From: an uncultured Candidatus Saccharibacteria bacterium
GTDB lineage: Bacteria > Patescibacteriota > Minisyncoccia > Phycocordibacterales > UBA918
Assembly (NCBI GenBank): GCA_964402035.1
Contig: CAYOAM010000001.1
Span: 179,558-243,557 of the forward strand
DNA length: 64,000 nucleotides
Direction: 5' to 3'
The notes beneath the pieces were generated by a model. The model was not told where the DNA came from, searched no databases, and saw only the letters and a list, made by a program, of their open reading frames with translations. This document shows, in pieces, positions 1 through 64,000 of this stretch; position 1 is the first letter of the stretch, and each line of letters opens with the position of its first letter. Both the position numbers and the translations under genes were made by a program.

Positions 1-857
1 AGGAGTGTGACGATGGCAACAATACCTCAAACGATTTTTGTGCAGCAGATTGTACGGTTGAAAATGCGGGCGGTGGCGGTGGTTCATCGAGTGGAGGAGG
101 AGGTGGATCTTCTGGCGGAAGCCCCGATGGACCAATGGGAGACACTCAGGTCAGTATTACCGGTAAGGCGTATCCTAATGCGACCGTAAATGTACTCTTG
201 GACGGTGACGTCATTGGTACGGTGCGCGCCAACAATCAGGCTGACTTTACATTTAGTACAGATATTGAACCTGGTACAAATTCCTTCGGTTTCTGGGCAA
301 AGGATTCAAACAGCATTAGATCTATTACCTTAAATACAACATTTGACGTGACGCAGGGTGCGGTGACCACTATTAGTGGCATTATGCTGCCTCCAACAAT
401 CGTTGCAACTCCAAGTCGTGTTGATAAAGGTAGCCCTATCACATTTTCTGGTAAAACAGTCCCAAACTTTACCGTGAAATCATATATTGACACGAGTGCA
501 TTCGTAGAATCCGCTGTGGCAAACAGTAGTGGGGAATGGCAGCTTGTCTTTGATACATCGCGCCTATCTGAAGCCACACATACGGTAAAACCAAAATTTG
601 AGCAATTGACTGGTGGGAAACTCACGGAGAGCAATTTTGGTCAAACACTTTCATTTTATGTAGGGGCTGGCCCTACCGGTGAGATTTCAAGTTCTGATCT
701 CAATAAAGATGGAAAGATAAACTTGATAGACTTTTCGATTTTGATATTTTGGTGGGGGACCAATGGAGGAAATTCAAGTCCTCGCGCAGACATAAATGCC
801 AATGGCAAAGTGGGCCTCGAAGATTTTTCTATATTGTTGTTTAACTGGACAGGCTAG
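1..857 (+). CDS. Dockerin-repeat protein, 5'-partial (reading frame is open to the window start)
   Basis: Frame 3 is open from nt 3. The C-terminus has two dockerin-type Ca-binding repeats (DLNKDGKINLIDFSILIFWWG and ADINANGKVGLEDFSILLFNW). The upstream part is a Gly/Ser linker. Confidence 0.6.
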   Translation, partial: ECDDGNNTSNDFCAADCTVENAGGGGGSSSGGGGGSSGGSPDGPMGDTQVSITGKAYPNATVNVLLDGDVIGTVRANNQADFTFSTDIEPGTNSFGFWAKDSNSIRSITLNTTFDVTQGAVTTISGIMLPPTIVATPSRVDKGSPITFSGKTVPNFTVKSYIDTSAFVESAVANSSGEWQLVFDTSRLSEATHTVKPKFEQLTGGKLTESNFGQTLSFYVGAGPTGEISSSDLNKDGKINLIDFSILIFWWGTNGGNSSPRADINANGKVGLEDFSILLFNWTG

Positions 858-930
858 ATATTATTTTTTTGTGTATAACTCACGCAATGCTTGTTGCTGT
901 GCGTGTACAATGTAAGTACGTTTGACACAG

Positions 931-972
931 AGCGTTGTCCCCATGAGTATCTATACGAGTGGGGACAACGCT
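931..972. repeat. 12-bp perfect inverted repeat (agcgttgtcccc / ggggacaacgct) with an 18-nt loop; no U-tract follows
   Basis: Seen directly in the sequence. It lies just upstream of the IS481-like HTH fragment and is not a canonical terminator. Confidence 0.4.
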
Positions 973-982
973 TGGCAAGAAC

Positions 983-1201
983 ATGCATCAGCAAACCAAA
1001 TTGACGCCAGTCCTTCGTAAAGAAATTTATGAGAAATGGCGCAAAGGTAAGGGGTCATGGTCATTGCGGGTACTTGCAGCCGAGTATCATGTAGACAAAC
1101 GGGTCATTAGTCGAATACTTGAACGCGGAAGCCGTGGAGACTTCAGTGTTCATAGCAGTGCTAATCTCCGATATCGAAAGAGCACGATATCGAAGCGCTG
1201 A
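983..1201 (+). pseudogene. IS481-family-like transposase N-terminal HTH fragment (remnant lacking the integrase catalytic domain)
   Basis: KLTPVLRKEIYEKW...GSWSLRVLAAEYHVDKRVISRILERGSRGDFSVHSS follows the IS481/IS3 N-terminal HTH pattern (LTP.GR...G.S...A..f.VS..TV.RW..R). The ORF is only about 72-80 aa with no rve domain downstream. Confidence 0.3.
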
Positions 1202-1245
1202 TTTTATAAGCGACTGTGGCAAGAAGATAACACAACAAAGAGCAT

Positions 1246-2361
1246 ATGAGTCACACGGAAGCGTCCGTGCGCATGCTCCGAGTAGTCGCGTGTGTTGTGG
1301 GAATTGCACTATTTTTTTGGAGTGTTAGTTTCCCAACACTCTTTAGGGCGGTAGAAGCAGCTTCAATCACGTCTGCGAGTGATACGCTGTCGGATTCTGA
1401 TCAAAATGTGGCTTCAAACCACGTTATCAGATTTACGACACCAAATGGTATCCTTCCAAACGAGACCATCCTCATCACATTTCCAGCAGGATTTGACCTG
1501 ACAGATAACACGCCGACAGGTCTAAATTTTGATGATTTGGATTTGACAGATGATGGAGTAGAGCAAACGTTAGCTGACTCAAACGGTGTCGCACAGTGGG
1601 GCGTTGCAACAACAACGACCACTATCCAACTTACGGCTCCGTCGGGTTCTACGGTAGGTTCTAGTTCGGTCTTAGTGATTGAAATTGGTAATAATGCAAC
1701 ATCAGGGTCAACGGGTGATACTCAAATCATCAATCCTGGGTTGGGTTCTTACACAATCGACATTGCTGGTAGCATGGAGGACTCAGGTTCACTCATGGTT
1801 GCTATCGTCGACAATGTTGTCGTGACTGCTAGTGTTGATACAAATTTTAGCTTTGCCGTTGCGGGGGTTGGGACGGGGCTTTCCGTAAATGGAACGACCA
1901 CCTCGACTACCTCAACAGCGACCGCTATACCATTTGAGACATTATCAAATGGGGTCATCAAAACGCTAGCTCAGGATCTTACCGTTACTACAAATGCCTC
2001 AAACGGCTTTGCAATAACGGTGTACCAGGATACCAATCTTATTTCATCGACAGGGGCTGACATTGATGGGTTCGCTGATGGGGCGTATACCGATACACCC
2101 TCACCATGGGCACATCCAACCGCTAGTCCTTCGAATGAAAAAACATGGGGTCACTGGGGACTAACGTCCACTGATGCAGATCTTTTTGGAAGCAACTTAT
2201 GGGTTTCTCCTAGTACCACACCGCGAACCGTGTTCTCACACACTTCAGTAGTGAATGCGAGCACAACACGTGTTGGATATCAGGCAGAAATCAGTACCCT
2301 CCAAGAGGCTGGTGATGATTACACGACGACACTAACGTACATCGCAACACCGACATTCTAA
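1246..2361 (+). CDS. Secreted Thr/Ser-rich surface protein with N-terminal signal/TM (possible WxL-like C-terminal region)
   Basis: Hydrophobic N-terminus (LRVVACVVGIALFFWSV), long Thr/Ser/Gly-rich beta-like repeats and a C-terminal W-x-L-like segment (KTWGHWGLTST...LWVSP). A terminator follows. Confidence 0.55.
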   Translation: MSHTEASVRMLRVVACVVGIALFFWSVSFPTLFRAVEAASITSASDTLSDSDQNVASNHVIRFTTPNGILPNETILITFPAGFDLTDNTPTGLNFDDLDLTDDGVEQTLADSNGVAQWGVATTTTTIQLTAPSGSTVGSSSVLVIEIGNNATSGSTGDTQIINPGLGSYTIDIAGSMEDSGSLMVAIVDNVVVTASVDTNFSFAVAGVGTGLSVNGTTTSTTSTATAIPFETLSNGVIKTLAQDLTVTTNASNGFAITVYQDTNLISSTGADIDGFADGAYTDTPSPWAHPTASPSNEKTWGHWGLTSTDADLFGSNLWVSPSTTPRTVFSHTSVVNASTTRVGYQAEISTLQEAGDDYTTTLTYIATPTF

Positions 2362-2395
2362 AGAAGCACGCTTTACTTTGTGGAGCCGAAAAACC

Positions 2396-2424
2396 CTATC
2401 TCCCACCACGAGTGGGGTTTTTTC
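2396..2424 (+). terminator. Rho-independent terminator (cccac-cacga-gtggg followed by TTTTTT)
   Basis: Hairpin plus U-tract located 35 nt after the stop of the 1246-2361 gene. Confidence 0.6.
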
Positions 2425-2479
2425 GTTCTCAACATTTCTCTACATGTTAGAAAAAAAACGAATCAACTTTTGCTATACT

Positions 2480-3523
2480 ATGGTTATGCAAGTACGCACT
2501 AAGCGATTTTTTTTCTCTATTGCGCTCTTTGTTTCTCTATATGCTGCTTTTCCTCATTCGGGTATGGCAGCCACATTGTATGTAAGTCCGTCGACTGCAG
2601 ATGTGCTGATGGGTGACTCAGTGAGTCTAGATGTGCGTATCGATACGGACGAAGGCGAGTGTATCAATACCGTAGATGCAGTCATTACCTATGGAGATGG
2701 TATTCAAGCAGTTGATGTATCGCGAGGGAGCTCAATTCTAACGTTGTGGGTCGAAGAGCCGCATATTGATGATGGTACGCAAACCATCACGTTTGCGGGC
2801 GGTATTCCAAATGGATATTGTGGACGCATACCCGGAGATCCAAGTCTGACTAATGTTATTGCAAAATTGGTATTTCGTGCGCCTGGATTTTCTGTTGGTG
2901 CATCACAAAGCAACACGGCGACCATCGCATTTGATAGTGCAACGCGCGTGCTTTTGAATGATGGATTCGGAACACCGGCGCAATTACAGACATTGGATGC
3001 AACGGTCCAATTGATAAAAAAGGTTGGCACTACGACGAGCGATATTTGGCGTGATGCAATTACTGATGATACACAGTCGCCGCAACCATTTAGTATAGAA
3101 TTAGTACACAACCCTGACGTGTTTAGTGGAAAATATTACATTGTATTTAACACAACAGACAAACAATCTGGTCTTGATCATTTTGAAATATTTGAGGAAT
3201 CAGCAAACGATCTATATTCATTTTCTTGGGGAAGTGCGGAAACACCATGGACAAAAGAAGAGAGCCCATACGTACTACATGATCAAGATCTACGGAGCAC
3301 CATACGGGTAAAAGCCGTCGACAAGGCGGGTAATGAACGTATTGCGACACTTATACCAGATGAAAGTTTACGGAGAATCCCAGTAATTGTGTATAGTATC
3401 GCCGCTTTTGTGAGTGTGGTAGGTATTATATTGTTGGGTCTTGCTGTGTGGTATTTTGTGCGCCGTCGCAAAAAAAAGGGTGCCGCTCTTACGCCGGAGT
3501 CTGATGTCGGAGACACTATCTGA
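2480..3523 (+). CDS. Cohesin-domain protein, signal peptide, C-terminal TM anchor
   Basis: Signal peptide MVMQVRTKRFFFSIALFVSLYAAF. Cohesin-like block (LYVSPSTADVLMGDSVSLDVRIDTDEGECINTVDAVITYGDGIQAVD...SILTLWVEEP). C-terminal TM helix followed by RRRKKKG. Confidence 0.6.
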   Translation: MVMQVRTKRFFFSIALFVSLYAAFPHSGMAATLYVSPSTADVLMGDSVSLDVRIDTDEGECINTVDAVITYGDGIQAVDVSRGSSILTLWVEEPHIDDGTQTITFAGGIPNGYCGRIPGDPSLTNVIAKLVFRAPGFSVGASQSNTATIAFDSATRVLLNDGFGTPAQLQTLDATVQLIKKVGTTTSDIWRDAITDDTQSPQPFSIELVHNPDVFSGKYYIVFNTTDKQSGLDHFEIFEESANDLYSFSWGSAETPWTKEESPYVLHDQDLRSTIRVKAVDKAGNERIATLIPDESLRRIPVIVYSIAAFVSVVGIILLGLAVWYFVRRRKKKGAALTPESDVGDTI

Positions 3524-3526
3524 TAT

Positions 3527-5263
3527 ATGTATAAAAATTTGTTTCCACTGTCAATGCCACTCGTGTACGTGCTTTTTGCTGTGTTACTTTTTTTTACGTA
3601 TGACGTTGCGAGCGTTGCTGCAGCTAATCTTCGGCTGTCACCAGAGACGGGCATATATACGACAGGGAATACATTTTCAGTACGTGTGCTCGTGAATACG
3701 CAAGGGCAACCCATCAACGCTGCTGAGGGAGAAATATCATTCAATCAAAGTGATCTCTCAGTTGTCAGTATTTCAAAAGTCGGGTCACTGTTTACGTTGT
3801 GGACTCGAGAACCAGAATTTTCAAATAGCACGGGAAAGATTTATTTTGGAGGCGGTTCCCCGAGTGGGTATACCGGTGCAGCAGGCACCATCATGACGAT
3901 CACCTTTAAGGCAAAATATGCTGGCAGCTCACAGGTCAGCTATTCTTCTGGCTCAATCCTAGCCGCTGATGGTCGCGGTACAAATATTCTTTCAACGATG
4001 CAGGGCGCAACCTATACACTCCAAGCTGCTTTGAGTGTGCCACCTCCAGAATATGTACCTCCTGCAAATACACCCGGTGCTCCCATGGTGACATCTACGA
4101 CTCATCCTAATCCTGCATCATGGTACAAGAGTACGTCGGCTCAGCTTGCGTGGGAATTACCCAATGGGATCACTGCCGTCCGTACCGCGCTCGATCAGAA
4201 AGAGTTGACCATCCCAACAAAAACCTACGAAGAGCCGATACGTGAAATCACGCTTTCTGATCTCAGTGAAGGTGTTTCCTATTTTCATATTCAGTTTAAA
4301 AACGCTGATGGTTGGGGTCGCGTTACGCATTATCGTATTGCAACTGATAGTGAAAAACCAGTGTCGTTTGCGCTATCGCTTGCAGATGGTAATGATCCAG
4401 GAAATCTTGAGCAGGCTATACGTTTTGACGTGGTGGATCAAGGGTCAGGTGTCTCGCATTATGAAATTCAATTGGATGGCGGAGAGCGCGTTCGTTTTGA
4501 AGATCCTGAGCATACGAAGACATATAAGACGGCACGCCTAACACCGGGGGATCATACGATTGTTGTTGAGGCATTTGATCACGCTTTAAATAGTATTGTT
4601 GGTTCACTGCATTTCAACATACAGACGTTTGATGCGCCTCTATTTACGGAATATCCGCACGAAGTGAGTAGTGACGTCATACCGGTACTTCGTGGTACCA
4701 CTCGAGGAAATGCACAAGTCACCATCGATCTTACAAAGATAGGGGCCCAGACGCAGACCTATGTCGTCACTTCGGACACAAACGGCGTCTTTACCTTTAT
4801 ACCGGAAGGCCGATTTACGGAAGGAGTCTACGAAGTCACCGCAATAGCGACGGATGCATTTGGGGCACAAAGTGAGTCCTCTGAAAAAATTCGCATCGCG
4901 GTCCAAAAACCTGGCTTGATTCGTCTCGGTGGCATTGTGATAAACTTTCTTTCAGTAATAGTACCACTACTTGCACTACTCGGCCTTTTGATACTTACGA
5001 GCTGGTACGGGCTGCATCGTATACAGCGCATGCGACGTCGTATACGTAAAGAAGTTGTCGAAGCGGAGCAGAGTCTCGCACGTGAATTCGCAAGCATTGT
5101 GGCTGCAGTAAAGCGAGATGTGGTGATGCTTCGTGATGTGCGTAAAGGAAAGCTCACCAAGCAAGAGGATGTGCTGATTGATGGATTGACCGAGAATCTT
5201 GCGGTAGCTGAAAAACGTATAAAGAAAGAAATCGAAGACATAGAGAAATTGGTGCGCCGCTAA
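3527..5263 (+). CDS. Cohesin-domain surface protein with Ig/FN3-like repeats, TM helix and coiled-coil cytoplasmic tail
   Basis: Signal peptide. Cohesin-like block (LRLSPETGIYTTGNTFSVRVLVNTQGQPINAAEGEISFNQSDLSVVSISKVGSLFTLWTREP). TM helix (VINFLSVIVPLLALLGLLILT) followed by a basic coiled-coil tail. Confidence 0.6.
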   Translation: MYKNLFPLSMPLVYVLFAVLLFFTYDVASVAAANLRLSPETGIYTTGNTFSVRVLVNTQGQPINAAEGEISFNQSDLSVVSISKVGSLFTLWTREPEFSNSTGKIYFGGGSPSGYTGAAGTIMTITFKAKYAGSSQVSYSSGSILAADGRGTNILSTMQGATYTLQAALSVPPPEYVPPANTPGAPMVTSTTHPNPASWYKSTSAQLAWELPNGITAVRTALDQKELTIPTKTYEEPIREITLSDLSEGVSYFHIQFKNADGWGRVTHYRIATDSEKPVSFALSLADGNDPGNLEQAIRFDVVDQGSGVSHYEIQLDGGERVRFEDPEHTKTYKTARLTPGDHTIVVEAFDHALNSIVGSLHFNIQTFDAPLFTEYPHEVSSDVIPVLRGTTRGNAQVTIDLTKIGAQTQTYVVTSDTNGVFTFIPEGRFTEGVYEVTAIATDAFGAQSESSEKIRIAVQKPGLIRLGGIVINFLSVIVPLLALLGLLILTSWYGLHRIQRMRRRIRKEVVEAEQSLAREFASIVAAVKRDVVMLRDVRKGKLTKQEDVLIDGLTENLAVAEKRIKKEIEDIEKLVRR

Positions 5264-5266
5264 CGT

Positions 5267-5947
5267 ATGTTTGTCACTTCACAAAAATATCTGTTCAGCT
5301 TGCTCTTTTTTCTCTTGCTCGGTGGCATAGTACTCGTCGTCCTCTCTACGGTACATGCACAAAAAAAGCGAGACGTACTGCATACCATAGAAGAACATAT
5401 CGATAGCGTTCGATCGGTGTTGGTTGTTGCGCTGCAAACGACCAGTAGCAATGATGTAGATCCAGATGTCAATGCACTAATAAAGGATTGTCAAAGACGA
5501 GACGCTTTTGACGCAGAACTTGGTAGGCTCAATACCTTGACCACTACAGAGTTGCGGACGCTTACTGGTCTTTTTGATGCGTGTGGCGATTACTTTTCGG
5601 TACGAAAAAAATTGATGGTCTATAAGATTGATTTTTTGATTGATGCAATGCATACCGATGTAGAGTACATCGCTCAGTATGCAGACGGTACGAAGTATAG
5701 TGCACTAGCGAAACTGTGGTCTGACATTGGTGCGCAAGAGCGACATCGTAGTGAACTTCTTGGTGAACAGGTGACATTGCAGGGTACGATCATTGAAAAA
5801 TTGTTAGCACGTGATCAGCCTTCACTCAAAACGCTTGTTGAACGAGCGCAAGATATTGGCCAACAACTACAAGTCTTGCAAGTTGAAATACAAAATTTGG
5901 TTGACCGTGAAGCTTCGCTCTGGAGTACGGTGGTTGAGCAGACATAG
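5267..5947 (+). CDS. Membrane-anchored coiled-coil hypothetical protein
   Basis: N-terminal TM helix (LFSLLFFLLLGGIVLVVL), the rest predicted helical. No recognisable catalytic motif. Confidence 0.45.
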   Translation: MFVTSQKYLFSLLFFLLLGGIVLVVLSTVHAQKKRDVLHTIEEHIDSVRSVLVVALQTTSSNDVDPDVNALIKDCQRRDAFDAELGRLNTLTTTELRTLTGLFDACGDYFSVRKKLMVYKIDFLIDAMHTDVEYIAQYADGTKYSALAKLWSDIGAQERHRSELLGEQVTLQGTIIEKLLARDQPSLKTLVERAQDIGQQLQVLQVEIQNLVDREASLWSTVVEQT

Positions 5948-5950
5948 AAT

Positions 5951-6700
5951 ATGAATACCTTCCGACGATTATATCGGACATGGCGAATGCGGCATCGACG
6001 CGAAAGAAGCATGACCGTCCGCTTTGCATTTCCTGCGGTGGTTGTTTTTTCTGCTTTTATGGGACTTGCGCTCACACTATCCTCAGAATCATCCTATGTG
6101 CGCATCGACACCACCCCAAAAGAAGTAGCTGCTGGTGAGACGTTTACTATCAATATATACGCTTCGGCACATGTGCCGACAAACGCCATTGATATAAAGG
6201 TAACCTATCCCGAACAGCAACTTGATATTTTAGGTGTTGATGTTGGAGAGTCGATTATTACTATTTGGACCGAGGAGCCTACAGCAAAAAATGGCGTCAT
6301 ACAGCTACGGGGCGGTGTGTACCGCAAGGGTTTTTTGGGTGAACATGTTATTGCGCACGTAAATGCACGTGCTGTAGATTCTGGTGTTGCACGAATACTC
6401 GCATCAGAAACAGTCTTTTTGGCAGGCGATGGTAGAGGTTCGCAGGTGCCGGTCACGAAACTGGGTGGAGAAAAAGCAGAGATTTCTATTGGAGAGCGTA
6501 GTCTCGAGGGTACACTTGAGAGCAAGGTTACGATCGGCATCGTTACTGATATCGATGGCGACGGGGATGTAGATCTTACCGATATAGAGCGTTTTCTATC
6601 CGATTGGAATGCGCGTCGATCACGGTACGACTTTAATGGAGACGGAAAGATGAGCTTTGTTGATTTTGCTATATTGCTTGCACAGTCATTTTTTAGATAA
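5951..6700 (+). CDS. Cohesin + dockerin dual-module protein (likely true start at ATG 6011)
   Basis: Cohesin-like block (VRIDTTPKEVAAGETFTINIYASAHVPTNAIDIKVTYPEQQLDILGVDVGESIITIWTEEP). C-terminal dockerin repeats (DIDGDGDVDLTDIERFLSDW and DFNGDGKMSFVDFAILLAQ). Signal peptide MTVRFAFPAVVVFSAFMGLALTLS. Confidence 0.6.
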   Translation: MNTFRRLYRTWRMRHRRERSMTVRFAFPAVVVFSAFMGLALTLSSESSYVRIDTTPKEVAAGETFTINIYASAHVPTNAIDIKVTYPEQQLDILGVDVGESIITIWTEEPTAKNGVIQLRGGVYRKGFLGEHVIAHVNARAVDSGVARILASETVFLAGDGRGSQVPVTKLGGEKAEISIGERSLEGTLESKVTIGIVTDIDGDGDVDLTDIERFLSDWNARRSRYDFNGDGKMSFVDFAILLAQSFFR

Positions 6701-6759
6701 TTTTCCAACATAGACCCCATGTTATACTAGCGACACTACACCCCAGTGATTCTTATACT

Positions 6760-7161
6760 ATGGCAAAAGATATAGAAGCTATTTCATTGCTTACGGAGTC
6801 TGAACAGGAGCACTATCTCTCATTGAAAGAAGCTGCGGAGCTTACGGACTACACGCCAGATTATATTGGTCAATTGATTCGCTCGGGTAAAATTGAAGGC
6901 CGTCAGGTGTATACCAATGTCTCTTGGGTGACCACGGAAAAAGCGGTACGTACGTACATGGAGACACGAGGAAAAGTTTTGACAGAACCATCTCTGTCCG
7001 TGACAAGAGATCCACGCCGTGTATTGCAGTATGCGCTCTATGGGATTATTGGCGCTTTAGGGTTTATACTGGTATTGATCGCATATATATTTTTTGTTGG
7101 TGTTGATCGAGCATTGACCGATGTTTCAACGAAAGCAAGTACTATTGAAGGATATGAATAA
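6760..7161 (+). CDS. HTH (excisionase/MerR-like) domain protein with C-terminal TM helix
   Basis: LSLKEAAELTDYTPDYIGQLIRSGKIEGRQV is an HTH_17-like motif. C-terminal TM helix GIIGALGFILVLIAYIFFV. Confidence 0.45.
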   Translation: MAKDIEAISLLTESEQEHYLSLKEAAELTDYTPDYIGQLIRSGKIEGRQVYTNVSWVTTEKAVRTYMETRGKVLTEPSLSVTRDPRRVLQYALYGIIGALGFILVLIAYIFFVGVDRALTDVSTKASTIEGYE

Positions 7162-8158
7162 CAAAGCAGCAGCACGAATTTTTTCTCTAGCATTGCTCTG
7201 TTGCGTGGGATTCTGTGCGATGCCTACAGCGCATGCTAATACCTATGTTGTTGCACCACGATTTATAGATCTCACCGTTGAACCGCGGGATATTATTGAG
7301 GAAAAAATACTCGTCACCAATGGGGGTGCACCCGTATCACTTTTTACGGTCGTTAATGAAGTGACGGTAGGGATTGAAGGCGGGCTCAAAGAGTTTGTGA
7401 CACCCTCTATGTCTGATCGTTCTTCGACACTGACGAGTTGGATTGAAATTAGTCGTGCCGGTTTTGATCTTGCTCCCGGTGCATCTCGTGAACTACCGCT
7501 CGTTATACGAGTGAATCCGTCTGCCGAACCCGGTGAATACCATGCCATGATTGCCTTTGCTCCGGGCACCACGATCGATGATGCCATGCAACGTGTCAAG
7601 CAGGGGGATGTACCCAGCGTGCTCATAAATGTCACCATAGAAAAGAAATCCAATGATTTTGTAAATCTTGCCCGTTTCAGTATAAAAAAGTTTGTAACAG
7701 CATTTCATGATGGCGACGTGCAGTATCGCGTTGATAATACGGGTGATACAGAACTCATTCCGAGCGGAGATATCATCATCTACAATCAACGTGGAGAAGA
7801 AGTGGCAACCGTACCGGTTAATGCAGATGCAAAATCCGTTCGACCGGGAGATACGGTAACATTTTCGGGAGGTGTACCTATTGAGGGTCTATTGGGGAAA
7901 TACAAAGCATTTCTTACACTAAGATATGGCAGTGAGCAGGCGGCTGTATATGACACCGTATATTTTTATGTATTTCCTTGGAAAAAAATCGGCATCATTT
8001 TTGTGATATTCGCCGTCCTTGCTATCGCATGTGCATTGTGGATACACCGGAGATATAGCCAAGACGAAGATGATGATGGAGCGCACGAATTGCCAGTACG
8101 GGTGCGCGAGTCAGCCTCTGTAGCGCACGAACGAGATGTAATCATGCGACCAAAATAA
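7154..8158 (+). CDS. Secreted Ig-like (DUF916-like) surface protein with C-terminal TM anchor, paralog A
   Basis: Signal peptide MNNKAAARIFSLALLCCVGFCAMPTAHA. Shares architecture and motifs with the next gene. C-terminal TM helix followed by a basic stretch. Confidence 0.5.
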   Translation: MNNKAAARIFSLALLCCVGFCAMPTAHANTYVVAPRFIDLTVEPRDIIEEKILVTNGGAPVSLFTVVNEVTVGIEGGLKEFVTPSMSDRSSTLTSWIEISRAGFDLAPGASRELPLVIRVNPSAEPGEYHAMIAFAPGTTIDDAMQRVKQGDVPSVLINVTIEKKSNDFVNLARFSIKKFVTAFHDGDVQYRVDNTGDTELIPSGDIIIYNQRGEEVATVPVNADAKSVRPGDTVTFSGGVPIEGLLGKYKAFLTLRYGSEQAAVYDTVYFYVFPWKKIGIIFVIFAVLAIACALWIHRRYSQDEDDDGAHELPVRVRESASVAHERDVIMRPK

Positions 8159-9819
8159 TGCGCTTTTTATCTATCCATATCATAGGTGCAGCAAGCTTTA
8201 TTGGGATGCTGTTTTTCTCTGTTCCCGTTCATGCACAAGAGTCGTTGTCCATCAGTATCACGCCTCCACTATTCCAGCTCAATGTCACGCCCGGCGAAAC
8301 CTTCAAGAGTTCGGTAAAGGTGATCAATACTAATCGATATCCACTCACGGTGTATGCGACCGTATTTGATTTTAAGCCAAAAGGAGAAGATGGACAGGGT
8401 GATTTCGCTCCTCGTGTGACGGAGGGGGATATGGTGGGTAAGACACTTGCGGATTGGATTTCCCTAGAGTTGGATACGCTGACCGTGCCGCCGGAACAGA
8501 GTACTGAAATCCCAATTACCGTATCGATACCAAACGATGCCACTCCGGGGGGACATTTTGCGGCGATTTTAGTAGGTACCCGTCCTCCGGATAAAGGAGA
8601 TGTGACAGTCGTGCGTACATCACAGGTCGTCACGTCGCTTTTCTTTTTGCGTGTAGCAGGTGACGTGCAAGAAGAAGGAAAGATTCGAGAGTTTTCGGTT
8701 GCACATTTGTTGCGCGAAAGCCCTGAAGCCGAATTTTCTGTCAGATTTGAAAATGTGGGGAACGTGCACTTGCAACCCCAAGGAGGTATTTCTATATACA
8801 ATATGTGGGGTAAAGAACGCGGATTTATACCGATTAATCAAAAATCACATTTTGGAAACGTTTTGCCACAAAGTATACGAAAATTTGATTTTTCATGGCG
8901 TGGAGAGGGATCTATAGCAGACATTGGTCGGTATATGGCTGAAGTAACGCTCGTATATGGACAAGATGGACGTACCACGGTAAACCGTATCTTATATTTT
9001 TGGGTGTTGCCAATTCGGGCTGCTTTGTTGACACTGTGCGGTATCGCAGCATTTGTCTATTTTGTTGTGTGGATGATTCGACGGTATATTCAGCGCACTA
9101 TATATCTTTCTGGGTATGAAGATGTTAGCGTACCGAAAAAACCAACGGTAGTAGAAAACGATGCTGTGACGTTGCGACCATCCTCAACAAAAACCAAGGT
9201 GCCTCGGACGCTTAGCATGCGCGATTATGCTGCACCTTTGCGCGAAGGAGTACTGGATCTAAGGCGACAGATTAATAGTGATGAGGTGATTGAGAGTACG
9301 TTATACGCGCGAATGTTATTGTATATACGAACCTACAAGGTATTCTTTTTGACTATTGGTATAGTGCTCATATTCGGGACGCTTGGTGGCTTGTACCTTG
9401 TGGATGTGCTGACCAAAAATAAATCCTACGAAGTCACTGTTGAGCGAGGGGATGTTAGTGTTGTGATGTCTTCAGAGGAAATAATTAAGGGCCAACTACC
9501 ACATACAGAGGCCACTGCTGCATTGACGCACGCACAAGATTTTACCCTGAACATTCTAAATGCCACAGCTGTACCAGGCTCAGCTGCTACTGTTGGCCAG
9601 CACTTGGAAACACTTGGATATCGCGTACACTCGGTAACCCAAGTTATAGATCGAGCTGATACGACCGAAATATTATACGACCCTGGTCTCAAGGAAGCTG
9701 CAGAGACACTACGTGCCACATTTAGCGATACGGAGGTTCTGATTCGTGAAAACCCTGACAATCAAATATCTACATCAACGATAACAATTATGGTGGGTAT
9801 GGACAATATAAAAGAGTGA
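8158..9819 (+). CDS. Ig-like surface protein, paralog B, with two TM helices and a C-terminal LytR_C (LytR/CpsA/Psr C-terminal) domain
   Basis: Signal peptide, N-terminal domain paralogous to 7154-8158. C-terminal segment matches LytR_C (TLNILNATAVPGSAATVGQHLETLGYRV...TEILYDPG...IMVGMD). Confidence 0.55.
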   Translation: MRFLSIHIIGAASFIGMLFFSVPVHAQESLSISITPPLFQLNVTPGETFKSSVKVINTNRYPLTVYATVFDFKPKGEDGQGDFAPRVTEGDMVGKTLADWISLELDTLTVPPEQSTEIPITVSIPNDATPGGHFAAILVGTRPPDKGDVTVVRTSQVVTSLFFLRVAGDVQEEGKIREFSVAHLLRESPEAEFSVRFENVGNVHLQPQGGISIYNMWGKERGFIPINQKSHFGNVLPQSIRKFDFSWRGEGSIADIGRYMAEVTLVYGQDGRTTVNRILYFWVLPIRAALLTLCGIAAFVYFVVWMIRRYIQRTIYLSGYEDVSVPKKPTVVENDAVTLRPSSTKTKVPRTLSMRDYAAPLREGVLDLRRQINSDEVIESTLYARMLLYIRTYKVFFLTIGIVLIFGTLGGLYLVDVLTKNKSYEVTVERGDVSVVMSSEEIIKGQLPHTEATAALTHAQDFTLNILNATAVPGSAATVGQHLETLGYRVHSVTQVIDRADTTEILYDPGLKEAAETLRATFSDTEVLIRENPDNQISTSTITIMVGMDNIKE

Positions 9820-9853
9820 TATACTAAGCCTATTATTTGTAGATATATACACT

Positions 9854-10345
9854 ATGGATAGACAAACAGTACTACTCATCGTTGCATTATTTGTCGCTAT
9901 CGTTGCGGGTATGTTTATTTTTTCATATATCAACAGAGCGGACACTGATACGGTCACTCCGCCTGTCACCGTTACACCTGAAGTGCCGGCACCAGTAGAC
10001 AATGGTCTTTTTGCTCGAATCGATGCAAAGCATTTTTACTCAGCATCGCTTGGGCTGCATACGGTAGCGGGAGAGCTCCCGATGCCAACGCCGTGTGATC
10101 TTCTTAATACCAATACGGTGTTGCTCGATGACGGTAAACGAGCAGTGATTTCGTTTGATGTGATCAATAACTCTGAAGGACTTTGTGCGCAAGTCATCAC
10201 TCCACAACGTTTCAAGGCAACATTTAAGGCATCAAAGGATATTAAAATAGAGGCTGTCCATCAAGGGAAACAGATCCCCCTCAATCTGATTGAGGCAGGG
10301 AAGGATGAAGATCCAGCGGATTTTGAATTGTTCCTGAAAGGATAG
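9854..10345 (+). CDS. Membrane-anchored hypothetical protein
   Basis: N-terminal TM helix (VLLIVALFVAIVAGMFIF). Followed by a strong terminator. Confidence 0.45.
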   Translation: MDRQTVLLIVALFVAIVAGMFIFSYINRADTDTVTPPVTVTPEVPAPVDNGLFARIDAKHFYSASLGLHTVAGELPMPTPCDLLNTNTVLLDDGKRAVISFDVINNSEGLCAQVITPQRFKATFKASKDIKIEAVHQGKQIPLNLIEAGKDEDPADFELFLKG

Positions 10346-10359
10346 GGCGCTTGTATAGA

Positions 10360-10404
10360 AACCGCCGCATAAAACCGCATAGCGGTTTTATGCGGCGGTT
10401 TTGT
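10360..10404 (+). terminator. Rho-independent terminator (19-bp perfect stem aaccgccgcataaaaccgc / gcggttttatgcggcggtt plus U-tract)
   Basis: Seen directly: long palindrome followed by TTTTG. Confidence 0.75.
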
Positions 10405-10970
10405 GTATTACAATACTCACTGTGGACACTACTTCAAAAATAACCGCTCTCGTGATCGTTGGTATTGCCCTTGGCATGTTTTCGGTTGCGGCGATTTTTC
10501 ACTATTGGTCACGTACACAAGAGCGCCTTGCGGCATCAGATTTTAGCAAAACATTGCAGGTGGTGGGTCAAAGCTCCTTACAAACGCTCGATGGAAAACC
10601 ATTTGACTTACGGGAGTATGCGGGAAGAGAGGTTGCAATATTTTTTTGGGCAAGCTGGTGTCCGTCATGTGGAGAAGAAATAGCTGCACTTTCACGGATT
10701 GTAGCAGAACATCCACATACGATCCCACTCATTGCTATAAACAGGAAAGAGACGCTCGATCTGGCAAAGGACTACTTACTGCATGTTGGAATTTCTAATG
10801 ACATCACGTACGTAGTAAGTGATAGTGATGACATCTATGCTTCGGTAGGTGGATTTGCGATGCCCGAACTAGTAATTTTTGGTACCGATGGTACGGTACA
10901 AGTACAGCGGCATGGTGTTTCAACCGAAGAGGAGTTACGTAGTCTGCTTGCACCATATCGCACACCATAA
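10401..10970 (+). CDS. TlpA/ResA-like thiol-disulfide oxidoreductase (thioredoxin fold), membrane-anchored; true start probably downstream (GTG 10422 or ATG 10476)
   Basis: WASWCPSCGEEIAAL is a CxxC redoxin motif, preceded by an N-terminal TM helix. The maximal ORF's TTG start overlaps the upstream terminator. Confidence 0.7.
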   Translation: MCITILTVDTTSKITALVIVGIALGMFSVAAIFHYWSRTQERLAASDFSKTLQVVGQSSLQTLDGKPFDLREYAGREVAIFFWASWCPSCGEEIAALSRIVAEHPHTIPLIAINRKETLDLAKDYLLHVGISNDITYVVSDSDDIYASVGGFAMPELVIFGTDGTVQVQRHGVSTEEELRSLLAPYRTP

Positions 10971-10985
10971 GCTAACAATATATAT

Positions 10986-12269
10986 ATGACACCTTTTGAA
11001 CAAATTCGCCTTCACATACAAGGAGCTGCTGAAGCAATTGGTATGTCGAGTGCTGAACGCACCATCTTTGAAACACCAGAACATAGCATTGAAAAAAAAT
11101 TGGTCGTTACGAAAAAAGATGGTACCGAGATGACGCTCGATGCGTATCGCGTGCAGTTTAACAATGCGCGCGGGCCGTACAAGGGGGGCATACGCTTTCA
11201 TCCAAAGGCTGATGTTGAAGAAGTGAAGGCTCTCGCTGCCGCGATGGCGGTGAAATGTGCTGTTGTTGGTATCCCGTTTGGTGGCGCCAAAGGCGGGGTT
11301 ACGTTTGACCCAAAGGCAGAAAATGCTGATACGATCGAGCGTGTAGCGCGCGCATATGCCCGCACATTTGCAGACCATATTGGTGTTGATACCGATATTC
11401 CAGCGCCCGACGTCTATACCAATCCCGAGATCATGGCGTATATGCTTGATGAGTATGAAAAAACCGTGGGGCATAGTGAGCCCGGTATGATTACGGGAAA
11501 ACCGATTATACTTGGAGGAAGTGCGGGGCGCGATATTGCAACAGCACAAGGTGGTGTCTATATTCTGGAAGAATTTTTAAAAACAAATGGTAAGGTTCCG
11601 AAAGATATTAGTATTGCAATCCAAGGGTTCGGCAATGCAGGAGCTACGATGGCGGAGCTTCTCTATGATCTTGGGTATACCATTGTGGCAGTGTCTGATA
11701 GTAAGGGGACATTATATGCTCCAAAAGGCTTAAATCCGCACACGGTACTTGCGGCAAAACATGCAGGCGATTCAGTTGTATCACTGTATTGCAAAGGTTC
11801 GGTATGTGATGATGCTGCACTTCTACGTGACGAGGTGTCGGTACTTGCGCCCGATGCCGTACTATCGTTGGCAGTTGATGTACTTATTCCTGCGGCACTT
11901 GATAATCAAATTCATAAAGATAACGTCGGTGCTGTGCATGCAACATGTATCCTTGAGCTAGCAAATAATCCGGTCACTCCTGAGGCTGACGCGCTACTCA
12001 AAGATAGAGGTGTAGTTGTTATTCCAGACGTGCTCGCAAATGCTGGTGGGGTTACCGTTTCGTATTTGGAATGGGTGCAAAATCGTCAAGGGTATTATTT
12101 TACAAAAGATGATGTACTAGAGCGGATGAAAAACATTATGGTTACTGCGTATCATGCAGTAGAGGGGGAAGTCGCAAAAAGTTCGACGAGTTTTAGAGAA
12201 GCAGCATACCGGATCGGCGTTGCCCGAATACATGAAGCAATGAGAGTACGGGGACGCTATCGGGTCTAG
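10986..12269 (+). CDS. gdhA: NAD(P)-specific glutamate dehydrogenase
   Basis: Glu/Leu/Phe/Val dehydrogenase signature GGIRFHPKADVEEVKALAAAMAVKCAVVGIPFGGAKGG, Rossmann GFGNAG, length 427 aa. Confidence 0.9.
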   Translation: MTPFEQIRLHIQGAAEAIGMSSAERTIFETPEHSIEKKLVVTKKDGTEMTLDAYRVQFNNARGPYKGGIRFHPKADVEEVKALAAAMAVKCAVVGIPFGGAKGGVTFDPKAENADTIERVARAYARTFADHIGVDTDIPAPDVYTNPEIMAYMLDEYEKTVGHSEPGMITGKPIILGGSAGRDIATAQGGVYILEEFLKTNGKVPKDISIAIQGFGNAGATMAELLYDLGYTIVAVSDSKGTLYAPKGLNPHTVLAAKHAGDSVVSLYCKGSVCDDAALLRDEVSVLAPDAVLSLAVDVLIPAALDNQIHKDNVGAVHATCILELANNPVTPEADALLKDRGVVVIPDVLANAGGVTVSYLEWVQNRQGYYFTKDDVLERMKNIMVTAYHAVEGEVAKSSTSFREAAYRIGVARIHEAMRVRGRYRV

Positions 12270-12449
12270 AGGGACTTCAACGGCCTAATAATGGCTCATT
12301 TGAGCCGATATTTGTGGCTTTTTGGCCATGTGGACAACTATCGTTGTATATGGTACAATACAAACAGACTAGTTAAGAAATTTTTGAGAAACCGGAAAAT
12401 ATCCAACTGTATCCTCGTCAGATACAGTCCGTTTCTCAACAATTTCTAT

Positions 12450-12611
12450 ATGCGTATAAATCGCGCAATTGGCTTGATCATTTTCTTGTTGATCGCCAAA
12501 GTACTTTTAGCGGATGTTTTTGTCGCTTTCTCCCGTTCTATCGTCGCTACGATGGGAACCGTTGAGACAGCGTCGCAGACGGCTACCGCTACGATGCTGG
12601 AGCATCGCTAA
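12450..12611 (+). CDS. Possible small hydrophobic protein (53 aa); weak call
   Basis: ATG-initiated ORF with one TM helix (GLIIFLLIAKVLLADVFVAF) in an otherwise unexplained 400-nt gap that ends in a terminator. No clear RBS. Confidence 0.2.
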   Translation: MRINRAIGLIIFLLIAKVLLADVFVAFSRSIVATMGTVETASQTATATMLEHR

Positions 12612-12631
12612 AACTCCACAAAGGGTTCAAG

Positions 12632-12658
12632 GGCCAAGCATTCGCTTGGCCTTTTGTT
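12632..12658 (+). terminator. Rho-independent terminator (ggccaagc-attc-gcttggcc plus TTTTGTTG)
   Basis: Seen directly. Confidence 0.6.
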
Positions 12659-12674
12659 GTAGTATACTAATAGT

Positions 12675-13712
12675 ATGAAAAACAGATATCCTGAATATAT
12701 TTTCTTTTTCGGACTATTTGCAATCGTGAGTTATGTCATGTGGCAGATCTTCACTCCTTTTATCAGCACATTTGCGCTGGCTGTTATCATTGCAACTGTG
12801 TGCTATCCGCTCTATGCGCGCTTACTTAAGATTGTTCCCCGCAACAGTCCAACCGGCGCAGCATTGCTTTCCGTATTGATTATTGCGGTGACTATTTTTG
12901 TACCACTTTTTATTGTGGGGTATATGCTTTTTACCGAAGCAGTTTCGTTTTATGAGACGGTCAATGTGGGTGGTAGTAGTGGTTTTTCAAGCCAGATCTT
13001 AGTGCTTGAAAAAATGCTTGGCACGCTGTTGCCGGGGTATTCTATTGATGTTGCTGATATTGTACGACAAGGTGCAGGTTGGGTTGCCTCTCATATGGGT
13101 TCGATTTTTGCAGGGACTGCGTCAACAATCTTTATGCTGTTTATGGTGTTGGTGTCCCTATTCTATCTTTTGCGCGACGGGGCAGAGTTTGCGCAAAAGC
13201 TGATCCGTCTCAGCCCGCTCCAAGACGTACACGATATCTATATTATTGAAAAGCTTGCCACAGCTATTCGCTCGGTCGTACTTGGTACGCTCGTGGTTGC
13301 GCTGATACAGGGGGTCTTAACATCGATCGGGTTTACTATTTTTGGCATAAACCAAGCGGTCTTGTGGGGTAGTGTTGCGGCGATTGGTGCGCTGATTCCT
13401 GGTGTGGGCACAAGCCTTGTCTTTATCGTTGTAGTCGCGTTTTCAGTCTTTAATGGTGCCTACCTAACTGCAGGTTTGCTTACAGCATGGGGGGTTTTTG
13501 CTGTCGGCCTCATAGACAATTTTCTTGGTCCATACCTTATGAGTCGCGGTGCAGCATTGCATCCGTTTGCTGTCCTAGTATCTGTCTTGGGCGGTATTGG
13601 AGTATTTGGACCAGCAGGATTTCTTATTGGACCCGTGATTTTGAGTTTCTTTATTGTGCTTTTGGAACTCTATACCACGCATATGCGTGATACCGAAAAA
13701 CATGCACGATAG
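12675..13712 (+). CDS. AI-2E family transporter (PerM/UPF0118)
   Basis: About 8 TM helices. Conserved C-terminal region (WGSVAAIGALIPGVGTSLVFIVV...GLIDNFLGPYLMSRGAALHPFAVLVSVLGG). Confidence 0.75.
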   Translation: MKNRYPEYIFFFGLFAIVSYVMWQIFTPFISTFALAVIIATVCYPLYARLLKIVPRNSPTGAALLSVLIIAVTIFVPLFIVGYMLFTEAVSFYETVNVGGSSGFSSQILVLEKMLGTLLPGYSIDVADIVRQGAGWVASHMGSIFAGTASTIFMLFMVLVSLFYLLRDGAEFAQKLIRLSPLQDVHDIYIIEKLATAIRSVVLGTLVVALIQGVLTSIGFTIFGINQAVLWGSVAAIGALIPGVGTSLVFIVVVAFSVFNGAYLTAGLLTAWGVFAVGLIDNFLGPYLMSRGAALHPFAVLVSVLGGIGVFGPAGFLIGPVILSFFIVLLELYTTHMRDTEKHAR

Positions 13713-14124
13713 AAATTCACTTTTAGCTTTTTTTCGAGTCAACGGTATTTCTGCGGATGTACCCAAAGACACTATTACTGAGTCACTCAGAAATATTGGA
13801 TGGAGCGAATCTGAAATAAACAATGCACACCAGGTACTTGGGGGAGCGGACGCACATCCGACCGTATCTACAGCCGATGTAGCTACTGCGTATGATCTAG
13901 GGCTCTCATATTCTTCGACACAAGTCTCGAGCCTCCTTGGTATTCATGTTCAGATTGATCCATCAGTGGTACGCTCCAATGAGGAACACCAGGCTGCTCG
14001 TGGAAATCATATCTATGCGTTCTTGGGTACCTGCGCAATAGTGATACTATCGCTCGCCATCGCTGTTGGTGCTGGTACCGCTGCAGCGTATGTGTTTGAG
14101 GTTGGGCCTTTTTTGGGGAAGTAA
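13702..14124 (+). CDS. Hypothetical protein with C-terminal TM helix
   Basis: ATG at 13702 overlaps the upstream stop by 11 nt. C-terminal TM helix (LGTCAIVILSLAIAVGAGTAAAY). Confidence 0.4.
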   Translation: MHDRNSLLAFFRVNGISADVPKDTITESLRNIGWSESEINNAHQVLGGADAHPTVSTADVATAYDLGLSYSSTQVSSLLGIHVQIDPSVVRSNEEHQAARGNHIYAFLGTCAIVILSLAIAVGAGTAAAYVFEVGPFLGK

Positions 14125-14163
14125 CTTGTTCTTTTTCTTCTCTCTGCGTATGATGCCTACCAC

Positions 14164-15219
14164 ATGATACGTCGTTTTGAATATGCTTTTTTACTATGTC
14201 TCTGTGCGACACTGTCTGCCGTTTTTTTTATGCGTACGATACCGTATGCGCCGCTACAGGTTGCTTCGTTTATTTCTTCGCAGCAAAAAATTGTCGAGTC
14301 AAAACCGATTCTTTTTACCGGTGATGTTATGTTGGCTCGACACGTAGAGGTACATATGGACGAAAAAGGTCGCGCATACCCATTTGCATTGATCCGTGAT
14401 TTTTTGGAAAAGTACCCGTACGTGGTGGGGAATTTTGAGGCTGCCATTGCAAAGGTGCATGTTGCGACACCCGATATGACGATGCGATTTTCAGTGGATG
14501 CTTTTTTGGCATCGATTTTACCTGATGTTGGCTTTACGCACATCACACTAGCAAACAATCATGCATATGATTTTGGCAAAAGTGGTCTTGCGGAAACAAA
14601 GAGGATTCTCTCGGATCTCGGGCTATCTGTCGGTGGTCATCCATCGACCATGAGTATTGACGATGTGCTGTATATAGACGCCGACGGACTCACGGTAGCT
14701 ATTGTGCCGATTCATGCGACTGTGGCAGCACCCGATCATGCCGTACTGGACGATATATTTGTCACCACAGCTTCTTCGTCCGATATGCAGATCGCATATA
14801 TACATTGGGGTGTTGAGTATCAAGAAAAACCGTCACCACACCAAGTAGACTTGGCTCATACACTGGTGGCGCTCGGTGCTGATGCTGTCATAGGACACCA
14901 TCCTCATGTAGTTCAAAGTATTGAGATGCATCACGGCGTTCCGATTTTTTATTCTCTGGGTAACTTTATTTTTGATCAATACTGGAATCGAGATGTACAA
15001 ACGGGACTTTTGATTTCCCTTGCACGAATTGGCGATACTATTCAATTTACATTGTTTCCCATCGAGAGTACCGATAGCGTGCCTTCACTTGCAGTGGATG
15101 AAGTCCGCTTGCGCGCTTTAGAAGATTTGTCTGTGATAAGTGATTCGTCACTAACAGCCTCAATCAAGAGTGGCGTCCTTACAATACCTATGTCTGTTCT
15201 TGCGTCTCGGCCGCAATAA
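14164..15219 (+). CDS. capA: CapA/PGA_cap family protein (poly-gamma-glutamate/capsule biosynthesis metallophosphatase-like)
   Basis: ILFTGDVMLARHV...GNFEAAI...HITLANNHAYDFG...AYIHWGVEYQEKPSPHQVDLAH..GADAVIGHHPHVVQ..YSLGNFIFDQ matches the CapA family pattern. Confidence 0.7.
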   Translation: MIRRFEYAFLLCLCATLSAVFFMRTIPYAPLQVASFISSQQKIVESKPILFTGDVMLARHVEVHMDEKGRAYPFALIRDFLEKYPYVVGNFEAAIAKVHVATPDMTMRFSVDAFLASILPDVGFTHITLANNHAYDFGKSGLAETKRILSDLGLSVGGHPSTMSIDDVLYIDADGLTVAIVPIHATVAAPDHAVLDDIFVTTASSSDMQIAYIHWGVEYQEKPSPHQVDLAHTLVALGADAVIGHHPHVVQSIEMHHGVPIFYSLGNFIFDQYWNRDVQTGLLISLARIGDTIQFTLFPIESTDSVPSLAVDEVRLRALEDLSVISDSSLTASIKSGVLTIPMSVLASRPQ

Positions 15220-15256
15220 TGCTTTTATAAGCTCTATTATTCTGTAGTCTTCACAT

Positions 15257-15790
15257 ATGGATTTCAAGCGGGATGAGTTGGTGGGCATATTTGTGAGCAT
15301 TGTCATAGCAACAGCAATTTTTGCTGTGTTACGGTTTGATATGTTCACAAAGCTTCAAACCTATATGGCCACTCCATCCGAAGTAGAAACAGTGGAGATT
15401 GATGCATCAGACGACCAGAGTGCACTCAAGGAACTTTTAACAGGAAGCTTCACGAAAAATGGAAAGATTACGAAGCTAATTATTCAAGATTCCAAGGTAG
15501 GGGATGGCGCAGTTGTGCACGAAGGGTCACGCGTTACTGTGCACTATATTGGCAAGTTGCAAGATGGAACAAAATTTGACAGTTCATACGATCGCAATGA
15601 GCCATACGTATTTACGGTAGGTGAAGGAAGTGTGATCAAAGGATGGGACACTGGTCTTTTGGGTATGAAGGTCGGAGGAGAACGCATTTTGGTTATTCCC
15701 GACAATCTTGCATATGGAAATCGCGAAGTCGGTACCATACCTCCTCGTTCGACGTTGCTATTTGCTATTGAGCTAATCAAGAGTGAGTAA
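15257..15790 (+). CDS. FKBP-type peptidyl-prolyl cis-trans isomerase, membrane-anchored
   Basis: VTVHYIGKLQDGTKFDSSYDRNEPYVFTVGEGSVIKGWDTGLLGMKVGGERILVIPDNLAYG...LLFAIELI is a classic FKBP domain. N-terminal TM helix. Confidence 0.85.
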   Translation: MDFKRDELVGIFVSIVIATAIFAVLRFDMFTKLQTYMATPSEVETVEIDASDDQSALKELLTGSFTKNGKITKLIIQDSKVGDGAVVHEGSRVTVHYIGKLQDGTKFDSSYDRNEPYVFTVGEGSVIKGWDTGLLGMKVGGERILVIPDNLAYGNREVGTIPPRSTLLFAIELIKSE

Positions 15791-17022
15791 TGTCTACACC
15801 CGTCTCGTTCAGCGTGCAAAAAAAACTCAAAAATACACTAGGACGTGTAGGCACTATTCACACGCCACATGGTGATATTGAAACACCGGCTTTTGTCGTT
15901 GTGGGTACCAAGGCTACTGTGAAGTCGGTGAAGACTGACGATCTTGTGGAATACATAGGTAATCAATCGGTACTCGCCAACACCTATCATCTCTATTTGC
16001 AGCCGGGTCATGAGCTCGTGAAGGAAGCAGGTGGTCTGCATACCTTTATGAATTGGAAAGGACCACTTTGGACGGACTCTGGCGGATTTCAAGTGTTTTC
16101 TCTCGGAGCCGCGTTTGGCAAAGGTGTCAGCAAATTTCAAGCTGCTGAAGTCGTGACTGAGAGCGATCAGCGACCTACCGTGTATAGTCAAGAAAACGCA
16201 ATGGAGCACGGAAAACTTTGTGTAATTGATGAGGAGGGAGTGACCTTCACCTCACATATCGATGGGTCACTTCATCGCTTCACGGCAGAACGTTCAATAG
16301 AAATCCAACATGCACTCGGTGCCGACCTTATCTTTGTTTTTGATGAATGTACGTCTCCAAGTGCCGAGTATGACTATCAAAAAGAGGCACTGGAGCGTAC
16401 GATGCGGTGGAGCAAGCGCTCAATACTTGCGCACAAGCGCAACTATGATGCACTTAAAAAGCAGGGACTATACGGTATCGTCCAAGGGGGACGCTATACA
16501 GATTTGCGACAACAAAGCGCAACAGAACTTTCAAAAATGGATTTTGATGGCTATGGCATCGGGGGATCCTTTTCAAAAGAAGATCTTGGTGAGTCACTGC
16601 GAGTCGTCAATGAGATTTTGCCCGAAGAAAAACCACGGCATCTTTTGGGTATTGGAGAGCCTGAAGATATGTTTGCGGGAGTAGAGCAGGGATGCGATAC
16701 GTTTGATTGTGTGTTGCCAACACGTTTGGGGAGAAATGGTACGCTCTATACGAGCGGTGGCAAGATCGCGATCACAAACGCAGCGTACCAGCGAGACTTT
16801 GGACCCATAGATGCAACATGCGGCTGTATGGTGTGCAAAAATTATTCTCGTGCATACCTTGCGCATTTGTTTAAATCACATGAAATGGTCGGCTCTCATT
16901 TGGGATCACTCCACAACATTTATTTCATCACCACCTTAGTGCGCAATATCCGCAATGCAATACTAGAAGATCGGTACGCCGTGTTCAAAGATACCTTTTT
17001 TGCGAGGTATAGAGTGAAATAA
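15790..17022 (+). CDS. tgt: Queuine tRNA-ribosyltransferase (tRNA-guanine transglycosylase)
   Basis: HTPHGDIETPAFVVVGT, GIGEPED, LPTRLGRNG and Zn-site C..CGC.VC..YSRAYLAHL motifs. 410 aa. Confidence 0.9.
   Translation: MSTPVSFSVQKKLKNTLGRVGTIHTPHGDIETPAFVVVGTKATVKSVKTDDLVEYIGNQSVLANTYHLYLQPGHELVKEAGGLHTFMNWKGPLWTDSGGFQVFSLGAAFGKGVSKFQAAEVVTESDQRPTVYSQENAMEHGKLCVIDEEGVTFTSHIDGSLHRFTAERSIEIQHALGADLIFVFDECTSPSAEYDYQKEALERTMRWSKRSILAHKRNYDALKKQGLYGIVQGGRYTDLRQQSATELSKMDFDGYGIGGSFSKEDLGESLRVVNEILPEEKPRHLLGIGEPEDMFAGVEQGCDTFDCVLPTRLGRNGTLYTSGGKIAITNAAYQRDFGPIDATCGCMVCKNYSRAYLAHLFKSHEMVGSHLGSLHNIYFITTLVRNIRNAILEDRYAVFKDTFFARYRVK
16995..17022. repeat. 28-bp direct repeat copy 1 (cttttttgcgaggtatagagtgaaataa) at the tgt 3' end; left boundary of the Rhs island
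   Basis: An identical 28-mer recurs at 31592-31619. Confidence 0.8.
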
Positions 17023-17039
17023 GTAATACTGTTTTTACT

Positions 17040-17230
17040 GGTGGACGCCAGAATGCCCCGATGCTTGCATCGGGGATGAATGCCGCCCCGATTCCGCGCC
17101 GCTCTAAGCGGCATGCGGATCGGAAGCGCGCCCGGTGGGCGCACACATCCAGCTAAACACCACGGTAGTTTTCCGCTAATACCACGTCAGCTCTGCTGCG
17201 GGGATCGACGGAAAACTTATTTTTACTTAG
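17040..17230 (+). other. GC-rich structured non-coding element (several perfect hairpins) between tgt and the rhs gene; function unknown
   Basis: Local GC is well above the window background. Hairpins ccccgatgc-ttg-catcgggg, gccgct-cta-agcggc and gcgccc-ggt-gggcgc. The overlapping ORFs (16920-17144 minus, 17080-17298 plus) look spurious. Confidence 0.3.
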
Positions 17231-17294
17231 CAGTGGCACAACTTTCTTTACTTCATATAAATAGTATATATACTGATACTATTACCCTCGACAT

Positions 17295-20200
17295 ATGAAT
17301 GGTAGTAGACAATGGTGTGTATCTATCGGACAGAGTTTTAATTCAGTGTATAGAAAAACCGTGAGCATCCTGCTCGCGGTTTTTTTGTTACTCGAACCGC
17401 TCACCCCACTCTTTGCGGCAGAAGAGGTGCCACAAACAACCGACGCTCCCGCAACCACTAGTGCTCCTGTTGATACAACGCCCGTCATCACAGTACCAAG
17501 AGGTACAGAACCACCACCAGAAACCAATACTTCACAGACAGAAGACGGCGTGGAATTTAGTGTTGATGGAAAAACACCAGAGATAAAACCTCCACCAAAA
17601 GTGGAACAACCATCCGAAGATACGAAAAAGCTCGAAGAGGTAGAGCCGGAAACAGAGTCTCTCATGGGGATGGGTGGAGCAACTCAAGGTAGTGATCGTG
17701 GTCAAGTACGCCTTAGCTCAAAGATCAATGAACAGGACGGCGCATTTACGTACGACTACCCCCTTATGGTGCCTCCAGGAAGAAATGGGAGAGAACCCAG
17801 CTTAGTTCTTTCATACAATAGCAGAGGGGGAGGCGATGATGATATCTTTGGATACGGCTGGAGTATCAACATCCCTTTTATCGAGCGGGTCAACAAGGTT
17901 GGCAGCGAACAGATATTCACCCAGAGTGTTTTTTATTCCTCCCTCGGAGGTGAACTCGTACAAATAGGAAGCACGACGCAGTATCGTCCCAAAGTAGAAA
18001 CAGGAGAATTTCTAAAATATGTCTTTGCAAATGACCTCTGGAAGATCACCGATAAAAGCGGTACAGTCTACACCTTTGGGTCCACCACCTCTTCGCGCGA
18101 GGATAATGCTGCAAGTTCAACTCAGATTGCGAAATGGATGCTCGACGAGGTACGTGATACGAATGACAACTATGTAAAGTACACGTACTACAAGGCAGAC
18201 AATCGCGCGTATCCTGCGACAATCGTGTATACAGGCAGTGGGGCGACAGATGGCCCATTTTCTATTTCTTTTGTGCGTAGTACGACTACCAGCAATTCTC
18301 CCCGGTACGAAAGCGGTTTTGCCGCTACAACCACGTACCGTATTTCAGAAATTAACACTGCGGTAAGTGGCAGTTGGGTGAGAAAATATGCGCTCGCGTA
18401 TGGGGTAGGGGACAACAGTGTGCGCACACTTCTTTCAGGTATCACTGAGAGTGCACGCACCGAAGGTAGTACAGCATCAACTACCATGCCGGCAACTACG
18501 TTTACATACGAAAACACGATGAGTCAGACATGGACCGCTTCTTCATGGGCGCTTCCAGAGCCATTTACACAAAATGGCATCGACATGGGTACGCGCGATG
18601 TGGATATAAACGGTGACGGCTTTCCTGACATCATTCGTTTTTATAGAGATGCGACAGGGACTACGATCAAACGAGTGTATCTTAACAACAAGGTTGACGG
18701 CTGGACCTTGCAGAGTTCATGGGACTGGACCTACTTCACCGTACCATTTTCAGAATATTATGCAGTGGGTGACAGCAATGCGCGGAATGACAATGGTGTA
18801 CGTTTTGCGGATGTGAATGGAGACGCCTTAACTGACGTGCTCATTGGTTATGATGGAAATGGCTCGAGTGACACACAAAAAATCTATATCAACTATGGCG
18901 CCGGATGGTCGTACGATTCTTCATGGGTACTGCCTGTGTACTTCACTCGTTACTATAGCTCGCGAGTGTGGGACAACGGTGTGCGCATCGCAGATATAAA
19001 TGGTGACGGTCTTCCCGATTTAGTTTCTGCACAGTGGAATGCGTCAAGTACGCTCTCAACAGTTTTTTTGAATACCGGGAGTGGTTGGAGCACGACCACT
19101 TCATGGGTTATGCCGCGTGCATTTACTGGAGCATATGATGGTGTCCACCAAGGCAAAGACCTTGGTACACAACTAGTCGATGTGAACGGAGATGGACTTA
19201 CTGACGTGGTGCATGGGCTCAAGAGTACAATATTTGGTAACTCAAAAAATACGTATCTCAATACCGGAAGTGGTTGGGCAACAAGTACGCTATGGGACCT
19301 CCCAGACTATCTCATCTGGGCAGACGAAGCGGTGTCCGATATAGGATATCGATTTGAGGACGTCAATGGCGATGGACTTGTAGATCTTTCTATCAATAAC
19401 ACATTCGGGGGTTCGATTCCGGATGATGATATCTATATTAATACGGGTGCTGGTTGGACCAATAGTATCGGTAATTTTCCACCCTACCAGTTTGTCACAA
19501 GTACAGGAGATACAGGGGCACGCTTTATGGATGTGAATGCCGACCGTTTACCAGACGAAGTGTACGGCAACACGTCAAGTTCGACAGGGCCCGTAAGTTC
19601 CGAAGAGACCTATTTGAATCGTCGTGAAGTCGGTGACCTTCTTATCAATGTCACCGAACCGAAAGGCGGGACACTTGCCATTACCTACCAAAGCTCACAT
19701 GAGTACAGGAGTGCTGGGAGCTCGACAAATCCCTCTCTCCCATTTCCGATCACCACTGTAGCCACTACGACAAAAGATGCTGGATTCGGCACCACCGAGA
19801 CACAAGCTTATCTCTATGAAGGTGGTGACTACTGGTTTGACGCCACTCTATTTCGTGATCGTAAGTTTGCTGGATTTAGTACCATGACAAAAACTGGTCC
19901 AACTCAGAAAGAGAGAATCTATTTTCACCAAGGGAATGAGACGAATGTCACATCTGGAGAATACGCCGATGACAGTACAAAAATTGGTTTCCCATACCGC
20001 AGTGAAGTGGCCGACCTTGCTAATCGTCCCTATAAAGTCTCAACAAGTGAGTGGGTGACAAGTGACCTTGGAAGTAGCGCTTCATTTGTGAAGGAGACAC
20101 AGACGATCGATCTTGCATACGATGGAGACAGTGACTACAAAGCGCGGGCGGTGACGTATGTATACGATGACACAAACGGTCTTCTCACTACCAAAACCGA

Positions 20201-23200
20201 ATGGGGTGAAGTGACACCTACTACAACAAACTCACAGGTGGTGAGTACTTCTTCTGCTTCTATCGACCTTGAGAGTGGAAGTAGCCAACTCTTAGGTATC
20301 ACTGATGCCGCACAGTCAACACTCGATATCTTGGGAAGTATGACTATTGAGGCGTGGGTGCGCCCCGAGAGCCAACCGAGTGTTGGTGGTATTAGCGTTA
20401 TCGCCTCAAAGTGGAGTGCAAGTGCTGACCAATCCTATGCTCTGTATTATGAAAATGATGCAGGAACAAAAAAGCTTGTCTTTCGTATGGATGACACAAC
20501 AACGAACCCATCAAAGATATGCTCGCTCTCGACTACCTTGAGTGACGCAACATGGTATCACGTGGCTGTCGCATATGACGCAGCAAATGCAAGTAGCACA
20601 CTCTATGTAAACGGTAGCAGTATTGGATATTGTACAGGTCTCTATACGAGCATACTCAATTCTACGACAGATTTCCGAGTAGGGGCGTGGCAGAATACTG
20701 CAACACATTTCTTTGATGGGCTTATCGACGAACTACGTGTCTGGAGCGGAGTTCGCACACAAGCACAGATCCAAGCATCGAAAGACGCAGAGCTTGCGGG
20801 AAACGAAAGTGGCCTCCAGGCGTATTGGCGCTTGAATAACTCTTCGCTCGATACCACAACAAACGACAATGATCTTACCCTCTATGGTGGGCCAGTCTAC
20901 AGTACTTCAACACCACTTGCGTCTGTGTACACCACAGCAGCGTCACGCTTTACCTTCACTGACGCGGGGGTCGATAAACGCACAACACAGTACACCTATG
21001 CCTCAAATACTGCGGCATACGTCACACTTCTTCAGAAAGAGACTCTGCTCGATAGGGCTTCAAGTACGATACGTGAAAACAGATTCTACTACGACACTCA
21101 GGCACTCGGCACGGTGACTGACGGAAATATGACGAAAGCAGAACGCCTCGTATCTGGTTCGTCTACATACATTGATGAAGAGTGGACGTACAACAGCTAC
21201 GGGCTTGTATCACAGAGCAAAGACCCACGCGATAAAGCAACGACCTATGTCTATGACTCATACAACCTCTATCCGGCGACGACTACCAACCCTGTCTCTC
21301 ACGTACTCCTTAAATCCTACGACTATTCAAGTGGTAAGGTTGCGACGACAACCGATCCAAACAGTCGTGTGTTCGTTACTGTATACGATGCATTTGATCG
21401 ACCTATTGAGGAGCAAATTCCTGATCCTGTATCAGGTTCGCCTGTCACAAAAGCAACATATAGTTATATCGACACAGCAGGGAGTAACCGTATAGCGACA
21501 ACACAAAATCTCAATAATAGTACATCGACAGAATCGTACGACTACTTCGACGGCTTTGGACGCAAGATCCAGTCGCGTGTAGAAAGTGAGGCATCAAACA
21601 CTTTTGCAGTTCGTGACTTTTATTACAACAGCAACGGACTCTTGGATCGTGAGTCGCTCCCATATTTTAACAACGGTTCCAGTCGCACAAGTTCCACAAC
21701 CGATGCAGAGCTGTATAGCATCTACACGTACGACCCTCTCGGCCGTATTGCCACCACGACGACTGCCGTAGGTACAACAGCAACTGTCTTTGACGACTGG
21801 ACGGAACGTGTCGTTGACGCGCTTGGCAACCCGAAAGGATTTGCGTATGACGCGTACGGAAGGCTCGCAACTACAACTGAATACAATGCCTCGACGACCT
21901 ACGCCACAGCCTACCTCTGGGACATGACCGATAAGCTTGCAACTATTACCGATGCCTTGGGCAACATCCGTGCGATCACGTACGACAAACTGGGGAGGAG
22001 GCTCACACTTCAGGATCTCCATGCTTCGGCGGACACCACATTTGGTACTTCAAGTTTTGCATACGATGCATCTGGAAATCTAGGAACGACCACTGATCCC
22101 AAGGGGCAAACGGTGGTACGTACGTACGATGACGTAAACCGCATCCTCACCGAAAACTACACAGGACTTGCGGGGACTGAGATCTCGTATACGTACGACA
22201 CCTGCACTAACGGCAAAGGTAAGCTGTGCCAGGCTATACGTGCAAGTTCTGCAACGACGACCTATGCGTACACACCACCGGGACTTCTGGATATCGCTAC
22301 CACGACCGTCGGTACGTCAACGTACACCGCAAATTACGACTACGATAGACAAGGCAACCAAACGCAGCTCACGTACCCAGACGCTTCGGTGGCAAGTTAT
22401 ACGTACAACACGGGAGGGCAACTCGAAAAGGTGCAGTACAAAGAGAGTGGGGGATCCTACTCTGATGTCGTGAGCGATTTCAACTATGGTCCCCACGGCA
22501 TGATCACCTACGAGCTCTACGGCAATGGTGTCTCGACAACAAAAGTCTACGACGAAGATCAGCTCTATAGACTTAAAACCATTATTACGGTCACCGCTAC
22601 AGGTACCGTGGGGTACGGAGGCGGGGGTGATGAGCTTCGCGAACTAGAAACCTCACTCACTCTTGGTACAGACGGCACACTTCTCTTTGCGGTAGAGGAA
22701 GAAATAGGTGCCATACCTGAAGAGGAGGCGATACTCGAAGAAGAAACTGCTACTCAAGAAGAGGTCCCAGATATAACACCACCACTTGATACGGAAGATG
22801 TGGGGGAGACTCTCGAAGAAGAGAGTCCTATAGGTACAAGTACAGACGACGGTGCAGTGGCAGCAACCTCTTCCACGCCAGAAACTGCGTTTTCTTCAAC
22901 TACAGAAGAAGTCGCTTCAAGCACACCTGAGGACACGTTCCTTGAGAGTACGAGTACCATTGATATGCTTCTCGTCGGGACGACCACAGCAACCACGACT
23001 GACCTTGCAACTTCCACGACACCAATACTCACCGGTATTATGGCACTTATCGAAGGGAAGACATATGAAGAGATTGCCCGTATAAAATCAGAAGAGATTG
23101 CAAAGATTGATATGCGCGGTCTCTATACAAAAGGAGATCTTGATATCGAGATACTCGATGTGGCACAGATAGATGGTGGCATACAAGTCTTTGCGCGCGC

Positions 23201-25586
23201 ATGGGAGAGTGGAGTACCTCTTGGTTTTGGGACGGAAGGTACGGTCGAGATCGAACGGTTTAGAATCTTTAATCCGCCCATTCTTGTGCCGGACAAAGAG
23301 GGGCTCGTGGTACGCACTTCAGTAAATCTTGACGGGGAAACAAAAGTACACACGTACAGAGAAGATCCTTTGGGAGCAGTACGTACGGTGATACAAGATA
23401 GTATAGAACGTGTAGGAAAACGCGGGACTCTTGTTGAAGTTTCCACAGTTGGCAACACCACCTCTATCTTCTATCCTGCTTCTGGTGCCACTTCGCCAGT
23501 TGACGGTCTTGCACGTCACTACCAGGCAACAAGTGACTGGAATACTGCACGTGACGCCACCGACGGTACTGCGGCTTCAGCAACGACTGGGGACGATCTT
23601 GCTGCAGCCTCACGCAAAGACTCTTCTGACCTCTATGGCATCTATCGTGGCTTTTTCCTTTTTGACACGGCGCCGATTACATCCGGTAACGAGGTCACAG
23701 CAGCAACACTTTCTCTCTATACCAACGCTGTTTCAAATGCTGACAATGACGGTGACGACTTTATCTCCATTGTTTCTACATCCACTCCCGCTTCAGATGC
23801 AAACATCACCACGGCTGACTACGACCAATGTGGCGCAACTGAAGCACATGATACGAGTGAGCGCAAAGACCTTACCGGTATGAGTGTGAGCGTATACAAA
23901 GACTGGTCGATGAATGCTACAGGTCGTAGCAGTATCAATGTCACCGGTATCTCAAAGTTCTGTGCGCGTGAAGGTCACGATCTTCTCGATACACCATACG
24001 CAGGGGGTCCCAATACCTCAAACTACTTCAACATCCTCTGGGCAGATACTGCAGGCACAACCCAAGATCCAACATTGACTGTGACCCACACCCCACTCCC
24101 ATCTCCAACAGGAGGCAACACCATCCAATACCGCTCATACACCTATGACGCAGTGGGAAACATCACCCAGATTGTAGAAAGTGGAAACACACTCGCCCGC
24201 GCCACCACCACATACACATACGACCCCCTCTATCGCCTCGTGAGTGCTTCGACCACTCAGGCAAGTAGCACCCCATACTCCGAAACATACGCATACAACG
24301 CCATCGGTAACCTCACCTATAAGTCAAACGTAGGTACGTACTCATATGGAGGGAGTAGTGGCTCTTCATACGCTAACCCACACGCTCCCACAAGCATCAA
24401 TGGCGTCACCTACGCATATGACAAGAATGGCAACCTAGCCTCCACCACCGACTCCAAGACCTATACCTGGGACTATGCCAATAGGTTAAGTAGCACTGTC
24501 ATAGGCAGTCTCACCACCACATACCAGTACAACCACGAAGGTCAACGAGTATACAAAACCAATGCCTCAGGTACGATAGCCTCACCCTATACCTTCTACG
24601 AAACCGACTCAGGAACAACCACCAAGCACATCTATACCCCTAGTGGTGATCTTCTTAGTACCATCGACAAGAGGGGTAGCACCACCACACGCTCCTATGC
24701 CCACACAGATCACTTGGGATCAACGGTCGCTATCACAAGCAATACCGGAGCAGTGTCACAAGTACTTGAATACTATCCGTATGGAGGAACACGTATAGAC
24801 CAGAAGTATGGCGCTACGAACCAACGCAATAGATACATAGGACAAGACAGTGACATAGAGAACTCGCTTATCTACCTCAATGCACGGTATTATGATGGAC
24901 AGAGAGGGCAGTTCTTGAGTCAGGATCCGGTGTTTAATGAGGTCGGACTCACGAAAGACGGGAAAGCAGTGATGAGGAATCCTCAAGCGATGAACAGCTA
25001 CTCGTATGCACAGAATAATCCTGTGGTGTATAAAGATCCGAGTGGGAGGATAGCGTTTGTACCACTTGTTCTTGGAATTGTGATGGCTTATGGTTATGTA
25101 CAAACGGCTGTTGACGTGTATCACTTTACCAATGTTTTAAGATACCCAGAAGCGTTCACAACCTCTGAAATGAATGAAGCTGGAGTCAAAGTGATACACG
25201 ACGCAGCAGGAATAGGTGCAGGACGACTTCTGGGGCCGGATGTTGGCTCAGGGATTGACACATTTGGAGCGATATATGACACAGTTAACTACGGAGTGAA
25301 AAAAATTGATGATTTATTCAAAAAAGTAAAAAATCTTTCAGTAGACGGAGGTCAAAATATACACCAAACTACACCAGCAATAGGAAACATTCCAAAACCA
25401 CAAGATAATAAAACATATATTAGTGCACCACCATCTACTACTCAACCAATACCAACGGCACAAAACTCTTCTAACTACAATTCAGCTACGAGTTATCTAA
25501 ACTCAGCACAGCGAGCACTAAATCGAGGTGATTTAAAATCAGCCGAAAGATTTATTGGCAAAGCAAGGAGATCTTTAGGTAATTAA
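17295..25586 (+). CDS. rhs: Giant Rhs/YD-repeat polymorphic toxin (Tc-toxin BC-like): signal peptide, SpvB domain, FG-GAP/integrin-like repeats, LamG/ConA-like lectin domain, YD repeats, RHS core and variable C-terminal toxin domain
   Basis: SpvB-like block (GAFTYDYPLMVPPGRNGREPSLVLSYNSRGG..GYGWSINIPFIERV). Six DxNGDGxxD propeller repeats (DVDINGDGFPDII, ADVNGDALTDVL, ADINGDGLPDLV, VDVNGDGLTDVV, EDVNGDGLVDLS, MDVNADRLPDEV). LamG block (IEAWVRPESQ...LIDELRVWSGVRTQAQIQ). YD repeats (YTYDAVGNITQI and others). Core end HTDHLGSTVAITS..YYPYGGTR...NARYYDGQRGQFLSQDPVF, then a unique 215-aa C-terminal domain. Confidence 0.9.
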   Translation: MNGSRQWCVSIGQSFNSVYRKTVSILLAVFLLLEPLTPLFAAEEVPQTTDAPATTSAPVDTTPVITVPRGTEPPPETNTSQTEDGVEFSVDGKTPEIKPPPKVEQPSEDTKKLEEVEPETESLMGMGGATQGSDRGQVRLSSKINEQDGAFTYDYPLMVPPGRNGREPSLVLSYNSRGGGDDDIFGYGWSINIPFIERVNKVGSEQIFTQSVFYSSLGGELVQIGSTTQYRPKVETGEFLKYVFANDLWKITDKSGTVYTFGSTTSSREDNAASSTQIAKWMLDEVRDTNDNYVKYTYYKADNRAYPATIVYTGSGATDGPFSISFVRSTTTSNSPRYESGFAATTTYRISEINTAVSGSWVRKYALAYGVGDNSVRTLLSGITESARTEGSTASTTMPATTFTYENTMSQTWTASSWALPEPFTQNGIDMGTRDVDINGDGFPDIIRFYRDATGTTIKRVYLNNKVDGWTLQSSWDWTYFTVPFSEYYAVGDSNARNDNGVRFADVNGDALTDVLIGYDGNGSSDTQKIYINYGAGWSYDSSWVLPVYFTRYYSSRVWDNGVRIADINGDGLPDLVSAQWNASSTLSTVFLNTGSGWSTTTSWVMPRAFTGAYDGVHQGKDLGTQLVDVNGDGLTDVVHGLKSTIFGNSKNTYLNTGSGWATSTLWDLPDYLIWADEAVSDIGYRFEDVNGDGLVDLSINNTFGGSIPDDDIYINTGAGWTNSIGNFPPYQFVTSTGDTGARFMDVNADRLPDEVYGNTSSSTGPVSSEETYLNRREVGDLLINVTEPKGGTLAITYQSSHEYRSAGSSTNPSLPFPITTVATTTKDAGFGTTETQAYLYEGGDYWFDATLFRDRKFAGFSTMTKTGPTQKERIYFHQGNETNVTSGEYADDSTKIGFPYRSEVADLANRPYKVSTSEWVTSDLGSSASFVKETQTIDLAYDGDSDYKARAVTYVYDDTNGLLTTKTEWGEVTPTTTNSQVVSTSSASIDLESGSSQLLGITDAAQSTLDILGSMTIEAWVRPESQPSVGGISVIASKWSASADQSYALYYENDAGTKKLVFRMDDTTTNPSKICSLSTTLSDATWYHVAVAYDAANASSTLYVNGSSIGYCTGLYTSILNSTTDFRVGAWQNTATHFFDGLIDELRVWSGVRTQAQIQASKDAELAGNESGLQAYWRLNNSSLDTTTNDNDLTLYGGPVYSTSTPLASVYTTAASRFTFTDAGVDKRTTQYTYASNTAAYVTLLQKETLLDRASSTIRENRFYYDTQALGTVTDGNMTKAERLVSGSSTYIDEEWTYNSYGLVSQSKDPRDKATTYVYDSYNLYPATTTNPVSHVLLKSYDYSSGKVATTTDPNSRVFVTVYDAFDRPIEEQIPDPVSGSPVTKATYSYIDTAGSNRIATTQNLNNSTSTESYDYFDGFGRKIQSRVESEASNTFAVRDFYYNSNGLLDRESLPYFNNGSSRTSSTTDAELYSIYTYDPLGRIATTTTAVGTTATVFDDWTERVVDALGNPKGFAYDAYGRLATTTEYNASTTYATAYLWDMTDKLATITDALGNIRAITYDKLGRRLTLQDLHASADTTFGTSSFAYDASGNLGTTTDPKGQTVVRTYDDVNRILTENYTGLAGTEISYTYDTCTNGKGKLCQAIRASSATTTYAYTPPGLLDIATTTVGTSTYTANYDYDRQGNQTQLTYPDASVASYTYNTGGQLEKVQYKESGGSYSDVVSDFNYGPHGMITYELYGNGVSTTKVYDEDQLYRLKTIITVTATGTVGYGGGGDELRELETSLTLGTDGTLLFAVEEEIGAIPEEEAILEEETATQEEVPDITPPLDTEDVGETLEEESPIGTSTDDGAVAATSSTPETAFSSTTEEVASSTPEDTFLESTSTIDMLLVGTTTATTTDLATSTTPILTGIMALIEGKTYEEIARIKSEEIAKIDMRGLYTKGDLDIEILDVAQIDGGIQVFARAWESGVPLGFGTEGTVEIERFRIFNPPILVPDKEGLVVRTSVNLDGETKVHTYREDPLGAVRTVIQDSIERVGKRGTLVEVSTVGNTTSIFYPASGATSPVDGLARHYQATSDWNTARDATDGTAASATTGDDLAAASRKDSSDLYGIYRGFFLFDTAPITSGNEVTAATLSLYTNAVSNADNDGDDFISIVSTSTPASDANITTADYDQCGATEAHDTSERKDLTGMSVSVYKDWSMNATGRSSINVTGISKFCAREGHDLLDTPYAGGPNTSNYFNILWADTAGTTQDPTLTVTHTPLPSPTGGNTIQYRSYTYDAVGNITQIVESGNTLARATTTYTYDPLYRLVSASTTQASSTPYSETYAYNAIGNLTYKSNVGTYSYGGSSGSSYANPHAPTSINGVTYAYDKNGNLASTTDSKTYTWDYANRLSSTVIGSLTTTYQYNHEGQRVYKTNASGTIASPYTFYETDSGTTTKHIYTPSGDLLSTIDKRGSTTTRSYAHTDHLGSTVAITSNTGAVSQVLEYYPYGGTRIDQKYGATNQRNRYIGQDSDIENSLIYLNARYYDGQRGQFLSQDPVFNEVGLTKDGKAVMRNPQAMNSYSYAQNNPVVYKDPSGRIAFVPLVLGIVMAYGYVQTAVDVYHFTNVLRYPEAFTTSEMNEAGVKVIHDAAGIGAGRLLGPDVGSGIDTFGAIYDTVNYGVKKIDDLFKKVKNLSVDGGQNIHQTTPAIGNIPKPQDNKTYISAPPSTTQPIPTAQNSSNYNSATSYLNSAQRALNRGDLKSAERFIGKARRSLGN

Positions 25587-25591
25587 GTAGT

Positions 25592-25852
25592 ATGAAATTA
25601 CAAGATTTAATTATTAATAATTATGAAATACTCCTTCTCGTCGCAGGATTGTTACTCACATTTCTTGGAATTATGCCTATAATCTCAAGAAATTACTATG
25701 AAAACAATTTAAGATCAGATTGGAGTAGAAACCTCTGGCTATTTTCAGAGAAAGACAGATATATATATAATAGATATGTTAGACCACTTTATCCATTGTT
25801 GGCTGGTATTACTATGATTGGTGTAGCAATCTATAAGTTTTTATATCCTTAA
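25592..25852 (+). CDS. Candidate immunity protein for the Rhs C-terminal toxin (86 aa, 2 TM helices)
   Basis: Starts 6 nt after the rhs stop. AT-rich, two hydrophobic helices (LLLVAGLLLTFLGIMPII and LLAGITMIGVAIYKFLY). Confidence 0.45.
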   Translation: MKLQDLIINNYEILLLVAGLLLTFLGIMPIISRNYYENNLRSDWSRNLWLFSEKDRYIYNRYVRPLYPLLAGITMIGVAIYKFLYP

Positions 25853-25857
25853 TACGT

Positions 25858-27021
25858 GTGACCATCTCCTCCAAAACATACACCTGGGACTATGCCAACA
25901 GACTCAGTAGCACCGTCATAGGATCCTTAAGTACCTCATACCTCTATAACCACGAAGGTCAACGAGTATACAAAACCAATGCTTCAGGTACGATAGCTTC
26001 ACCGTATACCTTCTATGAGACAGACTCAAGTACCACCACCAAGCACATCTATACCCCCAGTGGTGATCTTCTTAGTACCATCGACAAGAGGGGTAGCACC
26101 ACCACACGCTCCTATGCCCACACAGATCACTTGGGATCAACGGTCGCTATCACAAGCAATACCGGAGCAGTGTCACAAGTACTTGAATACTATCCGTATG
26201 GAGGAACACGTATAGACCAGAAGTATGGCGCTACGAACCAACGCAATAGATACATAGGACAAGACAGTGACATAGAGAACTCGCTTATCTACCTCAATGC
26301 ACGGTATTATGATGGACAGAGAGGGCAGTTCCTTTCACAGGATCCGGTGTTTCTTGGGGATGCAGAAGCTCAGGACTTGAAATATCCTCAGAATCTAAAT
26401 AGTTATTCATACTGGACGAACAATCCTATTATTAATAAAGATCCAAGCGGAAAAGCGACATACGTTGATGTTAACGGGAAAAGAATTATAGGTTCAGACA
26501 CAAATGACCCGAATACCTACTATGAGCAAGATGACATCAATATGCTCAACACAAATGCCAACCAAATGGAAAACAACAAGCTCAATGCTGTGGAGTTCTA
26601 TAATAAAGTTAACTATGGTGGTGAATGGGACTACAAAGAAGGAGGGAGGGAGTATTATTTCTTTGAAGGGGAACTGGTCGATAAGGAAACCTATGGGAAT
26701 CGTCATTATGGCTATACGGGCAGCGCAGGAGCTTTCCCGGGCGTTGTATTGAAGGCGGGTGCAGGGGCCGCTTCAGTACGACATAATAAGGGGTTTGTTA
26801 AAAATTCTTCAATGTATCTTGATGAGCAAAAAGATACCAGAAACATTCAGATGGGTATTGATGCATATCAAAGTAAAAATAGCAAAAACACAGTCAGCCT
26901 TTCTACAAAACTAAAGAATGCTAATACATCGCTCAATTATGCCCTTGAACAAGCCAAAAAAGGGAACACATATGCTGCCACTCGAGCTATAAAGAGAGCT
27001 TTCAATCAATTGAACAATTGA
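25858..27021 (+). CDS. Orphan rhs-CT cassette 2: duplicated Rhs core 3' end (about 160 aa) fused to a distinct C-terminal toxin domain; GTG start only
   Basis: Nt 26041-26333 are more than 99% identical to 24623-24915 of the main rhs gene, with divergence starting exactly after QDPVF. No ATG start is present. Confidence 0.7.
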   Translation: MTISSKTYTWDYANRLSSTVIGSLSTSYLYNHEGQRVYKTNASGTIASPYTFYETDSSTTTKHIYTPSGDLLSTIDKRGSTTTRSYAHTDHLGSTVAITSNTGAVSQVLEYYPYGGTRIDQKYGATNQRNRYIGQDSDIENSLIYLNARYYDGQRGQFLSQDPVFLGDAEAQDLKYPQNLNSYSYWTNNPIINKDPSGKATYVDVNGKRIIGSDTNDPNTYYEQDDINMLNTNANQMENNKLNAVEFYNKVNYGGEWDYKEGGREYYFFEGELVDKETYGNRHYGYTGSAGAFPGVVLKAGAGAASVRHNKGFVKNSSMYLDEQKDTRNIQMGIDAYQSKNSKNTVSLSTKLKNANTSLNYALEQAKKGNTYAATRAIKRAFNQLNN

Positions 27022-27028
27022 ATTTAAG

Positions 27029-27700
27029 ATGAAAATTATACATAAAATTGCAAGCCGTATCCGACATCATTACGTTTTGTCAGCATTGTTGGTTAATTTG
27101 ATTCTCAGTATTCTACTGACTTGTATTTTACTTTTCGGTATACGTCTAACTCATGTGCTTTACCAAGCAGCCCTGTTAAATTTTGTTTTCTTGGAGTGCT
27201 TTATAAATTTTGTATTTATCACTTGGTATTTGTTTGGACGTGTATCAAAAATACTAAAATCAGGGCTTCTTTCGCTCATTATCCAATCCCTTAAATATGC
27301 TCTCTTATTTTTTATTGGGATTTGGAGTTTCTTTTTTATTTTTCTTTCACTCGTAGATTTTCATCGCCTCCTTAAGGATGGATATGACGGAAGTTACCTG
27401 CCCGTCCAAACTGTTACTATTGATGAAAATCAGAATATAGTCGTCTATCGAACAAACGGAGGTGCCACAACAGATTTTGGCGTTGAGATTCGAAGAGAGA
27501 AATACTTATCCCTTGGATTCAAATGGGTTAAAACACTTAGAGAGTATTATCATGTGAGCGATATTAAACTAAGTACTTTAAATACTTCTCAGGTCATGAT
27601 AGAAGAGGTAAAAGGTACCAGCCATGTGTATACCTCAAGCGAGGAAAAATGGTACGGCCCTCTCCCCGTGAGAGGTGAGGTAATTGATATTTTTCGTTGA
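27029..27700 (+). CDS. Candidate immunity protein for orphan CT2 (223 aa, multi-TM N-terminal half)
   Basis: Starts 8 nt after the CT2 stop. 5-6 TM helices in the first 110 aa, then a soluble domain. Confidence 0.45.
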   Translation: MKIIHKIASRIRHHYVLSALLVNLILSILLTCILLFGIRLTHVLYQAALLNFVFLECFINFVFITWYLFGRVSKILKSGLLSLIIQSLKYALLFFIGIWSFFFIFLSLVDFHRLLKDGYDGSYLPVQTVTIDENQNIVVYRTNGGATTDFGVEIRREKYLSLGFKWVKTLREYYHVSDIKLSTLNTSQVMIEEVKGTSHVYTSSEEKWYGPLPVRGEVIDIFR

Positions 27701-27737
27701 AACTAGACTAGAAACGGTAGAATGTAGAGAAATGGTG

Positions 27738-27756
27738 GAAATGGGGACAGGTACTT
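27738..27756. repeat. Degenerate REP-like copy (ggaaatggggacaggtac)
   Basis: Shares the ggaaatggggacagg core with the REP arrays flanking the RAYT gene. Confidence 0.4.
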
Positions 27757-28073
27757 TTTTAAAGAGACACAAGCGAGTGTTTCTTAGCAATAATATTTTT
27801 TGTAAAATCTGCTCAAATAGCCTAGCAAGCTAACCCATCGACAAGAAAGGCAGCACTACCACGAGATCCTATGCCCACACAGATCACTTAGGAAGTACGG
27901 TCGCTATCACCTCAAACACTGGAGCAGTCTCTCAAATACTTGAATACTACCCATATGGAGGTACCCGTATAGACCAGAAGTATGGAGCTACAAACCAACG
28001 CAATAGGTACGTTGGGCAGGACTATGACCAAGAAACGAATCTCAATTACCTGCAACAGAGATATCAAAATTCA

Positions 28074-28754
28074 GTGAATGGGCAGTTTATTTCTCAAGAC
28101 CCGGTGTTCCTAGACATAGGACTTAATACCAACGAGGGGAAGGTAGTGATGAGGAATCCGCAAGCAATGAACTCGTATAGTTATGCACAAAATAGTCCTT
28201 TGGTATTGAAAGATCCGAGTGGAAGGAGCGCTGCAGCCATAGGAGGCTTAGAAGGCCTAGCTGCGTTATCCGCACTTGTTGCTCCGGAAGTTGTTGTTCC
28301 GGTAGTGGCAGCAGTTGCAATTGTTACGACGGGGATTGTATTATATGAAAACGGAAAGCAGATTTGGATGGGACCAGTCCAAACTATCAATTTACCCCCA
28401 CCACCGATAGATCCTCTTGACCCGGGAGGTCCACCAAATTTCAAAGGACCAAAGTGGAAACAAGCAATTATTTGGACGACTATCGGAATTGGTGGTTTAG
28501 AGGGGGTACTTGAAAACTATCCAAAGGGAGGCAATTCGAATTCTACTAAACAATCAAACACTACAAATTCAACCAACTCAACTGCCAAATCTCCAACTTA
28601 TAATCAACCTTCTCCATACCAAAATAATCATCCCACTAATAATGACGCGGCATACAGTTTAATAAAGCAAGCTGAAAAAGCCATTGCTAATAAGGATTAT
28701 GGTGCTGCAAAAAAATACCTAAAGAACGCATCGAAAGCCTTAAATGGGAAGTAA
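28074..28754 (+). CDS. Orphan rhs-CT cassette 3 (start-less): an in-frame Rhs-core remnant begins at 27837 immediately after a TAA stop; third distinct C-terminal toxin domain
   Basis: Frame is open from 27837 (IDKKGSTTTRSYAHTDHLGSTVAITSNTGAVSQILEYYPYGGTRIDQ...QDPVFLD), about 80% nt identity to the main core. Only a GTG at 28074 is available as a start. The C-terminal domain is Gly/Pro/Asn-rich with a hydrophobic helix. Confidence 0.55.
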   Translation: MNGQFISQDPVFLDIGLNTNEGKVVMRNPQAMNSYSYAQNSPLVLKDPSGRSAAAIGGLEGLAALSALVAPEVVVPVVAAVAIVTTGIVLYENGKQIWMGPVQTINLPPPPIDPLDPGGPPNFKGPKWKQAIIWTTIGIGGLEGVLENYPKGGNSNSTKQSNTTNSTNSTAKSPTYNQPSPYQNNHPTNNDAAYSLIKQAEKAIANKDYGAAKKYLKNASKALNGK

Positions 28755-28803
28755 AATGTTTCTAAAAAAGCTCAGTAATAAATTAAACTTTAGGTAATAA
28801 TAT

Positions 28804-29067
28804 ATGGCTATATTCATGTTTTTCTTTTGGATCTCGCTGACCTTAATTTGTCTGTTTCTATCCAGAAAATATAAAGGGGGGCATTATAGAGAAGCATCAT
28901 ATTTTACAAGTGCAGCCTTACTATTTTATGTGTTTAAATATTTTGTTAATAACACAACTATTTTCTCACCCGAAACACTATCTCTTATTGAAAAAATAAA
29001 TTTTATATTTTGGATTATATGGGCGTCTTTATTTTTATATTTTGTGATAAAAAAGAAAATTTGGTAG
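28804..29067 (+). CDS. Small membrane protein (87 aa), immunity candidate
   Basis: Very AT-rich. 2-3 TM helices. Confidence 0.4.
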   Translation: MAIFMFFFWISLTLICLFLSRKYKGGHYREASYFTSAALLFYVFKYFVNNTTIFSPETLSLIEKINFIFWIIWASLFLYFVIKKKIW

Positions 29068-29111
29068 TTATCCATTTTTAATAAAGGACCATACAGGATA
29101 ATCTAAAAAGT

Positions 29112-29387
29112 ATGTCCGTACCCCTTGTATCTTTGCTTGCCTATCCAGTTCTTATCTTATTTGGAATTTATTACTGGAAAAAATATAACGATCCTTCAAT
29201 TCCTTGGTATTTGTTTCCCGTAATAGGACTTTTAGTATTGACCGTATCTCAATGGTTTTTAGGTACGAATTTTAACTTAAGTGAGGATGATCAAGCAATT
29301 GAATTTTTAATATTTACTGCTCTTAGGGTCTTAATGGGAGGGACACTTTTAATTGTATTCTTAATAAATTTTTTCAAGAAGAAATGA
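29112..29387 (+). CDS. Small membrane protein (91 aa), immunity candidate
   Basis: AT-rich. 3 TM helices. Ends in KKK. Confidence 0.4.
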   Translation: MSVPLVSLLAYPVLILFGIYYWKKYNDPSIPWYLFPVIGLLVLTVSQWFLGTNFNLSEDDQAIEFLIFTALRVLMGGTLLIVFLINFFKKK

Positions 29388-29405
29388 TTTTCGAAATCTT
29401 AAACC

Positions 29406-29768
29406 CTAGTTAATTTTAGTTTTAATTTGAAAAGTAATTTTGTCCATCTCTACATTTGATTGAGAATCGTGACTAGCCCTTAATCTTATTGGTACTGAAC
29501 CAGTGAGGATCACCTTGCCGTGGTCATAGCTGATGCTTTCTACAAAATCTATAAGGAACTTCCTTTTTGCTTTAAGGTCGATACTCCTTTCAAATCTTGC
29601 TCGTGTAGTCTCACAAAATATCCTTAAGTTCGCATCGATTATATCCTCATCGTGCAGGGTGGGTATTTGTTTGAGAAGTTCCTTTAAATCAAGGAAATGG
29701 ATCAGAAATGGGGACAGGGACAATACTTTAAACAAAGGAAATGGGGACAGGGACAATACTTTAAACAA
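29406..29768 (-). CDS. Hypothetical ORF whose N-terminal 30 codons are encoded by the REP repeats; probably a disrupted gene remnant
   Basis: The N-terminus MFKVLSLSPFPLFKVLSLSPF is the translation of the tandem REP units. No internal ATG except near the C-terminus. Confidence 0.2.
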   Translation of the reverse strand: MFKVLSLSPFPLFKVLSLSPFLIHFLDLKELLKQIPTLHDEDIIDANLRIFCETTRARFERSIDLKAKRKFLIDFVESISYDHGKVILTGSVPIRLRASHDSQSNVEMDKITFQIKTKIN

Positions 29769-29770
29769 AA
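29691..29770. repeat. Left REP-like array: 2.3 tandem copies of ggaaatggggacagggacaatactttaaacaaa (33-nt period)
   Basis: Seen directly. Inverted relative to the array at 30480-30554. Confidence 0.8.
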
Positions 29771-29788
29771 GTATTGCATAATATTGTC

Positions 29789-30457
29789 ATGCCTCGCCAA
29801 GCACGTGTTGCGGTGAAAGATGTGGTGTACCATGTCATCAATCGTTCCAATGGTCGAGCGAGGATATTCGAGAAAGACAGTGACTATCAGCATTTTGAGT
29901 CACCGCTCACCGAAGCCCGGGAACTAACAGATATGCGTATCCTTGCATACTGTATTATGCCCAACCATTGGCATCTTATACTCCATCCACGTTCAGACAC
30001 CAACCTTGCTGAATTTATGAGTTGGCTCACCACGACTCATGTCCGCCAGTATCGCACTCGCACGCAAAGTATTGGCTATGGTCACCTCTATCAAGATCGA
30101 TACAAATCATTTCCCGTTGAGACCAATGACTATTGCGCAACACTGATCCGCTACATTGAACAGAACCCATTGCGCGCTCGACTCATTCAAAGAGCCGAAG
30201 ACTGGCAATGGTCAAGTCTCTGGAGACGAGAGCAGGGAAGCGATGCACAGAAGAGGCTGCTTGCGGAGTTACCCACTGACCTTCCTGCAAACTATCTGCA
30301 GTCTGTGAATGAGATACTTAAACCTAAAATAATAGAAAATATTCGTTACTCGGTGAACAAAGGAAAACCATATGGCTCAGAAAGGTGGGTGAGTACCATG
30401 GTGGGTGACTTTGCATTAAGGTATACGCTTCGTGGTCCAGGTCGTCCGAAGAAATAG
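29789..30457 (+). CDS. REP-associated tyrosine transposase (RAYT, IS200/Y1 HUH family)
   Basis: HUH motif HWHLILH and catalytic Tyr region (YIEQNPLRARL..EDWQWSS). Aligns by eye with the E. coli RAYT YafM pattern. Maximal ORF from TTG 29774. Confidence 0.85.
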   Translation: MPRQARVAVKDVVYHVINRSNGRARIFEKDSDYQHFESPLTEARELTDMRILAYCIMPNHWHLILHPRSDTNLAEFMSWLTTTHVRQYRTRTQSIGYGHLYQDRYKSFPVETNDYCATLIRYIEQNPLRARLIQRAEDWQWSSLWRREQGSDAQKRLLAELPTDLPANYLQSVNEILKPKIIENIRYSVNKGKPYGSERWVSTMVGDFALRYTLRGPGRPKK

Positions 30458-31010
30458 AAAATATTACACAATGAAAAGTGGAAAAATATTGTCCCTGTCC
30501 CCAATTTCCTGGAAAAATATTGTCCCTGTCCCCAATTTCCTCCCCAATTTCCTGAATCCAGTAGGTTCACTGATTGATTCCGTTACGGCTGCAAAAGATA
30601 AACTGGTGGAATTCCAAAACAGCAGTGACCCAGAGCGAGATGCCATGCTTGCTGATGGAATTATCACTTTTGCAGAGATGGTCGTGTTGCGAAATCGTGG
30701 GAATGTGGGGGATGACGTTATTAGAGAGACTCTTAGCGGAAGTGGGGACATTCGAAGAGTACACAGATTGTCATCAACTGATGCACTCACAACAGGTGAA
30801 CAATTCCTCGGTCCTGGTTATAAACAACTAGGTAAGCCAAATTCAGGTGTGTTTAGAAGCGCTGATGGACTGAGGCAATTTAAGATTGATGGGGGATCAC
30901 TTATCCATCCACAAGGAGCACACGTCAGTTTTGAAGCGTTTAATGTAAGTCAGTCTACTAACCCGTATGCAGAACCGTATGTAAACAATCACGTCTTTTT
31001 AACAAATTAA
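30432..31010 (+). CDS. Putative orphan toxin C-terminal domain (5' part overlaps the RAYT 3' end and REP array; the real module probably starts near 30556)
   Basis: Location in the cassette array with a small gene immediately 3'. No recognisable Rhs core upstream, consistent with displacement by the REPIN-RAYT insertion. Domain family not recognised. Confidence 0.3.
   Translation: MVQVVRRNRKYYTMKSGKILSLSPISWKNIVPVPNFLPNFLNPVGSLIDSVTAAKDKLVEFQNSSDPERDAMLADGIITFAEMVVLRNRGNVGDDVIRETLSGSGDIRRVHRLSSTDALTTGEQFLGPGYKQLGKPNSGVFRSADGLRQFKIDGGSLIHPQGAHVSFEAFNVSQSTNPYAEPYVNNHVFLTN
30480..30554. repeat. Right REP-like array: 2.4 tandem copies of ggaaaaatattgtccctgtccccaatttcc (reverse complement of the left units)
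   Basis: Seen directly. Together with 29691-29770 it forms inverted REP doublets around the RAYT gene (REPIN-like). Confidence 0.8.
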
Positions 31011-31013
31011 AAT

Positions 31014-31331
31014 ATGCAAGAAATTTACTTTAACAGAATAGGCATCCTGCGAAAAAGTATACATCCAAAAGAAATTGGTTGGTATATTACGATTCAAGAT
31101 GATACTCAAATCAGTGGAGGGTGCAAAGTTTTTACTTCAAATAATATTGATTTTGAGTCTGATGCAAGTGACGCAGCAAAAATTGTCTTTGATCATTGGT
31201 ATGAAACAGAACTTCACGTATCTAAAGGCATTGAAGCATGGGGTCGAGAGATTGAGTGGACTAACAATTATATCACCATTGAGTGGGCAGATGATATGAA
31301 ATCATGGAAGTGGAAGAAAATGGATAAATAG
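31014..31331 (+). CDS. Candidate immunity protein (105 aa, soluble, Trp-rich)
   Basis: Starts 4 nt after the preceding stop. No TM helices. Confidence 0.35.
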   Translation: MQEIYFNRIGILRKSIHPKEIGWYITIQDDTQISGGCKVFTSNNIDFESDASDAAKIVFDHWYETELHVSKGIEAWGREIEWTNNYITIEWADDMKSWKWKKMDK

Positions 31332-31359
31332 TAATGTAAATAAGGTATCAACTACCTTT

Positions 31360-31533
31360 ATGCCCAAAACTTCAGTAGCCCCATACTCCAAAACATACAC
31401 CTGGGACTATGCAAATAGACTCACAGGTACCACCATAGGCTCTCTCAGTACCACCTATCAATACAACCACGAAGGTCAGCGTGTATACAAAACCAATGCC
31501 TCAGGCACCACGACGATATACATATTAGTATAA
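31360..31533 (+). pseudogene. Truncated Rhs core remnant (57 codons, MPKTSVAPYSKTYTWDYANRLTGTTIGSLSTTYQYNHEGQRVYKTNASG...)
   Basis: Homologous to main-gene region 24440-24570 (SKTYTWDYANRLSSTVIGSLTTTYQYNHEGQRVYKTNASG). Ends in a stop after 8 unrelated codons. Confidence 0.5.
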
Positions 31534-31591
31534 ATTCTATATGAAACGGTTTCTGGAATGAATCGGAAAATAGTGACTGTCCTCAATTTCA

Positions 31592-31619
31592 CTTTTTTGC
31601 GAGGTATAGAGTGAAATAA
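31592..31619. repeat. 28-bp direct repeat copy 2 (identical to 16995-17022); right boundary of the Rhs island
   Basis: Seen directly. Perfect match to the tgt 3' end. Confidence 0.8.
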
Positions 31620-31652
31620 AAAATACCGATTTTGCCAGTGTGGCAGAATCGG
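31612..31652 (-). terminator. Rho-independent terminator for the minus-strand gene 31679-32023
   Basis: Hairpin ccgattttgcca / tggcagaatcgg followed on the minus strand by a TATTTTTTATTT tract. Confidence 0.5.
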
Positions 31653-31678
31653 CATTTGAGCGATACACCGTCATGTGG

Positions 31679-32023
31679 TCATGGAATCAGTCTTTCGGCA
31701 CATACCTTTGCGGTCGCGCCGCTATATTTGTCGGCGATCGGAAGTCCAACCTTAAGCCATTTCTCCACCTCGGCTGGGCGTTGCCAGTTTGATACTGTTT
31801 TGAGGCTCTGCAACACAATCTCGACATCGGGTCGTTTCTTGAATTGAACAACGCAGATGGCGCCTAAGGCGTCAGCGACTGCTGCGTTCGCTGCTGTCTG
31901 TGCCGAGTCTCTGGCTGTTCCGCTAGTAACCCAGCCGCCCCACCAGAAGCCGACGATAGTTGCAGCAATTACCCCTGCGACCGCACCCTTTACTGCATAC
32001 CAAAACTTGTCAGGAATCTTCAT
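31679..32023 (-). CDS. Small membrane-anchored hypothetical protein (114 aa)
   Basis: TM helix (VAGVIAATIVGFWWGGWV). Terminator downstream. Confidence 0.5.
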   Translation of the reverse strand: MKIPDKFWYAVKGAVAGVIAATIVGFWWGGWVTSGTARDSAQTAANAAVADALGAICVVQFKKRPDVEIVLQSLKTVSNWQRPAEVEKWLKVGLPIADKYSGATAKVCAERLIP

Positions 32024-32110
32024 GATGTATTCCTTTCATTCGTTCGTAGAGAAGGGGATCTGCTCTGCCGTATCTATAAGAACAGTAGCATACAATCGGA
32101 TTCTCAGATA

Positions 32111-32145
32111 CAAAATAAAAATAGCCGATACTCGAAGGTATCGGC
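32111..32145 (-). terminator. Rho-independent terminator on the minus strand (gccgatac-tcgaag-gtatcggc plus TATTTTTATTTTG)
   Basis: Seen directly. Terminates a minus-strand transcript coming from the GC-rich region 32146-32395. Confidence 0.6.
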
Positions 32146-32395
32146 AGAAAATCGTAAGCTGTTGGAGGGGCGACTAGGACAGTGGACGTCACACAGCCTA
32201 ATCTTTATATTTGAGTATGGGGCATTTCGTAGCGCAGGGAGGTGCGGAGCACCCCCGAGGGAGGAGAGCCTTTCAGCTCCCGGCTCAGGTTTATCCGTCC
32301 TGCGTGAACATGTACCGCCACCAACTCCTGGAGTCTTGGCACCCTCACAGGTGACAAGCCTGCCACCTCACTTTCGCAAGGAACAGCTAAAAACA
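32146..32395 (-). ncRNA. Candidate structured ncRNA (about 250-285 nt), possibly a reduced RNase P RNA (rnpB)
   Basis: GC-rich island with no credible ORF. Putative promoter TTGACT-N16-TATGCT at about 32432-32404 on the minus strand. Terminal helix agcuguu / aacagcu (P1-like). Segments GAAAGU, GGGUGCCAAG...CCAGGAG and CUGAAAGGCUC resemble conserved RNase P RNA blocks. Intrinsic terminator at the 3' end. Confidence 0.3.
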
Positions 32396-32456
32396 AGCAT
32401 ATACCATAGAGTTAGAAAGTCAATAAAATAAAATATTTGCTATACTCTGTGAGCAT

Positions 32457-34499
32457 ATGGATAAATTTGTACTCAAAACTGACCACAGGCCGGCCGGGGA
32501 TCAACCCGCGGCCATTAAAAGCCTGATCGCTGGTGTCCATGAGGGCATGAAGCATCAGACTCTTTTGGGTGTGACGGGGTCTGGAAAGACGTTTACGGCA
32601 GCGAATGTGATAGAAGCAATTGGAAAGCCAACGCTAGTGATTGCGCACAACAAGACCCTCGCTGCACAGCTTGCGCAAGAATACCGTGATTTTTTCCCAG
32701 AAAATGCCGTCCACTATTTCGTCTCATACTACGACTATTATCAGCCGGAAGCGTATATGCCGGTCTCGGATACCTATATTGAGAAAGAAGCACAAATCAA
32801 TGAAGAAATCGAACGCCTTCGTCACGCCTCAACACAAGCGCTGCTCACACGTAAAGACGTAATTATTGTTGCATCGGTTTCGTGCATTTATGGATTGGGG
32901 TCACCTATTGAGTATGAGAAGGTGCATAAAAAAATAGCGCGTGGTTTTGCTACATCGCGCACTGAGATGATCCGCTTTCTCATTGGCATGTATTTTGAAC
33001 GTACAAATGCCGACCTCACGCCGGGACATTTTCGGGCGGTAGGAAATCATATTGAAATCATGCCGACCAATGAGCGATCGATATACAGGCTATCGTTTGA
33101 TAAGGATGGAGTATCGATGATCACCAAAATCGATGCCATCACGAGATCTATCATGGTTGAATCTGTCGATACCTTCTTCCTATTTCCTGCAAAACACTTT
33201 GTGACACCGGAGGGGGAGCGTGCACGAGCTATCAAAGATATACAAGAAGAACTCGATGTGCAGCTTAAGAAATTCGCCGATGCGGGGAAATTGCTTGAGG
33301 CGGAGCGTCTAAAGCGACGTACGACATACGACCTCGCGCTTATCCGTGAAGTAGGCTATTGCAATGGGATTGAAAATTATTCACGCCATTTTGATGGTCG
33401 CAACGCTGGAGAAGCTCCGTACACACTCCTCTCCTATTTTCCCCACAAAGAAGATGGGACTCCAGATTTCCTCACTATCATCGACGAATCACATGTCACG
33501 ATTCCGCAGCTTGCGGGTATGTATGCGGGTGATCGATCACGCAAGGTGACGCTGGTCGATTTCGGTTTTCGTCTACCGAGCGCGATTGATAATCGTCCGC
33601 TCAACTTTGACGAGGTAGAGGAGCGTCTTGGGCAACGTATCTACACATCGGCAACACCAGGTACCTACGAATACACGCATTCAGTGCCGAAGGATGGGCA
33701 GATAGTGGAGCAGATTATTCGTCCTACTGGACTCATTGACCCCTTGATCGAGATACGTCCTATTGTTGAGCATGATACGTATCCAGGTCAGGTGCGTGAC
33801 TTTATAGCGCATGCCGAACGTGTGATCGCTGAAGGTGGTCGAGTACTCGTAACAACACTTACCAAAAAAATGGCCGAAGATCTTTCGGAATTTTTAAAAG
33901 AGCGAAACATAAAAGCAGAATATATTCATAGTGATATTAAGACTATCGACCGCATCATCATACTTACTAACTTTAGAAAAGGTGTGTTTGATTGCTTGGT
34001 GGGAGTCAATCTTTTGCGTGAAGGGCTTGATCTCCCCGAAGTCGAGCTCGTGTCTATTTTTGATGCAGATAAAGAAGGTTTTTTGCGTTCTGAAACATCA
34101 CTTATCCAGACAATCGGTCGCGCTGCTCGCAATGTCAAAGGGAAGGTGGTGCTGTATGCAGATCAGATCACCGAGTCAATGCGGAAATCGATACGTGAGA
34201 CGGATCGTCGTCGAGCACTGCAAGTCACGTACAACGAAAAACATGGCATTACTCCGCGAACGATCATCAAAGCGATCCACGATATTACAGAAGCGATGCA
34301 CACTGAGCATGAAAAGACGCTGGGTACACTGATGGCGATCGACGCAGAACTATATACTGCAAATCCTAAAGCATTTATCAAAGAAAAAAAAGAGCAAATG
34401 CAGGAGGCGGTCAAGATACTTGATTTTGAAACGGCAGCAATACTGCGCGATGAGATTGCGCTACTTGAAGACAAGCCAAAGAAAAAGAAACGCTCATAG
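32457..34499 (+). CDS. uvrB: Excinuclease ABC subunit B
   Basis: Walker A GVTGSGKTF. YFVSYYDYYQPEAY. C-terminal UVR domain (ETAAILRDEIALLE). Confidence 0.95.
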   Translation: MDKFVLKTDHRPAGDQPAAIKSLIAGVHEGMKHQTLLGVTGSGKTFTAANVIEAIGKPTLVIAHNKTLAAQLAQEYRDFFPENAVHYFVSYYDYYQPEAYMPVSDTYIEKEAQINEEIERLRHASTQALLTRKDVIIVASVSCIYGLGSPIEYEKVHKKIARGFATSRTEMIRFLIGMYFERTNADLTPGHFRAVGNHIEIMPTNERSIYRLSFDKDGVSMITKIDAITRSIMVESVDTFFLFPAKHFVTPEGERARAIKDIQEELDVQLKKFADAGKLLEAERLKRRTTYDLALIREVGYCNGIENYSRHFDGRNAGEAPYTLLSYFPHKEDGTPDFLTIIDESHVTIPQLAGMYAGDRSRKVTLVDFGFRLPSAIDNRPLNFDEVEERLGQRIYTSATPGTYEYTHSVPKDGQIVEQIIRPTGLIDPLIEIRPIVEHDTYPGQVRDFIAHAERVIAEGGRVLVTTLTKKMAEDLSEFLKERNIKAEYIHSDIKTIDRIIILTNFRKGVFDCLVGVNLLREGLDLPEVELVSIFDADKEGFLRSETSLIQTIGRAARNVKGKVVLYADQITESMRKSIRETDRRRALQVTYNEKHGITPRTIIKAIHDITEAMHTEHEKTLGTLMAIDAELYTANPKAFIKEKKEQMQEAVKILDFETAAILRDEIALLEDKPKKKKRS

Positions 34500-34553
34500 C
34501 TTCTCTACAGTTCCTAGTTTTATAAAGAGCCAACGGGCCATATACTAAGAGAT

Positions 34554-36686
34554 ATGAAGCGCGCACTTATGCGAATACCTATTGCTGATGCTACCAAAGC
34601 GGCTGTTGGTAAAAAAAAGCGGAGGGCACGCCCAATTGCAGAAGCCCCAACCTTTAGCGTTGGTATTGTGGATGGACGCATAAAACCATTGGCAGAACAT
34701 GAAGAAGTGACAAGTGTTGAGTCTGTAGTGGAAAAAAAAGTGGAAGAAAGAAAGAAAAAAACCGTTACGAAAAAAAAAGAAGAGCAGCTTGCAGTTTTGC
34801 CCCCACTCGAAACAACACCCATTGAGCAGGTGGTACCAGAACGCGTGGTCACCGTGCGTGCAGAAGGACGACCTTTTTTGGCTTCGCCAGGAACATTTTG
34901 GTCAGTACGCGTTGCTTGGTATACAGGACTTTTGTATGTACTTATTGGCGTGTCCGCTGCTATCCATGGCCTTGGTGGTATATATGTAGACTCATTATAT
35001 ACCGAGACAATGACCGTGGTGGGGCGTAGCGCTACCGCCTTAGTGCTTGAGCATGACATGGAGCGTCTGACTACACCGACTACGAGTGATCTAAACACGG
35101 AGCTCTCGTACACAACAGCACTTGCGCCTGAGGCAAGCGAACTCACACATCCAGTTACACTACACATAGAGTCGGTCCAAGGTGTGGTAGAGGGGATTGT
35201 ACAAAGCACGGTGAGCGTACTCGATGCACAACGTGTGGATCTATACCTGATACCCACCTCGAGTTTGACGCCATTGTTTTTAGGAACAGCAGAGCGCACG
35301 GCAGATACGCTCTGGTCCATAGATTGGTCTTCATTTGATGTTCCGAATGGTGCCTATACTTTACGCGCACGCATTACCAACGTGTATGGTACGTACGACG
35401 GAGCGACGAAGGAGGTGGTGGTACGCAATCGCTACGACAGTACTCCAACAGATGTAACCGCTGCGCTTGCATCAGAACAAATCGCAGGTATAAAAGAGCA
35501 GATTGCAGTCGTCGATGCTGAATTGCAAAAAGAAAATCCTGCACCAAGTCTCCGTACCGCACTCAGACCTTTTTTGGATACGACACAACCAGTCGTAGTT
35601 GCAGAGGAGGTTGGAACATCGACCGAGGAAATGAATCCACTACAAGAACTTTCGATGATGTATGAAGATACGTCGGCGATTTTTGTTGAGGCGACAACGT
35701 CTTCGTCGTCTATCGACATTGGGCAAGCAGAAGCGTTTGAAAAACTATTTGATACGTTGCTGGTACGATTGGCGGCATTTGTTCGTGCGGATAATAAGAG
35801 GGGTATGGATCGCACAAAGGAGGATATTGATACACTGGTCTTTACTACGCTTGAGAATCCGGCATTTGCAAATGCTACATCAACCGATCTCGAGGGACTC
35901 CGTAACGCGGTGCGTGATACGACGACGGCATTAACAGCACGTGTTATTGCTCGAGAGACGTTGGTCCGTGAACGTGTCGGGCCCGTGGTCTTGAGTGATA
36001 CTGATCGTGATGGTCTTACGGGATATGACGAAGTCACTAATTATGGCACGGATCCCTATATTGCCGACAGTGATCTCGATGGTTTTATCGATGGGTCTGA
36101 AATAGCTCTTGGCTATAATCCAAACAATGCAGAGAGTGAATCGACACTAAAATTTAGTGATCCAAGAACTTTTGCGGGGGCGCGCGATGCTCTTGTTTCG
36201 ATTACGATACCTGAAACAGCAGGTGAGGTCGCGACAACATCATCTACGCTCAAGATTTCTGGTACTGGGCTACCACATAGTTTTGTGACACTGCATATCT
36301 ACAGTGATCAACTCGTGGTCTCTGCGCGCACCAATAGTGATGGTGTCTGGAGTGTTGATAAAGATCTACCGTTGCAATATGGTAGCCATACTATTTATGC
36401 CACATTTTCAGACAATCATGGGGATTTGATTGCGGTTAGTGCACCGCAGAGTGTCACGCGAACCGCCGCAGGGTATTCATTTGCAGGTCGGACAACAAAA
36501 GCATCGGAACTATTTTCTGTGTATGTACCGATGGTACTATCTGCGAATACATTTTTACTCGTCAGTGCGCTTCTGGTGATTATTTGTGGGTTACTCTTAC
36601 TTATGATCAGTGTCTTTATCTCGCGTAAACAACAGGAGAGTGAGTCTGTCCCCGTGACATCGCTCGTCGCCACGCTATCCAGCTGA
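34554..36686 (+). CDS. Surface protein with basic cytoplasmic N-terminus, TM helix, acidic Ca-binding (thrombospondin-type-3/dockerin-like) repeats, Ig-like domain and C-terminal TM anchor
   Basis: KKKRR-rich N-terminus, TM helix (WYTGLLYVLIGVSAAIHGL). DTDRDGLTGYDEVTNYGTDPYIADSDLDGFIDGSE repeats. Big/Ig-like segment. C-terminal TM helix LLVSALLVIICGLLLLMISVFI. Confidence 0.55.
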   Translation: MKRALMRIPIADATKAAVGKKKRRARPIAEAPTFSVGIVDGRIKPLAEHEEVTSVESVVEKKVEERKKKTVTKKKEEQLAVLPPLETTPIEQVVPERVVTVRAEGRPFLASPGTFWSVRVAWYTGLLYVLIGVSAAIHGLGGIYVDSLYTETMTVVGRSATALVLEHDMERLTTPTTSDLNTELSYTTALAPEASELTHPVTLHIESVQGVVEGIVQSTVSVLDAQRVDLYLIPTSSLTPLFLGTAERTADTLWSIDWSSFDVPNGAYTLRARITNVYGTYDGATKEVVVRNRYDSTPTDVTAALASEQIAGIKEQIAVVDAELQKENPAPSLRTALRPFLDTTQPVVVAEEVGTSTEEMNPLQELSMMYEDTSAIFVEATTSSSSIDIGQAEAFEKLFDTLLVRLAAFVRADNKRGMDRTKEDIDTLVFTTLENPAFANATSTDLEGLRNAVRDTTTALTARVIARETLVRERVGPVVLSDTDRDGLTGYDEVTNYGTDPYIADSDLDGFIDGSEIALGYNPNNAESESTLKFSDPRTFAGARDALVSITIPETAGEVATTSSTLKISGTGLPHSFVTLHIYSDQLVVSARTNSDGVWSVDKDLPLQYGSHTIYATFSDNHGDLIAVSAPQSVTRTAAGYSFAGRTTKASELFSVYVPMVLSANTFLLVSALLVIICGLLLLMISVFISRKQQESESVPVTSLVATLSS

Positions 36687-36740
36687 TTTGCGAGTAATCG
36701 TATAACTCGTATACTATGAGGTTCGTGTCAGTCCTTTCTT

Positions 36741-39350
36741 ATGTCAGCCAAAAAACCCATTCATCACGATAAGATCATCATCCGAGGCGCTCGGACACAT
36801 AATCTCAAGAACATCTCGCTTGAAATGCCACGGAATGCCATGGTGGTTTTTACCGGTCTCTCTGGATCGGGCAAATCCTCGCTCGCTTTTGATACCATTT
36901 TTGCAGAAGGTCAGCGACGCTATGTGGAGTCTCTCTCTGCCTATGCGCGACAATTTTTGCGACAAATGCAGAAGCCTGATGTCGATGAGATATTGGGACT
37001 TTCTCCAGCGATATCGATCGACCAAAAGAGTAGGTCAAATAATCCACGATCCACGGTAGCTACGATCACTGAAATCTACGACTATCTTCGTATCCTGTAC
37101 GCGAGAGTCGGTCAGCCGTACTGTATCGATGTTGATATGCCGATCCAAAAATTGTCTCAAGATGAGATACTTTCTATTATTCTTTCTTCTATTGAGTCAC
37201 GCGATCTGGGTACTAAAGATGCGGAAGTGATGGGTGTGCCCATATCCAAGGCGCAGATCCGCGTGTATTCGCCGGTTGTGGTGGGTAGAAAAGGGGAATA
37301 CTACCAGCTTTTGTATGATCTATTGGGCAGGGGGTATGAAGAAGTGAAGATAGACGGCGAGATCAAGAAACTTCGCGAGCGTATAGTACTTCAAAAAACA
37401 AAACGTCACAGTATTGATGTGCTTGTTGATTCTATTTTTGTGAGCGAATTTGAGCACAATAAAAAAGATGCACATGAGAGACTGAGTGAGGCCGTCGAGC
37501 GAGCGCTTGCTGAATCTGGTGGCTTAGTAAAAATTGAAAATCCGTACGGGGAAGAGCGTACGCTTTCGGCAAAATTTATTTGCCCAGCAGATGGAACTTC
37601 TTTTCCTGAAGTTGAACCTCGACTCTTTTCGTTCAACTCTCCGTATGGTGCCTGTCCTGAATGCAACGGTCTTGGTATGGTGGGAATTTTTAATAATGAC
37701 GAATGTCCGGTTTGCCATGGTGCACGGTTGCGTAAAGAAGCCCTGCGCGTGTACCTCAAGAGTAAGAGTGACAAAGGTCTTGGTAAAAATATTGTCGATT
37801 TCACGAATATGACTATCCGTGAGGCGTATGATTTTATTGATGGACTCTCTCTCACCAAACAGCAGCACGATATTGCGTGGCCTGCACTTCGCGAGATTAT
37901 CGACCGCCTCGATTTTATGCTCAACGTAGGTATTGAGTACCTCACGCTCAATCGTCGTGCCAACACTCTTTCGGGTGGAGAAGCGCAGCGCATCCGTCTC
38001 GCCTCCCAGCTCGGTAGCGGGCTAGTGGGAGCACTCTATGTGCTTGATGAACCAACGATTGGACTTCATCAACGTGACAATGACCGCCTGATTAAAACGC
38101 TGACGCATCTCCGTGATCTGGGGAATACTATTCTGGTTGTTGAACACGACGAAGATACAATCTTTGCCTCGGACTATTTGGTTGATATCGGGCCGGGAGC
38201 TGGTATCCATGGAGGAGAAGTGGTGGTGTCTGGATATCTCAAAGATCTTCTGTCTGCGAAGAAAAATACTTCAGGTTCCTTGACTCTTTCGTACTTGCGC
38301 AATGAAAAGCGTATCGAAATACCCGATGAGCGCCGCTCGAGTGAAAAAGGTTCGATTAAAATCCGTGGCGGTAGCGCATTCAATATCAAAAACATGCACG
38401 TTGATATTCCGCTTGGACGCTTGATCGCACTTACGGGAGTATCAGGTTCGGGGAAGTCGACCTTTATGTACGAGATTTTGTACAAAAACCTTCAATCGCG
38501 CCTTGAGAAAAAGCATCGTACACCGCACACCTACAATGCATCCAGCTTTACTGGTTCCGAGTATCTCGGGCGCACGGTGCTCATTGATCAAAGTCCTATT
38601 GGTCGCACACCTCGATCAAACCCGGCAACGTATACGGGTACCTTCACCCATATTCGTGACATGTTTGCGACGTCTATTGAAGCAAAAGCGCGCGGGTGGA
38701 AAGCCGGACGCTTTTCTTTTAATGTGAAGGGCGGACGCTGTGAAGCATGCCAAGGGAATGGGATGATAGCGGTCGAGATGCATTTTCTTCCAACGGTATA
38801 TGTTGAGTGTGATGTCTGCGAGGGCAAGCGATTTACCAAAGAAACTCTTGAGGTGAAATACAAAGGCAAAAATATCAACGAAGTCTTGCATATGACGATC
38901 GAGGAAGCGGCCAATTTTTTTGCGGATATTCCAGCTATTCAAGAGCGCCTGCAATCATTGCAGGAGGTAGGGCTAGGATATTTGCAGCTTGGTCAAAGTG
39001 CAACGACACTCTCTGGTGGTGAGGCGCAACGTGTCAAAATAGCATCGGAGCTGTATCGACCACATACACAGAAAACAATCTACCTTCTCGATGAACCAAC
39101 GATCGGTCTTCATTATGCTGACGTACAAAAATTGATTGATATTTTGCAAGCACTTGTTGATAAAGGAAATACCGTACTCGTCATCGAGCACAACTTGGAC
39201 CTCATCAAGTGTGCGGATCACGTCCTCGACATTGGACCAGAAGGCGGGGTGGGTGGGGGACAGCTCGTGGCTAAAGGCACACCTGAAGAAGTCGCGAAGA
39301 CGAAAGGTTCTCATACCGGACACTACCTAAAAAAGGTCTTACGTGGATAG
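36741..39350 (+). CDS. uvrA: Excinuclease ABC subunit A
   Basis: [35 protein letters not shown]. Two ABC ATPase modules and Zn-finger Cys pairs. 869 aa, a compact form. Confidence 0.95.
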
Positions 39351-39352
39351 AA

Positions 39353-39380
39353 AAAGGAACGGTGTTACCGTCCCCAAGTA
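39353..39380. terminator. Bidirectional hairpin (ggaacgg-tgtta-ccgtccc); the U-tract lies on the minus strand, so it mainly terminates 39365-39619
   Basis: Seen directly. Confidence 0.45.
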
Positions 39381-39619
39381 TCGTATCTTTTTCTCTCTAC
39401 GTCGTGTAGCAAGGTGAGACCGCGTCGCTCATGGAGTAGATCATCCCATAATGGATCCGAATGAGACGCGGGGTATCTTCCATACGTTTCAAAAAACACA
39501 CGCTTCCAAAACGGTGAGCAGTAGGCTTCCGACCCACCATGCGGAGGGAAGCACCGAGGGATCAAAGAGAGAATCACTTCGAGTGGAGTTATAACAGGCG
39601 TGCTTAGTCCCGTGTCCAT
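39365..39619 (-). CDS. Small Cys/His-containing hypothetical protein (84 aa)
   Basis: Strong RBS AAAGGAGG 5 nt upstream of the ATG on the minus strand, with a terminator downstream. Confidence 0.45.
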   Translation of the reverse strand: MDTGLSTPVITPLEVILSLIPRCFPPHGGSEAYCSPFWKRVFFETYGRYPASHSDPLWDDLLHERRGLTLLHDVERKRYDTWGR

Positions 39620-39712
39620 CCTGACCTCCTTTTAGGAGCATTCTAGAAGATCATTATACACCATAGCGAATGTGTGTGGTGATGATAAGGTGTTGGAGGT
39701 ATACGCGTGCAT

Positions 39713-39741
39713 GTTGACATGCTTCATGTATTAATGTATGG
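39713..39741 (+). promoter_or_regulatory. Sigma70-like promoter TTGACA-N17-TATGGT upstream of the sigma4/alpha-CTD gene
   Basis: Seen directly. An AGGAGG RBS follows at about 39768. Confidence 0.4.
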
Positions 39742-39780
39742 TCTCATTCGGAACAAGTGAACCAAGCCAGGAGGCAAACA

Positions 39781-40458
39781 ATGTGTGAAAGACATTTTGA
39801 GCTTACCACAACAATCTTCAGCGATCTTAGTGACTCAGAGGATCCTGAACGGACTCAAGAGAAGTTGCGTAGAATTTTTGAGTCACCACGGACTCAAAGG
39901 ACTGTATTCAGCTGTATTGAGTCCGCACTGGATCAACTCCCCTTGAGAGATTCGCAACTACTTCGATTGAAATACGGACTCGGGTGCGATCCACATTCGT
40001 ACTGTGCGGTGGGCCTTAAGCTGAGTCCACCCATCACGGGTAGTAGAGTGGGGGACGCTGTTAAAGAAGTTTTGTTCAAGCTTGTCAATACGGATCCAGC
40101 CAGTGAACTGTTTCAGTATTTCAGCAGTGAGGGTGCTTTTTCTCATCTGTCTCAAGTTGACACAAAAATCTGGGTAGACCGCATTAGGATGCGTGAACTC
40201 CTCAAGCGGTATAGAGATAATGCTGGGTTGGTTCCTCTTACTGATGATGAACTTGAACAGATTAACGTAGAGACATTGCCTGTTGGTACGAGATCCAGAA
40301 ATGTATTCAAATCTGAACGGGTTTGGACTATTCTGGATCTGATTTCCTTGCCTTATGGCTCCATCAGGGGACAGCTTCTGCGTATGCCAAACTTTGGGAC
40401 AAAGTCTCTTGTCGAACTTGAACTTGTCGTTTCTAGATTCGGTGTGCGCCTCACGTAG
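39781..40458 (+). CDS. Sigma-70 region 4-like HTH fused to an RNA polymerase alpha-subunit C-terminal-domain-like (alpha-CTD) module; no sigma2 or alpha-NTD
   Basis: LDQLPLRDSQLLRLKYGLG...VGLKLSPPITGSRVGDAVKEVLFKL resembles sigma region 4 (LD.L..RE..VL.LRFGL...TLEEVG..F.VTRERIRQIE..AL.KL). LPVGTRSRNVFKSERVWTILDLISLPYGSIRGQLLRMPNFGTKSLVELELVVSRFGV resembles RpoA alpha-CTD (LSVRSANCLK.E.I..IGDL......ELLK.PNLGKKSL.EIK.VL...GL). RBS AGGAGG before ATG 39781. The maximal ORF starts at GTG 39757. Confidence 0.55.
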   Translation: MCERHFELTTTIFSDLSDSEDPERTQEKLRRIFESPRTQRTVFSCIESALDQLPLRDSQLLRLKYGLGCDPHSYCAVGLKLSPPITGSRVGDAVKEVLFKLVNTDPASELFQYFSSEGAFSHLSQVDTKIWVDRIRMRELLKRYRDNAGLVPLTDDELEQINVETLPVGTRSRNVFKSERVWTILDLISLPYGSIRGQLLRMPNFGTKSLVELELVVSRFGVRLT

Positions 40459-40545
40459 CTTTTTGCTCTATGGATAAGTCGTTGTGAGATCACTCGCAAC
40501 GACCCTTTTTGTATAAAAAATAGAAGTATGTTTCTATAGACCTGT

Positions 40546-41781
40546 ATGGACAAATCCTATCTCGATAAAAAACAGATTCCCGATAGTCCTGGGGTGTATT
40601 TTTTTCTGGGGCCTCGTAAGGAGATCCTCTATATCGGCAAAGCGACCACACTTTCGTCTCGTGTGCGTAGTTATTTTGCGTCCGATATTGAAGAGAAGCG
40701 AAGCCCACTCATCAGAGACTTACTCGATGCAGCAAAAACGATTGAGTGGACCGTTACCGACTCGGTGCTCGAGGCCCTTATCCTTGAAGCAAATCTTATA
40801 CGGACGCACAAACCAAAACACAATTCTCGCGCAAAGGATGATAAAAGCTTTAACCATCTATTGATCACCAATGAGGAGTATCCGCGTGTGCTTGTGGTAC
40901 GTGGAAAGGATATTGCGCAAAAGTATACTGCAGAACAGATACGTTCAGTTTTCGGTCCTTTTACAAGCGGAGGTTTACTTCGCGAAGCTCTGAAGATTGT
41001 TCGCAAGATTTTCAAATTCTATGACACCGAAAAGCCAGTTGGTACATCTCATTCCAAGATGGAGAAAGGAAAGATAGATTTCAATCGTCAAATTGGTATA
41101 TATCCAAAGGATGAAGATAAAGCAACATATCAGAAAACGATTTCACAGATTGAGTTACTATTTCAAGGAAAAAAGAAAAAATTGCTGACTGAACTTGAGC
41201 GAGAGATGAAGCAGCTCGCAAAAGCAGAACGATTCGAGGAAGCGAATATAGTCAAAATGAAAATATTTGCCCTAACACACATCCAAGATGTCGCGCTGAT
41301 TAAAGCGCGGGATCTCTCGCACAGAGACGATCGTTCGGTGCGTTTTGAGGCATATGATGTTGCGCATATTAGTGGAAAGGCTATGGTGGGAGTCATGACG
41401 GTTGTTGAGCGAGGTGAGATGCAGAAGGATTCGTATCGCAAATTTAAGTTAAAGACGGTAGATAGTTCAAATGATCCTGCCGCTTTGGCTGAAATATTGG
41501 AACGGAGATTGGCGCACGATGAGTGGCCATTGCCTGCATGTATCGTGGTCGATGGTGGTTTGATTCAAAAGCGCAGGGCAGAGACAGTACTTCGATCACA
41601 CGAAGTACATATTCCGGTTGTAGCTGTGGTAAAGGATGAATACCATCGACCAAAGAAGATACTTGGACCAGACTCTCTGGTAGCGCTCTATGAACGCGAT
41701 ATCTTACTTGCCAATGCTGAAGCGCATCGCTTTTCTGTAGGGTATCACCGCAACCTCCGTGATCGCATAAAGCCTCAGTGA
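40546..41781 (+). CDS. uvrC: Excinuclease ABC subunit C, short form lacking the C-terminal HhH domain
   Basis: GIY-YIG domain (GVYFFLGPRKEILYIGKATTLSSRVRSY). UVR domain (LTELEREMKQLAKAERFEEANIVKMKI). RNase-H-like endonuclease domain (FEAYDVAHISGKAMVGVMTVV..RKFKLKTV). Confidence 0.85.
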   Translation: MDKSYLDKKQIPDSPGVYFFLGPRKEILYIGKATTLSSRVRSYFASDIEEKRSPLIRDLLDAAKTIEWTVTDSVLEALILEANLIRTHKPKHNSRAKDDKSFNHLLITNEEYPRVLVVRGKDIAQKYTAEQIRSVFGPFTSGGLLREALKIVRKIFKFYDTEKPVGTSHSKMEKGKIDFNRQIGIYPKDEDKATYQKTISQIELLFQGKKKKLLTELEREMKQLAKAERFEEANIVKMKIFALTHIQDVALIKARDLSHRDDRSVRFEAYDVAHISGKAMVGVMTVVERGEMQKDSYRKFKLKTVDSSNDPAALAEILERRLAHDEWPLPACIVVDGGLIQKRRAETVLRSHEVHIPVVAVVKDEYHRPKKILGPDSLVALYERDILLANAEAHRFSVGYHRNLRDRIKPQ

Positions 41782-41814
41782 GACATTTTTACTGACTTCT
41801 AAGTTCTATAGAGT

Positions 41815-42630
41815 ATGGAAAAACGTACGATAGCAATCATTGGGCACGGATATGTAGGTCAAGCGATCGAAGCATACTTCAAAGAAAAATTTACTATTGT
41901 AATCTACGATCCAGCCAAAGGTCAGAGTGATTGCGAGGCTGTGCAGAAAGCCCAACTGGCAGTCGTGTGTGTACCCACCAATATGCGCGAGGATGGTTCT
42001 GTAGACTTGAGCCTTATTGAGGAAACATTCGCATGGCTCAAGACTGAGAGCATCGTTATAAAAAGCACTGTACCGCCCGGTACTACGGCACTCCTTGCTC
42101 AAAAATTTGATCTTGAAGATTGTCTGGTTTTTTCACCGGAATATATTGGAGAAGGAGGATACCCAATGCCGTACTGGGAAGATGTACCGCACCCTACCGA
42201 TATGAAGCAGCACACCTATTTTATATTTGGAGGTTCAGCCCGTGCTCGTGAAAAGGTCATTCCTTTCTTTGAGCGTGTCTCAGGCCCGTATGCAAAGTAT
42301 ATCCAGACAGATAGCACGACCGCGGAGCTTGTAAAGTACACAGCGAATACGTGGATTGCGACAAAGGTCACGTTTTGTAATGAACTCTTTGACATAGCAA
42401 AAACATTTGGTGTCGATTATAGAATCTTGCGTGAACTATGGTTGCTCGATGGGCGGTCAACGCCCGCCCACACGCTCGTATACGGTGAGAGTCGTGGCTT
42501 TGGTGGAAAATGTATACCAAAAGATACTGCCGGACTAGTGAAGGCAGCAGAACAAAAAGGATATGATGCACAACTATTGAAGTCAGTCCTTGCTACTAAT
42601 GCAGCTTTTAGAAAACAACCAAAGGACTAA
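41815..42630 (+). CDS. Nucleotide-sugar (UDP-glucose/GDP-mannose) dehydrogenase family protein, short form (271 aa)
   Basis: N-terminal Rossmann fold IAIIGHGYVG. FSPEYIGEGGY and TANTWIATKVTFCNELFDIA blocks match the family's central domain. The C-terminal UDP-binding domain is absent. Confidence 0.5.
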   Translation: MEKRTIAIIGHGYVGQAIEAYFKEKFTIVIYDPAKGQSDCEAVQKAQLAVVCVPTNMREDGSVDLSLIEETFAWLKTESIVIKSTVPPGTTALLAQKFDLEDCLVFSPEYIGEGGYPMPYWEDVPHPTDMKQHTYFIFGGSARAREKVIPFFERVSGPYAKYIQTDSTTAELVKYTANTWIATKVTFCNELFDIAKTFGVDYRILRELWLLDGRSTPAHTLVYGESRGFGGKCIPKDTAGLVKAAEQKGYDAQLLKSVLATNAAFRKQPKD

Positions 42631-42650
42631 TGTGATACCATTTAGCTACT

Positions 42651-43616
42651 ATGCAAAGAACTAAAGTAGCAGTGTTGCGCGGTGGACCAAGTGAGGAGTA
42701 CGAAGTTTCTCTGAAGACAGGAGAGAGCGTTATGCGTGCCATCAATAAAGATCAGTACGATGTTCTCGATATCGTGATAACTAAAAAAGGTGATTGGCTC
42801 TTGCGTGGTGCGGTACGTGATCCGCGCGATATTTTTCATCAAACCGATATTGTTTTTGTGGCGCTGCACGGCGCATATGGTGAAGATGGTTCGGTGCAGC
42901 GACTTATGGATAGTACTGGTGTTCGCTATACCGGTAGTCGTTCGTACCCATCGGCGATTGCTATGAATAAAGCGATTACCAAGGATCATCTCCGCGCTAA
43001 AGACATAAAGATGGCGCGACATATGGTCGTGGGTAAAAGTGCACTCGCAAATATAGCAGGAGCTGCAGCTTCGATCGTCGCGCTTTTTGGACCTCGATAC
43101 ATTATTAAGCCTATTGCGAGTGGTTCTTCGGTGGGTGTCATGTTTGCCGAAAGTCCCCTCATGCTCGAACGCGCACTACAGACATCACTGCAAGTCTACG
43201 ACCAAGTCATTGTCGAAGAGTATATTGCTGGCAAAGAAGCGACGTGTGGGGTCGTCGAGAATTTTCGGGACAAAAAGCACTATGCACTGCCACCGATTGA
43301 GATTGTGCGACCATCTGCCGTGTTTGACTATGTCTCAAAGTATAGCGGCGAGACCGAAGAGATTTGCCCTGGCCGCTTCACGTATGAAGAGAAACAAGAA
43401 ATAGAACGTCTTGCGCTCTTGGTGCACCAGGAATTAGGGCTCTCGCATTACTCACGCTCTGACTTCATTGTGTCGCCGGAGGGTATCTATTTTCTTGAAG
43501 TCAACACGTTGCCGGGACTTACCAGTACTTCACTGTTGCCAAAGGCTCTGGATGCTGTTGGCTGTAACTATGAGCAGTTTATAGAGCATTTGTTGACACT
43601 TGCACACCGCTCATAA
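42651..43616 (+). CDS. ddl: D-alanine--D-alanine ligase
   Basis: KVAVLRGGPSEEYEVSL, VFVALHGAYGEDGSVQRLMDSTGVRYTGS, IIKPIASGSSVGV and EVNTLPGLTSTSLLPKA motifs. Confidence 0.9.
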   Translation: MQRTKVAVLRGGPSEEYEVSLKTGESVMRAINKDQYDVLDIVITKKGDWLLRGAVRDPRDIFHQTDIVFVALHGAYGEDGSVQRLMDSTGVRYTGSRSYPSAIAMNKAITKDHLRAKDIKMARHMVVGKSALANIAGAAASIVALFGPRYIIKPIASGSSVGVMFAESPLMLERALQTSLQVYDQVIVEEYIAGKEATCGVVENFRDKKHYALPPIEIVRPSAVFDYVSKYSGETEEICPGRFTYEEKQEIERLALLVHQELGLSHYSRSDFIVSPEGIYFLEVNTLPGLTSTSLLPKALDAVGCNYEQFIEHLLTLAHRS

Positions 43617-43647
43617 GGTGTAGACTCTGCTATGATAAACCATATAC

Positions 43648-43959
43648 ATGAAAAAAAGGGCGTATAGTCAAAAGGAGGTTGAGAAGCGGCTCAAAGATGT
43701 GCCGGAATGGAAGACGAATACAAAGTGTACGTCACTTGCGCGTTCGTTTAAGACTTCGAATTTTGTTGCAGGGCTTGCGCTCGTTGCAAAGATTACGGTG
43801 CATGCTGAAGTTATGGATCATCACCCTACGGTAGAACTATCATACGGTATGGTAAAAATAACTCTGTCGACGCATGATGTCGATGGGCTCACTAAAAAAG
43901 ACTTTGAGCTTGCAGAGCGTATTGATCGCTTGCAGCATACGAAGAGCCGTACCGCATGA
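43648..43959 (+). CDS. Pterin-4-alpha-carbinolamine dehydratase (PCD/DCoH)
   Basis: FVAGLALVAKITVHAEVMDHHPTVELSYGMVKITLSTHDVDGLTKKDFELAERID follows the PCD pattern. Confidence 0.75.
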   Translation: MKKRAYSQKEVEKRLKDVPEWKTNTKCTSLARSFKTSNFVAGLALVAKITVHAEVMDHHPTVELSYGMVKITLSTHDVDGLTKKDFELAERIDRLQHTKSRTA

Positions 43960-44978
43960 ACAAAAAAGCGCAACAATTGTATACCATTGGGGCGCTGGCC
44001 ATTGCCCTCATACTCTGGATCATGTATGACATTGATCTCTTCATATTAATCCTGATGACGCTTGGACTTTTAGGGCTAATTCCAAAATTAAAAAATTTTA
44101 AAAATAATTCTTCCGCAGATATGGACACAACAACCACCATGGAATCAATTAAAAGTGGAACACGAAAAACAGTACTGTACGGATTGGGGATATTAGTGGT
44201 GGTCATTTTTGTTATGCGTATGGTTGTGGTCATTGGGGCGGGGGAGATTGGTGTACAAGTCTTTTGGGGAAAAGTAGCACCAGAACCACTTTACTCTGGT
44301 ATTCACATCATTAACCCACTTGCGCATGTCATCACGTTTGACGCACGTACACGTCAGTACTATATGGGTATAGCAGCAGACAATGCGAGCCAAAATGATG
44401 TCGATGACCCCATCCGTGTGTTGACGGCAGAAGGTCTCTCTATCGATTTAGATATTTCCACACTGTATCGTGTTCAACCAGAGCGCATAACTGAGATCTA
44501 TAAGAATGTAGGAGTCGGCTATGAAGAACTGATTATTCGCCCCGAGATCCGCAGTATCATCCGCGACACCATCGCGCACTACAGCGCAAAAGATATTTAC
44601 TCAGAAAAACGCCAGGAGATCGTCACGACAATCACGGACAGCCTCCATAAGAAACTCGAGGCACGCGGTATCTTGCTTGAAGATGTCTTGCTCCGCAATG
44701 TGACCTTGCCGCCAGATCTTGTCCTTGCTATTCAGGAAAAACTTCGTACTGAGCAAGAGTCTCAAAAATATGACTTTGTCTTGGAAAAGGAGGTAAAGGA
44801 AGCAGAGCGAAAGAGGATTGAGGCTGAAGGTCAACGTGCGTACCAGCGGATCATCTCAGAAAGTCTCTCAAAGGAGTTTCTGTACTATCAGTACATAAAC
44901 CAACTCAAGGATCGCCAAGGTACGATCTATGTCCCTACAAACCCAGCGACAGGACTGCCACAGTTTAATGGGATTTAG
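43956..44978 (+). CDS. SPFH/band-7 (prohibitin-like) membrane protein
   Basis: Two N-terminal TM helices, SPFH core and a coiled-coil EAERKRIEAEGQRAYQRII. Confidence 0.75.
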   Translation: MNKKAQQLYTIGALAIALILWIMYDIDLFILILMTLGLLGLIPKLKNFKNNSSADMDTTTTMESIKSGTRKTVLYGLGILVVVIFVMRMVVVIGAGEIGVQVFWGKVAPEPLYSGIHIINPLAHVITFDARTRQYYMGIAADNASQNDVDDPIRVLTAEGLSIDLDISTLYRVQPERITEIYKNVGVGYEELIIRPEIRSIIRDTIAHYSAKDIYSEKRQEIVTTITDSLHKKLEARGILLEDVLLRNVTLPPDLVLAIQEKLRTEQESQKYDFVLEKEVKEAERKRIEAEGQRAYQRIISESLSKEFLYYQYINQLKDRQGTIYVPTNPATGLPQFNGI

Positions 44979-44998
44979 TCAGAATTAGAGTGGACGCG

Positions 44999-45027
44999 TT
45001 GACTTTAGGGCTTGAAATACGTATTAT
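44999..45027 (+). promoter_or_regulatory. Near-consensus sigma70 promoter TTGACT-N17-TATTAT upstream of tRNA-Ala
   Basis: Seen directly. Confidence 0.5.
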
Positions 45028-45103
45028 AGTCAAGCCCAAACGTCAATATCCCGGGCCATGAATAGTGTAGAAAAATAGATTTTTCCACGTATTCTCGCTT
45101 TCG

Positions 45104-45176
45104 GGCCCGTAGCTCAGTTGGCTAGAGCGCCTGTTTTGCACTCAGGAGGTCGCAGGTTCAATTCCTGTCGGGTCCA
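45104..45176 (+). tRNA. tRNA-Ala (anticodon UGC), CCA not encoded
   Basis: Cloverleaf by hand: acceptor GGGCCCG/CGGGTCC with a G3:U70 wobble (the Ala identity element), D-arm GCTC-AGTTGGCTA-GAGC, anticodon loop TTTGCAC, T-arm GCAGG-TTCAATT-CCTGT. Confidence 0.85.
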
Positions 45177-45222
45177 CAAAAGACAAAAGATCTGCCCTTC
45201 GGCAGGTCTTTTGCTTTTGTGG
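45174..45222 (+). terminator. Palindromic terminator module copy A (ccacaaaagacaaaagatctgccc-ttc-ggcaggtcttttgcttttgtgg) directly after tRNA-Ala
   Basis: Roughly 22-bp imperfect stem with U-tracts. Confidence 0.6.
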
Positions 45223-45429
45223 AAAGCGCAGGTATAGTTTTGTTTTGCGAAGCAAAGGCAAAAATACCGAGCTGGGATCGCGAAATTTTTCCGTCAGGAA
45301 AAATATTTGTGATCACAAAAGAAATACCGGCCATGTGCCGGTTTTTATGTGTCTGGTTGGGTGACAACGGAATTGAAAAGGTTGCCAGCTATTTTAAAAA
45401 ATAGCGACAACCTCTACCGAACATGTAAT

Positions 45430-45496
45430 GTTCAATTCCTGTCGGGTCCACAAAAGACAAAAGATCTGCCCTGCGGCAGGTCTTTTGCTTTTGTGG
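45430..45496 (+). repeat. Duplicate of the tRNA-Ala 3' end (22 nt, gttcaattcctgtcgggtccac) plus palindromic module copy B
   Basis: Identical to 45155-45222 except for 2 nt in the hairpin loop. Confidence 0.75.
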
Positions 45497-45589
45497 AAGC
45501 CGCAGACATATCGCTTGCGATGTCGAGGCAGGGTCGTGAGCACTTAGTATTTTCTGAATACTTGGAAGAAAATTCTTAGTGACTCCTGA

Positions 45590-45632
45590 CCACACGAAGA
45601 TCTGCCCTGCGGCAGGTCTTTTGCTTTTGTGG
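45590..45632 (+). repeat. Palindromic module copy C (ccacacgaagatctgccctgcggcaggtcttttgcttttgtgg)
   Basis: Copies B and C also share downstream blocks gaagccgcag...gggtcgtgagcayttagta, giving a tandem module of roughly 160 nt. Confidence 0.7.
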
Positions 45633-45861
45633 AAGCCGCAGCGTTGTCGCCTTGCGACCGCGGAGAAACAGTGGATAGCCACTGTTTCTCGGGTCGTGAG
45701 CATTTAGTAATGCGTCCACTCCATAAGCAATCTAGTGAGTATTTGCTAACATAGGAGATATGCCACTCAGCGATATGCCGAGAGGAGTGATAATTGCCAC
45801 CTACAAGCGAGACGGAGAAATCAAGATAGGAACCGTTGAAAATTAAAAGTATCATAGAAGT

Positions 45862-46284
45862 ATGCAGAATAATAAACAAATATATATTAATTTGATTGTA
45901 AAAGATCTAGAAAAGTCCACAAAGTTTTATGAATCTTTGGGTTTTATTAAAAATCCGCAATTTTCCAACTATGATGCCTCTGGTCTATCTTGGTCGGAGA
46001 ATATTATGGTCATGCTTTTGACGGAAGATTTTGCGAGAAATTTTACGGATGGAAAGCACATTGCTGATAGTAAAAAAACCGTCGCAGCTATCTTTGCGAT
46101 TTCTTTTGAGAGTAAAGCTGCAGTAGATGACTTTGCTACAAAAGCAAGAGCCGCAGGAGCAAAAGTGTATCGAAACAAATACAATGATCAGTATGATTTT
46201 ATGTATGGAGTCGAGGTAGAAGATTTGGATGGATATATTTGGGAGCCAACGTATATGGATATGTCCAAATTTCCACAAAATTAA
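45862..46284 (+). CDS. VOC/glyoxalase-bleomycin-resistance family protein
   Basis: 140 aa with the paired beta-alpha-beta-beta-beta pattern (YINLIVKDLEKSTKFYESLGF...YGVEVEDLDGYIWE). Confidence 0.65.
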   Translation: MQNNKQIYINLIVKDLEKSTKFYESLGFIKNPQFSNYDASGLSWSENIMVMLLTEDFARNFTDGKHIADSKKTVAAIFAISFESKAAVDDFATKARAAGAKVYRNKYNDQYDFMYGVEVEDLDGYIWEPTYMDMSKFPQN

Positions 46285-46360
46285 TACAGTACATAGATGT
46301 CAAAGGAATAACTCTTGATTTTGAGCTGATGCTAAATTCCTTTAGGGCTAAGACACAATT

Positions 46361-46398
46361 AAATAAAAAATCCGGCAATTACTACTAGTAACTGCCGG
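46361..46398 (-). terminator. Rho-independent terminator for minus-strand gene 46405-46695
   Basis: Hairpin ccggca...tgccgg followed on the minus strand by TTTTTTATTT. Confidence 0.55.
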
Positions 46399-46404
46399 AT
46401 ACAC

Positions 46405-46695
46405 TCACACACCCACGGTCAGCTTTGAATTAGGCTGAAAGGGGTGTGTGGGGTCAAGAACGTTGGTCAGTAAAAGTAGCTCGAAGGTGGGGCACCGTTC
46501 GCCAAATGCATTCCTTGGAAAGTACTCATTCAGAGCATTTTCTGTGGGATCAATCTGTAGTGCATGCAGTACAATGAGCGCATCTTTTTCATCCTTGAGT
46601 TTGCACTCTTGAATGAGATGCACCCACCGTCCTTGTATGTTGCGACTTATTGCCCAATATGCACCCTCCGTCTTCTTGAAATAATACTGACTCAC
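46405..46695 (-). CDS. Hypothetical protein (96 aa)
   Basis: Strong RBS AAGGAGG 5 nt before a GTG start on the minus strand. Terminator downstream. Confidence 0.5.
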   Translation of the reverse strand: MSQYYFKKTEGAYWAISRNIQGRWVHLIQECKLKDEKDALIVLHALQIDPTENALNEYFPRNAFGERCPTFELLLLTNVLDPTHPFQPNSKLTVGV

Positions 46696-46725
46696 TTTTT
46701 CCTCCTTCTCGATTTAAGAACGAAA

Positions 46726-46762
46726 AGAGCCCGCGGAGGCGGGCTCTGGTCTGGATTTTTTT
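46726..46762. terminator. GC hairpin agagcccgc-gga-ggcgggctct with flanking T-tracts (terminator-like, strand ambiguous)
   Basis: Seen directly. Confidence 0.4.
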
Positions 46763-46936
46763 GCTAGAAACTATCCAAAACACAACCCACCTCTCGGGCT
46801 TGTAAGGAGAATGACGACGGTGTTTTGGCGTATGGACATATATCTATTGTGTATCATATCTCTGTTTTTTTGCAAGGGATAGCATTTTGTGGAAAGCGTG
46901 GGTTTTGCACAAAAATGGTTGTATACTAGTATCATC

Positions 46937-47701
46937 ATGTCAACAATCATCTGGCTTGTCCTTGGGGTTATTGTATTTATTATTCTCGTTGGGTTACGTA
47001 TCGTTGACCAATTTGAACGTGGAGTCGTCCTCACCCTTGGAAAATATTCAGGCATACGTGAGCCAGGACTCACGTGGATATTCATTGGTATCCAGCACAT
47101 GACAAAGGTGGACTTGCGCATCACGACTACTGACATACCACAGCAGGAAGTTATTACCAAAGACAATGTGCCGGTTGGGATCAATGCGGTCGTGTATTTT
47201 CAAGTACAATCTGCAGAGAAAGCGATTCTTAATATCAAAGACTATACTCTAGCGGTCTCACAATACGCACAAGCAGCGCTTCGTGATGTGATTGGAGGCA
47301 TTGAGCTTGATCCGCTCCTCTCTGAACGTGAGCAGATTTCAGAAGAAATCCAAAAGATAGTCGTTCAGGCGACTGAATCATGGGGTATTTCAGTTACTGA
47401 CATCAAAATCCAAGACATTGAGCTTCCTGCGGATATGAAACGAGTCATGGCAAAACAGGCAGAGTCAGAGCGTGAACGTCGTGCGATCGTTATCCGTGCG
47501 CAAGGAGAATTTGAAGCGTCTGAGCGCCTTGCCCAAGCGGCAGGTATCCTCACGAGCACACCCGGAGGTATTTCGATGCGCACACTCCAGACGATTGAGA
47601 AAATCAATCCAGACCCTTCCAAAACCGTTATTTTTGCGTTGCCTGTGGAATTTATGGAGGGGATCAAGAGTCTCTCACAGTTTATGAGTGAAAAGAAATA
47701 G
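46937..47701 (+). CDS. SPFH/stomatin-like protein (maximal ORF from GTG 46889)
   Basis: N-terminal TM helix, then the band-7 core (GINAVVYFQV...AQAALRDVIGGIELDPLLSEREQISEEIQK). Confidence 0.7.
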   Translation: MSTIIWLVLGVIVFIILVGLRIVDQFERGVVLTLGKYSGIREPGLTWIFIGIQHMTKVDLRITTTDIPQQEVITKDNVPVGINAVVYFQVQSAEKAILNIKDYTLAVSQYAQAALRDVIGGIELDPLLSEREQISEEIQKIVVQATESWGISVTDIKIQDIELPADMKRVMAKQAESERERRAIVIRAQGEFEASERLAQAAGILTSTPGGISMRTLQTIEKINPDPSKTVIFALPVEFMEGIKSLSQFMSEKK

Positions 47702-47716
47702 ATGGTACCTAATGTG

Positions 47717-48502
47717 CTATTTAACTTCTTTTAGGAATTTTTCTATGAGAGCGGCAGTCTCTTCTGTCTTTTGAAAAACGGATTTCCACACTACAACGAT
47801 ATCGGCGTCATTGAAAATAGAGCGTTGTACTTCGCGAGGAGTGTCACCTCCTGCAATCGAGATCATGACATTGTTGTAGTTGCCTTTGATGCGACGGATC
47901 TCATGGAGGGGTATCTCTTTTTCGTGGTTGAACTTTTCTTCGTCTACCCCACGATGGATGATGACGACAGCAGGAGCTTTCCTGAGTGCTCGTAGTGTGG
48001 CAAGAGGAAATTCGACGTGCATCATGTCGATCATGGCATCAAGTCCAAACGTGTCACAGCTTGCGATAAATGAATTTAACGTCTCGATGGGTGCCGTGCC
48101 GAGCGCGATAGCGGCACTAGCGCCACCTCTCCAGGCAATCTCTACTTCTGTCTCACCTCTGTCCATAGTCTTTAAATCGGCGACAACATAGGGGTAGATG
48201 GGTGTGCTTATTTTTTGGCCAGTCTCACTGTTTGCAGTCAACGATCGAGTCAGTAACTCTGAAAAAAAAGAATTCGGCGCTGCCGGTATCGTCGGTAGAC
48301 CGGTGAGATGTGCCTCATACCAGTCTCGGATTTGTCGAATGCCGTATTCGCCGTAGCGCTTGATGAGTGGTGTACCTGCTTCAACGATGATCCTATCACT
48401 TTTTGGCAGGCTCATAATGACCGCATACGCATCTTCAAGTGTGTTATTCAATGCCACTTGAAGATATCGCTTCTTAGGATTAAGTCTCATGATGAAATTC
48501 AA
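47717..48502 (-). CDS. 3-hexulose-6-phosphate synthase-like protein (orotidine-5'-phosphate decarboxylase/KGPDC family)
   Basis: YLQVALN...IIVEAGTPLIKRYGEYGI, ADLKTMDRGETE and ISIAGGDTP blocks match the HPS pattern (LQVAID..ELGTPLIK..D.KTMD.G..E...AGG). Confidence 0.55.
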   Translation of the reverse strand: MNFIMRLNPKKRYLQVALNNTLEDAYAVIMSLPKSDRIIVEAGTPLIKRYGEYGIRQIRDWYEAHLTGLPTIPAAPNSFFSELLTRSLTANSETGQKISTPIYPYVVADLKTMDRGETEVEIAWRGGASAAIALGTAPIETLNSFIASCDTFGLDAMIDMMHVEFPLATLRALRKAPAVVIIHRGVDEEKFNHEKEIPLHEIRRIKGNYNNVMISIAGGDTPREVQRSIFNDADIVVVWKSVFQKTEETAALIEKFLKEVK

Positions 48503-48542
48503 TATGATCCTATTGTAGTGGCTTTCAATATATTTTGCTACG

Positions 48543-49598
48543 CTACTTTCCGCGCCCGTAGACTTCTTTAAGTCCCTTCACATGATCAGCGTACGTCACC
48601 GAGCAGTGAAAACCACCTTCAGGATCATGGAAATAGAACATGCAGTCAGTCTTGCGCGGATTAAGGGCCGCAAGTACCGCATCAAGTGATGCATTTGATA
48701 TGGGTCCCGGCGGTAGTCCTTTGTTTTTGTAGGTGTTGTACGGCGAGGCGATATATTTGTCACTTGGCACTACCCGTGGCCACCACGAAGCGCTTTTTGC
48801 CGCTTTTGCATACTGCAGAGTGGCATCAATTTGCAGATTCATGCCAATGAAGAGACGATTCCAAATAATACCGGATATGTCACGCATATCAGTAAAGTCA
48901 TATGCTTCTCGCTCGAGAAGAGAAGCTATTGTCAGTGCGTCCTTGAGCGGTACCACTTTTTCTATTTCGTACCCGTACCGTGCTTTTATTTGGGTATCAA
49001 AACGGTCATGGAGCAGTGTGGTCACATCTTCTGGTTCTGCATCACGTGCAACGACGTAGGTCCATGGGACAAACTTCCCATCTGAAATATTAAGATCTAC
49101 ATCAATCACTTGTGCCAGGAATTTGCTCTTTTGTGCGGCATTCCAGTTTAAGGTTCTTGCAAAGTGATTTGCTATTTCTTCTTTGCGTTCACCGGACTGA
49201 ATGACTAAGACGCGGCCGGTCGGTGATGCTAAGTTTTGATACCAAGCTTGCTGCGCGAGTTTTGCAAACGTATACCCAAACCATCCTGAACGCGAACTTA
49301 ATAATTTTGACTTTGTAGCAATATGTTCTTGAAAATAACTGTCAACGACGGGGTTTTCGGTAATCGTCTTTGAGCTTGGATCAACGCCAATCGGAAACGA
49401 TGCAAGTGGTACCGGTTTCCGCGCAAGCTCGGCGGCACGTTCTGCCTCGTACGCAATTTCTCGCGCTGTCGTTACCATATATGCGAAAACGCTTATGGCA
49501 GGAATCGCTATCAAAAGAAGACTTGCTGCTATAAAAAGCCGCAGTGTGAGATCATATTTCTTTGGTGGTATTATCGGCGGCAGCTTCTGCTTCTTCAT
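48543..49598 (-). CDS. mltG: Endolytic murein transglycosylase MltG (YceG family)
   Basis: N-terminal TM helix. Conserved C-terminal block YNTYKNKGLPPGPISNASLDAVLAALNPRKTDCMFYF..GGFHCSVTYADH. Confidence 0.8.
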   Translation of the reverse strand: MKKQKLPPIIPPKKYDLTLRLFIAASLLLIAIPAISVFAYMVTTAREIAYEAERAAELARKPVPLASFPIGVDPSSKTITENPVVDSYFQEHIATKSKLLSSRSGWFGYTFAKLAQQAWYQNLASPTGRVLVIQSGERKEEIANHFARTLNWNAAQKSKFLAQVIDVDLNISDGKFVPWTYVVARDAEPEDVTTLLHDRFDTQIKARYGYEIEKVVPLKDALTIASLLEREAYDFTDMRDISGIIWNRLFIGMNLQIDATLQYAKAAKSASWWPRVVPSDKYIASPYNTYKNKGLPPGPISNASLDAVLAALNPRKTDCMFYFHDPEGGFHCSVTYADHVKGLKEVYGRGK

Positions 49599-49669
49599 AT
49601 ATTGCTCGATTATCGCACATATGCGCTATTACGCGAACCATTTGGCACTGGTAGCGAGGGTGATACACT

Positions 49670-50908
49670 ATGCTGCGTATGAGTATATTTGTACAAGGCT
49701 ATTGTGCTGAATGTGGAGAAGTACCCATTCCGCATCGTATGGAAATCATTTCCCAGACGGCGGATATGTATTTACGGAAATTCTTCCTCACGCGATTTCT
49801 ATTTAATACGATTGAGCCACTGTTGTTTTCTGCGGGTCGTGGTGTACCTTTGGGTGTGTGGGAGTCCTTGCTTAATACTATGGCAAAGATGCGCATGGTG
49901 CGGACCTATGCAAGTGTGCAGCCTTTTCACGATACGCGCATGCAGGCACTGTACGAAGGTGCGGTAGCGACGGGGGTAACATTGACGCAGTACGCTATCG
50001 GCACGAATCACCTCTGTTTTATTGCGAAAAAAGAAATCGCAGGTACTGTAGAGAGTATTCTATTTCGTATCATCCCACGACCACACGGACACGCCTCTCC
50101 ATCACTGGCGTGGATGGATGATAAGGGTATTTTGAAACAAAAAATGAAAGCTGCTGATTTTCCGCATGCGGATGGGGGAGCCGCGCGCACGCGTTCGGAA
50201 GCACTTGCGATTTTTAGGAGGCTTGGTGTTGCAGTCATTGTGAAGCCGCATCAGGGGAGTCGTGGACGACACACGACACTTGATGTACGAACTGAAGATG
50301 AGCTACTCAAAGCATTTGATATTGCACGAGAGATTAGCACACATGCGGTGATAGAGCGGTATCTTCACGGGTCTGTGCATCGGGTTACTTTGGTCGGAAA
50401 GAAACCGGTTGCAATTGCACGACGTGAATATCCGCATGTTATCGGTGATGGGGTACACACGGTTGATGAACTTATTGATATTGAAAACGCTAAACCGCTC
50501 CGCCATAGTACTCACTTTCGACCCTTGGATAAAGAATATCGTGTTGCCGAAGCATTAAAAAAGCAAAATCTCACGCATGGGAGTGTTCCAAAATTCGGCG
50601 CGATGGTCATCATCAGTGACAAAAACAGCCGTTTTCATGGGACGATCACGGAAGATGTGACTGACACCGTGCATCCGGATAACATTGTGCTTTTTGAGCG
50701 TTTCGGTGCGTTTTTGGGCGACCCAATTGTCGGAGTCGATTTTATGATAGAAGATATGGCGCGTTCATGGAAAGAGCAGCCAGACGCAGGTGTGATTGAG
50801 TGCAACGCCATGCCGTTTATCGATGTCCACCACCAAGTAGCGAGCGGCCGCACCATAAACGTCGCGGCACATTTGTGGGATGTGGTGTTAAATAATTCTA
50901 GCAAATAA
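49670..50908 (+). CDS. ATP-grasp domain protein (cyanophycin-synthetase/RimK-like N-terminal type)
   Basis: ATP-grasp C-terminal signature GVDFMIEDMARSWKEQPDAGVIECNAMPFIDVHH preceded by VIVKPHQGSRGRH. Confidence 0.55.
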   Translation: MLRMSIFVQGYCAECGEVPIPHRMEIISQTADMYLRKFFLTRFLFNTIEPLLFSAGRGVPLGVWESLLNTMAKMRMVRTYASVQPFHDTRMQALYEGAVATGVTLTQYAIGTNHLCFIAKKEIAGTVESILFRIIPRPHGHASPSLAWMDDKGILKQKMKAADFPHADGGAARTRSEALAIFRRLGVAVIVKPHQGSRGRHTTLDVRTEDELLKAFDIAREISTHAVIERYLHGSVHRVTLVGKKPVAIARREYPHVIGDGVHTVDELIDIENAKPLRHSTHFRPLDKEYRVAEALKKQNLTHGSVPKFGAMVIISDKNSRFHGTITEDVTDTVHPDNIVLFERFGAFLGDPIVGVDFMIEDMARSWKEQPDAGVIECNAMPFIDVHHQVASGRTINVAAHLWDVVLNNSSK

Positions 50909-50964
50909 AATAGAAATCCCGCCCTTGTGGAAGGGGCGGGAGTAAGAGTTGCTTATTGTGAGGT

Positions 50965-51921
50965 TCAGCGTGCGGCTGCAGTGACGCCGCGTACCTGCTG
51001 ATCGACGTTCATGAACGGCATGACGTTCGACAGCATACTGGTAGGCAATTTGCCATCCCAACGTTCTGCCTTGCGCAGTTCGATGAGAGACAGATTTGAA
51101 GCCAAGGCTTCGGCTTGGGCACGAATAGCAAGTGCTTGCGCCTCACCTTGTATGCGGATTGCCTCAGCCTCTGCTCTGGCTGCAAGCAGGCGTGCATTGG
51201 CTGCACCGCGTGCTGATTCTTCAGCTGCATTGGCAGCACCAGCAGCATCGATTCGAGCACGGTCGGCTGTGATGACAGCACGACGACGTTCGTTGTCAGC
51301 CTGCTCTACGCCAGCTTTTGCTTTCGAAGCTTCGTTGTTTGCTTCACGAAACGTTTTGTTGAAGTCGACGTTCGTGATTTGGAAATCGACGATTTCCAGC
51401 TGAAACAGTGCGTTCGCATTCTCCTTGAAGACCTTGAATATGCGATCACGCACTTCTCCACGCTTTGAAGCGATTTCGCTCACATTGACGCGTCCGACTT
51501 CCGCCTTGAACCGATCGATTGCGAGAGATATCAGGCGCTGTTCGTAGTCAGGAACACGCTTGAACACATTCTCCACACTGTCGTTCGGAATGCGGTAGTT
51601 GACGGTGAAGAGCGCGTCGAGCTCTTGGTTGTCGACGGTATAGGTATTCACCTTATCAACTTGAAATGCTCGAATGTTTACAGGAAAGTCCACCACACCT
51701 TGGACGAATGGGATCTTGAAGTGGAGCCCTGGTCCTTTGACTGCGACAAATTGCCCGAACTGGGTCAATACCGCCCGCTCCGTCTCACGGACCGTGTAAT
51801 ATGATCCGAAGAAGGCCATGAGAAACGCCACGAACAGAACGCCCATGATAAGCCAGCGTGGCCTCACCGGTCTCATCATAAGACTTGTACGCCCGCTAAC
51901 CCCTTGTCCGTCTATCGTCAT
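50965..51921 (-). CDS. SPFH/band-7 protein, HflC/HflK-like (maximal ORF extends to 51996)
   Basis: RBS GAGG before ATG 51921. TM helix. SPFH core and an Ala-rich coiled coil (AANARLLAARAEAEAIRIQGEAQALAIRAQAEALA). Confidence 0.7.
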   Translation of the reverse strand: MTIDGQGVSGRTSLMMRPVRPRWLIMGVLFVAFLMAFFGSYYTVRETERAVLTQFGQFVAVKGPGLHFKIPFVQGVVDFPVNIRAFQVDKVNTYTVDNQELDALFTVNYRIPNDSVENVFKRVPDYEQRLISLAIDRFKAEVGRVNVSEIASKRGEVRDRIFKVFKENANALFQLEIVDFQITNVDFNKTFREANNEASKAKAGVEQADNERRRAVITADRARIDAAGAANAAEESARGAANARLLAARAEAEAIRIQGEAQALAIRAQAEALASNLSLIELRKAERWDGKLPTSMLSNVMPFMNVDQQVRGVTAAAR

Positions 51922-52122
51922 TTCAGCCTCGCATATATTAAGAACACCACGAAACCCACGTGGCATGGGGTACGTACTCACGGTGTATTCTAACATTAAG
52001 AATATATTGTGTCAAGCTTTCTGTGAAAGTTCATAAGCTAGCGAACTTTTACGTTACCCTTAAACAAGAATTTATTATTTGTTATAGTGAACAAAGATCC
52101 ACTCAACCTCAGGGGTGTCCCT

Positions 52123-52311
52123 ATGCGCAAAGGTATTTGGTTGTTCTTTCTCTCAATCGGATGGATGTTCGTCCCATCTTTCTACGGCACCAATCGAAAA
52201 CGTCGCAGACGTAAAAAACCTCGATCGTGGGCCGCACTCGGAGCCGATGCACGCAAGCAGGAGGAAGATAGAAGGCGTAAAGAACGAGATTTCCTCAATC
52301 TGTTGACCTAA
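52123..52311 (+). CDS. Small secreted/membrane protein with a highly basic C-terminal tail (62 aa; maximal ORF from 52087)
   Basis: RBS AGGGG 9 nt before the ATG. A canonical terminator starts 2 nt after the stop. Confidence 0.35.
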   Translation: MRKGIWLFFLSIGWMFVPSFYGTNRKRRRRKKPRSWAALGADARKQEEDRRRKERDFLNLLT

Positions 52312-52312
52312 A

Positions 52313-52339
52313 GCCCTGTATTCCACAGGGCATTTTTTG
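52313..52339 (+). terminator. Rho-independent terminator (gccctgt-attcc-acagggc plus ATTTTTTG)
   Basis: Seen directly. Confidence 0.7.
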
Positions 52340-52440
52340 TATGATGAGTCAACATTTTACCGGCTCCTATGAGGATAAGATACCTGACGCCCTATTTGAA
52401 CCTTATTCCTGCAGTCTAATCGACTTATTTCACTCCTTCT

Positions 52441-52483
52441 TCGATAAATTGAAAGAGACCCCTTGATGTTATCGCAGGGTCTC
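52441..52483 (-). terminator. Minus-strand terminator (gagaccc...gggtctc hairpin plus T-rich tract) downstream of 52505-52750
   Basis: Seen directly. Confidence 0.4.
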
Positions 52484-52504
52484 GCGTCGATCGTATTTTT
52501 GGTT

Positions 52505-52750
52505 TCAGGATGCTGCAGTAGCGATCTGGGCGGCAACTGCCTGAGGATCAATCGCTGCTATAGCGACGGAATGATTCACCCATCCTTTGTCAACCGGATA
52601 GAGGGAGAGACACAACGTCATACCTTCATAGCTAGCTTCGACAGCCGTGATCGGTCGTGTGTATGTTTTTAGTGTTGCGGAGTGCGTCAGACCCCTACCC
52701 CCGACACGTAGAGCTAGGAGTGAAAATACGTAACCGTGCGAAGTGGACAT
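52505..52750 (-). CDS. Small hypothetical protein (81 aa)
   Basis: RBS AAAGGAG 8 nt before the ATG on the minus strand. Terminator downstream. Composition close to the genome average. Confidence 0.4.
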   Translation of the reverse strand: MSTSHGYVFSLLALRVGGRGLTHSATLKTYTRPITAVEASYEGMTLCLSLYPVDKGWVNHSVAIAAIDPQAVAAQIATAAS

Positions 52751-52996
52751 AGGGCATTCTCCTTTGTTGCTGACTCTTTTCTAATGGTAACATATTAGCG
52801 TGGATATGTCAAGTATAACGCTGAGTTGCATAACGCGTCTAAAATGCGGATAGATATGAGTAAACCAAAAAATGTGCCAGATACTTTTTTTTGACATCTT
52901 TTCTCTTCTTCCTTGGAAGTGACTGCATATGTCCCAAATGCTTGAATATGGTGAACAGTAAGATTGATGGTGGCATGCAAATGGAACCTTACTACA

Positions 52997-53034
52997 AAAC
53001 CCCTTGAACCAATGTAGGTTCAAGGGGTTTTAAG
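52997..53034. terminator. Bidirectional terminator (aaaaccccttgaacc-aatgta-ggttcaaggggtttt)
   Basis: Perfect 15-bp stem flanked by A and T tracts on both sides. Confidence 0.7.
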
Positions 53035-53047
53035 TTTGTAGAATTAA

Positions 53048-53422
53048 CTACAGAGGAATGTGCTTTGCGAAAGCGCCGATGAAGGGGAGCTCTTGCTGCT
53101 TGTTTTGGACTACGTTCACAATTCCGATGATTGAGAATACAAGTGTGGCAATGTTGACGAGTGAAATAACCATGTAACCGAGGCCGTAGTATGCCATTGA
53201 TCCAAGAACCATTGCGGCGATTTCAATCACAAATAGTACTGCTCCTTGGCGTACGTGAAAAAGTACAAAAGGATCATCTTTTCCCATCATATAAGCGACG
53301 ACGACAAGAATACTTAAATACGACATGACACCAAACAATACATTCTTTTGCTTTGGATCAAGGGGTGTACCTTGCGTTGGTGTTGCGGATGTTTGTTCTG
53401 GTCCTTTTGCTTGCTCGTCCAT
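53048..53422 (-). CDS. DUF4870-like small membrane protein
   Basis: NVLFGVMSYLSILVVVAYMMGKDDPFVLFHVRQGAVLFVIEIAAMVL follows the DUF4870 pattern. 3 TM helices. Confidence 0.55.
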   Translation of the reverse strand: MDEQAKGPEQTSATPTQGTPLDPKQKNVLFGVMSYLSILVVVAYMMGKDDPFVLFHVRQGAVLFVIEIAAMVLGSMAYYGLGYMVISLVNIATLVFSIIGIVNVVQNKQQELPFIGAFAKHIPL

Positions 53423-53433
53423 AACGGTTATGA

Positions 53434-53453
53434 ATCATTATCTAGATAATGAT
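53434..53453. promoter_or_regulatory. Perfect 20-bp palindrome ATCATTATCTAGATAATGAT in the divergent promoter region; candidate operator
   Basis: Seen directly. Sits 12 nt from the start of the DUF4870 gene and 135 nt upstream of the copper/redox locus. Confidence 0.4.
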
Positions 53454-53588
53454 TTCAGTATACTATAATTAATTTTGAAACGTTTGGCATGTTGGGATTA
53501 TCTGTTGTACCCAGTTTTGTATTCGGACGGCTCAATGCTGCACGCATCTGGTGTAAAATATAACTACGTATATTTTTAATTTTTTTCT

Positions 53589-53855
53589 ATGCAGACTATT
53601 GTACTTGAAGAACTATCATCACCCGGGTGTCATAATTGCGCTGCATTTAAAGAGTTTTGGGAGACCATAAAAGGGGAGTGGCCCAATGTTGAGTTTAAAG
53701 AGATGAGCATTCTTGATCCACAGGGGCAGGAACTAGTCCAAAAACACCAGATTTTTGCCTCTCCAGGGATTATTCTCAATGGGGAGCTTTTTTCTACGGG
53801 AGGCGTCAACAAAGAAGATTTTGTTAAAAAATTAAAAGAATTATCAGGTTCATAA
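53589..53855 (+). CDS. Small thioredoxin/glutaredoxin-like protein (CxxC)
   Basis: SPGCHNCAAF CxxC motif in an 88-aa thioredoxin-fold-sized protein. Adjacent to a CcdA-like domain. Confidence 0.65.
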   Translation: MQTIVLEELSSPGCHNCAAFKEFWETIKGEWPNVEFKEMSILDPQGQELVQKHQIFASPGIILNGELFSTGGVNKEDFVKKLKELSGS

Positions 53856-53859
53856 ATAT

Positions 53860-56800
53860 ATGGCGGAACATCAACCCGTAGAAGCAACTGCGTCAGTCGA
53901 AATGCCCGCAAACCGCGCTCGCACGCTCCTCATCTTTGGTGCAATTAGTGTGTTTGCAGCCATGGTGTTTGGACTGCTGTACCTCTTTGTTATTGCACCG
54001 GCTGCACCTGGTAGTAGTCTCGGTTGGTTCCTGTTCTCATTTGCAACGGGTATTACGATGATCATCATGCCCTGCACTCTGCCGTTGGCATTTGTGATTG
54101 TGCCGCTATCGATGGGTAAGGGGCTTGTGAAGGGGATCTCGATGGCACTAGCTTTTGGGCTCGGTATCACGATCACGCAGAGTCTCTACGGTGTTGCAGC
54201 TGCTGTTTTGGGAAAGCTCGCTATCGGAGCGTTGGGTGCGGATCTTGAAGTCGTCAAAAACTGGGTGTATTTGGTTGCGGGTATCTTTGCGCTCGTTTTT
54301 GCTTTGAGTGAAATTGGTCTCATGAAGTTCCGCATGCCGACCTATACGGGTGCTGCACCAGCTTTTATTCAGCAACGCCGTGATGCTTTTAAAGCATTTT
54401 TGTTGGGGCTTTTCTTAGGAAACATTGGTATTGGTTGTCCACATCCTGCTACACCGTTATTGCTCATAGAAGCAGCATCAAGTGGCGATGTGCTGTATGG
54501 GTGGCTTTTGTTCCTCGTACATGCAAGTGGCCGTGTCTTGCCGCTCTTGTTGTTGGCATTTCTTGCTATTTTGGGAGTCAACGGTCTTAATTTCTTGGTT
54601 ACAAAAAAAGACGCTGTCGAACGAGCGACTGGTTGGGCGATGGTGTTTGTAGCAGGATTTATCCTTACTTTAGGTCTATTCACGCACGCATGGTGGGTTA
54701 ACTCAGGAATTCACACGATGTTGGAAAAAGTGACGCAGGAAAGTTACTTCAACGCACGATTTAACGACATGCTCAATTCGGCTGTTGCTCATAATCATGG
54801 TCTTGAGACAGGTACAGCAATGTTTGGCTTGCCGTTGTGGCTTGGAAACTGGTTCTTGGTTTCGGTATGGATACTACCTATCTGGTGGTGGTGGTTTAGA
54901 AAGCGTAAGTCATTGATGCAGAGTCCTGTTTTTCGTATCCAGGCACTTGAAGGAAGAATCGATGAACTTGAGAAAGAACGCCGACAGGTGGAGTCTATGG
55001 TAGCGCTTGATGAGGCTGAAGTTTCTTTTGATCTCAAAGTACACGAGGCCGAGATTGATCGATTGGAACAAATTCGACGAGCTGAGGAGGAGAAGGTGCA
55101 CTATTCAGAGAAGGGAGTATTGCAAAGCCCCATTGCTCAAACATATGAGATGAAGATGCTCTATACCGTCCGTAATTATCTCTTTGTTCTTTCAGTATTT
55201 ATTGTACTTGTCTTCGCGTACTTTTTGCCGACCAACTTCTATCTTGCGTCTATTTCTGGTATGGGTGGCCACGCTCATACACCAGTGGCTGTCTCAACAA
55301 GTACTACTCAGGCACTCATCCCGTTTTCGACTGATACTGCAAATCTTCCCGATGCGACATTGACACAAACAATCACCCTACAAGACGGTGGTACCTACAA
55401 GGTCAGTGCGGGGTATGTGAAAAGACAGTTAGGAAATCGTGTGCTGCGTATGATGGCGTACAACGGTTCGGTTCCGGGACCATTTATCCATGCTCCAGAA
55501 GGATCGACCGTGAACATTGAGTTCACCAATAACACCGACATCGATCAGACGATACATTCACACGGTGTGCGTGTTGACAATCTTTCAGATGGAGTCCCTG
55601 GGGTGACACAAGTGGCCGTTAAGCCCGGTGAGACGTACACCTACACTATTAACTTTAAGGATGTTGGAGTCTATTGGTTCCACCCGCATACGCGCGATGA
55701 TTATGGGCAAGAGTTAGGATTGTATGGAAATTATATTGTTGAGCCTTCTGATGAAAAATATTATTCACCTGTCAATCGAGAAATTCCACTCGTCATCGAT
55801 GACATATTGATTGAGAACGAGCGTATTGCTCCTTTCTATAAAGAATATACCGATCACGCGCTCTTGGGACGATTTGGAAATGAATTTTTGGTGAATGGCG
55901 CTGAAAACTTCACGACCAATGTAAAGATGGGTGAGGTAGTGCGCTTTATGGTGACGAACGTATCCAATGCTCGCACCTACAACCTCTCAATTCCTGGTCT
56001 CAAGATCAAACTTGTCGGGTCTGATGCAGGAAAATATGAGCGTGAGACATCTGTAGATTCTTTGCTACTCTCACCGGCAGAACGCGCGATTGTTGAAGTA
56101 TATTTTGAAAAGCCAGGTGTATTCACGCTGACGCACACAGATCCTTCAAACTCCGTAAAGCTTGCAACTTTTGGTGTATCGAGTGAAGAACGGGCAGACG
56201 TATCGTATGCAAAGGAATTTGCAGTCATGCGAACTGATACTTCAGCGACCACAACATATGCAGCAATACGCGCTATGCTTCCTGCTCTCCCACAAAAGAA
56301 TGTATTGATGACGGTGGATCTTGGTATGAATGCGGCAGCAATGAACCATGGTGCGCACGCACACGCCATGCCAGGTATGATGACCAGTGCAAGTACGAGC
56401 AATCCGTCAGGCATTCAGTGGGATGATGTAGGAAACACTGACACCATCAATACGACACAAAATGTGACGTGGAAATTGGTAGATTTGGAAAATAATCTCG
56501 TCAATGATGCCATCAACTGGAAGTTCAAGGTAGGGGAATTCGTGAAAGTGCGCTTCACGAATGACAAAATGGCGATGCATGTGATGCAGCATCCCATACA
56601 CTTCCACGGACAACGCTTTGTCGTACTGGCAAGGAATGGAGTACCCAATGACAACCTTGTCTGGAAAGATACAGCTTTGGTATTACCTGGCGAGACTGTC
56701 GATCTTGTTGTTGATATGAGCAATCCAGGTCTCTGGATGGCGCATTGTCATATCGTAGAGCACCTTCACGGCGGCATGATGCTGAACTTCCGCGTTGAAG

Positions 56801-57591
56801 ATCCAACGGGGTATGCAACAGGAGATGAATTTCGTGCGACCCTACCAAAAGTTGTGCCGATACCAAAATCTACAAACGGAATGTCGGGTATGGCAGGTAT
56901 GCCGGGAATGGGTGGCATGATGGGTACTGGGTTGTCGTTTGGTATGAGCACGTCGAGTATTTCATTTGCCATGGTCCTGCCTGAGAACAATTACACCGCT
57001 ATCCCTGAACGTGTATTTGTTCAAATGGGTAAAAAGCAAAATGTCGCCTTTGAGCTTGTGGATCGCAGCAATACGCCGATTCAATTGAGTAAAGATGTGC
57101 CACGCGCACTCTCAGTAACATTTGTAAAAAGCGATGATAGGGTAAAACTTGAAACGTACATCGGCAACACTGCATTTGATACGGTTGCAGCTCCTGCTGC
57201 TATGCCCATGGTCCCAAATGGTGCGCCGTTTGATGAATCTATGCCACACAGTCACCCAACCTCAATGTTCCCCTCACTCATACCTGTTGCCTCTGCGCAT
57301 GGGACAGTGAATGACGGACATGCGGGAGTCGCACCACTCACATACACCTACGCAGTGCCTGTAGTGTTCCCAGAAAAAGGAGTGTACCGAGCATTCGTCC
57401 AGTTTTTGCCGGTTGGTGGAAGCGAGATTCGTACTGTGTCTTTCAACATGGAAGTGGGCGCATCTGGATGGTCAGTAGACAATTACGGTTGGTCAAAAAC
57501 AAAGAAATGGTGGACATTATTGATCATCTCACTCATTACAATGTTGCCGCTGATTTACGGCGTGCGACGCTATATCGGTAACGAAAAATAA
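53860..57591 (+). CDS. Fusion protein: CcdA/DsbD-like thiol-disulfide transmembrane domain + coiled coil + multicopper oxidase (three cupredoxin motifs, Met-rich segment) + C-terminal TM anchor
   Basis: CcdA-like domain with Cys in two TM helices (IIMPCTLPLAF and GIGCPHPATP). MCO motifs HSHG, WFHPH, HPIHFHGQRF and HCHIVEHLHGGMM. Met-rich MSGMAGMPGMGGMMG segment. C-terminal TM helix WWTLLIISLITMLPLIY. Confidence 0.75.
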   Translation: MAEHQPVEATASVEMPANRARTLLIFGAISVFAAMVFGLLYLFVIAPAAPGSSLGWFLFSFATGITMIIMPCTLPLAFVIVPLSMGKGLVKGISMALAFGLGITITQSLYGVAAAVLGKLAIGALGADLEVVKNWVYLVAGIFALVFALSEIGLMKFRMPTYTGAAPAFIQQRRDAFKAFLLGLFLGNIGIGCPHPATPLLLIEAASSGDVLYGWLLFLVHASGRVLPLLLLAFLAILGVNGLNFLVTKKDAVERATGWAMVFVAGFILTLGLFTHAWWVNSGIHTMLEKVTQESYFNARFNDMLNSAVAHNHGLETGTAMFGLPLWLGNWFLVSVWILPIWWWWFRKRKSLMQSPVFRIQALEGRIDELEKERRQVESMVALDEAEVSFDLKVHEAEIDRLEQIRRAEEEKVHYSEKGVLQSPIAQTYEMKMLYTVRNYLFVLSVFIVLVFAYFLPTNFYLASISGMGGHAHTPVAVSTSTTQALIPFSTDTANLPDATLTQTITLQDGGTYKVSAGYVKRQLGNRVLRMMAYNGSVPGPFIHAPEGSTVNIEFTNNTDIDQTIHSHGVRVDNLSDGVPGVTQVAVKPGETYTYTINFKDVGVYWFHPHTRDDYGQELGLYGNYIVEPSDEKYYSPVNREIPLVIDDILIENERIAPFYKEYTDHALLGRFGNEFLVNGAENFTTNVKMGEVVRFMVTNVSNARTYNLSIPGLKIKLVGSDAGKYERETSVDSLLLSPAERAIVEVYFEKPGVFTLTHTDPSNSVKLATFGVSSEERADVSYAKEFAVMRTDTSATTTYAAIRAMLPALPQKNVLMTVDLGMNAAAMNHGAHAHAMPGMMTSASTSNPSGIQWDDVGNTDTINTTQNVTWKLVDLENNLVNDAINWKFKVGEFVKVRFTNDKMAMHVMQHPIHFHGQRFVVLARNGVPNDNLVWKDTALVLPGETVDLVVDMSNPGLWMAHCHIVEHLHGGMMLNFRVEDPTGYATGDEFRATLPKVVPIPKSTNGMSGMAGMPGMGGMMGTGLSFGMSTSSISFAMVLPENNYTAIPERVFVQMGKKQNVAFELVDRSNTPIQLSKDVPRALSVTFVKSDDRVKLETYIGNTAFDTVAAPAAMPMVPNGAPFDESMPHSHPTSMFPSLIPVASAHGTVNDGHAGVAPLTYTYAVPVVFPEKGVYRAFVQFLPVGGSEIRTVSFNMEVGASGWSVDNYGWSKTKKWWTLLIISLITMLPLIYGVRRYIGNEK

Positions 57592-57592
57592 T

Positions 57593-58075
57593 ATGAACAA
57601 ATATTTAGTCTTAGGTATTGTACTCATCGCGATCGTGGTAGGCGGTATTGTTTGGAAACAGTACGGTGCATCGGATGTAAATAAGGCGATGGACACCGGT
57701 GTCGTGCGTGAGATTACGGTGATATCAAAAAAGCTTGAATGGCGTTTTGATCCTGCAGTCATTGCGGTTGAGCAGGGTGATCGAGTCAAATTGAAAGTAA
57801 TCAATGAAGATGATTTTGATCACGGTGTTGCTATTGATGCGTTTGGTGTATCGCAACGTCTACCGGCGAATGCCACTATCGATATTGAATTCGTAGCGAC
57901 AAAATCAGGTGAGTTTCCATTCTATTGCTCAGTCTCGTGTAGTGACAGTAAATCAACTGGAAATCTTCCCGGAGGAGTTGTGCAAACAGGACCGTTTGCC
58001 GGTACCGTCCAAGGACACTTCGATCAAATCGGCAAATTTGTCGTATCGCTCGCAAAAACGGTGACGGGACAATAA
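57593..58075 (+). CDS. Cupredoxin-like copper-binding protein, membrane-anchored
   Basis: N-terminal TM helix. FDHGVAIDAFGV...GEFPFYCSVSC matches the cupredoxin_1 pattern (GEYEFHC..C). Confidence 0.5.
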   Translation: MNKYLVLGIVLIAIVVGGIVWKQYGASDVNKAMDTGVVREITVISKKLEWRFDPAVIAVEQGDRVKLKVINEDDFDHGVAIDAFGVSQRLPANATIDIEFVATKSGEFPFYCSVSCSDSKSTGNLPGGVVQTGPFAGTVQGHFDQIGKFVVSLAKTVTGQ

Positions 58076-58099
58076 TATCAATATTAATAACGGAGCTAT

Positions 58100-60433
58100 A
58101 TGACAAAAATTGTTTTGAAGGTGAAGGGAATGCATTGCGCATCGTGTGCGATTCTCATAGACAAATTGCTTTCAAAACAGGCGGGTGTTGTGAAATCTTC
58201 AACGAGCTATGGTGCGCAGAAGGTAGCACTGGAATTTGATGAAGCAAAAATCACGCTTCCAAAGATCGATGAGTTCGTAAACAAGCTTGGATACGATGTT
58301 GTTCGTCCCGAAGAAGAAACCGGCTCAATAGAAGATGAAGAAGCGGTTGAACAAAAGCAACTCACGCTTGCGCGTCGCCGTGTGATCGCATCCTTTGCAA
58401 TTGCGGCTCCTATCATCGCCTACTACATGGGTGTGCACATGTTCAATTTGCCGCATGTGCATGCAATCTTTGGTATTGACCTCAACTACATCTACTGGAT
58501 ACTCTCGACTCCGATCCAGTTTGTGATTGCGTGGCCGTTTTATCGCAATGCATATTCAGCGATACGTATTGGGGCGGCGAACATGGATGTACTTGTGGTC
58601 TTGGGTACAACTGCAGCGTACCTCTACAGTATGATCGGTTTTCTTTTCTTCAACATCGATCATCCATTCTGGGAAAGTTCAGCGGCATTGATTTCATTTA
58701 TCCTCATGGGTCGCTATGTTGAGGTTGTTGCAAAAGGCAAGGCTTCAAGTGCCATCAAAGAGCTTTTGAAACTCGAAGCAAAAGAGGCGCATGTTGAGCG
58801 TGATGGAAAAGAAGTCACGATACCACTCCAAGAACTTGTTGAGGGGGACGTCGTAATTGTAAAACCAGGCGAGAAGATCCCCGTTGATGGACAGATTGTG
58901 TTTGGAGAGTCACATATTGATGAGAAAGTGGTGACGGGTGAATCGTTCCCAGTCAAACGCGTCATTGGCGATCAGGTTATTGGTGCAACCGTAAATCTTG
59001 AAGGGCGTTTCAAGTTTAAAGCGCTCAAGGTTGGAAAAGATACCCTCCTCAATCAGATTGTACGCATGGTTGAAGAGGCGCAAGCGACACGTGCTCCTGT
59101 ACAAGACTTAGTTGATAAAGTGAGTGAGTACTTTGTGCCTGCTGTCGTCATACTTTCAGTACTTACCTTTGTTGGTTGGGTTTTTGTGGCAGATCTGCCG
59201 GTTCGAGCAGGACTCATGCGCATGATCGCTGTACTCGTGATCTCATGTCCATGTGCCATGGGTCTTGCAACACCGACGGCACTCGTTGTAGGTATTGGTC
59301 AGGCTGCGCGATACGGCATCATCCTCAAAGGTGGAGAGGCGCTTGAGAAAGCATACAAAGTGACCTGTATCGCATTTGATAAAACGGGAACGCTTACGAT
59401 TGGAAAGCCGATTGTGACCGATATGATCATGATCTCAAAGACGGTGACCGAAAAAGACGCCGCAATCCTCGCTGCTTCAGCTGAGATGGGATCAGAGCAC
59501 CCACTTGCTCGTGCCGTCATTGAGAAGGGAAAATCTATGGGTGAAGTTATTGATCCAAAGAAATTTGATGCAATACAAGGTATGGGTATTCATGCAGTCA
59601 TACCGTACAACAAGAAAGATGTTGACGTTATCATCGGCAATCTTGCATACATGAAGAAGCTTGAGATTGACACGTCGGTGCATCAAAAAGAGCTTGAAAG
59701 ACTGCAAACAGAAGCAAAGACAACCGTATTTTTGCTAATAAACAACGAACCGGTTGCAATTATTGCGATGGCAGATGCACTCAAGCCATTTGCCGTTGAA
59801 GCAATCGCCGAACTCAAGCGCATGGGCAAGGAGATCATCATGATTACTGGCGACAACCAACGTACAGCTGACGCTATTGCAAAACTCGTTGGTATTGACC
59901 GTGCTCTGGCTGAAGTCTTACCACAAGACAAAGCAAATGTGGTGAAGAAACTTCAAGAAGAGGGCAAGGTTGTGGCGATGGTGGGAGATGGTATTAATGA
60001 TTCTCCTGCACTCGCCCAATCAAACCTCGGTATTGCCATAGGATCTGGAACCGATGTTGCTATTGAGACAGGAGAAGTCGTGTTGGTGAAAGACGACCTT
60101 CGAGATGTGGCCGTTGCTATCCAGCTTTCAAGTAAGACTATTAAGAAAGTATGGCAAAATCTTTTCTGGGCGTTTATCTACAATGTTCTTGCAATACCAG
60201 TCGCGGCGGGTGGACATCTGCTCCTCACACAAACATCATTTGGAATTGCTGCAGGATGGGTCGTGGCAATACAACAGAAGTTTGGTGGAGCAGGTCAGAT
60301 ATTCTTCAACCTCTCTCAAGCAACGTTGCGTCCAGAAATCGCCGGTTTTGCTATGGCATTTAGCTCAGTCTCGGTGGTGCTCAACTCTATGCTCTTGCGC
60401 CGCTACGTACCACCCGCAGAACGAAAGAAATAG
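58100..60433 (+). CDS. copA: Copper-translocating P1B-type ATPase
   Basis: HMA domain GMHCASCA. TM CPC motif SCPCAMGLATP. DKTGTLT. GDGINDSPAL. Confidence 0.9.
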   Translation: MTKIVLKVKGMHCASCAILIDKLLSKQAGVVKSSTSYGAQKVALEFDEAKITLPKIDEFVNKLGYDVVRPEEETGSIEDEEAVEQKQLTLARRRVIASFAIAAPIIAYYMGVHMFNLPHVHAIFGIDLNYIYWILSTPIQFVIAWPFYRNAYSAIRIGAANMDVLVVLGTTAAYLYSMIGFLFFNIDHPFWESSAALISFILMGRYVEVVAKGKASSAIKELLKLEAKEAHVERDGKEVTIPLQELVEGDVVIVKPGEKIPVDGQIVFGESHIDEKVVTGESFPVKRVIGDQVIGATVNLEGRFKFKALKVGKDTLLNQIVRMVEEAQATRAPVQDLVDKVSEYFVPAVVILSVLTFVGWVFVADLPVRAGLMRMIAVLVISCPCAMGLATPTALVVGIGQAARYGIILKGGEALEKAYKVTCIAFDKTGTLTIGKPIVTDMIMISKTVTEKDAAILAASAEMGSEHPLARAVIEKGKSMGEVIDPKKFDAIQGMGIHAVIPYNKKDVDVIIGNLAYMKKLEIDTSVHQKELERLQTEAKTTVFLLINNEPVAIIAMADALKPFAVEAIAELKRMGKEIIMITGDNQRTADAIAKLVGIDRALAEVLPQDKANVVKKLQEEGKVVAMVGDGINDSPALAQSNLGIAIGSGTDVAIETGEVVLVKDDLRDVAVAIQLSSKTIKKVWQNLFWAFIYNVLAIPVAAGGHLLLTQTSFGIAAGWVVAIQQKFGGAGQIFFNLSQATLRPEIAGFAMAFSSVSVVLNSMLLRRYVPPAERKK

Positions 60434-60493
60434 ATCCTTGAACTCACGTCAAAGTGGTTTATACTAAGATAGTAACGAAATAATATATACCGT

Positions 60494-60709
60494 ATGAGTA
60501 CACTAAAATTGGACATCGTAGGCATGCACTGTGGTGGATGCGCAACTGGGATTCAAATGTTGACCGAAGGGATGGATGGAGTTTCGTCATCGTTTGTCGA
60601 TTATGACGCAAAAAAGGGAACCATAGAATACGATGAAGCGAAGATTAAGCCAGATGCGATTATCAAAGAGATAGCGACGTTGGGATATACCGCGACCGCA
60701 GGCCAATAG
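60494..60709 (+). CDS. copZ: Copper chaperone (HMA domain)
   Basis: GMHCGGCA metal-binding motif. 71 aa. Confidence 0.8.
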   Translation: MSTLKLDIVGMHCGGCATGIQMLTEGMDGVSSSFVDYDAKKGTIEYDEAKIKPDAIIKEIATLGYTATAGQ

Positions 60710-60719
60710 AGCATACGCT

Positions 60720-61265
60720 ATGGACCTCTATGCACTACTTATAATTGGTCATATCATCGGCACTATTTTGGGTGTCGGTGGGGCCACCTATATTGAAATT
60801 CATCTCAATATGGCTCTTGCAGATGGCAAGATGGATGCGTATGAGAAAGGAGTTATGGCAAAAGATTTTCTCTTAACGCGCATCGGCCTTGTTCTTTGTT
60901 TCCTCACGGGTCTTGGATTTGTATGGATCTACTACTCACACAACCAACTTGGTCGTCTTGCAGACGGTGTGTTTTGGGCAAAGATGGCCATCATTTTGAT
61001 ATTGATCATTAATGCAGTACTTCTTCATAAGCACAAAATAGGCCTCTATTGGGGTAGTGCATTCTCTTTCATATCATGGTGGGGAGCGATGCTCTTGGGC
61101 ACCTTTTTGACACAAAACATAAAGATTTTGCCTGCAAACGACGTCCTTTCGTTTTTTGTCATCCTTGCTGTCTATGGGGTCATCGTCTGCATTGGAGCAT
61201 GGGTACTCCATAAAATACGAGAATTTACTAAACTACCAGTTCCACTCGTACCTCCAATAGCATAA
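60720..61265 (+). CDS. Integral membrane protein (about 6 TM helices) of unknown function, co-located with the copper genes
   Basis: Hydropathy only. Confidence 0.45.
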   Translation: MDLYALLIIGHIIGTILGVGGATYIEIHLNMALADGKMDAYEKGVMAKDFLLTRIGLVLCFLTGLGFVWIYYSHNQLGRLADGVFWAKMAIILILIINAVLLHKHKIGLYWGSAFSFISWWGAMLLGTFLTQNIKILPANDVLSFFVILAVYGVIVCIGAWVLHKIREFTKLPVPLVPPIA

Positions 61266-61313
61266 CAAATTCTAGGTACTTTTTTTGCACAAGTGACTAA
61301 AAAATGCTAGCAT

Positions 61314-62114
61314 TTGAGCGTCTTTTTTATGTTTAATACTGCACTTGCAGCCACCGAAGAAGTGGCAACAAAAGGGCTTTCAATACACCTCGCTCCGGAG
61401 GTTCTCTCAACTATTGGGGGGGTGCCGATAACGAATACCTTACTCACAGCGTGGGTAGTCGTTGTTGCGCTTATTGTGTTGACCTATCTATTTCGTTCGG
61501 CATATGCGCTCATACCTTCAAAAACACAGGTGCTTGTGGAAGCTGTAGTGGGCGGTGCATTTGAGTATGTAGCTGAGACTTTGGAAAGTAAGGAGCTCGC
61601 GCAGAAATTTTTTCCGGTCATCATGACCATGTTTATCTTCATTCTAGCACTCAATTGGGTCGGGTTACTGCCAGGGGTCGATAGTATCGGCTTTTATAAA
61701 GAACATAACGGACATGAAGTTTTTGCACCGTATTTGCATCCCGCAAATACTGATCTCAATGTGACCTTTGCATTTGCCATCATAGCGTTTGTAACTATTG
61801 AGGCTGCGGGTGTTATGCTTCTCGGATTCTTGAAGTATGGAGGTAAGTTTGTTACGTTTAAGTCGCCACTTGCATTCGTGATTGGCATTATTGAGCTCAT
61901 AGGCGAAATCGCCCGATTGATCTCATTTTCATTTCGGCTCTTTGGCAATATTTTTGCGGGAAAGACCTTGTTGTTGGTCGCAATGTTTTTCGTCCCATTT
62001 GTGGTACCGGTGCCTATTTTGGCATTTGAGGTGTTCGTGGGCTTTATACAAGCACTCGTCTTTTCAGTGCTTATATTATTCTTCATTAAGCTTGCGATTA
62101 GTGAGCCGCACTAG
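61314..62114 (+). CDS. atpB: F0F1 ATP synthase subunit a
   Basis: Conserved Arg in LISFSFRLFGNIFAGKTLL, C-terminal helices, position before the c subunit. Confidence 0.85.
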   Translation: MSVFFMFNTALAATEEVATKGLSIHLAPEVLSTIGGVPITNTLLTAWVVVVALIVLTYLFRSAYALIPSKTQVLVEAVVGGAFEYVAETLESKELAQKFFPVIMTMFIFILALNWVGLLPGVDSIGFYKEHNGHEVFAPYLHPANTDLNVTFAFAIIAFVTIEAAGVMLLGFLKYGGKFVTFKSPLAFVIGIIELIGEIARLISFSFRLFGNIFAGKTLLLVAMFFVPFVVPVPILAFEVFVGFIQALVFSVLILFFIKLAISEPH

Positions 62115-62127
62115 TGAATAGAGATGA

Positions 62128-62415
<288 letters not shown>

Positions 62416-62576
62416 ACAATCTCATTTGCATGATAACTTCGTTGCGAAGTGTCGATGATTTGGTCATCGTATACCACATACGCCTCCCAAACCATCTTCT
62501 TCGCGCCTCGTTCTCATGCAAATGATACTTGTTTAGGTAATATTCCTAGATCTAGAGGACACTTTACAAAAACACT

Positions 62577-63026
62577 ATGCAAGAAATAATAACTGCATTT
62601 GGTATCGACTGGCGACTAATCGCCATCCAGATATTTAATTTTGTCGTGCTACTTTTAGCACTTTGGTATTTCTTGTATACTCCGGTGCTTGCAATGATTG
62701 AAAGACGACGTTCTACCATAGAAGGTGGGGTGCGAGACGCAGAACTTGCTGCACAAAAATTGGCAGCAGCTCAATCGGAACATGCACAGGTACTCAAAGC
62801 TGCACATGCTGAAGCCGTAGAGGTTGCGCGCCGCGCAAAGGATCATGCTGATATAAAAGCAGCTGAACTCGTGCATGCTGCGGAAGAAAAGAGTAGACGC
62901 ACTATGGAAGAAGCGAAACGTGAAGGAGAGCTTTTGAAAGAACGACTCTACAACGAGAGTGAAGCACAGATTGCGCAGACGGCGTTGCTTGCAGCAGAAA
63001 AAATCCTAAAGGAACGCGCATCATAA
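62577..63026 (+). CDS. atpF: F0F1 ATP synthase subunit b
   Basis: N-terminal TM helix and a long Ala/Glu/Lys-rich helix. Position in the operon. Confidence 0.7.
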   Translation: MQEIITAFGIDWRLIAIQIFNFVVLLLALWYFLYTPVLAMIERRRSTIEGGVRDAELAAQKLAAAQSEHAQVLKAAHAEAVEVARRAKDHADIKAAELVHAAEEKSRRTMEEAKREGELLKERLYNESEAQIAQTALLAAEKILKERAS

Positions 63027-63033
63027 GATATAT

Positions 63034-63417
63034 ATGAAAGCGGAAGTTTACGGAGAGGCACTTTATCAAGTACTTAGTACTGATGGTGTTTTTGAGAGTA
63101 CGATCCAAAATCTCAAAGCAATCTTAAAAAAAAATGGGCACCGATCCCTCTATGGACAGATACTCCGTGATGTTGAGCGTCGCTTTTTGGAGCAACAAAG
63201 AATGGAGACCGCTTCAGTCATCGTTTCAAAAAAAGAAGACTACCAAGTGCACAAAAAAGAGATTACCGCACTACTAGCAGAATTCGCCGTAACGGAGATG
63301 ATGCTGGAGACAGACGAACAGATAGTAGGAGGGTTCATTGTTCGAGGCAAGGGAAAAGAGTATGATCGGAGTTACAAAAAGTCGCTCCTGTCTATCTATC
63401 GAGCATTAACAGCATAA
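63034..63417 (+). CDS. atpH: F0F1 ATP synthase subunit delta (short form)
   Basis: C-terminal IVGGFIVRGKGKEYDRSYKKSLLSIYRAL matches the delta/OSCP C-terminal motif. Position before atpA. Confidence 0.6.
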   Translation: MKAEVYGEALYQVLSTDGVFESTIQNLKAILKKNGHRSLYGQILRDVERRFLEQQRMETASVIVSKKEDYQVHKKEITALLAEFAVTEMMLETDEQIVGGFIVRGKGKEYDRSYKKSLLSIYRALTA

Positions 63418-63429
63418 TCACCTACATAT

Positions 63430-64000
63430 ATGAGTAACTCAATCATAGAACAAATAAAGAAAGAGATCGCTTCTCTTGACACCACCGCACATACCGAGGA
63501 GATTGGGCGAGTGATATCTGTGGGTGATGGTGTCGCAGAAATTGAAGGGCTCAAGAATGCACAAATGTCAGAGATGGTAATGTTTGATGTTGGCGAAAAG
63601 AAGAGCTTGCAAGAAAGCATGCAGCACGCGTCGGTACTTTTTGGGCTTGTGTTGAATCTCGAGGAGCATATGGTAAAAACGGTGGTGTTGGGTGATACCA
63701 ATCGTATTACCGAGGGGATGACGGTGCGACGCACAGGCACCTTGCTCAATATACCAGTCTCGGATGCGATTATTGGTCGTGTGGTAAATCCTTTGGGTGA
63801 GATGCTCGATGGAAAGGGAGCTATTAAGCCTGATCGACAGATGCCTATTGAGCGCATTGCGTACGGGGTGATGGACCGATCATCGGTAAATACACCAATA
63901 CATACGGGTATTAAAGCTATCGATGCCATGATACCAATCGGCCGCGGACAGCGTGAATTGATCATTGGTGATCGCGCAACCGGAAAGACCACTATAGCAA
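63430..64000 (+). CDS. atpA: F0F1 ATP synthase subunit alpha, 3'-partial (runs off the window)
   Basis: N-terminal beta-barrel (RVISVGDGVAEIEGL) and Walker A start GDRATGKTTIA at the window edge. The overlapping minus ORF 63396-63992 is spurious. Confidence 0.85.
   Translation, partial: MSNSIIEQIKKEIASLDTTAHTEEIGRVISVGDGVAEIEGLKNAQMSEMVMFDVGEKKSLQESMQHASVLFGLVLNLEEHMVKTVVLGDTNRITEGMTVRRTGTLLNIPVSDAIIGRVVNPLGEMLDGKGAIKPDRQMPIERIAYGVMDRSSVNTPIHTGIKAIDAMIPIGRGQRELIIGDRATGKTTIA

Follow-up and report, generated by a model that had tools for sequence, protein, structure and literature searches.

Gene content of the rhs island

The DNA analyzed here (64,000 nt; hereafter, the window) carries a 15.4-kb rhs island that holds an orphan rhs-CT/immunity array behind a full-length rhs gene. 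The following features were identified:

17023..32456 (+), rhs island, inserted between tgt (ends at 17022) and uvrB (starts at 32457)
17295..25586 (+), main rhs gene, 2763 aa (Pfam and TIGR03696 matches)
24444..24914 (+), main copy of the core stub common to orphan 1; near-identity tract at 24618-24914
24915..25049 (+), main linker, from QDPVF to the canonical Rhs core end NSYSYAQNNPVVYKDPSGR, a predicted autoproteolysis motif (TIGR03696 match stops at aa 2584)
25050..25586 (+), putative main C-terminal toxin, 178 aa (hydrophobic N-terminus, low-complexity spacer, helical tail)
25592..25852 (+), putative main immunity gene, 86 aa, ATG start (two TM segments by hydropathy)
25861..26454 (+), orphan 1 core stub and linker, ending in KDPSGK (TIGR03696, 5e-16)
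26455..27021 (+), orphan 1 toxin, Ntox44 and helical tail (Pfam PF15607, 44.8 bits, cut-off 24)
27029..27700 (+), putative orphan 1 immunity gene, 223 aa (TM-rich N-terminal half and soluble domain by hydropathy)
27738..27751 (+), solo degenerate REP-like repeat, 83 nt upstream of the orphan 2 stub (aligned to the transposase-flanking repeats)
27834..28226 (+), orphan 2 truncated core stub and linker, ending in KDPSGR (TIGR03696, 1e-14)
28227..28754 (+), putative orphan 2 toxin, hydrophobic, with low-complexity spacer and helical tail (one long hydrophobic segment by hydropathy)
28804-29067 (87 aa) and 29112-29387 (91 aa) (+), two small membrane ORFs, candidate orphan 2 immunity genes (ATG starts, 2-3 TM each)
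29705..30541 (+), IS200-like/RAYT-like Y1 transposase element, gene at 29774-30457 (Pfam Y1_Tnp, 1.6e-19)
30549..31010 (+), putative orphan 3 toxin domain without a stub (conserved FLGPGY...GVFRSADGLRQF...HVSFE...NNH)
31014..31331 (+), putative orphan 3 immunity gene, 105 aa, soluble (assigned by position only; ATG 4 nt past the toxin stop)
31360..31575 (+), terminal decayed core stub (stub 4), with an in-frame TAA at 31531

The main protein is ordered as an N-terminal hydrophobic signal-like segment, SpvB, FG-GAP, Laminin_G_3, RHS/YD repeats, the Rhs-associated core, and the C-terminal toxin. Pfam matched SpvB (3e-17), Laminin_G_3 (1e-24), RHS_repeat (6e-13), and FG-GAP_3, and TIGR03696 matched aa 2493-2584; these matches establish it as a genuine SpvB/FG-GAP/LamG/RHS protein that has the TIGR03696 core. 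The Pfam search gave no match for the main C-terminal toxin, which has one hydrophobic segment by hydropathy and whose homologues (P0131-P0138) are located after Rhs stubs or linkers.

The orphan 1 frame opens at 25837, and its homology to the main gene starts 9 nt past the stop codon of the immunity gene before it; the start-codon scan found GTG 25858 as the sole candidate start and no ATG in the stub. Homologues of the orphan 1 toxin (P0002-P0004) are ORFs composed of a stub and Ntox44. The toxin/immunity pairs co-occur in unrelated metagenomic loci: a homologue of the orphan 1 immunity protein (36% identity, E 4e-16) comes after an Ntox44 module in locus L092, and in locus L173 a homologue of the 86-aa main immunity protein (43% identity, E 6e-20) lies immediately behind a main-CT homologue, the module there being in an orphan-like position.

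As an earlier sequence-only reading had proposed, orphan 2 opens right after an in-frame TAA (27831-27833; frame from 27834, homology from 27835) and has its own C-terminal domain, the three tips being unrelated in sequence. Possible starts within orphan 2 are a first GTG at 28074 and a first ATG at 28149, and no Pfam family scored above its cut-off for the toxin. The 87-aa and 91-aa ORFs behind it are also present in independent assemblies. A small ORF after each orphan module was likewise found as described; by hydropathy, the 86-, 87-, and 91-aa products and the N-terminal half of the 223-aa product are membrane-like, and the 105-aa product is soluble.

The transposase gene is bracketed by two 32-nt repeats per side in inverted orientation (29705-29769 and 30479-30541), and the 14-mer GAAATGGGGACAGG occurs three times in the window against 0.03 expected. 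The orphan 3 toxin/immunity pair behind the transposase (30549-31331) is a fifth element, absent from the sequence-only reading. A search for an Rhs stub upstream of this toxin found none, and Pfam gave no family match for the 105-aa ORF. Two homologues of the toxin (P0127 and P0129) bear N-terminal PT-HINT/Hint domains, a fusion that marks the orphan 3 domain as a polymorphic-toxin tip.

The closest relatives by UvrB are Ca. Kaiserbacteria/Paceibacteria (69-75% UvrB identity; 80 GTDB genomes found with UvrB), in which tgt lies directly upstream of uvrB with a gap of 50-850 nt. None of these relatives has an rhs stub between the two genes, and by this comparison the rhs island is lineage-specific and inserted between tgt and uvrB. 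The GC content was 0.49 for the core, 0.39-0.44 for the CTs, and 0.28-0.36 for the immunity genes; the AT-richness of the CT and immunity segments relative to the core favors reading them as displaced rhs-CT/immunity modules.

Homology between the main gene and the orphan stubs

Homology between the main gene and orphan 1 starts at 24444 and 25861, respectively, giving an offset of 1417 nt and a shared repeat of 471 bp. Within it, 24618-24914 differs from 26035-26331 by one mismatch in 297 nt, at 24641 (99.7% identity), whereas the adjoining 24444-24617 is 82% identical. The repeat is too long and too similar to have arisen by chance. The identity above 99% reported earlier for 26041-26333 against 24623-24915 thus stands, with the second range 1 nt off (55/293 literal matches and 291/293 when shifted). 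Near-identity stops at 24914; the two codons that follow are synonymous (both Leu-Ser, TTGAGT versus CTTTCA), those of QDPVF (24921-24935) are the same in both copies, and divergence is complete from 24936. Identity had been said to end exactly at QDPVF, which holds to within about 20 nt only. QDPVF had also been taken as the core/toxin junction, and this was incorrect: the TIGR03696 core extends for another 44 aa or so, up to the KDPSG[R/K] motif, which lies at about 25049 in the main gene, 26454 in orphan 1, and 28226 in orphan 2. The main linker is 74% identical in nucleotides to that of orphan 2 and unrelated in type to that of orphan 1.

The dS was 0.015 in the 297-nt tract versus 0.82 in the adjoining stub (24444-24617), and the tract bears the signature of recent gene conversion, for which this contrast gives indirect support. 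The divergent stub parts showed dN/dS of 0.1-0.2 with dS of 0.8-1.0, which indicates that these parts diverged as functional genes rather than as decaying copies.

The description of the core stubs as near-identical applies to orphan 1 and not to the others. The orphan 2 stub matches the main gene at 296/389 nt (76%) and 80% of amino acids (dN/dS about 0.18, dS about 1.0), so that the earlier figure of about 80% is right for the protein and not for the DNA; similarity extends through the linker to KDPSGR. The fourth core stub noted at 31360-31533 exists and is 81-82% identical in nucleotides to 24451-24574 and 25869-25991, its homology starting at the same core position as that of orphan 1. 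It opens with an ATG and about eight unrelated codons before the homology, and the claim that the orphan modules lack ATG starts therefore holds for orphans 1 and 2 and fails for stub 4. Beyond its TAA, a weaker tblastn match extends as far as about 31575, which identifies stub 4 as decayed. A good substrate for recombination with the main gene is found only in orphan 1: the identity of orphan 2 is 76% over 390 nt, orphan 3 lacks a stub, and stub 4 lacks a toxin.

Comparison with related loci and known systems

The layout is a well-known bacterial weapon-swapping arrangement; the lineage is an unusual one for it, and the traces of recent recombination are clear. It is the classic displaced-toxin/immunity layout that had been read from the sequence, with a TIGR03696 core in the main gene and both stubs, an Ntox44 tip, and paired genes in unrelated loci. 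Among 25 related metagenomic loci 8 kb or longer, 9 have tandem same-strand stubs (2-6). Locus L091, from a Patescibacteria MAG, has three orphan modules behind a 2701-aa SpvB/RHS gene, and one or two small ORFs lie downstream of each module. Nearly all homologues were ORFs of 250-650 aa, and no full-length Rhs protein with one of the orphan tips was found.

In Tc-toxin TcB-TcC cocoons and WapA-type Rhs proteins, SpvB, an FG-GAP beta-propeller, and an RHS/YD shell lead to a DPxG aspartyl-protease motif that releases the encapsulated C-terminal toxin. The main protein resembles these and the Gram-positive, Sec-dependent WapA type in having SpvB, FG-GAP, and an RHS/YD shell up to the DPxG motif, with an N-terminal signal-like segment instead of a T6SS adaptor. 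It differs in an extra Laminin_G_3 domain and a long shell-region insert, and neither a TcA-like translocator nor a cell-wall anchor was identified within the window. A REPtron consists of a RAYT (REP-associated tyrosine transposase) flanked by inverted REPs. The element at 29705..30541 is similarly a single Y1_Tnp/HUH transposase between inverted short repeats with a further solo copy nearby; unlike a REPtron, it scored below the cut-off of the RAYT model (NCBIfam REP_Tyr_transpos, 70.1 versus 80 bits), only one extra degenerate repeat was present in 64 kb, and the units are not obviously palindromic.

In Salmonella Typhimurium LT2, a 522-bp repeat of 95% identity supports recombination between rhs-main and the rhs-CT-orphan (Koskiniemi et al. 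2014, PMC3967940). As in LT2, a full-length rhs gene is followed on the same strand by a part-core fragment with a different toxin and its own immunity gene (PMC3967940), the main/orphan repeat is a few hundred bp long (471 bp here, with the 297-nt tract at 99.7%), and the orphan has no initiation and export signals. Unlike LT2, the host belongs to the CPR, the 64-kb window has no T6SS genes, the N-terminus is signal-like and SpvB/TcB-like rather than PAAR/VgrG-linked, and there are several orphans instead of one; switching here is a proposal. The orphan 1 homology also breaks about 44 aa upstream of the DPxG motif, unlike LT2, which implies that the linker and cleavage motif are swapped along with the toxin. 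Orphan rhs-CT/rhsI modules were defined by Poole et al. 2011 (PMC3150448), and, like the rhs-CT/rhsI and cdiA-CT/cdiI arrays of Dickeya, Yersinia, and E. coli EC93/EC869 described there, the island has tandem tip/immunity pairs without initiation signals, a conserved peptide motif at the tip boundary, and modules shared between species. The island differs from those arrays in that orphan 1 and stub 4 have a common starting point in the core sequence, the orphan 1 stub lies 9 nt past an immunity stop, and one module is disrupted by the Y1 transposase element.

Independent assemblies and alternative explanations

Mis-assembly is a classic problem at near-identical repeats such as these of 297 nt, where short-read graphs break; the repeats might have been collapsed or duplicated by the assembler around a single real tip. 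However, independent contigs from three other samples and assemblers (ERZ3430525, ERZ3430528, and Logan SRR7369912) tile 23780-31566, covering every junction at 99.5-100% identity. Contigs L005, L006, and L007 span the main CT, its immunity gene, and the start of the orphan 1 stub; L002 and L003 span the orphan 1 CT, its immunity gene, and orphan 2 with its small ORFs; and L009 and L010 span the orphan 2 ORFs, the transposase, orphan 3, and stub 4. The four independent assemblies are consistent with one another, and the breaks in the Logan contigs fall 30 nt within the ends of the repeat, which is how k-mer graphs behave at true repeats and counts against an artefact. Moreover, the three unrelated tips cannot be copies of one another. 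The assembly duplication that the sequence-only reading had named as its refutation is excluded by these contigs, and an artefact of any such kind is extremely improbable. The sibling-sample contig L005 (ERZ3430525) differs from the window at 11 sites in 2310 nt, all within 24641-24764; ten of these are packed in 51 nt (19.6%, similar to the divergence of the unconverted stub) and are all synonymous, and the variant is not a simple copy of orphan 2. The 297-nt tract and this polymorphism support recombination indirectly and indicate that the main gene and orphan 1 still exchange sequence. Neither a recombinant junction (main core with orphan 1 CT) nor a circular cassette junction was seen among the contigs examined.

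The orphans may instead be relics of past tip replacements, kept for immunity against the toxins of neighbors, with dead toxin fragments that are never redeployed. The lost stub of orphan 3, the in-frame stop of stub 4, and the truncated, 76% identical stub of orphan 2 fit this explanation, as does a clean ATG on all downstream small ORFs and on none of the toxin fragments; the same idea was raised for orphan cdiI genes (PMC3150448). Nevertheless, we consider it unlikely, given that orphans 1 and 2 keep an open frame over the whole of their toxin domains (188 and about 175 aa), the stubs evolved under purifying selection, and the exchange between the main gene and orphan 1 is ongoing. Still less likely is that the stub-CT ORFs are translated alone from internal ATG or non-ATG starts and act inside the producer as toxin-antitoxin-like modules, as has been reported for Salmonella rhs orphans. 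In Salmonella, internal promoters and a CTG start give low-level orphan toxin (PMC7043789), gene callers predict ORFs of 387 and 226 aa here, and metagenomes contain hundreds of related stub-CT ORFs of 250-650 aa. No Shine-Dalgarno motifs were found upstream of real genes in this genome, so that a missing ribosome-binding site at the orphans is uninformative and weak starts (GTG 25858, GTG 28074, and ATG 28149) could in principle initiate. Against this, every confident gene examined in the window has an ATG start, which the orphan 1 stub lacks; the 24000-32500 region is not enriched in promoter-like sites (16 versus 20 ± 4.3 in shuffled sequence); and many of the short database ORFs come from short contigs or from tandem arrays that follow long rhs genes.

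Proposed switching of the toxin tip

The locus is very probably a polymorphic Rhs toxin island of a bacterium of the Paceibacteria (Patescibacteria/CPR), with a full-length gene for the expressed weapon and reserve toxin/immunity cassettes. Within this explanation, the tip of the main protein after KDPSGR is a predicted toxin with a small membrane immunity gene behind it. Autoproteolysis at the KDPSG motif, toxicity, and immunity would be the corresponding functions. The orphan toxins are most likely silent, having no ATG starts and no export or shell parts, and the orphan immunity genes could be expressed from their own ATG starts. The stubs repeat the 3' end of the main gene in direct orientation and could recombine with it. 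Homologous recombination between the main and orphan 1 stubs would delete 1417 bp comprising the main toxin and immunity gene, and the resulting fusion of the shell to the Ntox44 tip would switch the delivered toxin; gene conversion (non-reciprocal exchange) between the two repeats would keep them alike. Loss of the main immunity gene would make the recombinant sensitive to its siblings, unless the locus was first duplicated as in Salmonella.

The main rhs gene and its downstream modules

Several same-strand pieces downstream of the main rhs gene repeat its 3' end, and the layout is that of the known orphan rhs-CT/rhsI arrays. Each repeated piece of the Rhs core is referred to as a stub, and the variable C-terminal toxin as the tip.

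Features of the array (window coordinates)
17295-25586, + strand: main rhs gene, 2763 aa
After the main tip: candidate immunity gene of the main toxin, 86 aa, 2 TM
25861-27021, + strand: orphan 1, stub and tip
27029-27700, + strand: candidate immunity gene of orphan 1, 223 aa, TM-rich N-terminal half
27834-28754, + strand: orphan 2, stub and tip
28804-29387, + strand: candidate immunity genes of orphan 2, 87 aa and 91 aa, both membrane-like
29774-30457, + strand: IS200-like/RAYT-like Y1 transposase
30549-31010, + strand: toxin domain of orphan 3, directly after the transposase and followed by a 105-aa ORF
31360-31575, + strand: stub 4, a terminal core stub

The main protein comprises a hydrophobic signal-like N-terminus, SpvB, FG-GAP repeats, Laminin_G_3, RHS/YD repeats, and a TIGR03696 core. 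The RHS/YD shell repeats were recognized by Pfam RHS_repeat (5.6e-13), TIGR01643 YD_repeat (1.6e-7), and a precomputed TEN_YD-shell match. TIGR03696 matched aa 2493-2584 with 56.8 bits (cut-off of 32.5), ending at YKDPSGR, and was also found in orphan 1 (58.9 bits) and orphan 2 (54.4 bits). The core of the main protein ends at ...NSYSYAQNNPVVYKDPSGR (nt ~25049), which we take to be the canonical DPxG boundary and the predicted autoproteolysis site of Rhs/TcC proteins. The sequence-only reading had placed the core/toxin junction at QDPVF, but this motif falls within the core domain, belonging to its RYYD..G.F.S.DP part, ~44 residues upstream of KDPSGR. As the homology to orphan 1 breaks off upstream of the DPxG motif, the linker and the cleavage motif belong to the exchanged unit together with the toxin. 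From the motif and the gene order, the C-terminal toxin is predicted to be released by autoproteolysis and neutralised by the downstream immunity protein, and the pairing of CT and immunity families was backed by their co-occurrence in two other metagenomic loci (L173 and L092). The shell is interrupted at aa ~1780-2270 (nt 22600-24100) by a long low-complexity stretch, acidic and rich in S/T, and by ~400 aa in which no domain was recognized. The YD repeats resume thereafter, and the interruption may be a domain inserted in the cocoon.

The homology between the main gene and orphan 1 starts at 24444 and 25861, respectively, with 82% identity up to 24617, and the tract that follows (24618-24914) contains a single mismatch (24641). 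The repeat of more than 99% identity noted earlier for this pair is real, but its offset is 1417 and not 1418, as only 55 of 293 bases agreed in the original register and 291 of 293 agreed after a one-base shift. Past 24914, the next two codons encode Leu-Ser in both genes by different codons. The five QDPVF codons are the same in both, and the sequences are unrelated in type after 24935. The module of orphan 2 opens, as described, at 27834 straight after a TAA (27831-27833) and stays similar to the main gene as far as KDPSGR; the ~80% identity attributed to it applies to amino acids, whereas the nucleotide identity is 76% (296/389). The fourth stub (31360-31533) also exists, but it starts with ATG, against the statement that no orphan module does so. 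It showed 81-82% identity to the first 124 nt of the other stubs, and, because weaker homology continues past its TAA to ~31575, it is a decayed remnant. Orphans 1 and 2 have the partial core plus toxin of orphan rhs-CT/rhsI modules, while orphan 3 lacks a stub and stub 4 lacks a toxin. No rhs-like sequence was found elsewhere in the window, outside the island.

Assembly and genomic context

The window derives from the assembly ENA ERZ3430527, NODE_5 (453 kb). Independent contigs from ERZ3430525, ERZ3430528, and Logan SRR7369912 tile 23780-31566 with 99.5-100% identity and jointly cross every cassette junction. A duplication of the repeats during assembly was thereby ruled out, as contigs from other samples agree across 23780-31566. 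The Logan contigs begin exactly 30 nt inside both repeat ends (24885 and 26302), and k-mer graphs break in such a way at genuine repeats.

UvrB (32457-34499) showed 69-75% identity to Ca. Kaiserbacteria, Paceibacteria, and other Patescibacteria MAGs in a GTDB genome scan. In these relatives, tgt is next to uvrB at a distance of 50-850 nt, the flanking gene order is that of the window, and none of 80 uvrB loci had an rhs stub. The 15.4 kb between tgt (ending at 17022) and uvrB are thus a lineage-specific island. Its neighbouring genes are housekeeping genes, among which no secretion system was seen. A GTDB genome scan with the stub patterns RSYAHTDH and Q[VI]LEYYPY retrieved no relatives, the patterns being too lineage-specific. 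Apart from tRNA-Ala at 45103, Rfam searches of the whole window (gathering scores) and of 31400-32500 (E<=1) found a single match, which was at chance level. The sequence between the decayed stub and uvrB (31534-32456) has a genome-like GC of 0.48 and contains a membrane-like ORF of 114 aa (31679-32023, minus strand), for which no homologue in the tgt-uvrB gap of relatives, no credible Pfam match (E<=1), and no Rfam match were found.

Toxin tips and candidate immunity genes

The tip of orphan 1 was identified as Ntox44 (PF15607; 44.8 bits against a Pfam cut-off of 24), with the match spanning aa 247-338 of the ORF and profile positions 2-103 of 104. The tips of the main gene and of orphan 2 are hydrophobic in their N-terminal parts and matched no Pfam family; even at E<=1, no credible Pfam match was obtained for these two toxins, for that of orphan 3, or for the small ORFs. 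In a whole-library HMMER search, homologues of the main tip in other metagenomes were located behind Rhs stubs or linkers. The small ORF expected after each orphan toxin was confirmed, as ATG-initiated small ORFs lie 5-50 nt downstream of the toxin fragments. In L092, a homologue of the orphan 1 immunity gene follows an Ntox44 module (36% identity, E 4e-16), and in L173, a homologue of the main immunity gene follows a main-tip homologue (43% identity, E 6e-20). The L173 module has a truncated stub and lies behind small non-rhs ORFs, and thus the tip that is the main one in the window is orphan-like in L173. Among the homologues recovered, which were ORFs of 250-650 aa, none was a full-length Rhs protein bearing the tip of orphan 1 or of orphan 2. 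The GC content was 0.49 in the core, 0.39-0.44 in the tips, and 0.28-0.36 in the immunity genes, a drop that is the usual compositional signature of imported tips.

The transposase, its flanking repeats, and the orphan 3 pair were additional to the array as previously listed. The transposase matched Pfam Y1_Tnp (1.6e-19; 70.6 bits, cut-off of 23) and scored 70.1 bits with NCBIfam REP_Tyr_transpos, below the cut-off of 80. Two 32-nt repeats (GGAAATGGGGACAGGGACAATAC...) lie on each side of it in inverted orientation (29705-30541). The only further copy in the 64-kb window is a solo degenerate one at 27738-27751, 83 nt upstream of the truncated orphan 2 stub, and the transposase element may also have shaped that stub boundary. 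A minus-strand ORF fragment (29406-29700) between the small ORFs of orphan 2 and the left repeats runs into the repeats and may be what is left of a gene that the transposon truncated; the ORF (29406-29768) matched no credible Pfam family (E<=1).

Homologues of the orphan 3 toxin elsewhere follow PT-HINT/Hint domains, which marks this domain as a polymorphic-toxin tip. No Rhs stub was found upstream of it, and the transposase element is located where a stub would be expected; orphan 3 is thus an orphan whose stub is missing at the transposon site. The AlphaFold model of its toxin had a mean pLDDT of 78 with a core above 90. Foldseek against the PDB gave 5t86_A (a CdiA-CT complex chain) as the best match (E=0.13) and weak RNase Sa matches, none of which was significant, and thus no fold is claimed.

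Gene conversion and possible toxin switching

The divergent parts of the stubs showed dS of 0.8-1.0 and dN/dS of 0.1-0.2, and thus they diverged under protein-level selection, within working rhs genes of different lineages. In the 297-nt identity tract, dS was 0.015, compared with 0.82 in the adjoining stub. Such a mosaic is not expected from a single duplication or integration, and this pattern of substitutions indicates later gene conversion, with the main gene and orphan 1 as partners.

The corresponding contig from a sibling sample (L005) differed from the window at 11 sites over 2310 nt, all inside the identity tract. Ten of the variants fall within 51 nt (24714-24764), all ten being synonymous, and the divergence of this patch (19.6%) is like that of the unconverted stub part. 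An assembly chimera with orphan 2 was considered and rejected, and the patch is not a copy of orphan 2. Seven of the ten variant bases are common to both, but the patch does not carry the other differences of orphan 2 in the same 51 nt and has three variants of its own that are absent from orphan 2. The patch is most likely either surviving pre-conversion sequence or the product of a second conversion event. Under either origin, the population is heterogeneous exactly at the predicted recombination site.

The stubs are direct repeats, and a crossover of 24444-24914 with 25861-26331 would excise 1417 bp, comprising the main tip and its immunity gene, and would fuse the shell to the Ntox44 tip. 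In Salmonella LT2, main/orphan recombination by this mechanism was demonstrated at a 522-bp repeat of 95% identity, and the lost immunity gene was preserved by prior duplication (PMC3967940). From the arrangement of the repeats, we infer that the main gene could switch to the orphan 1 tip; the identity tract and the polymorphic patch of L005 are indirect evidence of such recombination, and no recombinant main/orphan 1 junction was observed.

The orphan toxins may also be independently expressed at a low level, as reported for such toxins (PMC7043789). The stub of orphan 1 has no ATG, that of orphan 2 has none before the linker, and neither has a signal peptide; GTG codons at 25858 and 28074 and an ATG at 28149 are possible starts. 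No Shine-Dalgarno-like motif was visible upstream of the confident genes (~30 genes in the whole window), where the upstream regions are A/T-rich, and thus a missing ribosome-binding site is no ground for calling ORFs silent in this genome. Against independent expression, every confident gene examined starts with ATG, and promoter-like sites are not enriched in 24000-32500, where the promoter and terminator counts did not exceed those of shuffled sequence. The orphan immunity genes with their ATG starts could provide standing protection, an idea proposed previously (PMC3150448).

Related arrays and possible exchange of cassettes

For the Rhs and CDI systems of Proteobacteria, both orphan toxin/immunity arrays and the switching of tips have been well documented. 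Our limited literature searches found no description of orphan arrays in Patescibacteria and yielded only a passing mention of an Rhs-like toxin and immunity gene in one Saccharibacteria genome (PMC6031116). The array in the window is complete, inserted between two housekeeping genes, and bears traces of ongoing gene conversion. As the same architecture in a Paceibacteria (CPR) genome of <1 Mb shows, even extremely reduced, probably epibiotic bacteria spend ~15 kb on a diversifiable contact weapon, and the locus is a concrete place to seek recombinant subpopulations in existing metagenomes.

Related arrays are found again in many environmental contigs. The search with orphan 1 retrieved 228 homologues, nearly all of them stub-plus-tip ORFs of 250-650 aa, and among 25 related metagenomic loci with a length of 8 kb or more, nine had two to six tandem same-strand stubs. 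In a Patescibacteria MAG (L091), a 2701-aa SpvB/RHS gene has three orphan modules behind it, one with an Ntox44 tip and two with HExxH tips, and one or two small ORFs lie downstream of every module; L092 has four modules. The largest array among the related loci, L164 (Ga0209515_10001184, 1378-12392), has six tandem same-strand Rhs stubs in 11 kb, each with a different tip; four of these stubs have a common start in the core, and the remaining two start within ~20 residues of it. The stubs inside one array have a common 5' boundary, and the boundaries differ between arrays. In the window, orphan 1 and stub 4 start at the same position of the core sequence, and the orphan 1 stub starts 9 nt past the stop of the preceding immunity gene. 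Each cassette may therefore behave as a fixed unit, made up of stub, toxin, and immunity gene, and be gained or lost by an array as a circle through a single crossover at the stub.

Two mini proteins in the database, P0074 (592 aa) and P0136 (405 aa), have a signal peptide joined to the last ~150-200 aa of the Rhs core and a tip, with no shell and with or without ~190 aa of SpvB after the signal peptide. Recombination may have produced them by deletion, or they may represent a distinct secreted form.

C-terminal tails of the tips

Apart from their ends, the three stub-bearing tips in the window are unrelated; each ends in an N/S/T/Q/P-rich low-complexity spacer and a ~30-aa helix-hairpin tail with the pattern A..A...G[DN]...A...I..A...L.

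Tail-bearing ends of the tips (window coordinates)
25480-25583, + strand: main tip
26925-27018, + strand: orphan 1 tip
28650-28751, + strand: orphan 2 tip

Compared with shuffled sequences, tail similarity gave z=4.2 for main/orphan 1 and z=5.5 for main/orphan 2, and it was not significant for orphan 1/orphan 2. No DNA-level similarity was found between the three tails, which ruled them out as a 3' recombination arm. Elsewhere, the toxin family of the main tip (P0131-P0138) has three tail types, namely the hairpin, 'LWTTPSGAVVTW', and a Q-rich coiled coil. Judged from these protein sequences and those of L092 and L117, the post-toxin tail behind the spacer may be a separate module, shuffled independently of the toxin domain in this CPR-type Rhs clade. 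The finding of one tail type on unrelated tips and of three on one toxin family gives a hint that the function may be linked with the delivery machinery or the target and not with the toxin. If true, a post-toxin module that is shuffled on its own would be new; taken jointly, this reading and that of cassettes exchanged as circles are considered rather unlikely. Many related tips end in an amphipathic helix with basic residues (KK), in 'LWTTPxGAxVxW', or in CxGxC.

Follow-up and report, generated by a model that had tools for sequence, protein, structure and literature searches.

A stretch of 64,000 nt (64 kb; hereafter the window) was analyzed, and the unit at 29682-30554 is best explained, with a probability of about 0.8, as a TIRtron, i.e., one Y1 transposase-like gene enclosed between its cognate terminal inverted repeats. 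The unit is a fresh example of a published class rather than a previously unknown kind of element. The preliminary description had interpreted it as a REPIN-RAYT system, which proved only partly right: the Y1/HUH gene with RAYT motifs, the tandem repeat doublets in inverted orientation, and the embedding in a toxin array were confirmed, while the REPIN configuration, the REP hairpins, and the REP population were not. The features referred to below are as follows.

27730-27800, plus strand: solo decayed repeat end, with stuttered tips GAAATGGT and GGAAATGGGGACAGG, a 5-nt core deletion, and a degenerate inner box
29682-29704, plus strand: degenerate partial left-tip copies ("stutter," CTTTAAATCAA-GGAAATGG-atca), outermost
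29705-29737, plus strand: left terminal repeat, outer tandem unit of 33 nt, with core GGGGACAGGGACAAT at 29710-29724
29738-29788, plus strand: left terminal inverted repeat, inner complete module (prefix GAAAT, core, AT-rich spacer, and inner box)
29789-30457, plus strand: Y1/HUH tyrosine transposase-like gene (TIRYT), 222 aa, ATG start, MPRQARV...
30458-30509, minus strand: right terminal inverted repeat, inner complete module, with core GGGGACAGGGACAAT at 30488-30502, spacer, and inner box ATTGTGTAATATT at 30460-30472
30510-30554, minus strand: right repeat, outer tandem unit (30510-30540) and partial third tip copy (30541-30554); repeat families D2 and D3
30555-31010, plus strand: 151-aa coding region, function unassigned, annotated as a 179-aa protein from the ATG at 30471
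31014-31331, plus strand: 105-aa gene, found with the 151-aa gene directly 3' of a divergent TIRtron in contig L196 (69% identity)

Terminal repeats in the window and in homologous loci

Each end of the element was a module of ∼50 nt, composed of a 5- to 6-nt prefix, the core GGGGACAGGGACAAT, an AT-rich spacer of ∼15 nt, and an inner TGTG-N3-TAAT box near the gene. The core of the inner left module occupied 29743-29757, and its inner box TTGCATAAT occupied 29774-29782, ending 6 nt 5' of the ATG. The segment GGGGACAG, a match to the GGGGWSAS motif, was located 46 nt 5' of the ATG and 45 nt 3' of the stop codon. The tips were reiterated in tandem on both sides (2 × 33 nt on the left, 2 × 31 nt plus a partial copy on the right), with 97% identity between the left units 29705-29737 and 29738-29770, 100% identity between the right units 30479-30509 and 30510-30540, and 89% identity between 29682-29700 and 29726-29744 (repeat family D4). 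The left and right arms were inverted relative to each other, with 92% complementarity over 24 nt. Moreover, the 16-mer GGGGACAGGGACAATA occurred four times in the window (≤3 mismatches) against 0.44 expected occurrences, and none of 100 shuffles reached four. Since all homologues start at an ATG (MPRQ...), the last left unit ends 18 nt, and its core 31 nt, before the gene; the upstream gap of 3 nt reported earlier had presupposed a TTG start at 29774 and does not hold, whereas the downstream gap of 22 nt is correct. As had also been described, two flanking open reading frames run across the repeats (29406-29768, minus strand; 30432/30471-31010, plus strand), and the ATG at 30471, from which the downstream frame is annotated, falls within the right inner module. 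The degenerate copy previously placed near 27739-27756 is likewise real: GGAAATGGGGACAGG leads there into the decayed remains of a spacer and inner box, which reach to about 27800. An Rfam search of 27000-32500 returned no repeat family and only a sub-threshold CRISPR-DR35 match at 27499-27534. A sigma-70 promoter scan at the inner box gave no -35/-10 pair, so that reading TGCATAAT as an "extended -10" is tentative.

The hairpin fold anticipated for these repeats was not observed. Single units in the window folded no better than shuffles (z about -1 to +1), with minimum free energies of -1.2 and -1.8 kcal/mol for two units (z of -1.4 and -1.0), and repeat clade A as a whole had a mean folding z of -0.05; a GTAG tag was absent from the repeat unit. 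Among the single units and whole flanks folded, the sole hairpin was a 9-bp stem formed by CAATACTTT and AAAGTATTG at 29754-29776, just 5' of the ATG, which was specific to the window's element, and the right end yielded no significant fold. Repeats of distant clades can form a 6-bp hairpin, in which 83.7% of cells were paired compared with 31 to 62% in slid controls, a pairing attained by 2 of 500 shuffles.

To define the geometry of the ends, 88 nonredundant full-length copies were compared, most of which carried the core 44 to 49 nt before the ATG. Where the proteins were at least 64% identical, the core stood 44 to 46 nt before the ATG and 34 to 47 nt after the stop codon, and it was GGGGACAGGGACAAT itself that flanked such homologues at this set distance in other Patescibacteria genomes, for instance in L004, L006, and L008, all of which represent different contexts. 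The same ends are thus conserved around homologues despite unrelated genomic contexts. At 59 to 63% protein identity the core became GGGGATA(A/C)GTCC, and below 59% it was GGGGTCAGGAGCC, GGGGTCAGCCACC, or GGTGTCAGGTACC, with further covarying cores (e.g., GGGGATAMGTCC and GGGGTCAGSM...) around more distant homologues. The end sequence therefore covaries with the protein clade, which likely defines the recognition sequence. Stuttered tandem tip copies recurred in homologous loci throughout the family; they shared one outer starting point and varied in inward extent, from stutters of 6 to 20 nt and the 31- to 33-nt units of the window to copies of 47 to 72 nt and ∼330 nt elsewhere. In addition to this fixed geometry, solo ends and internally deleted copies exist.

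The Y1 protein and its place among known systems

The 222-aa protein matched the Pfam family Y1_Tnp (PF01797, "IS200-like") with an E value of 1.5e-19. Its catalytic motifs were an HUH motif of the form NHWH (H60/H62), the tyrosine Y122, and a Y...NP motif, YIEQNP...DWQWSS, and the WSS motif was accompanied by a C-terminal helical tail ending in an invariant R-G-x-G-R-P-K-K. Across 33 homologues, H60, H62, Y122, N126, P127, W139, W141, S143, and G218-R219-P220 were invariant. The family is large, with more than 3,000 homologues, Patescibacteria throughout, and a length of 222 to 225 aa in nearly all of the best 120 matches. The NCBIfam model REP_Tyr_transpos (NF047646) scored 70.2 bits, below its cutoff of 80, and the IS200 model (NF033573) scored 22.3 bits, below its cutoff of 55. 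E. coli TnpA-REP (4ER8) was the sole PDB sequence match and also the top Foldseek match (E value of 2e-7) of an AF2 model with a pLDDT of 85.6, ahead of the ISDra2 and IS608 TnpA structures. The similarity to E. coli YafM noted earlier thus stands as the best PDB and fold match, but it is weak (phmmer E value of 0.004 against YafM/RayT and 17% identity in the structural alignment). Based on the NCBIfam scores, the 4ER8 matches, and the Y---NP motif, the protein is a RAYT-branch enzyme and not a classic IS200/IS605 TnpA. The C-terminal tail of 75 aa was helical in the full-length model (pLDDT of about 90) and was modeled with low confidence in isolation (pLDDT of 65). No DNA-binding domain was detected in the tail by Pfam or by profile-versus-PDB searches, and the HTH-like domains Bac_DnaA_C, HTH_23, and HTH_28 gave no Pfam match at E ≤ 1 for the tail alone or for the 33 members.

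The TIRtron/TIRYT class, with terminal inverted repeats (TIRs) containing GGGGWSAS, was described in 2013 by Di Nocera, De Gregorio, and Rocco (PMC3733652); Quentin et al. in 2018 treated TIRYTs as identical with TnpA-Y1 subclass 2.1 (PMC6006769), and this subclass maps to the Group 1 RAYTs of Bertels et al. in 2017 (PMC5581495). The published signature of subclass 2.1 comprises NHVH or NH[YF]H, W[EQ] or FQ, YIELNP or Y[IV]HLNP, an SS after the core, and a median length of 238 aa, and part of the subclass has a distal C-terminal HTH-like domain of the Bac_DnaA_C, HTH_23, or HTH_28 type (PMC6006769). The window's protein presents NHWH, YQ, YIEQNP, and WSS in 222 aa, with small deviations (W for Y/F/V and Q for L). 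It therefore most probably belongs to the TIRtron/TIRYT class (subclass 2.1, roughly Group 1 RAYT), an assignment made from the motifs, the length, and the TIR motif. The agreement covers a RAYT-like Y1/HUH gene between terminal inverted repeats instead of REP hairpins, the GGGGWSAS match in the TIR at a nearly fixed spacing from the gene, further TIRs in dimers, clusters, and small dispersed families, a protein of ∼220 to 240 aa that has a C-terminal tail and the motifs NH-aromatic-H, YIE-NP, and SS, and, in the sequence sampled, few copies. The element differs from published TIRtrons in its host, since Patescibacteria (CPR) have none described in the literature searched, in the NHWH form of the HUH motif, in a tail that has no Pfam HTH- or DnaA_C-like domain and ends in an invariant, AT-hook-like GRP, and in a bipartite end with a conserved inner TGTG-N3-TAAT box. 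The family-wide tip reiterations and the frequent association of this family with Rhs arrays go beyond the published description. Reclassification from REPIN-RAYT to the TIRtron/TIRYT class, which is published though little studied, is in itself ordinary. A large conserved family with ends that covary with the protein and with outer-anchored stutters thus offers a clean system for the function of Group 1 RAYTs/TIRYTs.

We propose that the Y1 protein would recognize the ends through its HUH core and the helical tail with the AT-hook-like GRP motif, and that it would nick and rejoin a single strand of the DNA where the repeat has its outer edge or close by. Repeated initiation at this outer-edge nick, with inward copying and template switching, could generate the tandem reiterations, which, being always anchored at the outer side, would indicate the site of enzyme action; they could equally have arisen by replication slippage alone. 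The element leaves solo ends in its wake, for example at 27730-27800. IS91/ISCR elements are rolling-circle elements with an HUH Y2 (Rep-like) enzyme and no TIRs. By analogy, their mode of copying could account for one-ended copies that keep one terminus, for tandem reiteration from a fixed outer point, and for a possible comobilization of downstream genes (the trio of Y1, 151-aa, and 105-aa genes in two contexts); the protein family here is different, so that rolling-circle copying would serve as a mechanistic analogy only.

Copy number, mobility, and alternative readings

The window contained one copy of the Y1 gene. Away from the gene flanks, the core GGGGACAGGGACAAT was absent from the window, one decayed solo end apart, and from the 20-kb homologous loci. 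Patescibacteria genomes and MAGs in GTDB carried 1 to 5 loci with the core each, and a complete chromosome of 995 kb had one decayed core locus. About 26 of 37 GTDB core loci were solo ends of 30 to 120 nt or internally deleted copies, and most of the solo ends were right ends that retained a short stub of the gene 3' end. Internally deleted, MITE-like copies were found in L040, L077, and L099, and MAG CAYWMQ01 held one full copy together with partial copies (L028, L031, L038, and L066) that had diverged from the full one. The identical proteins P0098, P0104, and P0077 kept a constant context across 10 to 15 contigs from different samples. In the genomes sampled, the element has a low per-genome copy number and a stable position within species. 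Its behavior is that of a unit that seldom moves, is largely inherited vertically, and tends to persist in dispensable DNA, Rhs orphan-toxin arrays among it.

These data bear directly on the REPIN-RAYT reading, which holds that a domesticated single-copy RAYT disseminates dispersed REP/REPIN hairpins. The element shares with E. coli RayT (YafM, TnpA-REP) and its REP/BIME sequences, and with Pseudomonas REPIN-RAYT systems, the HUH fold, with 4ER8 as best PDB match, the Y---NP motif, and a single-copy gene between inverted cognate repeats. The RAYT-branch position of the protein, its flanking inverted repeats, the single gene copy confirmed in the window, the solo repeats in related genomes plus one decayed copy in the window, and the hairpin-forming repeats of distant clades speak for this reading. 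REPs are defined as imperfect palindromes of 20 to 40 nt that form hairpins, bear a GTAG-type tag, and occur in tens to hundreds of copies per genome, overrepresented extragenically, and REP-associated RAYTs are those of subclasses 2.2 and 2.5 (Groups 2 and 3). By this measure, the window's units are not palindromic hairpins, fold no better than shuffles, and bear no GTAG tag; the inverted arms are parted by the entire gene and hence form no REPIN doublet. The repeat count suggested earlier as a check revealed no REP population of tens to hundreds of copies in the sampled sequence, only the four gene-flanking copies and the decayed solo end across the 64 kb, with 1 to 5 loci in each MAG and just one, decayed, in the complete chromosome. 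Moreover, the core is common to several genomes despite protein differences of up to 36%, unlike lineage-specific REPs, and the protein carries a tail of 75 aa and does not reach the cutoff of the NCBIfam RAYT model (70.2 versus 80). The REPIN-RAYT reading is thus largely refuted for the sampled sequence and appears very improbable.

An actively transposing insertion sequence, with a Y1 gene and terminal inverted repeats that moves as one complete unit and is kept by transposition and horizontal transfer and not by the host, would be in line with the same-ended homologues in unrelated contexts, the solo ends, the MITE-like deletions, and the several partial copies in CAYWMQ01, with the two different TIRtrons 1.7 kb apart in L116, and with contig ends within ∼80 nt of the gene in ∼14 of the 88 copies. 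We nevertheless regard it as unlikely, given that no near-identical multicopy sets were seen, that identical proteins keep one context across contigs from different samples, and that the partial copies in CAYWMQ01 have diverged. The Y1 proteins of the window and L008 are 72% identical, near the 77% of their UvrB proteins, and each of the two elements is situated within an Rhs array 5' of uvrB. For subclass 2.1, a mean of about 1.9 copies in a genome is reported, the copies being 49% identical to one another (PMC6006769). A classic IS200/IS605 element, in which TnpA recognizes same-strand subterminal hairpins with or without a tnpB gene, had been named earlier as an outcome that would refute the REPIN-RAYT reading, and it is itself refuted by the motif and end structure, leaving it hardly any probability. 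The Pfam Y1_Tnp match and the structural proximity of ISDra2 and IS608 TnpA, which have the same catalytic fold (Y1 HUH) as the protein and presumably the same chemistry of cleaving and rejoining single strands, are the points in its favor. Against it stand the NCBIfam scores (IS200, 22.3 bits against a cutoff of 55; REP_Tyr_transpos, 70 bits), Y---NP instead of Y---Q and NHWH instead of DH[VI]H (Table 1 in PMC6006769), a length of 222 aa compared with about 150 aa, with a 75-aa C-terminal tail, ends that are inverted repeats and not hairpins on one strand, the lack of a tnpB-like gene among the neighboring open reading frames, and the absence of multiple copies here.

Association with Rhs toxin arrays

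The toxin array in which the Y1 gene of the window sits is an Rhs array. Of 46 related metagenome loci for which 800 nt or more of upstream sequence was available, 11 (about a fifth) had same-strand Rhs sequence within 3 kb, as had L008 and the window; these loci were distributed over all three repeat clades. In three of them (L157, L116, and L175), the outer repeat edge directly abutted a truncated Rhs core, at differing core positions, and in the window 36 nt separated the solo end at 27730-27800 from the 5'-truncated Rhs core of orphan module 2 on its downstream side (starting at 27837). Synteny with uvrB was rejected as a cause of the association, as uvrB was found only in L008 among all loci. 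Poole et al. (2011) make no mention of transposases beside orphan modules.

These proximity counts and repeat-core abutments, together with the solo end near orphan module 2, the rare gene pair described below, and the right-end bias of solo copies, hint that TIRYT elements of Patescibacteria may take part in shuffling toxin cassettes in Rhs loci, a tentative proposal that we consider rather doubtful. The Y1 enzyme would nick the terminal repeat at its outer edge, and one-ended or read-through (ISCR-like) copying, or joining of repeat ends, could link the element and neighboring toxin/immunity-like genes to arbitrary points of resident Rhs cores, producing 5'-truncated "orphan" modules. The link may also reflect mere tolerance, in that dispensable toxin arrays accept insertions and adjacent deletions in genomes of ∼1 Mb. 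The recurrent embedding suggests that HUH nucleases and the turnover of toxin cassettes in CPR bacteria may be connected, which can be tested.

The unit had also been suggested to have replaced the 5' part of an orphan toxin module. This is supported in part: the 151-aa region lacks its native start codon, and its homology to the one relative known sets in precisely where the repeat array has its outer edge. Neither a toxin domain nor an Rhs core was detected in this frame. Pfam searches gave no match for the small neighboring frames (151, 105, 87, and 91 aa and a minus-strand remnant of 97 aa). The pair of 151-aa and 105-aa genes occurred twice in 5.8 billion proteins, each time directly after a TIRtron, and the Y1 proteins beside the two pairs were 57% identical and had different repeat cores.

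Transposase gene and flanking repeats in the window

The element at 29682-30554 is a TIRtron, a RAYT-like Y1/HUH transposase gene (its product being a TIRYT) bracketed by its own terminal inverted repeats; it is real, and its class is already known. Its parts, with one related repeat farther upstream, are as follows:

about 27730-27800, decayed solo repeat end
29682-29704, degenerate partial left unit
29705-29737 and 29738-29770, left tandem units of 33 nt each, upstream of the gene
29789-30457 (+), Y1/HUH transposase gene, 222 aa, product beginning MPRQARV
30479-30509 and 30510-30540, right tandem units of 31 nt each, downstream of the gene
30541-30554, partial third right unit of 14 nt

The gene starts at ATG 29789 in all homologues, rather than at the upstream TTG 29774 offered by the ORF list. 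The left and right repeats are inverted over 24 nt with 92% complementarity. Moreover, with up to three mismatches the 16-mer GGGGACAGGGACAATA has four sites in the 64-kb window, all flanking the gene, against an expectation of 0.44 (0 of 100 shuffles reached four), and the 12-mer core with one mismatch allowed returned the identical four sites. The inverted tandem repeats reported around the gene in the preliminary description were thus confirmed by coordinates, complementarity, and shuffle test, with distances slightly corrected.

The window, part of a 453-kb metagenome contig, encodes a protein that matched Pfam Y1_Tnp (PF01797) at E 1.5e-19 and scored 70.2 bits against the NCBIfam model for REP-associated tyrosine transposases (below its cut-off of 80) and 22.3 bits against the IS200/IS605 model (cut-off 55). 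The sole PDB chain found by sequence was E. coli TnpA-REP 4ER8 (E 0.004), which also led the family profile search (E 7e-5, then ISDra2 TnpA). An AlphaFold model built with 33 homologues as input (pLDDT 85.6, pTM 0.86) likewise had 4ER8 as its best Foldseek match (E 2e-7, TM 0.71 on the target), with ISDra2, IS608, and IS200 TnpA ranking behind. Across the 33 homologues, the NHWH histidines, the YIEQNP tyrosine, W-x-W-S-S, and a C-terminal R-G-x-G-R-P were invariant or nearly so, and the HUH/Y1 catalytic apparatus is intact and strongly constrained. Considering these HMM scores, structure matches, and HUH and Y---NP motifs, the protein is a class 2 ("Y---NP") member of the TnpA-Y1 superfamily; classic IS200 TnpA identity was ruled out by the 22.3-bit score, the Y---NP motif, and 4ER8 as nearest structure, and no tnpB is present near the gene. 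In the full model, the C-terminal tail is helical, packed on the core, and ends in an invariant GRP, an AT-hook-like motif. More than 3,000 homologues were found at E <= 1e-5; the best 120 of these are 60-78% identical and almost all 222-225 aa long, and the named ones among them come from Parcubacteria/Patescibacteria MAGs.

Two minor features lie upstream. A minus-strand open frame at 29406-29699 (97 aa), without a Pfam match and absent from the public annotation, reaches the left repeat array, the source of its apparent N-terminus, and could be what is left of a truncated gene. At 27499-27534 (-), inside a 223-aa ORF, Rfam gave a sub-threshold CRISPR-DR35 match (25.5 bits versus a gathering score of 35; E 0.09) that is probably due to chance.

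The ends co-vary with the protein and persist as solo copies

Homologues on long contigs (loci L004, L006, and L008) had differing gene neighborhoods, and each had inverted copies of GGGACAGGGACAAT on its two flanks, with no other copy in 20 kb. With 80 further loci collected from metagenomes, 88 non-redundant full-length copies were analyzed. For every protein at least 64% identical to that of the window, the core was GGGGACAGGGACAAT, placed 44-46 nt ahead of the ATG on one side and 34-47 nt past the stop on the other. It became GGGGATA(A/C)GTCC at 59-63% identity, and below 59% it was GGGGTCAGGAGCC, GGGGTCAGCCACC, GGGGACAGCCACC, GGGGACAGTCAC, or GGTGTCAGGTACC, the right copy often overlapping the stop codon. 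Each end module comprised a 5-6-nt prefix (identical on both ends of one element), followed by the core, a spacer rich in AT, and, innermost, a TGTG-N3-TAAT box that is TGTGGCATAAT-like at the left end and TGTGTTCTAAT-like at the right. The repeat is therefore the gene unit's own end, cognate to it and co-evolving with it, and is common to different genomes. In the window, the left inner box, TGCATAAT, stops 6 nt short of the ATG; our guess is an extended -10 element with a leaderless transcript, but a consensus scan found no standard promoter there.

The preliminary description had labeled the unit a REPIN-RAYT, which placed the protein in the right superfamily, while the repeats proved not to be of REP type. 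The folding energies of single repeat units were -1.2 and -1.8 kcal/mol (z -1.4 and -1.0), the right flank taken as a whole did no better than shuffles (z +0.5 on each strand), and the left-flank score was due to one 9-bp hairpin (29754-29776) pairing the last left unit with unique sequence right before the ATG. No GTAG tag occurs in the window repeats. A REPIN doublet was rejected because the inverted arms have the whole gene between them, and a lineage-specific REP because the repeat is common to different genomes and co-varies with the gene unit. In distant clades (homologues <59% identical), the end can fold into a 6-bp hairpin (AAATGG...CCATTT) with a GGGGTCAG loop, with 83.7% of cells paired versus 31-62% in slid controls and 2 of 500 shuffles reaching the observed score. 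Written as AAAxGG ... CCyTTT, the hairpin shows some compensatory change at its fourth pair (UA 24, AU 4, CG 4, GC 1), a hint that REP-like hairpins and non-palindromic terminal repeats may grade into one another. This hairpin is absent in the window's clade (mean z -0.05).

An expected REP population was also not found: the 64-kb window holds the four flanking copies and one decayed solo end, and Patescibacteria MAGs hold few loci each. Scanning the core pattern WWGGGGACAGGGACAATW over one genome per GTDB species, a collection outside which the source organism's genome lies, returned 106 stretches. About two thirds of them were lone matches in unrelated phyla, lacking a neighboring Y1 gene, as expected by chance. 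Some 37 came from Patescibacteria MAGs, and only 5 of these loci (L031, L049, L078, L080, and L092) had a full gene flanked by the core; most others were either 30-120-nt solo ends or copies with internal deletions (L040, L077, and L099), whose two ends lie 170-225 nt apart. Judged by eye, the solo ends (GTDB loci L018-L102) were mostly of right-end type, with inner box TGTGTTGTAAT / TGTGGTCTAAT, and left-type ones were rare (L038 and L082); right-type solo ends often keep a short stub of the gene's 3' end. A complete Nomurabacteria chromosome of 994,774 bp carried one decayed locus (L040), and the richest MAG, CAYWMQ01, one full copy plus three or four partial, diverged copies. Moreover, the identical proteins P0098, P0104, and P0077 each occurred on 10-15 contigs from different samples with constant neighbors. 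With so few loci per MAG and such constant neighbors, the repeats form a small family of solo ends rather than a REP population among the Patescibacteria scanned, and within a species the gene has essentially one copy and a stable position.

Some gene-less loci showed other arrangements: two clusters separated by 2.9 kb that together contain six right-end copies, with nested 28-72-nt duplications (L098, 60-148 and 3008-3249), two identical ends in direct orientation 733 nt apart (L048, 780-847 and 1507-1578), and a core joined to unrelated sequence, itself repeated 990 nt apart (L114, 5740-5773 and 6729-6762). In about 14 of the 88 copies (e.g., L124, L144, L145, L152, L153, L155, L156, L159, L163, L173, L177, L192, and others), the contig breaks off inside the repeat array, no more than about 80 nt from the gene, which suggests that assemblies break at TIRtron repeats. 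TIRtron remnants with a Patescibacteria-type core on contig JBLHGD010000008.1 (L077 and L101), binned as "Candidatus Azotimanducaceae" (Gammaproteobacteria), could reflect mis-binning or transfer.

Relation to known TIRtrons and a proposed origin of the stutters

RAYT-like genes with long terminal inverted repeats (TIRs) in place of REPs were named TIRtrons, encoding TIRYTs; many TIRs lie at a constant distance from the gene and have GGGGWSAS in common, and TIRs can also be present as dimers or clusters and as families of moderate abundance (Di Nocera et al. 2013, PMC3733652). The window core GGGGACAG fits GGGGWSAS exactly. Of 26 TIRYTs, 20 were assigned to TnpA-Y1 subclass 2.1 (Bertels' Group 1), whose proteins show the HuH motif NHVH/NH[YF]H, W[EQ]/FQ, YIELNP/Y[IV]HLNP, and SS, have a median length of 238 aa, and carry a C-terminal tail; REPs are absent, and each genome has about 1.9 copies (Quentin et al. 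2018, PMC6006769). The 16-mers flanking Group 1 genes number just about 12 per replicon (Bertels et al. 2017, PMC5581495). By motif, the window protein fits this subclass (NHWH, YQ, YIEQNP, WSS, 222 aa), but the HTH/DnaA_C-like domain reported for the tail in part of the subclass was not detectable by Pfam in any of 33 members of the window family. No mention of RAYT or TIRYT elements in Patescibacteria was found in the literature searched. The class is known yet mechanistically unexplored; in the Patescibacteria family the recognition sequence clearly co-varies, the stutters are anchored at the ends, and the recurrent association with Rhs is open to testing.

Family-wide, each tandem copy begins at the same outer point (prefix plus GGGG...) and runs inward by a variable length, from stutters of 6-20 nt (GAAATGG / GAAATGGGGACA / GAAATGGGGACAGGGACAAT in L005; ATTAATGG / ATTAATGGGGTCAG / ... 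in L190) to units of 31-33 nt in the window, 28-72 nt in L098, and about 330 nt in L038 and L066. The TIRYT enzyme may bind the end module and nick and rejoin one strand near the outer edge of the end, the main clue being that the reiterations are always anchored at the outer point; tandem copies would then arise if initiation recurred at that fixed nick and copying ended at variable points or switched template. Replication slippage is another conceivable source of these reiterations.

Rhs toxin arrays and the downstream gene pair

The window's gene lies in an Rhs array, and its neighborhood contains the following:

17295-25586, SpvB/RHS/YD-shell protein, 2,763 aa
25858-27021, orphan module with Ntox44
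from 27837, orphan module 2, with truncated core
30555-31331, gene pair after the element (151 aa and 105 aa), with the 151-aa coding region at 30555-31010
31360-31533, further Rhs core fragment, MPKTSVAPYSKTYTWDYANRLTG...NHEGQRVYKTNASG, after the 105-aa gene

Between the window's solo end and the truncated core of orphan module 2 there are 36 nt; the fragment at 31360-31533 is truncated on its 3' side and has no repeat end beside it. Among the 46 metagenome loci with at least 800 nt of upstream sequence, 10 had Rhs core C-terminal sequence within 3 kb upstream on the same strand, and an eleventh (L126) had an Rhs N-terminal fragment upstream; L008 is also within an Rhs array. The Rhs-associated TIRtrons (L116, L126, L128, L139, L142, L146, L157, L173, L175, L187, L008, and the window's) represent about a fifth of the loci with enough flank and span all three end-sequence clades. 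In three loci, a truncated Rhs core and the outer edge of the repeats meet without a gap: L157 (...ccgttttcc / ACACATACGGATCAC, encoding HTDH), L116 (...ccccatttac / ttcaaaaccc, encoding ...QNPQAQNSYSY), and L175 (left side, with the core ORF running into the repeat). A single Rhs array in L116 carries two TIRtrons from different clades (2224-2883 and 4555-5220), separated by 1.7 kb, with proteins 78% and 60% identical to the window's and ends GGGGACAGGGACA and GGGGATTAGTCC.

None of the 37 GTDB Patescibacteria loci had Rhs core sequence, and in non-Rhs loci the gene just upstream of the TIRtron, on the same strand, repeatedly encodes a large secreted-type protein of 880-1,062 aa (Laminin_G_3, PA14/PG_binding_1, Flg_new_2, or LCAT-like lipase; L004 7069-9900, L197 2765-5905, L201 1740-4928, and L204 2899-5541). 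The simplest reading is that dispensable toxin arrays in small genomes tolerate insertions and adjacent deletions. Participation of the TIRtron in toxin-cassette turnover would be the more interesting reading if true, and we consider it unlikely.

Downstream, the preliminary description had the unit displacing the 5' end of an orphan toxin module. Replacement of the 5' end of the 151-aa gene is reasonable on sequence comparison, because homology to its one relative among 5.8 billion clustered proteins (P0122, 55% identity) begins exactly at the outer edge of the repeat array, CTG occupies the position of the P0122 start codon, and the sole in-frame start is ATG 30471, inside the right repeat (the public annotation gives a 179-aa protein). 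The toxin-module label is unproven. Neither the 151-aa nor the 105-aa product has a Pfam match. In L196 (3015-4584), P0122 also directly follows a Y1 gene whose product is 57% identical to the window's and whose ends, GGGGATA(A/C)GTCC, belong to a different clade; after P0122 comes a 103-aa protein that has 69% identity to the 105-aa product of the window, and the upstream context of L196 differs from that of the window and is not Rhs. The Y1, 151-aa, and 105-aa genes may travel or persist as a block.

Follow-up and report, generated by a model that had tools for sequence, protein, structure and literature searches.

A stand-alone protein of Patescibacteria joins a degenerate sigma region 4 module to an alpha-CTD module and belongs to a rare family

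Results

The uvrA-uvrC locus and the fusion gene

The window, i.e., the whole 64-kb stretch of DNA that was analyzed, carries a gene for a 225-aa protein (P0001, in the following the fusion protein) in the spacer between uvrA and uvrC. In this Patescibacteria (CPR) protein a sigma region 4 module and an alpha-CTD module are combined in a single stand-alone gene (Table 1). The open reading frame, its place between the two uvr genes and the presence of its own expression signals had been predicted by the initial annotation, and all of them were recovered.

Table 1. Features of the fusion gene and its surroundings (coordinates refer to the window)
Feature	Coordinates	Strand	Remarks
uvrA, upstream neighbor	36741..39350	+	UvrA_inter and ABC domains
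Terminator-like hairpin of the minus-strand 84-aa ORF	39375-39355		hairpin scan
Small 84-aa ORF in the uvrA-uvrC spacer	39365..39619	-	diverges from the fusion-gene promoter region
Promoter-like site TTGACA-17 nt-TATGGT	39714..39742	+	38 nt upstream of ATG; 10/12 consensus matches
AT-rich near-palindrome CATGTATTAATGTATG	39725-39740		within the spacer of the promoter-like site
RBS AGGAGG	39770..39775	+	5 nt before ATG 39781; read from sequence
Fusion-protein CDS (P0001)	39781..40458	+	ATG 39781, stop 40456-40458, 225 aa
N-terminal helical leader, aa 1-38	39781..39894	+	hydrophobic motif up to F13, conserved in the family
Sigma-70 region-4-like helix-turn-helix domain, aa 39-116	39895..40128	+	degenerate
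Helical linker, aa 117-147	40129..40221	+	runs into the acidic motif LTDDELEQI
Alpha-CTD-like helix-hairpin-helix domain, aa 148-225	40222..40455	+	Pfam and residue alignment
Intrinsic-terminator-like hairpin and T-run	40478..40513	+	11 pairs, 6 G-C; then CCTTTTTGTA
uvrC, downstream neighbor	40546..41781	+	short 411-aa form: GIY-YIG, UVR, RNase-H-like

Because of the ribosome binding site directly ahead of it, ATG 39781 is favored as start over the in-frame GTG 39757 further upstream. The promoter-like site is correctly positioned and plausible, but statistically unproven, as the promoter scan found one site where 2.1 were expected in shuffled sequences. A repeat search of this promoter region yielded no convincing operator and just the short near-palindrome, which is only suggestive as a regulatory target of the fusion protein. 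Given the terminator-like hairpin, which begins 20 nt past the stop codon, the fusion gene would be monocistronic. The identical protein was found on contigs assembled from four samples, and the four assemblies do not differ in the CDS. The gene is chromosomal, with a host-like GC content (46.0% vs 45.5%) and no prophage genes identified nearby.

In most related loci UvrA is encoded upstream of uvrC and shares 63-87% identity with the UvrA of the window, while in three others the UvrA homologue is more distant and lies downstream of it. The order uvrB-uvrA-uvrC-ddl is kept in 64 related Patescibacteria species, in many of which uvrA and uvrC almost abut, and in other genomes unrelated genes occupy the spacer. 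At the loci L021 (E 2.5e-4), L019 (E 0.018) and L009 (E 0.1) of related genomes, the spacer holds weak homologues of the small minus-strand 84-aa ORF. No relative of the fusion protein was found near uvrC in any of the 64 species (retrieved sequence, up to 6 kb on each side). The uvrA-uvrC spacer is thus a variable insertion site and the fusion gene a lineage-specific insertion. The uvr neighborhood gives no functional signal and does not tie the gene to nucleotide excision repair.

Domain architecture and predicted fold

The two-module architecture proposed in the initial annotation was upheld, with the sigma4 and the alpha-CTD module each established independently of the other. The profile search suggested there supported one half only: Pfam RNA_pol_A_CTD matches above its cutoff (E 1.9e-5, 24.8 bits, barely over 23.8), but the match to Sigma70_r4_2 is insignificant (E 0.2), so that HMMER by itself could not confirm the sigma4 call. 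As also predicted, neither sigma region 2 nor the alpha N-terminal domain was detected in profile searches, with no match to Sigma70_r2 even at E 10 and no Pfam match to RNA_pol_L or RNA_pol_A_bac. Because both are lacking, the fusion protein qualifies neither as sigma factor nor as split RpoA.

The AF2 model is confident across both domains, with a mean pLDDT of 84.7 for a model that was built from an alignment of family members and whose sigma4 fold is therefore partly inherited from the relatives. The leader forms two helices (H3-12 and H22-32), and F13 is invariant in the family alignment. Around aa 121-130 the pLDDT falls to about 57, which suggests that this part of the linker may be a flexible hinge. 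The motif LTDDELEQI (aa 152-160), directly ahead of the alpha-CTD core, is an acidic motif typical of the family.

The alpha-CTD-like domain

Homology of the C-terminal half to alpha-CTD is also detected by phmmer against PDB alpha-CTD chains (E down to 5e-4). In E. coli numbering, which was cross-checked solely against three sigma and alpha sequences from the database (P0028, P0069 and P0055), the residues R171, N174, K177, N204, G206, K208 and S209 correspond to alpha R265, N268, K271, N294, G296, K298 and S299. The 265 determinant is thus present with all its DNA-contact residues, and the domain carries a net charge of +3. By this residue pattern, the DNA-binding signature is retained by the alpha-CTD half only.

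These DNA-contact residues are shared with the alpha-CTD of RpoA (PF03118), from which the domain differs in other respects. The 261 determinant is altered (D259 to T, E261 to P), four residues are inserted at about aa 191-194, at the 287 determinant, an insertion found in this protein alone, and the domain is preceded by the family-specific acidic linker motif LTxEEL. In addition, the N-terminal dimerisation/assembly domain of alpha is missing and the gene lies outside the rpoA operon.

The sigma region 4-like domain

The sigma4 half was identified by other comparisons. With hhalign, the single sequence of the fusion protein matched seven genuine sigma factors with 94.5% probability (E 8e-8) in region 4 only. 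In an exhaustive phmmer search of 1.84 billion proteins it matched region 4 of P0028 (E 3.2e-4), a complete sigma factor with r1.2, r2, r3 and r4. The domain has the helix-turn-helix fold of region 4 of primary (group 1) sigma-70 factors (PF04545), to which it is clearly homologous. In contrast to these factors, the protein lacks regions 1.2, 2 and 3 and with them sigma2 core binding and -10 recognition.

The DNA-reading part of the domain is replaced. The recognition helix reads T86-G-S-R-V-G-D92, so that the -35-reading residues R584/E585/R586/R588/Q589 have become G/S/R/G/D and R586 alone is kept. The replacements are R584G, E585S, R588G, Q589D, K593E, R596F, R599V and R603P, which also removes the basic patch for activator contact. 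The module has a net charge of -1, compared to +5 for true sigma4, +4 to +7 for most relatives and +1 for P0005. It is the only net-acidic sigma4-like domain of the family, and P0001 and P0005 have the two most degenerate recognition helices. What is retained are the hydrophobic core and groove positions (F563Y, I565L, L598L, L607L, F610Y). The initial annotation had envisaged binding to the -35 element and titration of activators that target sigma4; both are unlikely for this protein, because the reading and contact residues are lost and the domain is acidic.

A rare family of sigma4/alpha-CTD proteins

A word-indexed homology search returned the fusion protein itself only and its profile version two more family members; the relatives became visible in the exhaustive phmmer search. 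At least 14 cluster representatives, including the fusion protein, have the order sigma4-then-alpha-CTD, the others being P0002, P0003, P0005, P0010, P0014, P0015, P0020-22, P0024, P0029, P0031 and P0032. Matches over aa 26-224 were obtained with P0002 (E 4.3e-15), P0003 (9e-10), P0005 (1.2e-8) and P0010 (5e-7), and over the full length the relatives range from E 4e-15 to 4e-4 at 24-31% identity; 31% is the best identity of any relative among the 1.84 billion representatives. The homology is collinear throughout leader, sigma4, LTxEEL linker and alpha-CTD. Among 12 full-length relatives, Sigma70_r4 scores above the Pfam threshold in 10 and RNA_pol_A_CTD in 11, and a search with the family profile finds both RpoA (E about 1e-11) and primary sigma factors (E about 2e-5). 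The family thus consists of a domain derived from primary-sigma region 4 joined to one or two helix-hairpin-helix domains of the alpha-CTD type.

The sigma4 modules of the family most resemble region 4 of primary sigma factors, down to the RHPSRS tail, and the relatives retain the hallmarks RRFGIG...VTRERVRQIE...LRKLRHPSRS. The fusion protein has the module order, the leader with the conserved Phe, the linker motif and the size (190-290 aa) in common with its relatives. However, it is a divergent member, as most relatives have a basic sigma4 domain that keeps R586, R588 and Q589, whereas its own is acidic and is accompanied by the unique four-residue insertion in the alpha-CTD. Some relatives, unlike the fusion protein, have two alpha-CTDs or are extended at the N-terminus.

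The same modules also occur in other arrangements. Ten more cluster representatives show the reverse order, with alpha-CTD repeats followed by sigma4, and 10 consist of alpha-CTD arrays only. Outside RpoA such arrays reach up to 12 copies, often together with sigma4. This wide re-use of the alpha-CTD outside RpoA suggests an under-appreciated family of DNA-binding modules.

The family is rare and sporadically distributed. In the three genomic contexts seen (P0001, P0005 and P0015) the fusion gene stands alone; that of P0015 lies on a phage-like contig with genes for a phosphatase, endonuclease VII and RNase H. No relative was found with P0001 as single-protein query in GTDB genomes or with P0015 in IMG/VR. 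The fusion protein gave no match to PHROGs and PADLOC profiles at E up to 1 and none by tblastn against 50,697 phage records, in which the canonical relative P0010 matched rpoD region 4 only. The initial annotation was aware of no characterization of this architecture. No description of it was found in the literature searched; given the number of representatives it is not unique.

Discussion

Proposed function

In the natural promoter complex the end of sigma4 (R603) adjoins the alpha 261 determinant. The order of the fusion, in which the C-terminus of sigma4 leads to the N-terminus of the alpha-CTD, appears compatible with this natural side-by-side arrangement on -35/UP DNA. This geometric argument is supported by PDB 3n97, which contains alpha-CTD and sigma region 4 on UP/-35 DNA and is among the structural matches of the fusion protein. 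In the typical members of the family both modules look DNA-binding. We read these members as probable single-chain readers of promoter-upstream-like DNA, i.e., as transcription regulators, because the order sigma4-linker-alpha-CTD fits the -35/UP arrangement and they have no means of building a holoenzyme.

For the fusion protein of the uvrA-uvrC locus, the reading we prefer, and to which we would give an even chance, is that of a functional, lineage-specific accessory DNA-binding regulator of this family. We infer its DNA binding, its regulatory role and its targets from the residue pattern. The alpha-CTD-like domain most likely binds A/T-rich DNA, because all minor-groove-contact residues are kept and the domain is basic. 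The sigma4-derived domain is most likely a structural or protein-contact module, because the residues for DNA reading and activator contact are lost and the domain is acidic. Most simply, the protein would act at A/T-rich sites upstream of promoters, possibly its own among them, as a repressor or modulator. The lost basic residues of the sigma4 half could equally reflect decay of the N-terminal half.

For the family as a whole we tentatively suggest, as a possibility well short of an even bet, that sigma4/alpha-CTD proteins form a distinct class of regulators, in which the pair of sigma4 and alpha-CTD that RNA polymerase places on -35/UP DNA is hard-wired in one chain. That the two modules recur together in either order (14 and 10 representatives) would then stem from a functional partnership and not from chance shuffling. 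Such mimics of the promoter-upstream complex might occupy their sites without polymerase, or dock to the beta flap and lend RNA polymerase an extra upstream anchor, and phages and accessory chromosomal genes would re-program transcription with them.

Alternative explanations

Rather unlikely, though the strongest of the alternatives for the fusion protein itself, is docking to RNA polymerase in the manner of sigma appropriation. The sigma4 domain would still have the surface by which it clamps the tip helix of the beta flap, and would replace or compete with region 4 of the housekeeping sigma. As a consequence, polymerase would gain an extra alpha-CTD-like DNA anchor and be redirected to another promoter class, or -35-dependent promoters would be inhibited. 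The preserved core and groove positions together with the lost DNA-contact residues are the pattern expected if protein contact rather than DNA contact is under selection, yet the same hydrophobic positions are also required for folding and do not discriminate. The closeness of the family's sigma4 modules, tail included, to primary-sigma region 4 fits docking as well, and binding to the beta flap is already known from minimal sigma-like HTH proteins of phages (PMC7824862). A phage origin, as in the relative P0015, would suit host takeover, but the fusion gene itself is chromosomal with host-like GC content and no identified prophage genes nearby.

The titration idea of the initial annotation, taken more broadly, makes the protein a decoy whose sigma4-like and alpha-CTD-like surfaces soak up phage anti-sigma proteins, alpha-CTD-modifying proteins or host regulators. 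A mimic of two surface modules that cannot assemble into RNA polymerase would be suited to this, the distribution is sporadic and accessory, and the phage association of the family, seen in P0015, shows the modules to be involved in phage-host interplay. However, the surfaces that are usually targeted are changed: the basic patch K593/R596/R599/R603 of sigma4 is gone, D259 and E261 of the 261 determinant are replaced and the 287 determinant is interrupted by the insertion. There were also no matches in the defense-system library (PADLOC). We therefore regard a decoy as improbable.

We think no better of the chances that the gene is a decaying relic, i.e., a once-canonical sigma4/alpha-CTD gene with a degenerating N-terminal half and little or no current function. 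The degenerate recognition helix, shared with P0005, and the net-acidic sigma4, shared with no other member, would be expected of a relic, as would a singleton lineage with no close relative among the searched representatives and no orthologue at the uvrA-uvrC locus of 64 related species. Against this, the 225-codon reading frame is intact with ribosome binding site, promoter-like site and terminator, the AF2 fold is confident in both domains, every DNA-contact residue of the alpha-CTD is preserved and the sequence is identical in the assemblies of four samples.

A role as excision-repair accessory, with the alpha-CTD-type (HhH)2 supplying in trans the domain missing from UvrC, is very improbable. 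The fusion gene does lie immediately upstream of a 411-aa uvrC without the C-terminal (HhH)2 domain, and in Pfam the alpha-CTD presumably shares its helix-hairpin-helix clan with the HHH_2/HHH_5 families. But the short UvrC is typical of the whole lineage, with UvrC alignments of about equal length in the 64 Patescibacteria species, and in none of these was a relative of the fusion protein found in the sequence retrieved around uvrC. This comparison largely refutes the complementation of an HhH-less UvrC. Moreover, the spacer holds unrelated genes elsewhere or is almost absent, the fusion gene has its own promoter-like site and terminator, and the genes for the relatives P0005 and P0015 have no uvr genes nearby.

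A split or truncated RNA polymerase alpha, with the alpha-CTD encoded apart from the gene for the N-terminal domain, has next to nothing in its favor beyond the fact that rpoA models are the best sequence-library matches, and was rejected. The rpoA equivalogs reach 11-27 bits, far below their cutoffs of 228-434, and cover just the C-terminal 60-70 residues. The N-terminal 120 residues resemble sigma4 and not what would be left of an alpha N-terminal domain, and the protein can be aligned over its whole length with the sigma4/alpha-CTD family. The gene lies outside the ribosomal-protein/rpoA operon and, far from being universal, has no counterpart at the locus in the 64 related species; the 64-kb window contains no canonical rpoA or rpoD.

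Comparison with known systems

To our knowledge, almost nothing is known about transcription control in Patescibacteria, and a regulator of this kind would give a handle on it. Provided that they bind to DNA upstream of promoters or to the beta flap, the proteins would be a compact, naturally occurring tool that competes with or re-targets bacterial RNA polymerase, built purely from the polymerase's own promoter-contact modules. For the gene described here the pay-off is limited, as it is a divergent singleton with one half apparently degenerate.

In the ternary complex of 3n97 and in class I/II activation complexes the same two modules are juxtaposed as in the fusion protein. There, however, they come from two subunits of RNA polymerase and their binding recruits the polymerase, whereas the fusion protein unites them in one chain without a link to the catalytic core. 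In addition, the fusion protein lacks the contact residues of sigma4 (R603) and of the alpha-CTD (D259/E261).

Phage minimal sigma-like HTH proteins are likewise small, carry a single promoter-contact module of RNA polymerase and are thought to redirect the host polymerase (PMC7824862). Matches in BFVD further include stand-alone proteins of uncultured phages annotated as "RNA polymerase alpha subunit, C-terminal" (A0A6J7WD60, A0A6J5S254, A0A6J5L490). Each of these phage proteins has one module, whereas the fusion protein has both and is encoded on a Patescibacteria chromosome. The single-module proteins are found in phage genomes, and the family member P0015 likewise lies on a phage-like contig. 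If the proposed function holds, the sigma4/alpha-CTD proteins would be new RNA polymerase-mimicking regulators beside the phage minimal sigmas and the sigma-appropriation factors.

Domain composition of the protein

The initial annotation had proposed that sigma region 4 and alpha-CTD modules appear fused in one 225-aa protein, and hhalign, phmmer and Pfam RNA_pol_A_CTD together supported this fusion. With HMMER profiles only one of the two domains was recovered: RNA_pol_A_CTD matched aa 157-213 (E 1.9e-5) with 24.8 bits, barely exceeding the cutoff of 23.8 bits, whereas the Sigma70_r4_2 match was insignificant (E 0.2, 25 residues).

The alpha-CTD half can be regarded as a solid assignment. 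In phmmer searches against PDB sequences nearly all chains matched were alpha-CTDs (best E 5e-4), and the NCBIfam rpoA equivalogs aligned with the final 60-70 residues only, with scores far under their cutoffs. The AF2 model, calculated from a 9-sequence family alignment, has a mean pLDDT of 84.7. Alignment with the alpha subunit of E. coli and further alpha subunits showed that the DNA-binding '265 determinant' is complete, as R171, N174, K177, N204, G206, K208 and S209 correspond to alpha R265, N268, K271, N294, G296, K298 and S299. The domain is basic (+3, pI 10.2).

The sigma-4 half is real yet degenerate. When the single sequence was compared by hhalign with seven aligned genuine sigma factors, aa 39-105 paired with region 4 (94.5% probability, E 8e-8). 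Exhaustive phmmer against 1.84 billion representatives matched region 4 of P0028 (E 3.2e-4; 37% identity over 71 residues in the pairwise comparison), a complete sigma factor with Pfam regions 1.2, 2, 3 and 4. The hydrophobic core and groove positions of sigma-70 are kept (F563Y, I565L, L598, L607, F610Y), whereas the recognition helix residues are replaced (R584 to G, E585 to S, R588 to G, Q589 to D) and the basic residues that serve activators and alpha-CTD as a contact patch are gone (K593E, R596F, R599V, R603P). Residue numbers are those of the E. coli sequence and were checked against two sigma factors from the database, P0028 and P0069. With a net charge of -1 (pI 5.6) the domain is acidic, compared with +5 in both database sigma factors measured and +4 to +7 in the family, except for the relative P0005 (+1). 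The lost DNA-reading residues and the acidic charge make canonical -35 reading unlikely, and the earlier view of this module as a -35 binder is unlikely to hold for this protein.

Sigma region 2 was not detected by Pfam, NCBIfam or hhalign against sigma factors, nor the alpha N-terminal domain by Pfam and NCBIfam profiles, as had been noted before. Hence the protein can neither serve as sigma factor nor assemble as RNAP alpha.

A family of sigma4/alpha-CTD proteins

A word-indexed homology search returned no protein besides the query, whereas 39 of the 1.84 billion representatives reached E <= 1e-3 in the exhaustive search. Collinear relatives are 24-31% identical to the target; they include the full-length proteins P0002, P0003, P0005, P0010, P0014, P0015, P0024 and P0029 (190-290 aa), and P0021 and P0022, which carry N-terminal extensions. 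Common to them are a leader at the N-terminus in which one Phe is invariant, a region 4 resembling that of primary sigma factors (RRFGIG...RVRQIE...LRKLRHPSRS), a linker with the acidic motif LTxEEL, and either one or two alpha-CTDs. Among 12 aligned members Pfam detected Sigma70_r4 in 10 (best E 1e-15) and RNA_pol_A_CTD in 11 (best E 2e-28), and the family profile recovered RpoA (E ~1e-11) as well as primary sigma factors (E ~2e-5).

Domain order was classified with local HMMs for all 39 representatives. Sigma4 precedes the alpha-CTD in 14, including the target, the order is reversed in 10, with alpha-CTD repeats before sigma4, and another 10 consist of alpha-CTDs alone, arrayed in up to 12 copies; Pfam confirmed the architecture of P0004, P0007 and P0012. 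Since both modules occur together in either order, their pairing is recurrent and not a one-off. The tandem arrays and the alpha-CTD-then-sigma4 proteins come from public metagenomes (e.g., P0004, P0009, P0013, P0017, P0038, P0007, P0012, P0019, P0026), and no description of them was found in the literature.

The P0005 gene stands alone on an ordinary bacterial contig. The P0015 contig is called phage-like because the gene belongs to a run of small genes that all point in one direction and include those for a phage phosphatase (phrog_335, E 2e-50), an endonuclease VII and an RNase H. The endonuclease VII-like gene two genes downstream of P0015 also matches, less strongly, the PHROGs entries 'Srd anti-sigma factor' and 'decoy of host sigma70', probably through a common nuclease domain.

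Both domains are textbook and their combination is already in public sequence databases. In the full-text literature, with the most relevant review outside the coverage, no description or characterisation of the sigma4 plus alpha-CTD architecture was found, in agreement with the initial remark that no characterisation was known to the annotator.

Putative function

Via R265, N268, G296, K298 and S299, alpha-CTD grips A/T-rich UP elements in their minor groove. Region 4.2 of sigma both reads the -35 hexamer and clamps the tip of the beta flap. Judged by these residues, the target seems to keep the DNA-binding signature in its alpha-CTD half only, and the half derived from sigma4 more likely has a structural or protein-contact role. 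We rate it as a putative regulator put together from RNAP promoter-contact modules. The reading we prefer, which we give about an even chance, is a small DNA-binding regulator that would act at A/T-rich sites through the alpha-CTD-like domain. An AT-rich near-palindrome in the spacer of its own promoter-like site is a possible site or operator, no more than a candidate. A sigma4 mimic that docks on RNAP is rather unlikely, and a decoy or a decaying relic, equally probable to us, would each be more doubtful still.

Transcription specialists would find the architecture and the broader pairing of alpha-CTD with sigma4 of interest; the interest of the target itself is limited, as it is a divergent singleton with one degenerate half.

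Gene and locus

Features of the window and of one related locus
Feature	Position	Strand	Remarks
Target CDS	39781-40458	+	ATG 39781, stop 40456-40458; 225 aa
AGGAGG	5 nt 5' of ATG	+
Promoter-like site	39714-39742	+	TTGACA-17 nt-TATGGT, 5' of target gene
Near-palindrome	39725-39740		CATGTATTAATGTATG
Hairpin, then T-run	starts 20 nt past target stop	+	11 bp
uvrC	40546-41781		411 aa; GIY-YIG, UVR, RNase-H-like domains
84-aa ORF	39365-39619	-	uvrA-uvrC spacer
Terminator-like hairpin of 84-aa ORF	39375-39355
710-aa protein	34554-36686		between uvrB and uvrA
IS200-like Y1 transposase	29774-30457		~2 kb upstream of uvrB
2,763-aa protein	17295-25586		SpvB, FG-GAP, Laminin_G_3, DUF6443, RHS-repeat
387-aa protein	25858-27021		Ntox44 toxin domain
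Dockerin type I, cohesin, bacterial Ig-like proteins	135-857, 3527-5263, 5951-6700
Copper-handling cluster	53860-60433		unusually long multicopper oxidase (1,243 aa), cupredoxin-like protein, P-type ATPase with HMA domain
Gene two downstream of P0015 (locus L006)	6875-7516		endonuclease VII PHROGs match, E ~4e-21

With its AGGAGG, promoter-like motif and 3' hairpin the gene resembles a monocistronic unit of its own. The promoter-like site and RBS annotated initially are present, the former correctly placed, with a statistically unremarkable site count (1 seen, 2.1 expected in shuffles). The identical protein occurs on contigs from four samples (longest 452,957 bp, ERZ3430527 NODE_5) with zero nucleotide differences in the CDS, and the GC content of the gene (46.0%) matches the window (45.5%).

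The gene does lie between uvrA and uvrC, as described before. Judged by its UvrC relatives, the genome belongs to Patescibacteria (Paceibacteria/Minisyncoccia), near MAGs labelled Candidatus Kaiserbacteria, with best matches of 62-70% identity; UvrA reaches 87% identity to related loci. Among the loci of 64 related species, most of those long enough to show it share the gene order uvrB-(Ig-domain membrane protein)-uvrA-uvrC-(ugd)-ddl. The uvrA-uvrC spacer varies from ~10 nt to ~1.2 kb with unrelated ORFs that differ between genomes, and none of the 64 uvrC loci carries a family member in the sequence retrieved; the target is hence a lineage-specific insertion into a variable spacer, and its uvr-adjacent position carries no functional signal.

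UvrC of the window lacks the C-terminal (HhH)2 DNA-binding domain, and an alpha-CTD-type HhH domain might complement it in excision repair. However, tblastn matches of like length (~400-410 aa) in the 64 species suggest that the (HhH)2 loss is lineage-wide, and such an accessory role is highly improbable. Least probable of all is that the target is a separately encoded part of a split RpoA, because its N-terminal half resembles sigma, the gene is not in an rpoA operon context and related species have no counterpart at this locus; neither rpoA nor rpoD was found within the 64-kb window.

The 84-aa ORF may be a small conserved gene, with weak look-alikes of matching position and orientation in related genomes (L021, E 2.5e-4; L019, E 0.018; L009, E 0.1) that show the motif W..F....G..P.G.D.RWD.L. 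The 710-aa protein has an apparent membrane anchor, a faint Big_13 match and weak homologues (27-39% identity) that occupy this position in many related genomes; a surface protein thus seems to be a stable part of the uvr cluster. The transposase indicates mobile-element activity nearby. Elsewhere in the window, the adjacent RHS-repeat and Ntox44 genes resemble a polymorphic-toxin cassette of the RHS type, here within a small CPR genome, and one would not expect the cellulosome-type assembly modules in Patescibacteria.

Comparison with RNA polymerase

On promoters, the alpha-CTD at the proximal UP subsite contacts the C-terminal end of sigma4 (PDB 3n97, which was among the structural matches). 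The sigma4-linker-alpha-CTD order of the family would reproduce this promoter geometry in a single chain, and canonical members could plausibly read -35/UP-like DNA with one chain that has no link to the catalytic core. The target differs from alpha in the '261 determinant', the contact site for sigma R603, which is altered (D259 to T, E261 to P), and in the '287 determinant', where it has 4 extra residues found in no other protein compared.
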